Shown one piece after another: positions 1 through 64,000 of a stretch of DNA of 64,000 nucleotides. The position numbers and the translations under genes were made by a program. Below the pieces are notes generated by a model. It saw only the letters and a program-made list of their open reading frames with translations, was not told the origin of the DNA and made no database searches. Position 1 is the first letter of the stretch. Each line of letters begins with the position of its first letter. The DNA comes from Macrostomum lignano (taxonomy: Eukaryota), in contig NIVC01000118.1 of the NCBI GenBank assembly GCA_002269645.1, positions 124,001 to 188,000 of the forward strand, read 5' to 3'.

Positions 1-11370: not shown

Positions 11371-12875
11371 TTTACGAGCTGTCGTATTCTGATGCTGCTA
11401 AGTTTTAAGGTTTGTTTCTATCAAATTTATATGAAAGTGCCTAGGGTCTCGGCTTTGGCGACAGTGAGAATATAGTGAGTATAGTTGGCTAATATAGCTT
11501 TTTGTCTTTTCAGATTTATTCTTACTAAACTAGCGTCCCTGACAACCGTGTGGTACAGAAGAGAGCAATGTACAGAAGGGACAGTCGAACAAATTTCTGT
11601 CTAGCGCAGTGCTAGACCTATTGTACCCCATTGCAGTTTGTCATGTGATGCCTGTCCAAAATAGCAATACAGAGCAAGTATAACGCGGTGTATAACGCCG
11701 CCGATGAGATGGGGAACCGCTTTCCTCACGACGGCGGGGTTTACACAACACAGCGCATGCAATTAACAGCACTAGACATGCCCGTAACTACGGGGGCGAG
11801 AGTTAGACGGTTAGACTTGGCGGATTACTCTGGTTGCGTTAGAGCAGGGGGAGTTCAGTTCACTGTCCTTCTGTGCGGGCCGGCTCACGCATCCACCCCT
11901 CGGTTGCCACGCCGGTCGGGGTTGGGCATCGATCCCGGGCCTGCCCGCAGCTCCTCCCCAGGTGCGGCCTTCGCGCCGGGCTCATTAAGAATTCTCCGGC
12001 CGGCCGTCACCACTTGTCAACCGTCCAGGTCAAATTGCCGCCTCGCCTTTGATGTCTGTCTGCAATTGATGGAGGCTGCTGTAGTTTGCCATGCGCTGCG
12101 TGTCCTATTGTAGGCTCCGCCAATTCCCATTTCTATTGTCCTGGTTTAATTCCTAAACCCTATAGCAAGGCTGTGCAGTAGCTAGATACCTGTTAATGGC
12201 TTTCTTACCCAAATACTGGTAGTTCTGAGCAGTGCGTCAAGTTTATTTTTAGATATCTTGTACCTATAATTAGGAGCTTCGAAGTTCTGTTTAAACTGCG
12301 AGTTTACTAATACGAAAAACACGGAACAAGGCAAACGAAATATACGAGTATTGTGAACAGGCTTACATCACGGAAACTCTTGGATGATGAAACTTTCTAT
12401 TTTAATGATAATAAAGGTAATTCTTTGCAGTCAAAGAAATTTTCCGTTAAATAGTTACGTCGCTATAATATTATGTTACATGTATAGGAAATAATATATA
12501 GTTATTTCATATTACATATTATCATCGATAGTGTGGCGGACAAGTGCAAGCGCACCTGAAAACAGCCGTTTAGGTGCCCTCGCGCCCACCTGCTCATCAC
12601 GCCGCGTCTATGCGCCACCAACCCCAGAGATTAGGGGTGGGGGTTCGCCCACCTAGCCTGAGCTACGTGGGGGTTGGGGTTGACTGACTGACTAGCGCGT
12701 TGGCCTATTTAACCTGATTGTACGCAGACGCTTGTAAGAACTTTTTGCTCTCCGCAAATACAATTTCAAGTCTGCACGCAGTAGCTACCACAGAATATAC
12801 TGTGTATATTCCGTGGTAGCTACTGCCCGCTTCAATAGTATATATTAACTGTACCCCACAGATTCTAAGATCTGT

Positions 12876-13240
12876 GGGCCACTCAGGCACCTTTACCTAG
12901 TAAACAGCTTTCTACTTTCAGTTCAGTAGCAAAAAAGAATACATAAGCTATTTTATGAAAGTAAAGGCAGCTGAAATAACTTTGATAAGTTTAGAAGCCC
13001 AAGCTTGCAGGCGTAAACAACTTGCTAATTGGTTCAGGAATAATGTACATTGGCCAGTCCACTAAAATGTACATGGCAGCTTTAGGCTGAAAGGCAATAA
13101 AAATTGGGGCTGGGGAGTGTGGAAAGGCTCGGTTGGAGGGTTCAACAAATGAGCCTTGGCTTTAAAAATACATCAAAATGCTTCTGTTTACCTTACTACT
13201 GAACTGAAAGTAGCTCACACGCAAATTTGCTGAGTGGCCC
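12876..13240. mobile_element. Possible ~365-bp MITE-like element with inverted termini
   Basis: gggccactcag (12876-12886) and ctgagtggccc (13230-13240) are reverse complements, as are the internal 18-mers ctactttcagttcagtag and ctactgaactgaaagtag. No clear TSD. Confidence 0.5.
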
Positions 13241-13804
13241 GTCTATATAGTTATTCTAGTATTTATGCTCTACCCCAATCAAAATATTCTTTTGATTGCT
13301 AAGCAGAAACATTTATTGTCTTTCTTAACTGTTTAAGATTTTTTAAGCATTCCAACAGGTTCCTTTATAAAAGTAGTTGCCTAGCTATCAAACGATTTAA
13401 TCGATTTACTACTTGTTTTTGCATCCGAGCCTTGTTATATCGGGTCACAAAACTGTAATCTCATTTCAGTTCGGTGTTTCTGCATTGACTCTTATTACTA
13501 TTGTACTGAAATAAAATTCAAACTATATGTATGCTTCGTAAGATGCGTGATCCAGTTCATAATGTAGTTCTTTTTTAACTAGGTGATATTTTTGGCTCAA
13601 AAGATCAAAAGAACTTTTTGTTTTTCTGATCTTTTTATTGATTTTAATAAACATATTTAAATTAGTTAAAATACATAATTTGACATAAGGTTTTTTGGGT
13701 TTGTCTTTATTGCAATTGTTATTATGAAGCACACACTTTAATTTTGTTTTTTTCTTTTTCCTACTTTAAGTAGTGACAACTGGATTCAAATTTAGTAGTT
13801 TTTA

Positions 13805-15215
13805 GGGTGTAGGAAAGGGCGGTGGGGTGGTGGGTGTAGTAAAGAGCGGTGGGGTGGTGGGTGTAGGAAAGGGCGGTGGGGTGATGGGTGTAGTAAAGAG
13901 CGGTGGGGTGGTGGGTGTAGGAAAAGGCGGTGGCGTGGTGGGTGTAGTAAAAAGCGTTGGGGTGGTGGGTGTAGGAAAGAGCGGTGGGGTGGTGGGTGTA
14001 GGAAAAGGCGGTGGCGTGGTGGGTGTAGTAAAAAGCGTTGGGGTGGTGGGTGTAGGAAAGAGCGGTGGGGTGGTGGGTGTAGGAAAAGGCGGTGGCGTGG
14101 TGGGTGTAGTAAAGAGCGGTGGGGTGGTGGGTATAGGAAAGAGCGGTGGGGTGGTGGGTGTAGGAAAGAGCGGTGGGATGGTGGGTATAGGAAAGAGCGG
14201 TGGGGTGGTGGGTGTAGGAAAGAGCGGTGGGATGGTGGGTGTAGGAAAGAGCGGTGGGGTGGTGGGTATAGGAACGAGCGGTGGGGTGGTGGGTGTAGGA
14301 AAGAGCGGTGGGATGGTGGGTGTAGGAAAGAGCGGTGGGATGGTGGGTGTAGGAAAGAGCGGTGGGATGGTGGGTGTAGGAAAGAGCGGTGGGATGGTGG
14401 GTGTAGGAAAGAGCGGTGGGATGGTGGGTGTAGGAAAGAGCGGTGGGATGGTGGGTGTAGGAAAGAGCGGTGGGGTGGTGGGTGTAGGAAAGAGCGGTGG
14501 GATGGTGGGTGTAGGAAAGAGCGGTGGGATGGTGGGTGTAGGAAAGAGCGGTGGGATGGTGGGTGTAGGAAAGAGCGGTGGGATGGTGGGTGTAGGAAAG
14601 AGCGGTGGGATGGTGGGTGTAGGAAAGAGCGGTGGGATGGTGGGTGTAGGAAAGAGCGGTGGGATGGTGGGTGTAGGAAAGAGCGGTGGGATGGTGGGTG
14701 TAGGAAAGAGCGGTGGGGTGGTGGGTGTAGGAAAGAGCGGTGGGGTGGTGGGTATAGGAACGAGCGGTGGGGTGGTGGGTGTAGGAAAGAGCGGTGGGAT
14801 GGTGGGTGTAGGAAAGAGCGGTGGGATGGTGGGTGTAGGAAAGAGCGGTGGGATGGTGGGTGTAGGAAAGAGCGGTGGGATGGTGGGTGTAGGAAAGAGC
14901 GGTGGGATGGTGGGTGTAGGAAAGAGCGGTGGGATGGTGGGTGTAGGAAAGAGCGGTGGGGTGGTGGGTGTAGGAAAGAGCGGTGGGATGGTGGTGTAGG
15001 AAAGAGCGGTGGGATGGTGGGTGTAGGAAAGAGCGGTGGGATGGTGGGTGTAGGAAAGAGCGGTGGGATGGTGGGTGTAGGAAAGAGCGGTGGGATGGTG
15101 GGTGTAGGAAAGAGCGGTGGGATGGTGGGTGTAGGAAAGAGCGGTGGGGTGGTGGGTGTAGGAAAGAGCGGTAGGGTGGTGGGTATAGGAAAGAGCGGTG
15201 GGGTGGTTGTTGAGT
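13805..15215. repeat. 27-bp G-rich minisatellite (ggtgggtgtaggaaagagcggtgggat), ~52 units
   Basis: Tandem periodicity is directly visible; it explains the VGVGKSGGM and HHPTALSYT ORFs. Confidence 0.97.
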
Positions 15216-15889
15216 AAGGAAAGACCGGGGAGGATTGAAATAGTAAGAAAAAGTGTTATTGTTGAGGAGTTGATGAAGCAGAGACTGATTACAGTGGCAG
15301 AGCAATAGGAGCCGAATTTAGATATTCAAGGCGGCTAGTTCCATTTGGTTTTGTTGGGCTTATATTGTGATTTTCTGTTTAAACATTTGCTTGTTACAAG
15401 CATTAGAGCTGGGTAAATGCAGCGATTTATTATTTATTAAATAAACCGGTTTGATTCTAATTACCTTCTCTTACGCTTTAAACGCCGAGTAAGTAGTACG
15501 GGTGGTTATTTTTTCTCCAAATATAAACGGCAACGCCTAATCAAGGAGCCAACCAATCGGCTTGCACTCCTCGGCTTGTATAAAAAGGGACAGTTTTATA
15601 CAATTTAGACAGTCTCTTATGCTAAACTGCTGCCAAATAACTTCTCAAATTTTTACTGGTAGTGCTTGCGTTGTGAGCAGTCTGCAGAGTCCTAATTAAC
15701 ACTTAAAATCTAAATCTAGTATATTATGGAAGTTGCTGGAGGAGTGCTACTGTTTTAGTGTCTACTTTATCGATTAGAATTTTTCGGCTATCAGACCGGT
15801 GAGTAATTGGGTGAGATTTGCGGTACTAGGAGAAATTTTGGCTCTTTTCATGAGGTACTGCTTCCTTCTGCTCCCCTCATCTTGATTTC

Positions 15890-16175
15890 ATTTTTCCCTC
15901 CGCATGTTCTTCCGAATCCCCTGCATACATCTTCCCCTCCGCATCCCCTCTGCACCCTTCCAAATATCCTCCGCATCCCTTCCATTTCCCCTCCGCATCC
16001 TGTCTCCCCCTCTGTCCCCCCTCTGCATCCCCTCCTTCTCCCCCTCCGCATCCCCTTCTTCTCCCCCTCTGCATCCCCTCCGTCTCCCCCTCCGCATCCC
16101 CTCCGTCTCCCCCTCTGCATCCCCTCCATCTCCCCCTCGAAATCCTCTGCATCTCCCCTGCCGCACCCCTCCTTC
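15890..16175. repeat. Degenerate C-rich repeat (ctccccctc(t/c)gcatcccctc)
   Basis: Repeated ccctccgcatcc / ccctctgcatcc motifs. Confidence 0.8.
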
Positions 16176-16936
16176 CCTATCTATAAATCTGAGTACCTGT
16201 AAACTGCTTATCTCTATCCGCTACATGTATATCATCTAATTAGCTCATAATTCTATAAATTTATAAAAACTTAAAACCAGTTTTGCATTAATATATCTAA
16301 TTCATATATAGTTGAGGCTATCAGTGCCCAGTCTGCACTTGCACTTGTACATGTGAGGGAGTAAAAATGTACAGGTACACTGGCATGAGTCTAGCACCGC
16401 TATAGTCCAATCTAAGTGCGCAGCTACTCATCAATGACCAGTCAGAGTGAGACAGGGCTATAGCTCTTATCTATTAATGGCCATCAGCTAAAACTATAGC
16501 CATCAAATTGCAATGAAATATCTGAACAGCCGATTGAGTCATTGAGTCAGCCGATCAATAATTCATAATTCCCAGTTGACAGCCAAACAATGCAACAGAA
16601 GCAAGCGGGCTGAAGTTAAGGCCAAATTTATTCCACTTTTTATGCTTTTTTGTAGAAATTCGCGAGAACTGAGGAAAAACTTCGTGTTGAGGTTTTTAGA
16701 AACTTCCTCTGCATTCGATAATTGGTTTCATGGTTTCACAATTCTAATTCAAAGCAAGCATTGGTTGGTGCAATGGCAACTTTCCAAGGACTGCCATTTT
16801 CAATCGGTTATGTACATCCTGGATTTGAAAACTGTCAGACCGAAACACCATTCATTAGCATGATTGTCTGGCCTAGAAATCAGGGCTTGTCAGTGCTAAA
16901 GCTTTTAGGGGATGGCACCAAATTGTAATAGTCAGA

Positions 16937-17283
16937 GATGGCGCCGAAAGATAATCGTCAGGAATGGCGCCAAAATATAATCATCAGGGATGGCGCCAAA
17001 ATATAATAGTCAGGAATGGCGCCAAATTATAATCGTCAGGAGTGGCGCCAAATTATAATCGTCAGGAATGGCGCCAAATTATAATCATCAGGAATGGCGC
17101 CAAATTATAATCGTCAGGAGTGGCGCCAAATTATAATCGTCAGGAATGGCGCCAAATTATAATCATCAGGAATGGCGCCAAATTATAATCGTCAGGAATG
17201 GCGCCAAATTATAATTATCAGGAATGGCGCCAAATTAAAATCAGGAATGGCGCCAAATTATAATCATTAGGAATGGCGCCAAA
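16937..17283. repeat. ~26-bp minisatellite (caggaatggcgccaaattataatcgt)
   Basis: About 13-14 units, each with a GGCGCCAAA core. Confidence 0.93.
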
Positions 17284-17859
17284 AATACAGTAGTCAGCGC
17301 AGGCGCTAAAATCAAGCCCGCCGGGCGCAAATGGTTCCGAATTCCAATCCAGGTCTAGTAGTAGTCCATGGCCTCAGTCGTCCATGGCTTGTTAAAAATT
17401 TATCACTGATGATTATAAAATCGGCAAAGTCGCTGATGACTGGACTCTGACGGCTATTAGAGCCTCCGGGTGTCCCCAGGGCCTTGAAATTGCTTTCTAC
17501 TCGATCAGTGGCTGAGTGGCCACTGCAGGCAGGCGGAGGCGCATTGAGGGAATTTCCCAGAAAAAAACAGTTTACACAATAAAATTCCAATTCGCGACTG
17601 TCGCCGCCTTTTAAATTGACTTTTCGATGCATTGCGACGCCGTCAACGAGCGAAATTGGGAAAAAAACTAAATTCCCAAATCGACAATTGTCTGCATCAA
17701 TTTTTACTGGAAACTGAGCCATGTACATCAGTGTATATAGTATCGTAAATGTACAAATCGACGTGGCTTTTACCGCAAAAAATTGAATATAAAAGCGGTG
17801 CCAAAATTAGGTCGGAAACGCCGTAAATTGAGTGAAGAGAGGCACTAATATTTACTGTC

Positions 17860-18430
17860 AAAAGAGGCGCCAGTATTGAGTCAAAGGAGGAGCCAACCAA
17901 TATGAGTCAAAACAGGCGCCAGAATTTAGTCAAAAGAGGCGCCAATATTGAGTAAAATGAAGCGCCGATATTGAATCAAAAGAGGCGCCAATATGAGTCA
18001 AGTGGCGCCAATATTGAGACAAAAGAGGCGCCAATATTGTGTCAAAAGTGGCGCCAATATTGGGTCAAAATAGCCCCAATATTGAGTCAAAAAAGGCACC
18101 AATATGGAGTCAAAATAGGCGCCAATGTTGAGTCAAAAAGGCACCAATATTGAGTCAAAAGATGCGCCAATATTGAGTCAAAAGAGGTGCCAATATTGAG
18201 TCAAAAGAGGCGCCAATATTGAGTCAAGAAGGCACCAACATGGAGTCAAAAGAGGCGCCAGAGTTTAGTCAAAAAGTCCCCAGTATCAAGTTAAAAGAGA
18301 GGCCAATATTGAGTCAGAAGAGGCGCCAGAGTTTAGTCAAAAAGGCCCCAGTATCAAGTCAAGAAGGCACCAATATTGAGTCAAAAGAGGCGCCAGTATT
18401 GAGTCGAAAGAGACGCCAATATTGAGTCGA
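17860..18430. repeat. ~23-bp degenerate minisatellite (gtcaaaagaggcgccaatattga)
   Basis: More than 20 degenerate units are visible. Confidence 0.9.
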
Positions 18431-18568
18431 GTCGCCAATATTGAGTCAGAAGCTGAGCCCAAAGTCAAGTCTCAAATTCGCAGTTTTATCAGTAAACTGT
18501 CTATCACTGAACTTCGCTCACAGAGCGCCCTCAAGCAGCTGCCGACAGCAAGAAACTTCGCGGCCGCA

Positions 18569-20577
18569 ATGAGCAGCCGATTTACAGGCTGTTGGTCGAC
18601 TTCGCCGCCCAAAATTCGCCTCTTTCTGCTGCTCCTGATGATGTTTGGATTCTTTGCCGGAACAGCTCAGGCTATGTGGGTGCAGAAGTACGAGCGGCTG
18701 GCCTACTCGATTCCCGAGCCGCAAGGTCAGAAATTTTACAAAATTTGTTGTGCGTGACTGACAGAGCAGCAAAATGTTTATCGTGCATGCATTAACTTTT
18801 AATTTTTAGGGAGCCGTAGCTATAAGGGGCGCCAATATTTAGTGTCTCGGTTGGTGTCCTTGTCTGTGAGATTGCTGATTTGTTGATTTATTTGCTGACT
18901 CTTAGTTGGCGCCCCAGTCTCTTAGTTGGCGCCCCAGTCTCTTAGTTGGCGCCACTGTCTCTTAGTTGGCGCCACTGTCTCTTAGTTGGCGCCACTGTCT
19001 CTTAGTTGGCGCCCCAGTCTCTTAGTTGGCGCCCTAGTCTCTTAGTTGGCGCCCTAGTCTCTTAGTTGGCGCCCCAGTCTCTTAGTTGGCGCCCCAGTCT
19101 CTTAGTTGGCGCCACTGTCTCTTAGTTGGCGCCACTGTCTCTTAGTTGGCGCCATTTTCTCTTAGTTGGCGCCCTAGTCTCTTAGTTGGCGCCACCGTCT
19201 CTTAGTTGGCGCCACTGTCTCTTAGTTGGCGCCATTGTCTCTTAGTTGGCGCCACTATCTCTTGGTTGGCGCCCCAGTCTCTTAGTTGGCGCCATTGTCT
19301 CTTAGTTGGCGCCCTAGTCTCTTAGTTGGCGCCACCGTCTCTTAGTTGGCGCCCCAGTCTTTTAGTTGGCGCCCCTGTCTCTTGGTTGGCGCCACTTTCT
19401 CTTAGTTGGCGCCCAGTTGTCTCATGATTGGCGCCACTTTCTCTTAGTTGGCGCCCAGTTGTCTCATGATTGGCGCCCAGTTGTCTCATGATTGGCGCCT
19501 AGTTGTCTCATGGTTGGCGCCCAGTTGTCTCATGGTTGGCGCCTAGTTGTCTCATGGTTGGCGCCCAGTTGTCTCATGGTTAGCGCCCGTCTATTGGTTG
19601 GCTCTGAACGTATGTAGTGCTGTCATAAAGTTTTTCACTTTTTCCTTTATGATCCTTCATGTCACAGACCTACAGCCGCGGGGGGCTACATGCCGTATCT
19701 CGAATTTAGTTTTTGCCTCGGGGTCAATAAACCCGACATAACGAGCCCCTGTTCACTAGACAACTTGATCAGCATTTAGTGCACTGTGCAAATAAACTAT
19801 TAATTGCCTCAACTGATGGAGCCGTGGAAAGTTTTGTCAATCATCTCAACAAGCAGCCGGTGCAATATTTTTTTACTTAATTGGCTAAGCAAAAATGTTT
19901 CATTCTAGGTGGCTGGCAATGTCCTTTTGGTTGCTATGCCATTGAAACTGGAACTGGGTGCTTGTGTCGGTGTGGAGAATTGCTGACTGGGGAATTGCTG
20001 GCTGAGGAAGAAGTGACTGGGGAATTGCTGGCTGAGGAAGAAGTGACTGGGGAATTGCTGGCTGAGGAAGAAGTGACTGGGGAATTTCTGGCTGAGGAAG
20101 AACTGACTGGGGAATTGCTGGCTGAGGAAGAAGTGACTGGGGAATTTCTGGCTGAGGAAGAACTGACTGGGGAATTGCTGGCTAGGAAGAATTGACTGGG
20201 GAATTGCTGGCTGAGGAAGAAGTGACAGGGGAATTGCTGGCTGAGGAAGAATTGACTGGGGAATTGCTGGCTGGGGAATTGCTGGCTGAGGAAGAAGTGA
20301 CAGGGGATTGCACTTGTGTAGATCAATAAATGCGTGCTAAACTGACTAAATAATGTTAAATTTTACAGCAGTCCACCGCCGCTCTCAAACAGCTGCACCA
20401 GTCGCCAGCAGAGGCGAGGTCATATCCTACTTTCCCTGCTCCTACGGCGGCATCCCATATCCGGTTTCCTGCGGCTCCGGCGCCGGGCCAAGAGTGTTCC
20501 GTTCTAAGAAAGGATTTCTAGTCTGCGTGTGCCTCTGCTCAGCTGAGGCCGCCGGGCCCAACTGCCTGCCTGACTGA
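18569..20577 (+). CDS. Uncharacterised small secreted Cys-rich protein, 121 aa in the two-exon model (18569-18725, 20369-20577); possible extra exon from 19909
   Basis: ATG, hydrophobic signal peptide IRLFLLLLMMFGFFAGTAQA, phase-1 donor caag|gtcaga, phase-1 acceptor ttttacag|ca, dibasic HRR, 6-Cys C-terminal domain, TGA at 20575-20577 and AATAAA at ~20670. Confidence 0.7.
18899..19590 (-). repeat. 20-bp minisatellite (gtctcttagttggcgcccca), reverse-complement relative of the 6012 and 50668 arrays; drifts to a 23-bp unit at the right end
   Basis: Reverse complement ggcgccaactaagagactgg aligns with ggcgcccaccaagagacagg. Confidence 0.93.
19976..20306. repeat. 30-bp minisatellite (gaattgctggctgaggaagaagtgactggg)
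   Basis: About 10 units; one unit near 20183 lacks a base. Confidence 0.93.
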
Positions 20578-20737
20578 CTGTCGGCTAATATAACACTTTA
20601 TTAACTTTTAATCCAGTACCTGACCGTTCTATCAATAATTAGAAATTACTTGAAGCTTAAGGCATCGAAATAAATATTGATTCCCTCTCCGCTATTTAGC
20701 CTGCGTTGTGTCTTAGTGAATTTTGTGTTAAAATATA

Positions 20738-21286
20738 CCATAAATGGGAGATTAATATGTCTGCTCAGAATGCCAAAAATGGGAGATGAATATGTCTGCT
20801 CAGAATGCCATAAATGGGAGATGAATATGTCTGCTTAGAATGCCATAAATGGGAGATTAATATGTCTGCTCAGAATGCCAAAAATGGGAGATTAATATGT
20901 CTGCTCAGAATGCCAAAAATGGGAGATTAATATGTCTGCTCAGAATACCATAAATGGGAGATTAATATGTCTGCTTAGAATGCCATAAATGGGAGATTAA
21001 TATGTCTGCTCAGAATACCATAAATGGGAGATGAATATGTCTGCTCAGAATGCCATAAATGGGAGATTAATATGTCTGCTTAGAATGCCATAAATGGGAG
21101 ATTAATATGTCTGCTCAGAATGCCATAAATGGGAGATTAATATGTCTGCTTAGAATGCCATAAATGGGAGATTAATATGTCTGCTCAGAATGCCATAAAT
21201 GGGAGATTAATATGTCTGCTCAGAATGCCATAAATGGGAGATTAATATGTCTGCTCAGAATGCCATAAATGGGAGATTAATATGCC
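20738..21286. repeat. 35-bp minisatellite (cataaatgggagattaatatgtctgctcagaatgc)
   Basis: Period of 35 measured between successive atgggag motifs (20744 and 20779). Confidence 0.95.
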
Positions 21287-21985
21287 TGTTTTGAAGTTGA
21301 AGACGAACTGACAAATGAAAAATAAGTTTGAAACTTTACAAATGTTTAGGGCATTAAGATATTCATAGCAAATAAATTTGGTGCATTTCAATTCACATTG
21401 GTTGTTGGGACGCTAATTCAACTTTGAAATAAATTTATTTTACTTAGCAAATGCAAATTAAAGTTAAAAAACAGATTACATGGCAATGGGTACTATTAGA
21501 AAAACTAAAATGTTTTTGGAATGGATTTAAACTTGCTGGTTAAATTTTGATAGGTAATAAAACTTGTGCGCCACAGTTAATGCATACACAGAAACGCATA
21601 TTACTACTAGTGGCTAGGGGACGAGTAGTATAGTCTGCGTTAAGAAGACGATGTCAATAAAAAACTAAAAAAACACGATGAAGAATGTTGTTTTAATGCA
21701 AAAATATTGTAATTAAACATACCATAGCACAGCTTCTCCCCTATGGTTTTGTTTACAAAATAAGCTTTCGTAAAAAATCAAGCTCACGATGCGAGTTCAC
21801 CTAAGATCAATGGAAACTTTGCAGTTTCCTAGTAACTATTTGAAGGCTTTTAATTATTTAAGTTTCTTATTGTAAGCAGATTAAAGTGCTCAACTTAGCT
21901 AAAGATAGATTTAAATAGCATAGATAAATCAGTACAACAAACAAAAGGACGGCATAAAAGAGATGACAAGTCAAGAAGCGGTCAG

Positions 21986-24900
21986 TCAGTCACTGTCACA
22001 ACTGTCCCTATCGGAAGTCTGCTTCAACTGCGGCTGTTGTTGCCAGTTCTGCTTTTGCAAGCCGGCTAAAAGAGGCCTACAAGACAGCAACGATAGCTCC
22101 TCAGCATCTCCAGCATCTTCAGCATCTCCAGTTGGCAGCTTCATCAATTTATCACTTTTCAATAGCGTTCTAACAGTCTCCGATACAATGGTTCTGGTGG
22201 TGGTTGATGCGGCACCGGCGGCAGCTGGAGCAGTTGAATAATCCATATGAGTAGCGGCAGCAGACTCCTGCACAAGTCTGTACTGCTGCTGCTGATGATG
22301 CTGGTAGATGCTGGTTGTGCCATTCAATAACTGATGCCGCATCAGGTAGTTTTTCGTGTCCAGAGTCAAATAGGTGGGCCGGTAGAGCGCGGCGGCGTCA
22401 CCAATAGAGGCTGAGGTGTCGTCCCTGTTGCAGGCATATTTCTGAGCCAGCAGGCTGAGCTCATCGCATCCTGTTGTGGAGGCGGTGGCGGCCGCGGCGG
22501 CTGCGGCTGCTGCGGCCGCCAATAGAGAGGGGACGGCGCCGCCTGCTGGCTCGCTGTTGGCGCTGTGAATGGCGTGTTGTGCGAGTTGGGCTCTTGATAG
22601 CAACTTATTCAGTGAAGTCCTCTCGGCAAGGCAACAGAGAGTGAGGCAAAACAAATAAAAGGACAAATGACTGACAAAGAAAATTTAAGACTGATACCGA
22701 AAGTGACGAGTGAGTGGAATCGAGAGTGACAAGCGAGTGATACCAGAGTGAAAAGTGAATGAAACCGAGAGTGACAAGCGAGTGACATCGAGAGTGACAA
22801 GTGAGTAAAACTTAGAGTGACAAGTGAGTGAAAGTGAGTAAAATCTAAAATGACAAGCGAGTGATATCGATAGTGACATCGGAGTGACACCGGGAGTGAA
22901 AGGTGACATTGTTAGTGATGCATCAGTAGTGCCAATCGAGCAAAAGAAACCAGAAATACAGCAAATCAAGCAAAATAGCAAAGGAAAAGCCTCGATTACG
23001 AACCAGAAATCAGTAAAATCGCAGTCGACAAGTCCATTTTGTTGGTTAAGCAAAGTTCTGCCATTGGTCAGAGACAACTGCTGCTGCTGCTGCTGCTGAA
23101 CTTCTTTCTGCTGTTGTTGCAGTTTCTGCTTTTGCTGAGCCTGTTGTTGCTTTGTTTGTTTCGGATGCTGCTGCTGTTGCTGCTGCTGTCTGAGCAGCAT
23201 TTCCTCAATTGTGTTCTGTTTATGAAAAATATAGCGTAGGGAAAAAGGAATCATAACCGGGTCTAAAGAGTTTGCCAGCCAAGATTTACCAGCCAGACAT
23301 TTGTTACCCAAGATTTACCAGCCAGACATTTGCCAGTTAAGATTTACTAGCCAAACATTATTTAAACAGTCACAATTTTTTAACTCCCAAGTACAGTGTA
23401 TATATATAACTATTTAGTAATGCTTTAATATAACGGACTTGAATGGATTATTACATATTATATTTAATATTTAAAACACACTTACCAGCAAGTTTCTAAA
23501 GTACTTTTTCTGCGTGGAAGCATCCTCGCCGTCGGCTGGTGCTGACTCAGCCTTCTGGATGGCCAACTGGAATTATTTTAATATTTTTCTTAGTAGCCGT
23601 AATAGGATTATCAGCTTCAATGGGATTATCAGCTACAATGGGATTATCAGCTACAATGGGATTATCAGCTACAATGGGATTATCAGCTACAATGGGATTA
23701 TCAGCTTCAATGGGATTATCAGCTACAATGGGATTATCAGCTTCAATGGGATTATCAGCTACAATGGGATTATCAGCTACAATGGGATTATCAGCTACAA
23801 TGGGATTATCAGCTACAATGGGATTATCAGCTACAATGGGATTATCAGCTACAATGGGATTATCAGCTTCAATGGGATTATCAGCTACAAAGGGATTATC
23901 AGCTGCAATGGGATTATCAGCTACAATGGGATTATCAGCTACAATGGGATTATCAGCTACAATGGGATTATCAGCTACGATGGGATTATCAGCTTCAATG
24001 GGATTATCAGCTACGATGGGATTATCAGCTTCAATGGGATTATCAGCTACAATGGGATTATCAGCTGCAATGGGATTATCAACTACAATGGGATTATCAA
24101 CTACAATGGGATTATCAGCTGCAATAGGATTATCAGCTACGGATTAAAAGCTATCGGATTAATCGCTTGTCTCACCTCATCATGTCGCCCATTAGTCGCT
24201 GTCGGCCCAACAACGGCACCAGCTAGCGGCGCAGATTCCGACACGGCCGCAGCTTCAACCGCATCTGCAGTGCCGACTGGGTTGGTGCCAGAAGTCGGTG
24301 CCAGGCTCTCCAGCCGGCAGTGGGTGCAGTCGCACCGAACCGCAGGTGCACCAGCGCCGTTCGCGCCGCCGGCGCCCACATTCCACATGTTGGCCTTGAC
24401 GTTGGCGTCCACCGAATTGTCGGGCGGTCGAGAGGCGGCGGCAGCGGCTACGGGCAAATCCGACGTTGAAGTGGCCACGTCCCTAGTCGTAACCATGGCA
24501 ACCGTGTTGACGCCCACACTGGTAACATTTCTAACGCTTGGAGTCCTGGAACTAGCAGTGGCAGCCAAGAGCTCTTCGTACCTCTGTCTGGACACATCCT
24601 GGTCAATAAGCAGCCGCTTGAGTTGGTCTTGAAGGTCGCGGAGTTGCTCCTCCTGCCGGAGCAGCAGGCGGTACACCTCCGGCGGGGTGTCGCCGCCTGC
24701 TGCAGCCGGCTTATCGACGCAATTCGCTGGCGCGGAGGCAGCCAGGCCTTGACGACGCGGCTGAACGATATGAGGGCGGGAAACGGGGAGTTTAAGATTG
24801 TGAGAGAAACTGGGTGAGATTTAGAGAGAAACTGGGTGAGATTGTGAGAGAAACTGAGTGAGATTGTGAGAGAAACTGGGTGAGATTGTGAGAGAAACTG

Positions 24901-25999
24901 GGTGAGATTGTGAGAGAAACTGAATGAGATTGTGAGAGAAACTGGGTGAGATTGTGAGAGAAACTAGGTGAGATTGTGAGAGAAACTGGGTGAGATTGTG
25001 AGAGAAACTGAGTGAGATTGTGAGAGAAACTGGATGAGATTGTGAGAGAAACTAGGTGAGATTTTGAGAGAAACTGGGTGAGATTGTGAGAGAAACTGAG
25101 TGAGATGAGATTGGGAGAGAAAGCTGGGTGAGATTGTGAGAGAAACTAGGTGAGATTGTGAGAGAAACTAGGTGAGATTGTGAGAGAAACTAGGTGAGAT
25201 TTTGAGAGAAACTGGGTGAGATTGTGAGAGAAACTGGGTGAGATTGTGAGAGAAACTAGGTGAGATTTTGAGAGAAACTGGGTGAGATTGTGAGAGAAAC
25301 TGAGTGAGATTGTGAGAGAAACTGAGTGAGATTGTGAGATAAACTTCAAGCTTTCGAGGAATTAAAGAATTTTTACACTTTCCAAGACACGGAACACTCT
25401 TCCCTACTTACAGGCTTCTCCTGTCGCAGGTAATTAGCGCTGCCTGTCTCCTGCTGCTGCTGCTGCTGCTGAGCTCGTTTTTTCCTAGTCTTCTGTTGCT
25501 GCTGCTGCTGCTGCATTTGGGCTCCTCCGGCTGCAGCCGCCGCAGCAGGAGCAGCAGAAGCAAAGTACTGATCGCAGCCATTGCCGCCTCCGTTGTACTC
25601 GTAGCTGGGATAATCGGGAGGCGCACCAGCGTGACGACCGTTAGCAGAAGCCAGTCTACTAGAAGCAACCACTCCGGCAGAAGGCTGCAAAGCAGTTGAC
25701 GCTACAAGCGGCATGGGCGGCATGACCACGCAGGGATAGGCGGCTGTAGCGGTGGTGGCGCCCATGCCTGCCGGGTGCTGATAGAACACATACGGCTGTT
25801 GCTGATATTGCTGTTGCTGTTGTTGCTTTCGGTGCTTCTGCTTTTGCTGCTGTTGCTGCTGCTGCTGTTGAACGGGCTCAGTCTGAATTGGCGATATCGA
25901 CAGTGGGCGTCGAGGAATCGACTCGTCGCTTGAGCAGCTGTAGAGCCTGGGCCGCTGCTGCTGTTGCTGAGCCATTGCGGCGTTCGGTTTGCGAGACAT
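21986..25999 (-). CDS. STIL: STIL/Ana2/SAS-5-like centriole duplication protein, ~674 aa; exons 25999-25412, 24760-24176, 23215-23000, ~22621-21986
   Basis: Central coiled coil TPPEVYRLLLRQEEQLRDLQDQLKRLL resembles the remembered human [25 protein letters not shown]. STAN-like DELSLLAQKY...PTYLTLDTKNYLMRHQLL resembles EANAIALKY...PNNMSFATKKYMKRYGLL. Late motif LLKSDKLMKLP resembles LDVKRLRQLPKL. The first two introns have clean GT-AG phase-0 junctions; the last junction (GAG acceptor) is uncertain. Confidence 0.78.
23604..24140. repeat. 18-bp minisatellite (gggattatcagctacaat) in STIL-like intron 2
   Basis: About 29 units. Confidence 0.96.
24796..25343. repeat. 22-bp minisatellite (gtgagattgtgagagaaactgg) in STIL-like intron 1
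   Basis: About 24 units. Confidence 0.96.
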
Positions 26000-26073
26000 G
26001 ATGCTCGACTGGCTACAGAAAGTAGAAATATAAGGAAAAACTGTTTTTTAATCGTTTAAAATAACAACTAAGA

Positions 26074-26265
26074 AATCTCAGCTTGGCTCTGCTCGTGCAA
26101 TAAACGGCCTTGAAGGTTAAATAAAGTTAGGGCCGCTGTACACTCCTGTGTGAGTGTGTGCCTGCGCGTATGACTGCCTACGTATCCGCGCGCTTGTGTG
26201 CCTGCTCAGGTGGAGTCGGCGGAATGGGCAGCAATGCCTCTCGCCGGTTGTGTGGCAATGTCGCT
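26074..26265 (+). mobile_element. 5'-truncated copy of the tRNA-derived SINE family (short-body variant)
   Basis: Near identity to the 30109 and 56462 copies across aacggcctt...taaagttagggccgctgtacactcctgtgtgagtgtgtgcctg...ggaatgggcag...cgccggttgtgt. Confidence 0.85.
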
Positions 26266-26767
26266 AAAAACGTGTGTTTTTGCAAAAAGCGAGCCTTCAA
26301 AAAATTTCTAAGAAACAACGTGTCTTAATCTTTTACTTAAAGGTAAAAAACAAAATAAAAATTAACACAATGATGCTCAATGAATAATAGTTACAAATGA
26401 TTAAAATATATTTAATTCAAAGTTTTAAGGAAACAATTATTTATAACAAAGATAGACGCAAAAAATTAAAACGCTTAGAAACTATTAAATTAATGATATG
26501 ACAAAACAATGGCATGAAAATTTAGCTATGCAACATTCTAAAGCAAGTGACACTTGCGACACTTCGGGGAAGACATTATTAAAAACTGAAAGCAATAACT
26601 CATTATTTGACAGAAGTTTCCAATACACAAAGAATATATGAATTAAGGTCATGGGCGGTGGCGGGATGGCACAGATATTGATCAAATTCAAATACAATGA
26701 GTATGTGAATTGGCTCTGTACAATTAACTGTGTTTCACTTCACAACTCCCTCTTCACAGTCCTTGAC

Positions 26768-27535
26768 AATCTGTCCCCCCCAGTTCTTGAGAATCTGCCC
26801 CCCCCCAGGTCTTGAGAATCTGCCCCCCCCCCAGTTCTTGAGAATCTGCCCCCCCCCCAGTTCTTGAGAATCTGCCCCCCCCCAGTTCTTGAGAATCTGC
26901 CCCCCCCCCCAGTTCTTGAGAATCTGCCCCCCCCCAGTTCTTGAGAATCTGCCCCCCCAGTTCTTGAGAATCTGCCCCCCCCCCAGTTCTTGAGAATCTG
27001 CCCCCCCCCAGTTCTTGAGAATCTGCCCCCCCCCCAGTTCTTGAGAATCTGCCCCCCCAGTTCTTGAGAATCTGCCCCCCCCAGTTCTTGAGAATCTGCC
27101 CCCCCCCAGTTCTTGAGAATCTGCCCCCCCCAGTTCTTGAGAATCTGCCCCCCCCCAGTTCTTGAGAATCTGCCCCCCCCCAGTTCTTGAGAATCTGCCC
27201 CCCCCAGTTCTTGAGAATCTGCCCCCCCCCAGTTCTTGAGAATCTGCCCCCCCCCCAGTTCTTGAGAATCTGCCCCCCCCCAGTCCTTGAGAATCTGCCC
27301 CCCCCAGTTCTCGAGAATCTGCCCCCCAGTCCTTGAGAATCTGCCCCCCCCAGTTCTTGAGAATCTGCCCCCCCCCAGTTCTCGAGAATCTGCCCCCCCC
27401 CAGTTCTCGAGAATCTGCCCCCCCCAGTTCTTGAGAATCTGCCCCCCCCAGTTCTCGAGAATCTGCCCCCCCCCCCAGTCCTTGAGAATCTGCCCCCAGT
27501 CCTTGAGAATCTGCCCCCAGTCCTCGAGAATCTGC
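26768..27535. repeat. Minisatellite cagttcttgagaatctg(C)n with a variable C-tract (~21-26 bp unit)
   Basis: About 33 units with C-runs of variable length. Confidence 0.95.
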
Positions 27536-27637
27536 ATCTCCGATCTTCCCTACCGACTACTTTGAAATGTCTACTCAAATATCTTCCATCAGTTTATGGC
27601 TGAAATGAAAATATCGAACCAAACAGATAGCTAAGAG

Positions 27638-30600
27638 TCACAACTCGTCTCTCTGCACCAGCACTTGATCCGCAGGCTTCGGCTGCCCTCCGCCGCTGGG
27701 ATCCGTCAGCTCCGCAGCCTTCCCAGTCCAATCGTTGAATGCCAACAGGGCCGCATTTCGTCCAGAAATGGCCGACATCTCTATAGCGGAGGCTGCCAAC
27801 TCGATGGGGCTGGTGTGGTACAGCCCGTCAGCCAGTACAAAGCTGGCATTGATCGACAGTCCCCGACGATAAAGCGGATAAGCCAGCCAGCTCACACTGT
27901 GGGTAAACTCAACATTAGTAAACAGTTGATTAACCTGCTCAGCAGTGAGTACTCGCTGTGAGAACACTTTATAAACATTGTCGGATGGATTTTTATCAAC
28001 ATCGTGTTGATAGCCGATGCTGCTAAAGTCCAGCGGCGATGCAGGCGTGCCCGTGAGCACGCTGTACTCAGATTGGCGACTTTTTAGGCCCAGCCAGTCG
28101 TGATTGAGCCGGCCTTTGACAAATGTTGCGACCGTGGTCTGGTAGTCGACTCGGGGAACTTTAACGTCTTTTATCTGAATAGGGGGTTATGAGAAGGCTC
28201 ATTGATCAGGATAATAGCCCTTCGGCCACATCTTCCCGCAAACGACGCTGGTCAAGCGCGCCAATACTGTGCGCAGACAAGCACTCATAGACACGCTCAC
28301 TCAGGGTGCACACAGCAGACTTGACTTTCTAATCGTCAGGTACGTGCATTCTCTGCGTCTTGGGGGCTGACCCTCATGGGATTCACAATTGATCACAAGA
28401 GGGATCACAATGGATCACAAGTAGATTCACAATGGATTACAAGTGGATTCACAAGAATTAAGAGGATTCACAAGAATTAAGAGGATTCACAAGAATTAAG
28501 AGGATTCACAAGAATTAAGAGGATTCACAAGAATTAAGAGGATTCACAAGAATTAAGAGGATTCACAAGAATTAAGAGGATTCACAAGAATTAAGAGGAT
28601 TCACAAGAATTAAGAGGATTCACAATGGATCACAAGTGGATTCACAATGGATCACAAGAGGATTCACAAGAATTAAGAGGATTCACAAGAGTTAAAAGGA
28701 TTCACAAGAATTAAGAAGATTCACAATGGATCACAAGTGGATTCACAATGGATCACAAGTGGATTCACAATGACACACAAGAGGATTCACAAGATTTAAG
28801 AGGATTCACAAGAATTAAGAAGATTCACAATGGATCACAAGAGGATTCACAATGGATCACAAGAATTAAGAGGATTCACAAGAATTAAGAAGATTCACAA
28901 TGGATCACAAGAGGATTCACAATGGATCACAAGACGATTCACAAGAATTAAGAGGATTCACAAGAATTAAGAAGATTCACAATGGATCACAAGAGGATTC
29001 ACAATGAATCACAAGAGGGTTCACAATGAATCACAAGAGGGTTCACAATGAATCACAATGAATCACGAGAGGATTCACAATGGATCACAATGAATCACAA
29101 GAGGGTTCACAATGAATCACAAGAGGATTCACAATGGATCACAAGAGGGTTCACAATGAATCACAAGAGGATTCACAATGGATCACAAGAGGATTCACAA
29201 TGGACCACAAGAGGATTCACAATGGACCACAAGAGGATTCACAGTGAATCACAATGAATCACAAGAGGATTCACAATGGATTAAAGTGGATTCACAATGA
29301 ATCACAAGAGGATTCACAAAAATTAAGAGGATTGACAAGAATTAAGAAGATTCAAAATGGATCACATGAGGATTAAAAAAAAGAGGATTCACAATGGTTC
29401 ACAAGAGGATTCACAATGGTTCACAAGAGGATTCACAAGAATTAAGAGGATTCACAAGAATTAAGAAGATTCACAATGGATCACAAGAGGATTCACTATG
29501 GATCACAAGAGGATTCACAAGAATTAAGAGGATTCACAATGGTTCACAAGAGAATTCACAAGAATTAGGAGGACTCACAAGAATTAAGAAGATTCCCAAT
29601 GGATCACAGGAGGATTCACAATGGATCACAAGAGGATTCACAAGAATTAAGAGGATTCACAAGAATAAGGAGTATTCACAATGGATCACAAGAGGATTCA
29701 CAATGGATCACAAGAGGATTCACAGTGAATCACAATGAATCACAAGAGGATTCACAATGGATCACAAGAGGATTCACAAGAATTAAGAGGATTCACAATG
29801 GTTCACAAGAGGATTCACAAGAATTAGGAGGATTCACAAGAATTAAGAAGATTCACAATGGATCACAAGAGGATTCACAATGGATCACAAGAGGATTCAC
29901 AATGGATCACAAGAGGATTCACAATGGATCACAAGAGGATTCACAATGGATCACAAGAGGATTCACAGTGAATCAAAATGAATCACAAGAGAGTTCACAA
30001 TTAATCACAAGAGGATTCACAATGAATCACAGCATGATTCACATGTAATCTGATTTGAAAGTTATTAAAAGCTATAGCAACAAAGCATCCATTATAATAG
30101 GGAATAAAAGGGGTGCCGTAGCCCAGCGGTAGCGCAGCTGCTCTGGTGTGCCGCGACCCAGGCTCGATTCCAAGTGCAGCCACATTAATTTGGGGCTGAA
30201 TTGGAATTTCAGCTTGGCTCGCTTGTGCAATTAACGGCCTTGAGAGCCAACCCCCCAAGGCGCAGTGAAGTGTACATGCCTAACAATTGATAAAGTTAGG
30301 GCCGCTGTACACTCCTGTGTGAGTGTGTGCCTGCGTAACGTATCCGCGCGCTTGTATGCCTGCTCAGGGGAGTCGGCGGAATGGGCAGTAATGCCTCTCG
30401 CCGGTTGTGTGCCTATGTCGCTTAAAGTGCGCCAGGGTGCACACAACCCCCCTGCCTCTAATAATAAAAAAAAAATAGGGAATAAACTCATACAACTCTC
30501 GGAAAATTTTACCTCGATATTAAAGTGCTGACTCGGAGGCACAGTCAGGATCACTTGATCATATTGCTCAACCACTGTTGACCTGCTAGCATCCGTGCTG

Positions 30601-32447
30601 GTCACAGTCCAACCTTCGCGATCCTTAGCAATCTGGGTAACTCGACTATTGAGCAGCAGCCTGACCTTGCCAGACTCGGCTTCATCCGCTTGCTGAGGCT
30701 GAGCCAGTCTACTAAGCAGATTAGCCACAATCAGCCGGTTGCCGCCTCTGACCGACCAGAGACCGCCTTCGGCGCCAGCCAACGACACTGCGCCAACGAA
30801 GCCGTGAATGCTCACATTCTGACCGTAGTTGTTGCGCATTGCCCCAGCAACCAGTTCGTTGATGAACTCGGAGCTGAAGCCGCTGGACTCCAGCAGCTGG
30901 AGTGATTTAATTAAATATTTTTTTTACTTTTGATTCTGCGCCTTTGATCAAGCAGTGCTTGGGAATCTGCCCTTCATTTACCCCCTGTTCCTTAAATCTG
31001 CCCTTCATTTACCTCCTGTTCCTTGAATCTGCCCTTCATCTACCCGCTGTTCCTTGAATCTGCCCTTCATCTACCCTCTGTGTCCTTGAATCTGCCCTTC
31101 ATTTACCCCCTGTTCCTTGAATCTGCCCTTCATTTACCCACTGTTCCTTGAATCTGCCCTTCATTTACCCACTGTTCCTTGAATCTGCCCTTCATCTACC
31201 CGCTGTTCCTTGAATCTGCCCTTCATCTACCCTCTGTGTCCTTGAATCTGCCCTTCATTTACCCCCTGTTCCTTGAATCTGCCCTTCATTTACCCCCTGT
31301 TCCTTGAATCTGCCCTTCATTTACCCCCTGTTCCTTGAATCTGCCCTTCATTTACCCCCTGTTCCTTGAATCTGCCCTTCATCTACCGGATTCTACCCCC
31401 TGTTCCTTGAATCTACCCTTCATCTACCCCCTGTTCCTTGAATCTGCCCTTCATCTACTCCCTGTTCCTTGAGAATCTGCCCTTCATCTTCCCTCTGTTC
31501 CTTGAGAATCTGCCCTTCATCTACCCCTGTTCCTTGAGAATCTGCCCTTCATCTACCCTCTGTTCCTTGAGAATCAGCCCTTCATCTACCCCCTGTTCCT
31601 TGAGAATCTGCCCTTCATCTAACCCTGTTCCTTGAGAATCTGCCCTTCATCTAACGCCCGTTTCTTGAAGCTGCCCTTCATTTACCCTCTGCTCGTTGAA
31701 TCTGCCTCTCCACTCCCTATAATAATTTCCCAGTGTAAAAACTGCAAGTTAAAAGCCAGACCCCACCTTCTCAATGGTCTCAGTCGCCATGGCCGGGAAG
31801 CGGTCAGACATGGCAGACAGAAGACCCAGCACATTGGTGTAAGCTTGCCCAGCATTCTGCCTAGTATAGACGCGGCCGAAATCTTCCAGCATGCCGGATA
31901 CAAACTTTCTTAGCTGAACAAAAGCAGCCAAGCCGTACCTATGCAAGAGCTGCACCATCTTAACCAGGTACCAATCGCTAGTGTCCAGCACAGTGTCTCG
32001 GCCATTGAACACAGCTAATCTAGTCTCTTCTCCGTGATACAGTCTGCTCAGTCCAAGCACATCTGCGAAATGTCGCATATACAAATTCTTATCGTGTATA
32101 ATTGATCCGCCAGATTCGAACTTGCGACCATCGAAATTAGCTACACCAAGACGGCCGCCAACTAATGTAGCAGAGGACTCGTCCGTGACAATGTCCATTC
32201 TACAGTTGGAGCCGAATTTGTCTCTAAGGAAATAGGCGGCACTGGCCGCGGCTACTCCGCTACCAATGATGGCAATGCGGGGACCCGGCCGCTTCAAGTC
32301 TCTGCTTTTATCTTCACTCTGAGCTGCCTGAACCGACGCTGATGTGCCAGAGGAGAGCAGCGCCAAACTCGGCAGCAATAGGCAGGAGGTCAAGGTGAGC
32401 TGATGAGGCAGTCTCAGTGCCCAGTGTTTTGCAGACAGGCAAAGCAT
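27638..32447 (-). CDS. PCYOX1: Prenylcysteine oxidase 1-like FAD flavoprotein, 533 aa; exons 32447-31767, 30896-30513, 28174-27638
   Basis: Signal/anchor peptide, Rossmann motif RIAIIGSGVAAASAAYFL, VGGRL, FESGGSIIHDKNLYM, MRNNYGQ...GFVGAVSLAGAEGGLWSVRGGN, WLAYP, IELAASAIEMSAISGRNAALL and C-terminal ER-retention signal RDEL. Both introns are phase 0 GT-AG and the frame is intact. Confidence 0.95.
28257..28378 (-). mobile_element. Diverged antisense fragment of the same SINE body
   Basis: gacacgctcactcagggtgcacacagcagacttgactttctaatcgtcaggtacgtgcattctctgcgtcttgggggctgaccctca aligns with the reverse complement of ~30240-30330. Confidence 0.65.
28378..30045. repeat. Composite minisatellite of interspersed 19-bp (gaggattcacaagaattaa) and 22-bp (gaggattcacaatggatcacaa) units, PCYOX1 intron 2
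   Basis: Both unit types are visible and alternate in blocks. Confidence 0.96.
30109..30473 (+). mobile_element. Full-length tRNA-derived SINE with A-rich tail and 13-bp TSD, antisense in PCYOX1 intron 2
   Basis: A box TAGCCCAGCGG (30119-30129), B box GGCTCGATTCC (30161-30171), tail aataataaaaaaaa, TSD aatagggaataaa at 30096-30108 and 30474-30486. Confidence 0.9.
30962..31690. repeat. 31-33-bp minisatellite (gaatctgcccttcatttaccccctgttcctt[ga]) in PCYOX1 intron 1
   Basis: About 22 units; the unit gains ga in the right-hand part. Confidence 0.95.
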
Positions 32448-33865
32448 TTCAATACAGTGACAGTGTGCTGAGGGTCAGTAGTTTGCTTAAAAGACAAAAT
32501 GAATAAAGGTAAAAAAGGTATTTATTACAAAGAAACATTGCAGTAAAGGATGATTGTACTAGCTGAGAGAGGAACAACTGCACTAACTTAGGAAATTGCT
32601 ATTTTGAAAATGCTTGCTGTATGGGAGATGCTTATTATTAGAGGGCTGCTTGCTATCTGGGGGGGGGGGGGAAGAAGGTACTTGATATCTAGAGGATGCT
32701 TGCTATCCAGGATTGCTTGCTCTTGGACCATACTTTGGATCATGTAGGATATGCCTATAAATTTGGGCTTGGCATATATTACAATTAAGAAATAAATCTT
32801 TGTGATTATTGATATTTCATCATAAACTTTATAGCCAAAAAAATTATAAACCAAAAAAATTATAATCTTTAAATTTGTTTTAATATATATATTTGTTTGT
32901 GCATTTGAATTTGCATTGGCTAGTATTTTATACTTTTCATTTTTAGCTGGCATCTATATTTCAGAAGGTTACATGTATAGCAGAAATTTCTATCATACTA
33001 GTAGATACTTAAGATGTTTTGGTATACCACTTTGGCAAACCACTTTGAGCTTGAGTTAATTTTTGGCACACTAATTTATATTCATTGAAACTTAAAAAAT
33101 TCAGAAATAAAAATTACACATTGCAATTTTTTTATTTTGTAAAAGAATGTATAATGACTATTAGGAAAACAACATTTTATGTAGTTTGATAATCTAGTAT
33201 ACTATAGGCTAGCATAAATTCAAAACTTGGTGTGCACTTATAATTGTTTGATTTTTTGGTATGCACCTACCATGATCTAGGCTATAGCTCTTAGAAAGGG
33301 CTACTTGCTATCTTGGGGTAGGGGGTGCTTGCTATTAAGGGACTTTTTGCTATCTAGGAAGGCTTGCTAATATAAGGATCTGGCCTGGGTTTTTAGTATG
33401 CAGAGTATGCATATATATCTTGAATTTAGATTCTTGAAACTGTACCCTGAAATTAAAAAAGTAGATGCAATTTAGATATAATATCTCACAACCTATTTTC
33501 CTTTTAAGCCTCATTTACACTGCCTTAAAATAAGATGTAGAAAATAAGATAAGAGGTCAAGGTATACCTAGGCCTATTTTAGACACAAGAAATATGCTTA
33601 TATTATATTCCCAGTTTTCAAAAGTAAGAGCAATTGCACTCTGAGCCTTAAAATTATACTTGCAAAAAAACCTAGCTGGGGATCCTTTCTATTAAAAATG
33701 AATGTTACTAGGCCTATCTTTTAGAAGGCAGTATTTTATTATGTCCTTTCATTAGAGGCCTACTTTAAAAAAGGGGTTTCCTTAAAACATGTACCACACT
33801 GCCATACATATGCAACTTTGGGAATCCCCTGGCCATTTCTATTGGCAACACATATATGTAAGTTA

Positions 33866-33976
33866 GGCTATCCTGTAGTTTCGCACATTTAATTATTTCC
33901 AGAATTATTTCGCCCTCTATTCAAGGGTGGTGGGGGTGGGGGTTGGAATTAAACGTGCGAAACTACAGGTTAGCCG
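33866..33976. mobile_element. 111-bp MITE with 29-bp TIRs and an 8-bp (7/8 match) TSD
   Basis: TIRs ggctatcctgtagtttcgcacatttaatt and aattaaacgtgcgaaactacaggttagcc (2 mismatches); flanks gtaagtta (33858-33865) and gtaagttg (33977-33984). Confidence 0.8.
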
Positions 33977-36900
33977 TAAGTTGCTATTGGCTAAGAGCAG
34001 TCACATGATTACTAGGGCCTATTCTATCCAATAGCAACTTATGTGTGTAGCAACTTAGGTTTCACTATCCTAACTCAACTATTACAACTTACAACTCAAG
34101 TTTACAAATAAAGAAAATAATTCATTTGAATTTAATGTAATATAATTAATATGGCATGATAAACCTTTGAATGTCACAACTTTTCCCACCCTAGATTTTT
34201 TTAGCCTATCATATAATTTAAATTAATAAAAAAATGTCTATGTCTCTCAACTACTGAACTAAAACTTTAAGCAACTGTGGTCAGCTTAAATAATTTTTTC
34301 TTGCTTTTTTGGTACCAAATTTTAATATTGTTTTAATAGAAATTGGCTTATCTAAAGAATAACAATATATACGTTTAAGACACTTATTTTTTAGCATATA
34401 AAAACCTATGGGCTCAAATTTTGGCATAGGCCTACCTTTGGCCTTGGCGTACACATAGAAGTTAGGGAAAAAAATTGGTATGCACTCACCCGATCCTTCC
34501 TGACTATGGCATGTGCACTGCCCTGGGCCTGAACCGCTACACATTATAACATTTTTGTCAATGCAGTATTTGCTTGCAGAGACAACTATTTATTGTAAGA
34601 GTAATGTAATAAATAACTTTGACTATTATTTTAAATATTATTATTATTTTTCATATTCTCGTTTTCATTATTAAATAATTTTATTGTTATTTTATTAACG
34701 TTATTATTAATATCACTTATTTTTCATCAAATTTTATATTTTAAAGTAAAAAACTAAATTTAATAAGACTTGAATGTTAACAAAAAACACATTTTGAAAT
34801 GTCTTCAGTTATAGTCCAATTTTTTTAATGTGTAGCACTGCGGGCGATGCAGTGTGTGTTTTAGAGAGACTAGAAAAAAAAGAGTTTTTTATTTAGCAAA
34901 CATCTAGTGTTTGTGACAACTTTTAATTTTATAAAACTTAAAAGTTGGCCCTAAAGTAATTTATAAAACTAAAGAAGGAATTTGTTCTTAGGAAACTGAT
35001 CTTTTTAAATGGATTTGCACAGGCCTAAATAAATTTTGCTCCTTACTTATAACAGCCCCAAAGGGGGGCACTAAATTACTAGTTAATTTACACTTTTGAT
35101 CATATATTATACGCCCAAAAATTCAGGCATGCATTGGCCTTGTATGCCAAAAGTAGGCGTGCACAGTTAGTGTGCATCACTCCTAAGTAAATAGTATGCA
35201 TGCATGCACACACCACACCTTATTCAAATTTATTTTGAATTAAATAATTAAATGCTACAGATGCATTAATAAAAATACTCAGGATGCACCAACTCAGCCT
35301 TGGAAACACTGCGCATTACATGAATAATGAATGCAGTATATATGCGTGAACGCAAAGAGTATTATTGTTGGTATTATTTGAAACTTTTGCAGTCCTAATG
35401 TACATATAGTTTGCCTAAGCAACACTCCACTCATATTTCTTGAATTTCTAGACTCAGTTTGTCCAAGGAATTCTTGCCCTTTTTGACACAGTAGTACATG
35501 TACACTGTGATAGTGCGACCGAATCTACACGATGTACTGCATATCAGCAATTTCAGTTCCAACTTGCACAAATAAATTAAGAACTCAGTGAGTCTGTATT
35601 GGTTCCTGATTCCTTAGCTGTGCTGGTATTCACAGCATGGCCACTGAACTTGAAGAGAGACATCCGACTGATTGTCATAAGGAATAGGCATATGTGTATC
35701 GCTGCAGGACCATCTGTGTGAATGCATATATAATTGTACATACATGTAGTACATTTGAGTGCATTCGAAGAATTCATGCACTTACTGCACAGGGAATGTC
35801 ACTTTTGCTGGGTGCATGATAACGTTCATCATTTTGAGCATTTTTGCTGTTCCATCTGTTAAAGGGTTATATTTTCTTCACTGAAATCCCACCGCTTAGC
35901 TACCAAAACTGTCGGAGGGGTCGTGGGGGAGGGGAGTTTATCCTTTCTTGACACTAAACTGTTGTAGGGTTTCCCGGGGATTTTCGGGAGTTTCTCAGGA
36001 TTTGGGACGAACTGCGCAATTTATACTACTAACAGGAGTAAGCCGTAGGTTGCTCCTGGTGGCGTGGTGTGTCCGAGCGGCAAGACACAATTTCCTATTC
36101 TCAGTCCGGGGAATAAAGATGGGAGAGGGGAATTAAGGGCTTCGCGATGGATCAGAGTTGCCTGGGAAAGCACACTAATGGGGAATTTCTAAACACTAAT
36201 AGAGAATGCTAGCATAGGTAGACTGTCCGTCTAATACAGCATCAGATAAGAAGGCAATCTGCCTAATGAATGTGGGAAATTTCTACGAGGAAGGGTCGGG
36301 AGCGGGGATGCTGGAGGAGGATCAGACTGTAAGTCCGAGGGAATAAGGCTGTACACCTGTGCAGACAGAATGTCCACAAAGAGGGGAGAGGATTGAGGGG
36401 CGGGGCGTATATTCTCTGGGAAAGAGGAGGAAAGGGGAGCGGCTTGGGGTGGGACTGCACGTCCTGGGGAGAGTGGGGAAAGGAGGCCTGTACGCTTCTG
36501 GCTGTACGAAGCTTCGTGGGAGAGGGAAGGCGGAGCGCCTTTAAATGACTAAGACCAATTCAGATCTATTTTTGGAACAATTACAACCGCTGGGGCCAAG
36601 ACCGGAGTCTAAAATTGGCAGGCGGAGGAAACCAACGAGCGCAAGTTCTCCTTCGTTTATTTTTCTTTCTCTTTTTTATAGTATTACAGGTAAAAATGGC
36701 GTACGTATTAAAACTAATTAAAGATACAGAATTAGGCTAAAAGCTACTATTGATGCTACTTTGCTACTTAACAATACTAAAAACATATATTTATTAGGCA
36801 CAGAATTCTTCAATCGAATATAAAAAATAGTCGTATTTATAAGGCAATGTATAAGTATAGTAGGCAAGGAATAATGGCTCTTACACATCGGAATTTCTGA

Positions 36901-38243
36901 GCTGATACTATACATGTTTAAGTTTCTGTATAAAGAGGGCCGGCTACACATCCTCTCTGCATTTTTGCCTCCGTCGATCCATGCTTTTCTCTCCAGCTTC
37001 TCTTTCCAAGCTTTCTATACTTTTTCCATCCTATCTCGTCCACAGGCGCGGCGAAGGGGTGGTCTGCCTACCCAATAATTTTGTTGAGGGGGGGGGGGGC
37101 ATTGCCTTCCCAATATTTCGATCACATCAGTATGATGGAGGCACGTCCTGGGGGCCCCCACTGAATTTTCGCACCCTCCCTTCCTCCCCTGTGATTTCTG
37201 TGTGGAGGACTCATGCTCATGCTTATCGCCCGCCCCACTCCCCCGTGCACCAACCCCTGCCTATAGCTCCTTTCTGTTGTTCGAAATCAATCATGAGTGA
37301 CAGCTTTACGACCCTCTATCTCCCCAAGCTTTTCCCCCCTGTTATGCAATCCTTCACTACTAATCATTTCTCTCCGTTGTGCCCAACCCAAATTTCTTGT
37401 CCAATTACAGCTCGGCTGGCGGTTTACGTCATTAGGGTGGCTTGGCAACGGAGGTCCAAGGACAGGTCACAGTTTTCAATATCACGCATCACGATCCTTC
37501 TAGCAGAAATTTTTAAAACCTTTAGATCCGCTCGGATTGTATGAACGATCATTGTTTCTTTCGAGTCATTTCAACTATTAAAGTAGTCATGCAGCAGTCA
37601 TCTGCGCATACAACAAGTTTGATCAGTTTACTCGACTATATTTATGTACTGTAGCTATAACGTTCAATATAATATGACTGTTAGCTTCACTCATGTATTT
37701 TTAGGCATTTTTACAAAATGGTTTCCACAATAAACGCAAGTTATTCTACGTAAAATGCTAATACAGGCCGTTATATTGCAAAGGCAATTATCATAGTATG
37801 AATGTAAAAGTACACTGGCGTAAAAAATTGCGACCTTAAAGGTTTATCATACGATCATACGTGTATTCTTATGCGCAATACAAGTTGAATTCTACAAATA
37901 AATTCTGTAAAAAGCATATTCAGTTAAACAAAACAACCCAATTAAAACGCTTGTTTTTCACAAGCACTCAAACATAGAGTCGTAATGTACACTGTTCTGT
38001 TACTAGCTGTACATGAGCCAGTAAGTCAGGTTAGTCTCTGCCATTCTATCTGCAGTGAAATCTGCGAACGCATCGCGTAACTACACGCAACTTAATTCTA
38101 TAAAATGCACGAAACAAGCTGAAGCAAAGTAAAACTATCACGGAAGGTGACTGCCAGCTAGTAGGACTTTTAACGATCTAGTAAATGAAAGTAAAAAGTA
38201 AAATCGATAAGCTGATGATGCAACATAACTAGTCTTGTAGATT

Positions 38244-41200
38244 TTAACAGTTGAGTGGCCTTGAGATATCGCTGAACACAGTCGCTGGTTTGTAGTTGTG
38301 AGGCATTAGTAGGCACAGGTGAAAGCTGCGATACTTGACGCGGTCACTGATGCTTGCCTGTCCCGCGGTGTCGCTGATCATCCGCATTGCGGCGTTGGCT
38401 CGGCCGTGGCTTTGATCCGGCCGCACCACCAAGCCGAAGGTCGGCCGTGGTACTCCAACAAGCAGCTGCAGTTTTCGCCGATTGCTAGCCGTCTGGGCGG
38501 TCTCAGCCGATGACTGCGCTATCGCTAGAGTCGACGGCGAGTTGACGGTGGCACCGCAAGTGGCCGCGTCCGAGGCGGCCCCAGAGCCGCAACCAGGCGG
38601 CAAGACTTCGATGCTGCACTGGCAGCACTTTTCAATCTTTCTTAAGCAGTTGGTCTTCATCAGCGATCTGCTCTTCTCCGTCACCGGGGCGCGCGCTTCA
38701 AAAGAAAGTACGCGCAAATCTTTGACGTACTGATAAAACTTTTTATAGTCGTTAAGCGGCACGCAAATAGTCAAGTTAAGCGGGCAGGTCATTGCGCCCT
38801 CGGGGTAGGCATCACGATTGAGCACGCGATGGATTTGAGTTAACTCTAGGATCAGGCAACCTTGAGGATGAGCGCGCAGCAGGTCAGAGTACTGTCTCGA
38901 GCGGATATACAGGAGACGCACACGCAGCAGGTTAAGCATTGGCACAGGACCACAATTAGCCAACCGATTGATCAGGCGTTGAAGATCTGAACGCAGTCGC
39001 GCAGACAGCACGCTGGAATCCTGCGCCAGCTGGTAGAGATACAACCTAGCGAGCACCGAATCCACCAGGCTTAGCGTCGGCTCCCGGTACTCGGCCGCCG
39101 TCTGGGTTTCTACAAGGTACGCGGTTCGCTCTTCTGATGGTACCATCAGCTTGGCAACTTCAATTAGATCCCAAGTGGTCTCCGACTCGCTGTATAAACG
39201 CTTCACACCGTTGCTCTCGGTTCGAAGTTTCTGCGCGCTATCGAACTTCTCTTTAATGGCCGTCACCCGGCGCTCCAAGCTACGATTCGCGCAGCCGCTA
39301 CAGGCCCGACGCCACCACTCGAACAGAGCGTTAAATGCCGTCTTGAACTCCTGGTTGTCAACCCGTTCATTGGGTCGAAAGCTAGATAGTAGACCTTCGA
39401 GGCGCTCCATGAATTGAATTGAAAAAGCCTCTTCCGGTTCGATCAACGAGTTGACAGTAGACTCAATGGCCGCTTCCTGGTTGTTTTCAGCAACTTCGGT
39501 TGTATGCCGGGGATTGAAGCGTTCATCGAAGCGTTCGGTGCCTTCATTGTCCGAGACAGGCTCCATGGCAGCCTGTGGTTCCAATGAAAAGTCTGGCTCC
39601 AAAAAGGAAGCGGGTGGTGGTGGCAACCGTGAAGGCGTGTCACCTCGAACGACGTCTCTGACGCATTCCTCATCGTCGCTATCCAACCCATCGGTAGCTG
39701 GCGTCGGGCTGGCTGGTCTCGGAATGTTATCGCCGCTGTTACTATTGCCGCATCCAGCGGACCCTACGCTGCCGGCCAGGCAGGTAAAACAGGCCAGCAT
39801 GTCGTCGAACAGGGTGACAACCGTCTTGCGTAGTGAGCCATCACCGCCTCCGTCGCTAGGGCTACATGCTACGAAGCCCATGACTGTTGTTGCCAGGCTC
39901 TGCATCCGATCGAGCACCAGTTGACGCCGACGTTCAACTGTCCGGGCGTAGCGACCGATCGCAGCGGTGAGGACCGCAGCTCGTCGAGCCGCATATTTAG
40001 AAACATTAATGAGGCGTCCCGAGCTACTTCCTCCGGCCGAAGAAGAACTGAGATCCCGGTCCACTTGCTCGGCGAATGTCATCAGCAGACTGGACAGTTC
40101 GGCGTCGTCAACTTCGGCGAGGGTGGCGTCCGTGTCCAGGAACAGGCGCATCTGCAGGTGGATCGAGCGCAAGTCGGCGAGACCCTGGCGCAGCAGCAGC
40201 TCCGAGTCGCTTGTCGACTGTGGATAAAGGAAACTTTTCGTTAATGATGCTTTTCTTTCCCATGTTTGTAATTAAAACAAGTCTACATGCAAAAATTGCA
40301 TGATTTTATGATTCAAGAGTGCAACATTCTTCTATATTAGCTGGTAAAAGCTTTGTGCTTAAAATAAAAGACACTCACAGACTGATTCCCAGCCAGCAGG
40401 TTAAACATTTCGAGCATCTCCGGCTGGCTGAATGGAAACGCCGTTAGAAATTGCAGCCGAAAAACTCTGTCGCCGAATTCGTAAACAAACGGATGCAACG
40501 ATTCAGTGATTGCTGCAGCATCTATGCATTGATTAGCCGGCTTCGCACAATTGCTTTGTCTCCGGGTTTGTTCTTCTGCTTTGGCTACTTGATCCAGCAT
40601 TGAACCAATTAGACAGCAGAGCTTATTTTCTTCGTCAAAGTCTTCTTCTGAGGCTGGGTGTGTCGATGTCGCTGGTGGCAGCGGTTTCTGCTGTTGCTGT
40701 TGCTGTTGTTGTTGTTTTTTAACTTGGCGTCGTTTCGTTGAGATTTGATCGTCGAGACAGCTGCTGTCACCATCGGCACTACTGAGTCGATCCTGTTCGT
40801 TGATAAGTTTATAGTTTATTTATTCAGTTTGATGGCAGCTTTGGGCACTACCAAGGCGACAATCAACTCCCACACAGAAAGAATCCTAAATGCACAGTCA
40901 CACCAACATACACAGGGAGTATAGCGGTCCTAACTTTCTAATTGTCGGGAATGCTCTGGAAGTTAAACCTACAAAGTATGAACCGTACGACAAGTCCCAG
41001 GACAATTTCTGTGCTCTTACAGTGTATTTCCCTGAGAATGGTGGTCTCATGGTGGTCGGGATTTGAGGATCAAGCTGAAGGACAGCTCTTCTCTCCTCTC
41101 GGGTTGTTATAAAAATGATCAGGGAAGGAGGCTTGGCAGATTTGTTCATGTACGTCAACTCTCGGCCCAATGCTGAGATTAACATGTCTGCCTCTCGCAC

Positions 41201-41846
41201 CGCAGTACCTACAGAGAAGGTTCTGTGCGCGGCCAAATTATCTTTGGTCTTGTCGTACGATTAACCCCTAAAGAGCCCTGAAGTGTTGTTGTTTACAAGT
41301 CTAGATAACTGCTTTACCTCGATGGCTCAAAAGTTGCCCAAAAAGCCTCTCTATCAGTAAACCTGCTCACTCAATGCTTGTGCAGCCTGACAAACTCACC
41401 ATTGACGACCGACGATGCTCTGATCTTCGACGTCGCGTCCGCTTCACCGTAGAACCCGCAGCGTCAGAGAGCCCCAGATACTTGGCGAAGTCATCGTCGG
41501 ACTGTTTGGCGGCCGAGACTGCAGACGGCTTCTGCGAATGCTTTGGCGGCTTTTGCGTCATCGGTTGCGGCAGTCGGCTGGGCAGCCGCGCAGACCTCGC
41601 TTCGCACAGGATCGTTCTGGCATCGGATACAAGCTCTTGCAGAGCGCGCAGGCCGGAAGACTTCGATCTACGATTGCTGCCGTCGGTGTACAACGTCCTC
41701 GCGTCGGATTCCTTCACCACCTGTGACTCGCTGGACTCTGTGTCGTGATCGAAATGATTGGTCGAGAAACTTCTCTCTTTGCGGCGGCTGCGCAACTTTG
41801 AAGATTGATTTGAACTTGACAACGGTCCTGTTCGTGCATCGGCCAT
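38244..41846 (-). CDS. Uncharacterised ~944-aa protein; exons 41846-41400, 40792-40379, 40217-38244
   Basis: ATG at 41846; phase-0 donors atg|gtgagt and tct|gtgagt; acceptors gaacag|gat and ccacag|tcg; a 1974-nt open last exon ending in TAA. No family recognised. Confidence 0.8.
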
Positions 41847-43029
41847 CGCGAGGCAAGCCGATTTGTCTTGTAGCCTTACTTTAACTGTTTTAATGGATCT
41901 TGTTTGATAACTAGTGTTTTCTTAAAAGGCTATAAATTATCATGATCTGCTGTTTTTGTGATAAATCTGCGAGAGCGTACCTGTCCACTCCGTAAATGCT
42001 GACAATGGTCTATGGCATAGACTATATTTTTGTATATTTTTCTCTACTAGCTTCTTAATACTGGTATATTTAATTCGAATTCAACCTTCTTTTGCGTCTT
42101 AATAACTTCCCAAAATAATTTCGTTTTCCCCACGATCGCTAGTAAACTTGTACAGTTAAACATTCCCCAATGAAAGAAAAGGAGTGGAACAAAGAAAAAA
42201 ATGTCACAAAATTCACTGAAGATGTGTGAAGCTGGTGGTTTCATCGACAAGCCAAGGGAGAATTTCTATTTGTGCAGCAACTCTGATATGCATCATAGTT
42301 TTTGACGTCATTCGAGCATCTAACGTATGAATTTTACGGTTGGAATACAGAGTTTGGTCATCAGACTTCAGACCAAAAAAACAGCTATGATGATTTCCAA
42401 TGCAGTATTATCGTCATCGTCTTACCAATATCATCACAATCTACTATTTTAGCTAATCATATTCCATTATATCATCACGGATGTGACCTGCAAATTCAAA
42501 TTAGCCAAAGAACAGAAACAAGAAACCAACACAGAGTCAATAGTTTAAGAGTTCGCCCCTTAAAGCCTGACTGGAAGCACCTTCTCCATTTTCTGTAAAC
42601 GCTGAATACTGCATTTATTACAGACTTTACCATTACAGTTTATAACAACTTCTAAACATACCAAAAGTGCAATGTCAAAAACGAAAACTTACTCAAGAAA
42701 ATACATTTAAACATTTTTGCATACAAAATGAGCTCGTGCTAAATGAAAGCAACTATTTATAACCGAGCTTAATTTAAAAGAAATAAATAAACCTTGTTTT
42801 GTAGGTAAGAGAACAATGGCAGTATTTAAACAAAAATTGAAATATTTATCGAAAAAAAGTTAACAGAATATCTATGTAGTGCGAAGAAGCCTTTCTCTGC
42901 AACGTACGCGGACAAGCGAGTACGTGCAAACACATGAGCATCTTTACAAAGGACTGCTCCTATGCTAGAATGAGACCCAATGACCTTTCAGGTTCAGAAG
43001 AGGATCAGAAGAGGGGACTGGCTGGGTGC

Positions 43030-46000
43030 TCAGGACATGCTCTCTCTTGATGTCTCCTCAACAACGCTGAGACGTCGAGTAGAAGGTGATTTTGGCGATG
43101 TCGCTTCGAACGCGTCTTCCGTTTTCGCAACATCCGGTACGACAGCTGCTGCTACAGCATCCGTGTTGCTTTTATTCTTCGGGCCCGCCCCTTTCGCGTC
43201 CTTGCCCTTCTTTTTCTTCTTACCCTTTGTCTTCTCCTTTAGCATATAGCCCTTATTACGGGTGTAATAATCGGGAAATATGCGGAACATGTCGCAGCGA
43301 TTGTCGTTAACGTAGATTTCTGTACAGTTCTTCTTGTACAGGTCGCTGGCTATCTCTCGGGTGGTCAGCTCCTCAGCGACTGCGGGTTTCGTGTGTATGA
43401 GTATGAGTTACTAAAACAGGTATGTATGAGTATGAGTTACTAAAACAGGTATGTATGAGTATGAGTTACTAAAACAGGTATGGATGAGTATGAGTTACTA
43501 AAACAGGTATGTATGAGTATGAGTTACTAAAACAGGTATGTATGAGTATGAGTTACTAAAACAGGTATGTATGAGTATGAGTTACTAAAACAGGTATGTA
43601 TGAGTATGAGTTACTAAAACAGGTATGTATGAGTATGAGTTACTAAAACAGGTATGTATGAGTATGAGTTACTAAAACAGGTATGTATGAGTATGAGTTA
43701 CTAAAACAGGTATGTATGAGTATGAGTTACTAAAACAGGTGTGTACCAGGTATGAGTTACCAAAACAGGTGTGTACGAGTTAATCAAACAGGTGTGTACG
43801 AGTTAATCAAACAGGTGTGTACGAGTTAATCAAACAGGTGTGTTCGAGTTACCAAAACAGGTGTGTTCGAGTTACCAAAACAGGTGTGCACGAGTTACCC
43901 AAACAGGTGTGCACGAGTTACCAAAACAGGTGTGTTCGTGTTACCCAAACAGGTGTGCACGAGTTACCCAAACAGGTGTGCACGAGTTACCAAAACAGGT
44001 GTGTTCGAGTTACCCAAACAGGTGTGCACGAGTTACCCAAACAGGTGTGTTCGAGTTACCAAAACAGGTGTGCACGAGTTACCAAAACAGGTGTGCACGA
44101 GTTACCAAAACAGGTGTGTTCGAGTTACCCAAACAGGTATGTTCGAGTTACCAAAACAGGTGTGCACGAGTTACCCAAACAGGTGTGTTCGAGTTACCCA
44201 AACAGGTGTGTTCGAGTTACCAAAACAGGTGTGCACGAGTTACCCAAACAGGTGTGTTCGAGTTACCCAAACAGGTGTGTACGATTTATCCAAACAGGTG
44301 TGTTTGAGTACAAAAACAAGTGTGTAAGAGTGACAGACGCCAAAATTGGTCATTGATCAAAGCGCCGAAAAGCATGACTCACGATTCGGCACGCCCATAA
44401 TCTTGGCTTTGCCGGCTCGTTTGTCGTAATTGAAGCAGCCGATGGTGAATAAGAAGTCAGCTCGACGATCCAGACCGATCCGAGCGAACACCGGGTCAAT
44501 GATGTCTCTCACAGTGGCCCAAGGCCTCGCGTACACCGCGATGCAGAAGGACCAGATGTCTTGGAATGCGAACACGTACTTGTCATTGGGCTGCAGAGAA
44601 TGCGGGAGACAGTTGTTGATAAATTTGATTTTTTCTTGGTTCAACTGGTACTTTCTGAATGCGGTTCAGGCCTATGGACTTGCTAGGGTAGGATTTGTTC
44701 TGTAGATATGATACTTGTCAATAGACTTTACTAAATATGAGTAGCTAAGCATTTCTATGCATTCAAATCTATAAATCCCACTCAAACTGAGCAAATTTCA
44801 ACCGAATCTATAGATCAACTCCAAACCGAATCTGTAGATCAACACCCAACCGAATCTATAGATCAACCCCAAACCAAATCTATAGATCAAATCCCAACCG
44901 AATCTATACATCAAATCCCAACCGAATCTATGCATCAAATCCCAACTAAATCTATACATCAAATCCCAACCGAATCTATACATCACCTCCCAACCGAATC
45001 TATACATCAACTCCCAACCGAATCTATACATCAACTCCCAACCGAATCTATACATCAAATCCCAACCGAATCTATACATCAACTCCCAACCGAATCTATA
45101 CATTAACTCCCAACCGAATCTATAGATCAACCCTCAACCGAATCTATAGATCAACCCTCAACCGAATCTGTAGATCAACACCAAACCGAATCTATACATC
45201 AACTCCCAACCGAATCTATACATCAACTCCCAACCGAATCTATACATCAACTCCCAACCGAATCTATACATCAACTCCCAACCGAATCTATACATCAACT
45301 TCCAACCGAATCTATAGATCAACCCTCAACCGAATCTATAGATCAACCCTCAACCGAATCTGTAGATCAACACCAAACCGAATCTATACATCAACTCCCA
45401 ACCGAATCTATAGATCAAATCCCAACCGAATCTATACATCAAATCCCAACCGAAACTATAGATCAAATCCCAACCGAATCTATAGATCAAATCCCAACCG
45501 AAACTATCGATCAAATCCCAACCGAATCTATAGATCAAATCCCAACCGAATCTATAGATCAACCCCAACCAAATCTATAGATCAAATCCAAACAGACCTT
45601 CGGTACCGGTCCGGCGCCCTTTTTCCCAGTGAGTTTTTTCTGTTTCTTCCGATAAGCTAGATAATCGTTCCAGCGTTTCTCGGAATTCTCCTTCCTGAAC
45701 CGGACGGTGAAACGGATAAAGTCGGGATAGTGGGGCTCGGACTCTTCGCCCTTCTTTTCCTTCTTCTTGACGGCGTTATTACGATAGTCTTCAATTAGCT
45801 TCTTCATTTTCACTTGGTCGTTATAAGAGAAGCCATAGTCGACATTGCGCCAGCGATCGATAATTTTCTGAGTTGGGTGCTCGTGCGCTTTGATTAACAG
45901 AAAGTTGGTGTCCACTGTGCCTTTGTCCAGCTCGTTGAACTTCATGTTGAGCAGGGCGCGAAGGCGCCTGGCGTAAGCGAACGTTTTCTCGTAGTCGTCG

Positions 46001-48393
46001 ATCATTTTGCGGTCTGAAGTGGGGTCGGGATTGGCGCTCATTGGGACGGCGCTGGTTGGGATTGGCGCTCATTGGGACGGCGCTGGTTGGGTGGCGCTGG
46101 TTGGGACGGCGCTGGTTGGGTGGCGCTGGTTGGGGTGGCGCTGGTTGGGGTGGCGCTGGTTGGGGTGGCGCTGGTTGGGATTGGCGCTGGTTGGGGTGGC
46201 GCTGGTTGGGGTGGCGCTGGTTGGGATTGGCGCTGGTTGGGGTGGCGCTGGTTGGGGTGGCGCTGGTTGGGATTGGCGCTCATTGGGACGGCGCTGGCTG
46301 GGTGGCGCTGGTTGGGGTGGCGCTGGTTGGGATTGGCGCTGGTTGGGATTGGCGCTGGTTGGGATTGGCGCTGGTTGGGGTGGCGCTGGTTGGGATGAGC
46401 GCTGGTTGGGGTGGCGCTGGTTGGGATTGGCGCTGGTTGGGGTGGCGCTGGTTGGGATTGGCGCTCATTGGGACGGCGCTGGTTGGGTGGCGCTGGTTGG
46501 GGTGGCGCTGGTTGGGGTTGGCGCTCATTGGGACGGCGCTGGTTGGGATTGGCGCTCATTGGGACGGCGCTGGTTGGGTGGCGCTGGTTGGGACGGCGCT
46601 GGTTGGGTGGCGCTGGTTGGGGTGGCGCTGGTTGGGGTGGCGCTGGTTGGGGTGGCGCTGGTTGGGATTGGCGCTCATTGGGACGGCGCTGGTTGGGTGG
46701 CGCTGGTTGGGGTGGCGCTGGTTGGGGTGGCGCTGGTTGGGATTGGCGCTGGTTGGGGTGGCGCTGGTTGGGGTGGCGCTGGTTGGGATTGGCGCTGGTT
46801 GGGGTGGCGCTGGTTGGGGTGGCGCTGGTTGGGATTGGCGCTGGTTGGGGTGGCGCTGGTTGGGGTGGCGCTGGTTGGGATTGGCGCTGGTTGGGACGGA
46901 GCTGGCTGGGTGGCGCTGGTTGGGATTGGCGCTCATTGGGATTGGCGCTGGTTGGGGTGGCGCTGGTTGGGATTGGCGCTGGTTGGGGTGGCGCTGGTTG
47001 GGATGAGCGCTGGTTGGGGTGGCGCTGGTTGGGATTGGCGCTGATTGGGATTGGCGCTGGTTGGGGTGGCGCTGGTTGGGGTGGCGCTGGTTGGCAATAT
47101 AAGTCGCCAACTGATAGACCACAAGTATCGCTGACCACAAGTTAAGCTGAGTTAGCCGCGGTTAGTACGCTAGGATTAATTGGACCAATCGCTAGGTGAG
47201 ATGCAATAAGATTCACCCTACTGTGAGCAGCTCTGAAACACACTGTAGGCAGGTGCATCCAGCTCTTACCTTGATCTTCGAATATCTCGGGTTCTTCAAT
47301 GTATTCAGTGGACACTTTGCCTTCCTCCACCAGCTTGGATGTGTCGATAATCTCAGTTTGTCGAGACAGCGCGCTCTTCACCATGGCATCGGCGCCTGGA
47401 GCCGGGGGGGAGGCAGGGAACAATGTCATTAGTTACTGTCAGTAAAAATAATCGAATGCACTTAAGGGATAAATTAATCAGGGAAGTCTTCACTCACCCC
47501 TGGCGAGTGCGCTGGTATTCTCCAGACCTGTAATATTGCATTATAGTTTGAGCTGGTTAGTAATTACATATTTAAAGTTTGCTGCATTTCTACTAGTAGT
47601 AGTACACAACGTTCAAATAATCCGACGAAAATTTCGACCATAAAGTCCTAATTTCTATTTTTTCTTATTAAGACTTATAGTGCATCCATATAAACATCTA
47701 TTAGTCCGATTTTTAATTTACTGGTTGGTTCAAGCGACCCGTTGCACAGAGCAGCACTGAGCAGTTCAGCTTGAGTGACACCTGAGCACACACAAGCACG
47801 CCAATACTGTACACAAGCACGCACTCGTACACTCTAGGCGCTCTGGAGGTTGGCCCTCAATGACTGTGAGTCGCACCAGGGCGAGAGTCAGACGTCACTT
47901 CCTGTGCAACACCGCAGCACCAGCTGTTCGTGACAGAAGCATCATCCGCGCTGCCGGCGACTGGGATTCGGTCTAACTTGGTCTCACAGCGCAGATGCAC
48001 TATTTTATTGTTGCGCGCTGTTGCATCATTAAAAAACTCCCCAGCTCACTCACTGTTTATTTCGGTCAAATCCGAGACGATCTCGTAGTCGCCCGAGCTG
48101 CCGCTGCTGACGTCGCTGCGGTCGGCCGCCCACCTGCTGCCCCTCCGGCTGTTGTTGGTTTGCGTCGCGTCCGACGTTGAAGCATCGAATGCGACTCGAC
48201 GAGCGACTTTGCTTTTATGACTGGCTGGTAAAGTCGAGTCTATCCGAGTGACAGCTCGAGCAATCGAGCCGAACGTGGATGCGTCAGCGTCCGATTCGGC
48301 TTCCGGGCTGGGCGAGTTCATCCAAAGGCATCCGGAAACGCTTGAGCTCTTCGATGCAGCCGCTGCGGCACTGTGGCTGCGTTTTTGGAACAT
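43030..48393 (-). CDS. Uncharacterised ~497-aa Lys-rich protein with a possible Raf-type RBD/ubiquitin-like domain; exons 48393-48054, 47395-47270, 46013-45598, 44644-44383, 43379-43030
   Basis: Phases match across four GT-AG introns (total 1494 nt). IAVYARPWATVRDIIDPVFARIGL resembles RBD patterns; the domain call is tentative and the exon 4 acceptor could differ. Confidence 0.7.
43393..44310. repeat. Two-phase minisatellite: 29-bp unit (caggtatgtatgagtatgagttactaaaa) changing to 23-bp unit (caggtgtgcacgagttaccaaaa)
   Basis: Transition visible near 43740. Confidence 0.95.
44795..45590. repeat. 24-bp minisatellite (cccaaccgaatctatacatcaact), intronic
   Basis: About 33 units; gives the MYRFGWEL ORFs. 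Confidence 0.95.
46028..47095. repeat. ~15-bp minisatellite (ggcgctggttggggt / ggattggcgctcattgggac variants), intronic
   Basis: Tandem units are directly visible. Confidence 0.96.
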
Positions 48394-49017
48394 TAAAACA
48401 CGCACAGGTAATCCTGCATTAACTTATTCGGAGATATTAGTTGAAGGGCCACGTCTTTCATTGGCATGGACCTAGGCTCAGCGATCTGTATTTAGTTCAG
48501 ATAGGTCCCCAATTTAAAGCCTCACCTCTCATTTTTGTTATTGTTTGTTATTGTTTGTTATTAGTCCAATCGCAGTGTTGGCTGGATCACGCGATCGATT
48601 GCTTCGCCATCAAACGCAGGCGGTGCGTCTTGTTGTTGCTGTTGTTGGTTATCAGTTTTGCCTGGTAGACTCAACCAAAGCGCATTGTTAGCGCCTCCGT
48701 ACTTTGATGTCGCCGCGGCAGTGCAGCTGTATTGGAGTAGTTTTTAAAACAAGTAATGACATGGTGTTACTAAGGCTTAAGCATGACAAAAAAACTCAAA
48801 GATCTACTTACCTTTTCATTGAGCGCATTTTCAAAGGTCAACCTCTGCTTTGAGCTGAGTAAAATCGATTGATGCGTCTGCTCGATGCGAGTTCTATTGA
48901 TATTTCGTATGGAGAGGACAGTGAACAAGAAATCGAAGCTCGATTGTTTTTAGGCCATAAACTATGCCTAAATCCCTGCGCTAAAGGATATCGGTGCCTG
49001 AAATAAAAGTGCATAAA

Positions 49018-49770
49018 AGTTTGACTGATTTTGATTGATCTTTGTTTCAGTTTGACTGACTTTGATTGATCTTTGTCTCAGTTTGTCTGGCTTTGATTGA
49101 TCTTTGACTCAGCTTGACTGACTTTGATTGATCTTTGATTCAGCTTGACTGACTTTGATTGATCTTTGACTCAGCTTGACTGACTTTGATTGATCTTTGT
49201 CTCAGTTTGACTGACTTTGATTGATCTTTGACTCAGCTTGACTGACTTTGATTGATCTTTGATTCAGTTTGCCTGACTTTGATTGACCTTTGTCTCAGTT
49301 TGACTGGCTTTGATTGATCTTTGACTCAGCTTGACTGACTTTGATTGATCTTTGACTCAGCTTGACTGACTTTGATTGATCTTTGACTCAGTTTGACTGA
49401 TTATGATTGGTCTTTGTCTCAGTTTGCCTGAATTTGATTGATCTTTGACTCAGCTTGCCTGAATTTGATTGATCTTTGTCTCAGTTTGACTGACTTTGAT
49501 TGATCTTTGTCTCAGTTTGACTGACTTTGATTGATCTTTGACTCAGTTTGACTGACTTTGACTGATCTTTGTCTCAGTTTGACTGGCTTTTATTGATCTT
49601 TGACTCAGCTTGACTGACTTTGACTGATCTTTGACTCAGTTTGACTGGCTTTTATTGATCTTTGACTCAGATTGACTGACTTTGATTGATCTTTGACTCA
49701 GCTTGACTGACTTTGATTGATCTTTGTCTCAGTTTGACTGACTTTGATTGATCTTTGGCTCAGTTTGACT
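49018..49770. repeat. 31-bp minisatellite (tttgactcagcttgactgactttgattgatc)
   Basis: About 24 units. Confidence 0.95.
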
Positions 49771-50454
49771 TGACTGACATTGATTTTGTAGGGTTGCATC
49801 CTACAAAAAGACAAAGAATACATAGAGACGATGCAAAAAATCATCAAAAATCACAGCAAAGGAAGTGTGACAGACAGCCCATAAGCCAGTGCCAGTTATG
49901 TACCACAGTTTTAATATTTTTTGCGAGCACAACATGCGACCTATACCACCTGTTCATTTCGAAACCATAAGCTTCCATAAGCGGTGCTCTTATTTGGGAA
50001 GCGAGATTAGAGAAATTCCTTCTGTCCAACTAGCTTAATTTTGTAACTCTACTATTATAGTATAAAGCTAGTTGCATGGTTGGAGAGGGATTCAAGACCC
50101 ACTAAGCTTGAGTGAGTGAGCTGAATGATATAACTCCCTGCTGCCTGACTATCTATTGAGTATAGATCCTGCACCCGCGCTCATGACTGCGAGCGCTTTG
50201 TGTTTTAGCTGAGTAGGATAGAAGGGGGGTGCGGGAAAACAGCTGTGATCACACAATCAGCCCAGCTCTAGGGGTTGGGTGTGTGTGTGAGAGAGAGAGA
50301 GAGTGCCGGACCTCTTTCACAGTTCCTTGAGCAGCCGACCTCAAAGTCACCCCTAAGCTTCACCCGCGCACGCACGTTCAGTGCACCTTCCATGCGCCCC
50401 CCCCCCCCTGAATGCTTCAGAATAAGAAACCGATGGTCCTGATTCACACCCATG

Positions 50455-50600
50455 ATCGGGCCGGCCCCCTGTGTGAGCGTGTGTACGAGTGCTTGTATTG
50501 TACCAAGCTTATATGTGCTCAGAAGTCACCGGAATGAACAGAATTGCCTCAACGCCGATTGTGTGGGGCGCCATTGCGCCATTGTGCCAGCAGCCCTCCT
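50455..50600 (+). mobile_element. Diverged 3' half of a SINE related to the 30109 family
   Basis: cctgtgtgagcgtgtgtacgagtgcttgt...ctcagaagtcaccggaatgaacagaattgcctcaacgccgattgtgtg parallels the SINE tail. Confidence 0.55.
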
Positions 50601-50667
50601 GCGAATATTTTTTGCTTCTGACCAAACAGGCTGTATTTGGAAGTATCCATGGGAGACACAGAATCTT

Positions 50668-52125
50668 CAAGAGACAGGGGTGCCCACCAAGAGACAGGGG
50701 CACCCACCAAGGAGACAGGGGCGCTAACCAAGAGACAGGGGCGCCCACCAAGAGACAGGGGCGCTAACCAAAGAGACAGGGCCGCCCACCAAGAAACAGG
50801 GGCGCTAACCAAAGAGACAGGGGCGCCAACCAAGAGACAGGGGCGCGCACCAAGAGACAGGGCCGCCCACCAAGACACAGGGGCGCTCACCAAGACACAG
50901 GGCCGCCCACCAAGAGACAGGGGCGCCCACCAAGACACAGTGGCGCGCACCAAGAGACAGGGGCGCGCACCAAGAGACAGGGGCGCGCACCAAGAGACAG
51001 GGCCGCCCACCAAGACACAGGGGCGCTCACCAAGAGACAGGGCCGCCCACCAAGAGACAGGGCGCCCACCAAGACACAGTGGCGCGCACCAAGAGACAGG
51101 GGCGCGCACCAAGAGACAGGGCCGCTAACCAAAAAGACAGGGGCGCCAACCAAAGAGACAGGGGCGCTAAGCAAGGAGACAGGGGCGCGCACCAAGAGAC
51201 AGGGGCGCGCACCAAGAGACAGGGCCGCCCACCAAGACACAGGGGCGCTAACCAAAGAGACAGGGGCGCCAACCAAGAGACAGGGGCGCGCACCAAGAGA
51301 CAGGGGCGCTAACCAAAGAGACAGGGGCGCCAACCAAGAGACAGGGGCGCGCACCAAGAGACAGGGCCGCCCACCAAGACACAGGGGCGCTAACCAAAGA
51401 GACAGGGGCGCCAACCAAGAGACAGGGGCGCGCACCAAGAGACAGGGCCGCCCACCAAGACACAGGGGCGCTCACCAAGAGACAGGGGCGCGCACCAAGA
51501 GACAGGGGCGCTAACCAAAGAGACAGGGGCGCCAACCAAGAGACAGGGGCGCGCACCAAGAGACAGGGCCGCCCACCAAGACACAGGGGCGCTAACCAAA
51601 GAGACAGGGGCGCCAACCAAGAGACAGGGGCGCGCACCAAGAGACAGGGCCGCCCACCAAGACACAGGGGCGCTCACCAAGAGACAGGGGCGCCCACCAA
51701 GAGACAGGGGCGCCAACCAAAGAGACAGGGGCGCGCACCAAGAGACAGGGGCGCGCACCAAGAGACAGGGGCGCCAACCAAAGAGACAGGGGCGCGCACC
51801 AAGAGACAGGGCCGCCCACCAAGAAACAGGGGCGCTAACCAAAGAGACAGGGGCGCCAACCAAAGAGACAGGGGCGCGCACCAAGAGACAGGGCCGCCCA
51901 CCAAGACACAGGGGCGCTCACCAAGAGACTGGGGCGCCCACCAAGAGACAGGGGCGCCAACCAAAGAGACAGGGGCGCGCACCAAGAGACAGGGGCGCGC
52001 ACCAAGAGACAGGGGCGCCAACCAAAGAGACAGGGGCGCCCACCAAGAGACAGGGGCGCCCACCAAGAGACAGGGGCGCGCACCAAGAGACAGGGGCGCT
52101 AACCAAAGAGACAGGGGCGCCCACC
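50668..52125 (+). repeat. 20-21-bp minisatellite of the caccaagagacaggggcgcc family, more diverged than the 6012 array
   Basis: Same consensus with gcgcacc, gccgccc and gctaacc variants. Confidence 0.95.
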
Positions 52126-52764
52126 TGGAGACCGGGGGTCAACCAAGACACGCCCTCCAATTAAGAGTCTTGCGTCAAGACGCCACTGGACCAGACTGCG
52201 ATAGCTTCCCACAAGTCCTAACAACACGAGTCTTTTTTGGACCGGTAGATCGAGTTGGCACTCTTCCAGATTCTATGCATTTCGTTCTCCCTGATCTGAC
52301 AGCTCAAGCGCTTTCAATCGCAAACTACGAGGCGCGGCATTGCAACAGGCGCCAAGAATAACCCCCCCCCGCCTCCATGGTCGGAATACTGGCGCAAGCG
52401 CAAGAAACCAGTAGCTACTGCGCAGGTTGGGAATTTGTAAAATTGTCAGCCAATAAGAATAATTATAGAATATGGAACTATGCGAGTTTCTGCGTATGAG
52501 TGGAGCAGCAGTCTATAATATAAGGCTTTCGATCTTGCTCTGCGCTGCAGACAGAAGATTTACAGATTTAGTGGAAATTTAAAACCAACGACGACTAACG
52601 AAAATTGGTTAACTATTTTAAGCAATCGGCTACTAAATAAGGTGAGCACAGCTGGAGTACTGATGATACTTTATAAATCATTTATGGTTTGTGGAACTGT
52701 GTTTTAATTCTGGAGTCCTAATAAATTTGCTAAAAAATCTTTCGAGATTAAAATGGAGCTTATG

Positions 52765-52848
<84 letters not shown>

Positions 52849-52869
52849 GCAGACAGACAGACAGACTGG

Positions 52870-52931
<62 letters not shown>

Positions 52932-52965
52932 GCAGACAGACAGACAGACAGACAGACAGACACTA

Positions 52966-53037
<72 letters not shown>

Positions 53038-53061
53038 TGGCAGACAGACAGACAGACAGAA

Positions 53062-53097
<36 letters not shown>

Positions 53098-53115
53098 GGA
53101 CAGACAGACAGACAC

Positions 53116-53197
<82 letters not shown>

Positions 53198-53241
53198 TGG
53201 CAGACAGACAGACAGACAGACACTAAGACAGACAGACTGGC

Positions 53242-53274
<33 letters not shown>

Positions 53275-53277
53275 CTA

Positions 53278-53337
<60 letters not shown>

Positions 53338-53373
53338 TGGCAGACAGACAGACAGACAGACAGACAGACACTA

Positions 53374-53438
<65 letters not shown>

Positions 53439-53450
53439 CTAAGACACTAA
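52765..53450. repeat. (GACA)n tetranucleotide microsatellite, ~690 bp, with recurrent gactgg and cactaa interruptions
   Basis: Directly visible. Confidence 0.98.
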
Positions 53451-54114
53451 GACGATAGGGAGAATCTTTGCATTCAGAAAGCTCCCAAAAAATGTCGACT
53501 CGGCCTGAGGGCTGCCTTAGACAGCTCAGAACAGTCGCTGTCAAAGCCAGAGTGTGGGGTTCGTTAGTCCGGTTGCCTCCCCTTGCCCCTGCCCCCGCCC
53601 CCAGTGAAAACAGTCGTGGCCTGAGCAGCTGAGCACACATTTCAATAGTGGGACTCAAAAGTAACAGGAGCGGCCCATGGAGGTGACTCAAACGAGATTG
53701 GGCAGACAAAGACGGGTGAATTTCTTCTATGATAATTGGAACACTTAGAAACTAAATTAGATTCAGAAGCACGAATTGACTAAGGAATTTTTTGTTTTAA
53801 TAATGCAATTAACCTGTCTATCGAATCCATGGGTTGGCTGTGCCGATCAGTTTTATGCTGGTTATATCAATGCCTGTGATCAGTGGCTGATCTTGTCATC
53901 TTAAGCCTCTTAAATCTTCTTGCAAGCTTCAACGAAGCCACTTATCTGTTTTTCATTTCTTTCTGTTTTGTAACCGTTGCCTGTCCGAAATCTTCTGATT
54001 TATATGAAGCATGAAAGATGATATTGACATTCAGGCTGAACCTCTTAATATGGAGATTTACTCGTATGATAACAAATATTACAGTAATTAACTGCAGAAT
54101 TCTGATTCTGTTGT

Positions 54115-54400
54115 CAGGCGTGATGACTAGATAATCTCAGGTGTGATGACTAGATAAACTCAGATGCGATGACTAGATAAACTCAGGTGTGATGACTGAT
54201 AAACTCAGGTGTGATGACTAGATAAACTTAGGTGCGATGACTGATAAACTCAGGTGTGATGACTAGATAATATCAGGTGTGATGACTGATAATCTCAGAT
54301 GCGATGACTAGATAATATCAGGTGTGATGACTAGATAATATCAGGTGTGATGACTGATAAACTCAGGTGTGATGATGACTAGATAATCTCAGGTGTGATG
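54115..54400. repeat. 22-25-bp minisatellite (gataaactcaggtgtgatgact[a])
   Basis: About 12 units upstream of the protocadherin. Confidence 0.9.
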
Positions 54401-54552
54401 AGCACAATGTTGTCCAGATAGCTCAGAAAAAAATCATTTAATCTTTAGATGTTTAGATGTAAAAAAGTTTATAAATAAGCCACATCTGATATTGTTTGAC
54501 ACTTAAAGAATAATCATGATGAACTAATTGACTAATCTTCATCAGATCTGAC

Positions 54553-57500
54553 ATGCCGCACCTGTGCCGGCTAGCAGCTCTGTTCCTAGCGATGGCTGTG
54601 GTCTCTGCCAGCCAGCCAAAGCAATCAGACATTCAATTTTACGCAATGGAGGACGACAAAAAATCGGTCCATTTTGGTTTGCTACGCGACAAGCTGCCCA
54701 AAAGCTTAGCCGATAAATTTTAGGATGACTGGAGTGACGTAACGTACCAGATAGCGCAGGCTGATGAGATTGTCCGGGTGGACTCCGGCGGAAATTTGAC
54801 TTCTATCGGACCTTTAATCCGCGAGAAAGCCTGCAGTTCTTACAGCAATCCAAACTGTGACGAGGAGACAGCCAAGGACGTCTGCCAGATCAAGACCGAG
54901 GTGTTCATGAGCAACTCCAGGGAGCAGAGGGTCCCCAAGCTTGTCGACGTGATAATCCAGGTGGACGATCAGAACAACTCGCCGCCGAACTTCGGTCCGT
55001 ACCAGGAGGTGGAAGTGCAGGAGAGCGCTGAACACGGAGCAAAGCTCAGCCTGCCGAAGGCGGAGGACGCCGATAAGAGAGGCTTCGCCAGCTGCCACCT
55101 GAGCTACCGTCTGGAGTCGTGCACTCCGGGCAAGCCGGCCGACCCGACTTTTGCTCTCGAACTGCAAAACAACAGCAACGGCGGGCCCAGGGACGTGTAT
55201 CTCAAGCTGTTGGACGGACTTGACCGGGAAAAGATCGAGCAGTACGCCTACTGTTTGATTGCCTCGGACGGGCGTCACACTGCCAGCCTCACCGTCAGCG
55301 TCCGCGTCATTGACGTCAACGACAATGCGCCTAAGTGGAGCCCCAACCAGAAATTTAACGTCAGCGTGTCGGAGACCAATCCGCCGAATCCGCTGTTGCG
55401 TTTGAATGCCACCGACGCTGACTCGAAGTACGGCCAGGTGCACTACACGTTAGTGTCGGATAAAAACAACCTCTTCAGCCTCACCAGACGCGGCAGTTTG
55501 ACGCTGAAGAACCCCAGGGAGTTAGACTATGATCAGCAGATTAAGGAGCATCGCGTTGTGGTCGCGGCAGTGGACAACGGAAAGCCGCCAAAGTCCGCAA
55601 CGGCCACTGTGACGATCATTGTTTTAGACGAGAATGACAACCCGCCTCAGATTAAAATCAGAAATCATCACGTGTCCATCACTGAGAACAATAAAGTACC
55701 ACTTCACATTCTCAACATTATAGCCAGTGATTTAGACACCGGCGCTGGAGGCATTGTTACCTGCTCGCTGCAGCCGGACGGGTTTAACCCGCCCAGGTTT
55801 TTACTGACCAGCAGTTCGGCTCCGTCATCGCCGGTGTCCTACGAATTGAATGCAACCTACTCGCTAGACAGAGAAGAACGCAGTAGATACGTGGTGGGGA
55901 TTCAATGCTACGACGGTGGAACTCCGCAGAAAACAAGCACACAGAAAGTTTACATTGCAGTGCTGGATCAGAATGACAATGCGCCCAAGTTTGAGGTGAC
56001 GCCAATCGACTTTAGCATTTCAGAGGACACGAAAGAGTCGTCCCGAGTCTATAATGTAAGTGTTTATAAGCAAAACTGCAAACTGCATGAATGGGTCGCT
56101 TTTCACAGCTTTACGAGCTAAATTTATTTCGTTGAGGACAGTAAACTTGATATACTAATGAGCTCAGAACTTCACATTGTCCAAATCGTTTGAGTTGTGG
56201 GTTGGCAAAAATTACTTAGCAAGTCCTGGCTTGTAAAAGATTCTGTCATTCCAGAGCATAAAAATTTTAGGTTATTAAGCGCCCCTAACTAATTGAGGTG
56301 CAGTCAAGGACCACTAGAAGTTACCGTTGTACGTACATCGTACGTAACAGTCGTAAATATTGTAAAATATTTTGAAGGCCAGCTTTGCATTGCTCACAAC
56401 TCTGTATCTCAGTTGCACTCAAAATTACAACGGTAACTTCTTAGTGGTCCTTGGTTGCAACTTAGCCGTCTAGCGCGGCACTCTCGCTTGTATATGCTAG
56501 CGGCCCAGGCTCGATTCTAAGTGCAGTCGCCATAATATGGGGCTAAATTGTAATCTCAGCTTGTCTCTGCTCGTGCAATTAACGGCCTTCAAGGTTAAAT
56601 AAAGTTAGGGCCGCTGTACACTCCTGTGTGAGTGTGTGCCTGTGCGTATGACTGCGTACGTATCCGCGCGCTTGTGTGTCTGCTCTCAGGAGAGTCGGCG
56701 GAATGGGCAGTTGTGTAATGCCTGTCGCCGGTTGTGTGACAATGTCGCCTAAAGTGCACACAGCTCCCTGGCTATAAAAATGCACCAATTAAATAAACTT
56801 ATAACCCTAACCTCCGCAGTTCCGCATCCACGATCCTGATTACGACGGTCAGAACCGGGCCAATCGTCGTTTTGAAATCCGAGGCGACGGCGCATCGAAA
56901 TTCCAAGTTGACTACGACCGCAACAACAGCTATTCGCTCACTACTACGGATAAGTTTGATCGCGAGACCAAAGACACTTTCAGTTTTAGCCTTGTCGTCC
57001 AGGACATTGATGCAACTCATGATGGAGCCGTCATCCACCAGGCTGAGACCAACGTCTCCATTCGAATTCTCGACGCCAATGACTGCTATCCGAGGTTTCT
57101 GATTAATCTAAGTGATCCACAGGCAGTTGCTGGTTGCAGTTCACAAGGCTTGCCTGAATGGCTACCGCCAGTCACCGTGCTAGAAAATGCCACTATCGGC
57201 TCGATAGTGACAAAAGTCGCTGCCATTGACGGCGACTTGGGCCTGAACGGTACTGTGACGTACAGGCTGCGTGGCTCGCCGACCTTTCGTGTGGACGGCT
57301 CCGGTCAGGTGCTGCTCAACCGTCAACTTGACGCAGACATGCCGCATGGTCAAAGCTCGTTCACTCTGGAGCTGCTGGCGGTGGATAGCGGAACGGTGCG
57401 ACGGCTAACGGGCACAGCCAGCCTGATTGTCCGCTTGGCCGACGTAAACGACAACTTTCCAGAGTTTGTGCACACGCAGCCACTGAGGCTCAACGTCAGC

Positions 57501-60500
57501 TGCGACCGAGCTTTGACAGGTAATTGCCTGACGACTGCTGATGACGTTGCGGCCAACGATGCTGACGCCGTCGCTGAGCACCGTCAAATGGGCTACCGGC
57601 TAGTAGACCGGGGTTCGAGCTCGCAGTTGCACACCTTCCAAATCGATTCGAATTCCGGCGACGTGTGCCTGAATTCCACGCCGAAATTGTGCACCGCCGG
57701 TGTCTACCGATTTCAGCTGGAGGTCTTCGACAAGGACAGGCCGCGCGGCCGCGTCAGTCGGAAGCTGGTGATCGTCACTTTCGAGGGCGGCGGTCGGCGA
57801 CCGGGCAGTTCAGTCGCTGCTAATGACAACCGGTGGCTGTCAGGCCACGGCAACGATCCGACACTGTCGGCCGGAGGTGGCGCCGCTGACGGCGAGAATT
57901 TCAACGGGAGCGAAAGAGATGCCAAGCCGGCAGTGCTGGCTTCGGTGCTAATCGTGTTCCTGGTGGCTCTGGTGGGCCTGACCACTTTGGTGGTGATTAT
58001 TCTGCTGCGCTGGTGCGCGGGTCACCGTCATAAAAGTGCACCTAGTGAGTGACGCCTCAACGATAAGAGCTCTTGGTTGTGGGAGCATATCGTCGAAGGC
58101 TTTGCGCCAGGGTGTCCAAAACAGTCGTACTTTTATATTCTGTTCCAACAAGAGCGGAAATTGTAATGAGGAGCCAAAATAGAAAATAGGATTATATCTG
58201 AGCATTCGGGTATTACAGGTAGTAATGTTGGAAACTTCTGAAGCCTATAACTTCAAAAAGCTAAATATTGACGCTTATAAAAGCTCTATTTAAATGGGTC
58301 TTTCAACACTGTGGAGTTTGACTATATAAACTTTAACTTTCGAATTTATGAAAGCCTAAAGCCTGAAGCTTACGCAATGAAAAATTAGTTTTTCTGTTAA
58401 TTTTTTTAGTATCAAAAGTCCTAGAAGAAGCATGCCTTATACTCGTACTATAGTATTGCCATCGATTTTTTCCTTTTTTCGTGAATCTGCCTTTTGTAAG
58501 CTGCCTGATCAGTTGTGGTCTTTTTCCAATGCACTCGGTCTCAAGTCACACCGAGCGAGAGGAAGAGAGAGAAGTGGAAAAAATGAGCAATTCTTGCGGT
58601 AAGTAAAAGAAGGATTTTCTGAATAATGCTCATCTGAGCAGCTGTAGCTAACGGCTGAGCTCACGACTGAGCACATTAATCCAAGACTGACTATGCGGAA
58701 TGCTGCATTGGATAGTCAGGGGGCCTTGATTCAGATGGGGGCAGATTATCTTATTTAGTGGGTTTCTTGTCTTAGTAAAATGAAATATCAATGCAATTTT
58801 GTTTATTTTAAACATTTTCGATGATTAATTAAAAGATAAGATTGTATCATCGTTTGTGTCAATAATTTCGGTTACGCCTGACTACATCATCCTGTCAAAT
58901 TTCAGACGACAATCGCTCAAGAACACAGGGCACATCGGTGGTGAGTTCGTCAACTCAACAGAATCAGCAGAGGCAGCTGCAACAGTCAATAGGCTGCCTG
59001 TCTCCCATGGATGTTTCCGCGAGCAGTTCAGAGAGAGTCTTGCTTGATAAACAGTATGCCATGGTGAGCAGAGCTCTTCATGTCTGTCACTCCAGTATCA
59101 CTCTTGAGTGTCTGTCACTCCATGCAGTATCAGTCTCGGTGCCTGTCACTCCAGTATCACTCTTGAGTTTCTGTCACTCCATGCAGTATCAGTTTCGGTG
59201 CCTGTCACTCCATGCAGTATCAGTCTCGGTGCCTGTCACTCCATGCATTATCAGTCTCGGTGCCTGTCACTCCAGTATCAGTCTCGGTGTCTGTCACTCC
59301 AGTATCAGTCTCGGTGTCTGTCACTCCAGTATCAGTCTCGGTGTCTGTTCACTCCAGTATCAGTCTCAGTGCCTGTCACTCCAGTATCAGTCTCAGTGCC
59401 TGTCACTCCAGTATCAGTCTCGGTGTCTGTCACTCCAGTATCAGTCTCGGTGCCTGTCACTCCAGTATCAGTCTCGGTGTCTGTTCACTCCAGTATCAGT
59501 CTCGGTGCCTGTCACTCCATGCAGTATCAGTCTCGGTGTCTGTCACTCCAGTATCAGTCTCGGTGCCTGTCACTCCAGTATCAGTCTCGGTGTCTGTCAC
59601 TCCAGTATCAGTCTCGGTGCCTGTAACTCCAGTATCAGTCTCGGTGCCTGTAACTCCAGTATCAGTCTCAGTGCCTGTCACTCCAGTATCAGTTTCGGTG
59701 CCTGTCACTCCAGTATCAGTATCGGTGCCTGTCACTCCAGTATCAGTCTCGGTGCCTGTCGCTCCGCAGGTAGCGATGCCAGGCGCAGGAGGCGGTGGTT
59801 CGCATCGATATGACAGCCTCGGCAGGCAGCAGCCGCACCGGCATCCGCAGCGACACCGCAACGCCTCGTTGAACAACGGCGACGACCTTAGCTCTGTAGA
59901 AGATGATCCAGACGCCGCCGCCGCCGCCGCCGTTGCTGCAGCAAACGCAAGCAGAACGATGCGTGAGTTATCGATCGTGCTCGTTTCCTGGACACACATT
60001 TATCGCATAACGATTAAAAGCGAATTATTAACAAATCGGGTTAGCGGTATGGGGTTAGCGGTGTGGAGTTAGCGGTGTGGGGTTAGCGGTGCGGGGTTAG
60101 TTGTGTGGGGTTAGCGGTGCGGGGTTAGTTGTGTGGAGTTAGCGGTGTGGGGTTAGTGGTGTGGGGTTAGCGGTGTGGGGTTAGCGCGGTGTGGGGTTAG
60201 TGGTGTGGGGTTAGCGGTGTGGGGTTAGCGCGGTGTGGGGTTAGCGGTGTGGGGTTAGCGCGGTGTGGGGTTAGTTGTGTTGGGTTAGTGGTGTGGGGTT
60301 AGTGGTGTGGGGTTAGCGGTGTGGGGTTAGCGCGGTGTGGGGTTCGTTGTGTGGGGTTAGCGGTGTGGGGTTAGCGGTGTGGGGTTAGCGGTGTGGGGTT
60401 AGCGGTGTAGGGTTAGCGGTGTGGGGTTAGCGGTGTAGGGTTAGCGGTGTGGGGTTAGCGGTGTGGGGTTAGCGGTGTGGGGTTAGCGCGGTGTGGGGTT

Positions 60501-61121
60501 AGCGGTGTAGGGTTAGCGGTGTGGGGTTAGCGGTGTGGGGTTAGCGGTGTGGGGTTAGCGCGGTGTGGGGTTAGTTGTGTTGGGTTAGTGGTGTGGGGTT
60601 AGTGGTGTGGGGTTAGCGGTGTGGGGTTAGCGGTGTGGGGTTAGCGGTGTGGGGTTCAGAGACTTATGAAATCAAAATAGTAAATTTATCTTCAATTTGA
60701 AAACCACCTTCTATGCAACTGGTAAGTCATCGCATTCATTCGCCACAATGATGCCCTCTCAGCTACGAAGGTCATCAGCTCAAGCAGCAGTAGAAACTAC
60801 CGCAGCCAGCAGCAGCTGTTGTTGCACTATCAGGGTCAGCAGCACCAGCGGGCAGCCTACCAGGAGCTCACCCAGCCTCTGCCGCCGCATCACTCCGGCA
60901 GTGAGGGCTACATGGCCTGCCAGCAGTTCCAGTTCCAGGTGCCGAGCTGCGTCTCCAGGCCAAGGATTAACGCCGATGGCGCCAGCAGCAGCGGCCAGTC
61001 GATGATGAACGCAGCCGAGCCGCTGGCGCAGAGCCGCTCGTGCTCCAGAATGATCGATTCGAAGCGGCCGAGCCAGCCGTCGTCTTTGAAGTCGTCATAT
61101 TTAACAATTAGCCACGTGTAG
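54553..61121 (+). CDS. Protocadherin with 7 EC repeats (delta-type-like), TM and Q/S-rich tail; exons 54553-56055, 56820-58044, 58906-59063, 59770-59962, 60763-61121; in-frame TAG at 54721-54723
   Basis: Signal peptide MPHLCRLAALFLAMAVVSA; six DxNDxxP-type linkers (DQNNSP, DVNDNAP, DENDNPP, DQNDNAP, DANDCYP, DVNDNFP); DRE and AxDxG motifs; TM AVLASVLIVFLVALVGLTTLVVIILL. Phases are consistent (3438 nt) and the protein ends ISHV. Confidence 0.9.
56297..56461. mobile_element. ~165-bp MITE-like inverted-repeat element in protocadherin intron 1
   Basis: aggtgcagtcaaggaccactagaagttaccgttgta and tacaacggtaacttcttagtggtccttggttgcaact are ~36-bp imperfect inverted repeats. Confidence 0.75.
56462..56790 (+). 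mobile_element. tRNA-derived SINE copy (short-body variant) abutting the MITE and ending ~30 nt before the exon 2 acceptor
   Basis: B-box-like ggctcgattct and a body matching the 26074 and 30109 copies. Confidence 0.85.
59088..59760. repeat. 27-bp minisatellite (ccagtatcagtctcggtgcctgtcact) filling a protocadherin intron
   Basis: About 24 units, running into the acceptor at 59767-59769. Confidence 0.95.
60043..60655. repeat. 14-16-bp G-rich minisatellite (ggggttagcggtgt) in the last protocadherin intron
   Basis: About 42 units, each containing GGGTTAG. Confidence 0.96.
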
Positions 61122-61477
61122 ATTTTGATGCAAGTGGTACATATAGGTGGAACATTAACAATAAGAATAATAATATACAGGCGCTATACTGAAGGCTGCG
61201 TTGGCTGTTCAGTCCAAGGACTTGGGGGGGGGGGGTCTCCACATGCACCCTCGACCAAGCAGAGTTTTCGACGGATGTCTTATGAAGCCTCCCATTTTGT
61301 AGCTGAGTGAACTACTGAATTGCAATGTAGAGTTAAATGTCTTGCGACCTTCTGAATTGCCACTCCGACGCTCTAAACTAGCAGGCTACAACCCCTTACG
61401 TAGGTGAGAGGACTTACTATAATTATCTGATAATAAAAACCAATAGAAGTTTTAATTAAATTAATCGGGAGCACGAA

Positions 61478-62118
61478 AAATTCCCGCAGGAGAATAGCCC
61501 GCAGGAGAATTGCCCGCAGAAGAATTGCCCGCGGGAGAATTGCCCGCAGGAGAGTTGCCCGCAGAAAAATTCCCGCAGGAGAATTGCCCGCGGGAGAATT
61601 GCCCGCAGGAGAATTGCCCGCGGGAGAATTGCCCGCAGGAGAATTGCCCGCAGAAGAATTGCCCGCAGAAGAATTGCTCGCAGGAGAATTGCCCGCTGGA
61701 GAATTGCCCGCAGGAGAATTGCCCGCAGAAGAATTGCCCGCAGAAGAATTGCTCGCAGGAGAATTGCCCGCAGAAGAATTGCCCGCGGGAGAATTGCCCG
61801 CAGGAGAGTTGCCCGCAGAAAAATTCCCGCAGGAGAATTGCCCGCAAAGCTTTTTTCCTGCAGCGCATTTTGGCAGCCAAATTCGATCTGTCTGCACTGC
61901 CCCCCGCAAAATATGCATTTGATATGCAGTTACCATCAAAACGTTTGATCGGGAAATTCTCTTTATTAAGACTTACTAAGCATTGGGGAGGCAATTCAGA
62001 CAAAATCTACCGCGTGGCCAAATGCAATTGCGGGCAAACCTTGGCGGGAAAAAAACTCGGCGGGCAATTCGCTCGCGGGCAATTCTCTTGCGGGCAATTC
62101 GTCTGCAGGCAATTCTCA
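61478..62118. repeat. 15-bp repeat array (gaattgcccgcagga, 61478-61850) with inverted copies (gcgggcaattc) at ~62030-62118; probable non-autonomous DNA element
   Basis: Direct array on the left and reverse-complement motif cluster on the right of a ~180-bp unique core. Confidence 0.75.
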
Positions 62119-64000
62119 TGGATCCAAATTATAAATCATTTGGACTTAAAAAGTTTGTGTAATATCGATATACATGTAAATATTCAATATATTTTTATCT
62201 ATACATTTACTTCATCTTACTACTCGCAGTAAAATATTTCCAGTAGTCATCTCAGCTGGCTATACGATCTCTTCCAGAAATATTTTGCATACTGTAACTA
62301 TCGTCTCAATTAAATCAATTAAATTTAAAACGTAATTAATCCGGGCTTTTATTTCTCTTTAGACTTTAGATCGACGTGTGCACTATATGTATTCTGAAAA
62401 AATATCTTGCTAATCGAATTATTGAATCTCGTGTTGCAGAATAATATATACATGTATTCCAACAAATATTTTTCTGGTTATTATATTTCCATAAATATAT
62501 TTTGCTTCCTATTTAAAACGCTCAAAATAAAATTCCTAATTCTCTAGTTTATTATTTTACTAGCAGAGAATTCTTCTATTTTATTGTCATTTACTGTTGC
62601 TCGTTAAATCATCGCACGTCGACAGGTTGGTGCCTGCATGTATGGTCTTTGCTTAAACGGGGCCAGCAATTGGTGAGCAGCAGCTAAATGAAAGACGTGT
62701 AGTGCTATATATAATTTAATTGTAGGCTTGTCAAGAAGACTCGACACAAAATCACGTGACCCATCTGTTGCAAACGCCGCAGGCGTTTGTTCCACCTAAG
62801 TATTGTTTGGTTAGATGTTCATGTCGCTGCTAGGCCCCTTCGGCAGCTATAGCTATTTCAAATTTAAGGCCTGATCGTTGTCTTGATTATCTTACATGAC
62901 CATTCTCAAAAGGGCCGCGCGAGAAGCAGCTGCACCCGAGTACGTCGAGTCTAGAGATGTCGCTCCCTGTAGTTTTGGGATGGCATGAACGTCGACAACT
63001 CAAAATTGAAAATCCGGAGGGTCTATATGAAACCGCCTGAAACAGTTGGATGAAACCTTTGGTCGCGGCCGCGGGGGCCGCGCGATCGAGTCCTCGATCT
63101 TTTGCCGCAGAATTTTATTCTCCATGTGGGCCGCACTATAAGCCTGCCGGTAATATAACTTACATTAACAACCTGCATCAAAAAAGTTCATGCATTTCAG
63201 AGTTATACGGCAGCAGAATATTACTGTACATGCACAATTGTATCAAAAGAATGTACGTGATCGACATTTAACAGCTTTCGCATTTCAAATCAAACGAATA
63301 TGCCTGAAGTGAGTGACGTGGGTGACCATTAAACAAAATCTATACATTTAGAAAGTCAGAGCTGTTCAAATAATACAAGTTTTCTGCTTGTTATTTTTTT
63401 ATACTTGTACAGAACAAAATCTGTGTCTTGCAATGCAACTGATTGTCACGGTGTAATAATACGTTCGTTGAAATGCTATAACAAATACTCTAGTGCAATT
63501 TGTTAAGTATTTAAAAAAATTGGATTTCAAATTACTATAATAATGCCTTTTTGCAAAAGTAGTTGTTCAGTAAAATCCAAAAAACATTTAAATTTCTATG
63601 AAATAGCACTGTACATGATCAATAAATTGTCACTCACTTGGTAATGTACTTTGTGTGAGTGAGTACAGTGCAAAAATGGGGCGATACAGCGGCGAGAGTG
63701 CACAAGAATGACTAACGTAGTCCCAGTCGCTGTGTCGCAGACTGCAAGTTATCAGTATCACTAATTAGGCCTAACTAATATTATTTATTGACAAAAACAA
63801 CGACTTTGCATATTTTTCTTACTTATTTTAAGGCTAGGCCAAGGGCCTACCTAACTACCTTTTTAACTTTGTCCGACTTGGAATATTCCGACCGTCATTC
63901 TTATTCCAACTCGTAATGTGGTTAAATTACAAGTCTGAATAATGGTTGGAATATTCCAACTCTTATTCCAACTGATTATTAAATACATTGCAAGAGTCAC

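Follow-up and report, generated by a model that had tools for sequence, protein, structure and literature searches.

A predicted secreted six-cysteine peptide of Macrostomum lignano: an already catalogued two-exon gene and its small family

A two-exon gene set among minisatellites

The window, a 64,000-nucleotide stretch of the Macrostomum lignano genome, carries on its forward strand a short gene whose two exons are separated by an intron holding two minisatellites; a further minisatellite begins just beyond the polyadenylation signal (Table 1). Joining the exons at a GT..AG, phase-1 junction (157 + 209 = 366 nt) yields a product of 121 amino acids. The initial annotation had assembled the same peptide from two open reading frame fragments joined at phase-matched splice sites: its coordinates are exact and its product agrees letter for letter with the one described here. 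Left unspliced, the frame of exon 1 meets a stop codon at 18755-18757. The acceptor site is a tandem CAGCAG, and splicing at the second of its AGs would cost the product Ala53, leaving it to read ...PQVHRR at this point, as does the 120-residue UniProt entry A0A1I8HGG9.

Table 1. Positions of the gene's parts and of the neighboring repeats within the window
Feature	Position	Strand	Basis
Exon 1 (157 nt), beginning with the ATG at 18569	18569..18725	+	donor CAAG/GTCAGA
Predicted signal peptide, codons 1-35 (MSSRFTGCWSTSPPKIR / LFLLLLMMFGFFAG / TAQA)	18569..18673	+	sequence rules
Pro-region, first part (MWVQKYERLAYSIPEPQ plus first base of codon 53), to the end of exon 1	18674..18725	+	donor CAAG/GTCAGA
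Phase-1 intron, 1643 nt, GT..AG, with two minisatellites inside	18726..20368	+	sequence; equivalent intron in the paralogue
First intron minisatellite, 20-mer x33	18895..19565		
Second intron minisatellite, 15/30-mer (30-mer x10 at 19984-20278)	19973..20293		
Tandem CAGCAG (NAGNAG) acceptor	20366..20371	+	sequence
Exon 2 (209 nt)	20369..20577	+	acceptor TTTTACAG/CAG
End of pro-region, (A)VHRR; dibasic R56-R57 at 20377-20382	20369..20382	+	aligned with KR of the paralogue
Predicted 64-aa six-cysteine mature peptide	20383..20574	+	alignment, AlphaFold2, dN/dS
Stop codon TGA	20575..20577	+	sequence
AATAAA polyadenylation signal, 92 nt 3' of the stop	20669..20674	+	read from sequence only
Next minisatellite, just 3' of AATAAA	20738..21288		

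Catalogued copies, a diverged paralogue and selection

The gene is already in the public databases, and is an uncharacterised orphan rather than a hidden gene. Its spliced product is identical at 121 of 121 residues to UniProt A0A1I8HQH8 of M. lignano; the two are the same protein, and the entry, predicted automatically, is uncharacterised (the UniProt entries of this gene derive from an automated prediction pipeline). A0A1I8HGG9 (98% identity) and A0A1I8G223 (117 aa, 94%) are near-identical copies, and the cluster formed around A0A1I8HQH8 at 90% identity has these three members. Because the identical entry and both of its close copies are catalogued, the description of the gene as unrecognised and hidden cannot stand. 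All three catalogued copies are intact and their differences in length are in frame, among them a deletion of four amino acids in the N-terminal tail of the cysteine domain; the substitutions that distinguish them number 8 in the 57 prepro residues versus 1 in the cysteine domain. Proteins of the transcriptome-based GenBank annotation are absent from the 90%-identity cluster, so the gene's expression may be weak, or that annotation may have overlooked it.

The search for paralogues and orthologues that the initial annotation had proposed was carried out exhaustively with HMMER (phmmer) against 1.84 billion representatives and found relatives in M. lignano only: BOX15_Mlig026996 g1/g2 (GenBank PAA47331, PAA56703 and PAA49465, each a hypothetical protein) and a fused 857-aa model of the same paralogue. 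Mlig026996, matched over residues 68-118 with E values of 2.7e-18 and 3.8e-17, is the sole diverged relative found. Its mature domain is 65-71% identical to that of the window gene, with the same cysteine spacing and 36 invariant columns that include all six cysteines, whereas the signal and pro sequences of the two genes have no similarity and cannot be aligned. Both genes specify a predicted signal peptide, a short propeptide, a dibasic site (RR in the window gene, KR in the paralogue) and a six-cysteine domain, and each is interrupted by a phase-1 intron shortly before that site (CAA G/gt..ag/CA GTC CAC CGC CGC in the window; TTG G/gt..ag/AG AAG CGC in the paralogue). Both the exon joining and the precursor layout read earlier from the window gene are strengthened by the paralogue through its conserved dibasic site, six cysteines and intron phase, although not through its signal and pro sequences. 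Mlig026996 differs from the window gene in having its start codon on an extra 5' exon, in a mature N-terminal tail that is 8 residues shorter, in its last loop (PPGKT for SAEAA) and in its genomic neighbors, a dynein heavy chain and an amino-acid permease.

The GenBank annotation of the paralogue is said to stem from a genome-guided transcriptome assembly (PMC5730564), and its models at loci L001-L003 are short, with three exons each. Across these homeologous copies, 2 of 289 aligned coding nt differ, each change being read as synonymous, and intron 2 is 2.7% diverged; the copies are too alike for a strong selection test. Searches of the window by tblastn and blastn with the protein and its exons found no paralogue (best off-target E 0.57). 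Queried with the alignment of the mature domains, a word-index protein search returned zero candidates, a result of little weight, as an earlier search of this kind had missed Mlig026996. Two other phmmer matches, P0006 (E 2.6e-4) and P0007 (8e-4), were rejected: they covered only the hydrophobic signal region of repetitive proteins. As far as these sequence comparisons reach, the family is small, so far found in M. lignano alone, and divided into two diverged paralogue groups.

Over 53 codons, comparison of the window gene with Mlig026996 gives a dS of 0.87 and a dN/dS of 0.32 (Fisher p 0.002); over a 41-codon core dN/dS falls to 0.26 (p 0.001). The estimate covers this pair of genes, no DNA being on record for the three near-identical copies. 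At these ratios the mature domain is constrained, and the gene therefore a constrained coding gene. That the exons are instead a chance or decaying pair of reading frames called by a predictor, or parts of a larger gene, is very improbable. The automated origin of the UniProt entries would suit such a reading, but the three entries are intact, as are the reading frame, the canonical splice sites and the AATAAA in the window. The existence of the 857-aa model for the paralogue would suit it too, but that model contains no Pfam domain, and the short three-exon GenBank models speak against it. The 63 codons that lie open 5' of the ATG (the frame is open from 18380) are translated minisatellite, and between the upstream stop and 18569 no in-frame ATG was found. 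Conservation of the intron phase in the paralogue, and a dN/dS significantly below 1 at a dS as large as this, weigh in the same direction. Since the spliced product equals an independent database entry, the paralogue shares the phase and place of the intron, and dN/dS is below 1, the gene model is beyond chance expectation; this is very likely a real coding gene.

Precursor processing and the six-cysteine domain

Secretion of the product is very likely. Rule-based prediction finds a signal peptide with an n-region charge of +3, a 14-residue hydrophobic core and Ala at positions -3 and -1 (A-Q-A); the Kyte-Doolittle maximum over 11 residues is 2.80, starting from residue 18, and a helix occupies residues 14-46. 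The name given to the identical UniProt entry, "Secreted protein", agrees with the predicted signal peptide. Cleavage at the dibasic site is probable on the sequence comparison: RR57 aligns with KR of the paralogue, R57 is invariant in a five-sequence alignment whose flanking pro sequence is unalignable, and the basic motif, conserved between relatives, separates a variable pro-region from a conserved mature part. The site in the window copy reads VHRR/S, with a residue other than Arg at P4; ten residues further downstream lies a monobasic SR/G, which is missing in A0A1I8G223.

These elements suggest a route to the mature peptide. The signal peptide would direct entry into the endoplasmic reticulum and be cut off after Ala35, and three disulfides would form in the C-terminal six-cysteine domain. 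A subtilisin-like proprotein convertase would then cut after the dibasic site (RR57, or KR in the paralogue), removing a short, freely varying propeptide. What would leave the cell is a peptide of ~6.5 kDa, a small beta-sheet domain with a last loop similar to the C-terminal one of EGF-like domains. Taken jointly, the proposition that the gene is real and that its product is a six-cysteine peptide, secreted and processed by a convertase, is slightly favored.

The cysteines of the mature peptide fall at positions 19, 30, 48, 50, 52 and 61, in the spacing C-x10-C-x17-C-x-C-x-C-x8-C that the initial annotation had correctly given. A basic hairpin tip (RVFRSKK), likewise basic in the paralogue, is followed by a C-terminal C-x-C-x5-G-x2-C loop. 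AlphaFold2 models the mature domain as a three-stranded antiparallel sheet with a C-terminal loop (pLDDT 76.6, pTM 0.60). The mature peptide has a net charge of +1.4 in the window copy and +4.7 in the paralogue (pI 8.3 and 9.1), values that would also suit a mildly cationic defence peptide. At E values up to 10, Pfam assigns no family to the window protein or to the paralogue, its fused 857-aa model included; phmmer with the mature peptide returns nothing from the PDB sequences; and Foldseek searches of the PDB with both AlphaFold2 models give, at best, E 1.1-1.5 and TM <=0.31, mostly immunoglobulin-like noise. Neither the inhibitor cystine knot (C-C-CC-C-C) nor the CS-alpha/beta framework (C..CxxxC..C..CxC) describes the peptide, which lacks both a CC pair and a CxxxC. 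Judged by these profile searches and predicted models, the domain lies outside all curated families. The earlier impression that its CxCxC framework is unfamiliar is borne out to this extent; it must be qualified for the last loop, which bears an EGF signature.

EGF resemblance, and a possible signalling ligand or gland product

The resemblance to EGF is concentrated in that loop. CLCSAEAAGPNC (C-L-C-SAEAA-G-PN-C) fits the signature C-x-C-x5-G-x2-C, as does CLCPPGKTGPNC of the paralogue, which also resembles TCLCPPGFTGPNC from a PDB EGF repeat. With EGF-like domains (the Pfam PF00008 clan; PROSITE EGF_1) the window gene shares this C-terminal loop, a predicted beta-hairpin that ends in C-x-C and the general character of a small secreted disulfide-rich domain. 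Canonical EGF has short C1-C2 and C2-C3 loops, a C3-C4 hairpin of ~8-14 residues and disulfides 1-3, 2-4 and 5-6. The window domain departs from this register: its spacing is x10, x17, x1, x1, x8, with no cysteine between positions 30 and 48 and with an extra C-x-C. By its sequence the domain falls outside canonical EGF, and the resemblance is local.

A true but very divergent EGF-like member, serving as a soluble EGF-type ligand for a flatworm EGF receptor, is nevertheless a reading to be weighed. Alignment of the last loop to EGF domains by hhalign reaches P 4e-4, a score attained in 0 of 200 column shuffles, but the local match covers 14 columns at a probability of 35%, and globally the alignment fails, with a probability of 0.6%. 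EGF repeats are likewise the best matches of the profile in the PDB, but at an E of 0.066 they are not significant; Pfam EGF models match neither the window protein nor the paralogue at E up to 10. Against this reading, too, the PROSITE EGF pattern is known to be permissive. The fused 857-aa model is labelled "EGF-like domain-containing protein" in UniProt, and the modelled hairpin, ending in C-x-C and followed by a closed loop, has an EGF-like topology as predicted, although Foldseek finds no EGF structure. Other animals are reported to have candidate soluble EGF-type ligands that lack a transmembrane region (PMC4914847). With the register non-canonical, the similarity local, and both a Pfam and a structural match lacking, membership in the EGF family is improbable. 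Equally doubtful is a specific version of it, in which a flatworm-specific soluble ligand would derive from EGF by a move of the first EGF disulfide onto the hairpin strand, generating C-x-C-x-C. If true, the EGF-derived reading would describe a new structural variant of the growth-factor fold, and a ligand freed by convertase cleavage to serve as hormone or growth factor in a model animal capable of regeneration and ready for transgenesis.

What kind of secreted peptide this is can be approached through the way its precursor has evolved. The layout had been described as that of toxins, antimicrobial peptides and signalling peptides. Families of toxins and antimicrobial peptides usually retain conserved signal and pro sequences while their mature peptides become hypervariable, and reproductive proteins usually evolve fast. 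Between the window gene and Mlig026996 that pattern is not found; the reverse is seen. With purifying selection acting on the mature domain and the signal and pro sequences too diverged to align, the product is tentatively read as an extracellular ligand of signalling type, resembling a hormone or growth factor, this being its most likely role; of the options named at the outset, toxin and antimicrobial peptide become the less likely ones. The basis of this reading is one evolutionary pattern, observed between two paralogue groups. Convertase-processed precursors of disulfide-rich peptide hormones present the same arrangement of signal peptide, spacer propeptide and dibasic site, and the same combination of a conserved mature part with a precursor part free to vary; unlike them, the window gene has no sequence relation to a named hormone family and no amidation signal.

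An exocrine gland product, acting outside the animal or in its mate, is the less likely alternative. It might be a peptide with a defensive or antimicrobial role, a prostate-derived protein of the seminal fluid, or a constituent of the adhesive, rhabdite or eggshell secretions. Being small, cysteine-rich, predicted to be secreted and confined as an orphan to one lineage, the peptide has the profile typical of such secretions. Secretory orphans limited to the prostate are many in M. lignano: one study reports 76 prostate-limited transcripts, at least 64 of them predicted to be secretory (PMC5977470). Both mature peptides have a basic pI and keep a basic hairpin tip, although the net charge of the window copy is small. 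Constraint on the mature domain beside a fully diverged prepro sequence argues against a gland product. So, weakly, does the literature: no paper was found naming the three accessions or Mlig026996, and the portions of the supplements of PMC7336406, PMC5816591 and PMC5946080 that were covered have no entry for Mlig026996; 'Mlig0269' identifiers are absent altogether from one of these supplement sets, which probably uses another identifier scheme.

In practice the outcome is a correction: a real gene, rightly spliced in the initial annotation, was already public. The remaining value lies in a small, uncharacterised family of predicted secreted six-cysteine proteins in M. lignano with a constrained mature domain and a conserved dibasic site, whose cysteine framework is unclassified and whose EGF-like loop is a local feature. 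M. lignano is tractable by RNAi, in situ hybridisation and transgenesis, so that function is cheaply testable. Should the product prove to be secreted from glands, it would be one more among many such orphans; were it instead to act as a signalling ligand, flatworm biology would gain a hormone or growth factor specific to one lineage.

A two-exon gene among minisatellites

The initial annotation had joined two ORF fragments by splicing 18725 to 20369. Inspection of positions 18400-20700 and translation of this two-exon model bear the joining out exactly: the splice sites, the phase-1 junction of exons of 157 and 209 nt, and the 121-aa product, with its cysteine spacing C-x10-C-x17-C-x-C-x-C-x8-C. 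Unspliced, the exon-1 frame meets a stop at 18755-18757, and the exon-2 frame is open only from 20350. Upstream of the ATG the frame meets no stop as far as 18380; this stretch is translated minisatellite and has no in-frame ATG. With the two arrays inside the 1643-nt intron, this is the minisatellite setting originally described. At 18484-18492, 77 nt upstream of the ATG, TTTTATCAG resembles a 3' splice acceptor and may mark either spliced-leader trans-splicing or the 3' boundary of an intron in the 5'UTR. Trans-splicing occurs in 38.8% of M. lignano genes (PMC5730564), and the paralogue, BOX15_Mlig026996, has a 5' intron directly after its ATG.

Although the proposed architecture largely stands, the peptide had also been called unrecognised, and that part does not hold. 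A protein search returned one M. lignano cluster, named 'Secreted protein' (E 3.3e-74), with three members. One of them, A0A1I8HQH8 (121 aa), matches the spliced product at every residue, and public databases therefore already list this model, as a prediction without characterisation. In A0A1I8G223 (117 aa) the residues VASR are deleted in frame. The acceptor at 20366-20371 is a tandem CAGCAG (NAGNAG), and A0A1I8HGG9 (120 aa) lacks exactly the junction Ala contributed by its first AG. Use of the second AG would yield this 120-aa form, so that one-residue isoforms, or copy-to-copy differences, are possible. No DNA records are on file for these three accessions, and no mention of them or of Mlig026996 was found in searchable M. 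lignano papers or supplements. No GenBank protein appears among the members looked up in the gene's 90% cluster, so the gene may be missing from the transcriptome-based GenBank annotation.

Features of the window gene and its surroundings
Feature	Position	Strand	Detail
Start codon ATG	18569	+	sequence and translation
Exon 1 end	18725	+	donor CAAG/GTCAGA
Exon 2 start	20369	+	preceded by TTTTACAG
Stop codon TGA	20575-20577	+	sequence
AATAAA	20669-20674	+	sequence
20-mer x33 array, GGCGCC(AA) core	18895-19565	-	inside the intron
30-mer x10 array	19984-20278		inside the intron
GGCGCC(AA)-core minisatellite	16912-17283	+	
GGCGCC(AA)-core minisatellite	17827-18452	+	
Lone GGCGCCAA-type core copy	18828-18835		shortly after exon 1
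20-mer ACAGGGGCGCCCACCAAGAG x103, GGCGCC(AA) core	6009-8074		same strand as the x73 array
20-mer ACAGGGGCGCCCACCAAGAG x73, GGCGCC(AA) core	50668-52148		~44 kb from the x103 array
(GACA)169 microsatellite	52765-53438		
Kelch-repeat gene	2461-4264	-	
Perforin-like gene	8932-11124	-	MACPF domain in ORF 10228-11124 (E 2.5e-21); ORFs at 8932-10142 probably belong to it too
Prenylcysteine oxidase/lyase gene	27638-32447	-	split by minisatellite-filled introns
642-aa ORF	38244-40172	-	no Pfam match
Lys-rich 160-aa ORF	45559-46041	-	no Pfam match
Multi-cadherin-domain gene	54778-58052	+	

The identity to A0A1I8HQH8 marks the window as M. lignano DNA, and its very high minisatellite load agrees with a genome of which 15% consists of simple and tandem repeats and whose assembly is in large part duplicated (PMC5730564). 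Several minisatellites with otherwise different units have a GGCGCC(AA) core in common, which suggests a single origin or a motif that promotes array formation; the window contains 68 copies of GGCGCCAA, where 2.2 would be expected. Three arrays with this core flank or lie within the gene, in both orientations. The two ORFs without a Pfam match may be exons of uncharacterised genes.

Paralogue and constraint on the six-cysteine domain

An exhaustive phmmer search over 1.84 billion representative proteins gave five matches with E-values no higher than 0.001: the cluster of the gene itself, two repetitive proteins that were discarded because their similarity is confined to the hydrophobic signal region, and two genuine relatives, P0004 (E 2.7e-18) and P0005 (E 3.8e-17), each with 71% identity over residues 68-118. 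The paralogue search thus succeeded within M. lignano and found no relatives beyond it, in libraries that probably hold no other Macrostomum species. P0004 and a further protein, P0008, are GenBank 'hypothetical protein BOX15_Mlig026996 g1/g2, partial'; P0005 is A0A1I8HUJ2, an 857-aa 'EGF-like domain-containing protein'. Because its first ~760 residues contain no Pfam domain and the GenBank models of the paralogue are short, A0A1I8HUJ2 looks artefactual and was treated as a fused prediction. It consists of an Arg-rich N-terminal part without a recognisable domain, attached to exons 2-3 of Mlig026996, and has a Cys/His motif that we take to be reminiscent of the retrotransposon ORF2 C-terminus.

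The paralogue precursor reads MGKPNLTTALIVLGAWALLLTPLLVAG / ESPIEDEVLEKR / GSKDVITYFPC...CVCLCPPGKTGPNCGSS. Its loci (L001-L003) were retrieved from GCA_002269645.1 and the exons placed on them. The last intron is GT..AG, in phase 1, and interrupts the codon that immediately precedes KR (TTG G/gt...ag/AG AAG CGC); the window intron, likewise in phase 1, splits a codon three residues before RR, and a five-sequence alignment places this RR against the paralogue's KR. That alignment has 36 invariant columns across the mature domain, the six cysteines included, whereas the signal and pro parts of the window gene and paralogue have no similarity. Many third-position changes in the mature domain are silent: dN/dS is 0.32 over the whole aligned domain (53 codons; dS 0.87, dN 0.28; Fisher p 0.002) and 0.26 over the core EVISYFPC..CVCLC (41 codons; dS 0.68, dN 0.18; p 0.001). 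The three near-identical copies differ by 8 substitutions in 57 prepro residues and by 1 in the Cys domain. Conserved intron phase and alignment, the dN/dS values and this distribution of substitutions exclude a chance pair of ORFs; the window gene is an intact, constrained coding gene, and the same results single out the part of the precursor that matters. Since the annotation of GCA_002269645.1 derives from a genome-guided transcriptome assembly (PMC5730564), the equivalent junction has indirect transcript support, in the paralogue only. The paralogue lies beside a dynein heavy chain and an amino-acid permease; the window gene's neighbours (Kelch, prenylcysteine oxidase/lyase, cadherin) include no counterpart of either.

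Comparison with known families

Pfam has no match to the window protein or its paralogue at E up to 10, and the cysteine spacing differs from that of the knottin and CS-alpha/beta frameworks, which were set aside. The structure prediction called for at the outset gave, for the mature domain, an AlphaFold2 model (pLDDT 76.6, pTM 0.60) with a three-stranded antiparallel sheet (mature residues 12-18, 34-40 and 46-53), the basic RVFRSKK at a hairpin tip and C-x-C-x-C on the last strand; confidence is low in the signal and pro parts of the full-precursor model. Foldseek found no match in the PDB (best E 1.1-1.5, TM <=0.31).

The only lead to a known family is a local likeness to EGF. The top PDB matches of the mature-domain profile, the EGF-repeat constructs 5l0t_B and 5ky5_B, are not significant (E 0.066 and 0.11) and place vCLCsaeaaGPNC opposite TCLCPPGFTGPNC. 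Against seven EGF domains (human EGF, TGF-alpha, EGF1 of factors VII, IX and X, and Notch1 EGF11 and EGF12), hhalign gave a probability of 35% (P 4e-4, 14 columns), a score reached by 0/200 column-shuffled controls; in global alignment the probability falls to 0.6%. The last loop fits the permissive signature C-x-C-x5-G-x2-C, which is probably the origin of the 'EGF-like' label on A0A1I8HUJ2, but the six cysteines do not fit the canonical EGF register. With the likeness local, the register non-canonical and no Pfam match, the domain is not filed as EGF; a derived EGF with its first disulfide relocated is a minority possibility.

Predicted processing and function

The product has the sequence hallmarks of a secretory precursor: its n-region carries a charge of +3, the hydrophobic core spans 14 residues, and A-Q-A stands ahead of the predicted cut. 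The paralogue's signal is equivalent and ends in V-A-G. The pro-piece is variable (22 aa and basic in the window gene, 12 aa and acidic in the paralogue) and is separated by the conserved dibasic site from the conserved six-Cys domain. The signal peptide would be removed after Ala35, three disulfides would form, and a convertase would cut after Arg56-Arg57, releasing a peptide of ~6.5 kDa. The predicted mature peptides have 64 aa, pI 8.3 and net charge +1.4 (window gene) and 56 aa, pI 9.1 and +4.7 (paralogue).

In toxin and antimicrobial-peptide families it is usually the mature peptide that varies, while the signal and pro parts stay conserved. The family of the window gene has the opposite pattern, a conserved mature part and a divergent prepro, and resembles in this the precursors of hormones and growth factors. 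This reversal leads us to favour, tentatively, an extracellular signalling ligand; candidate soluble ligands with a single EGF domain are described from other animals (PMC4914847). An exocrine gland product, serving defence, seminal fluid or adhesion, is the main rival and seems somewhat unlikely; M. lignano has many prostate-limited secretory orphans (PMC5977470). The window gene is already catalogued, though uncharacterised, and belongs to a small family of predicted secreted six-Cys propeptides that is so far restricted to Macrostomum.
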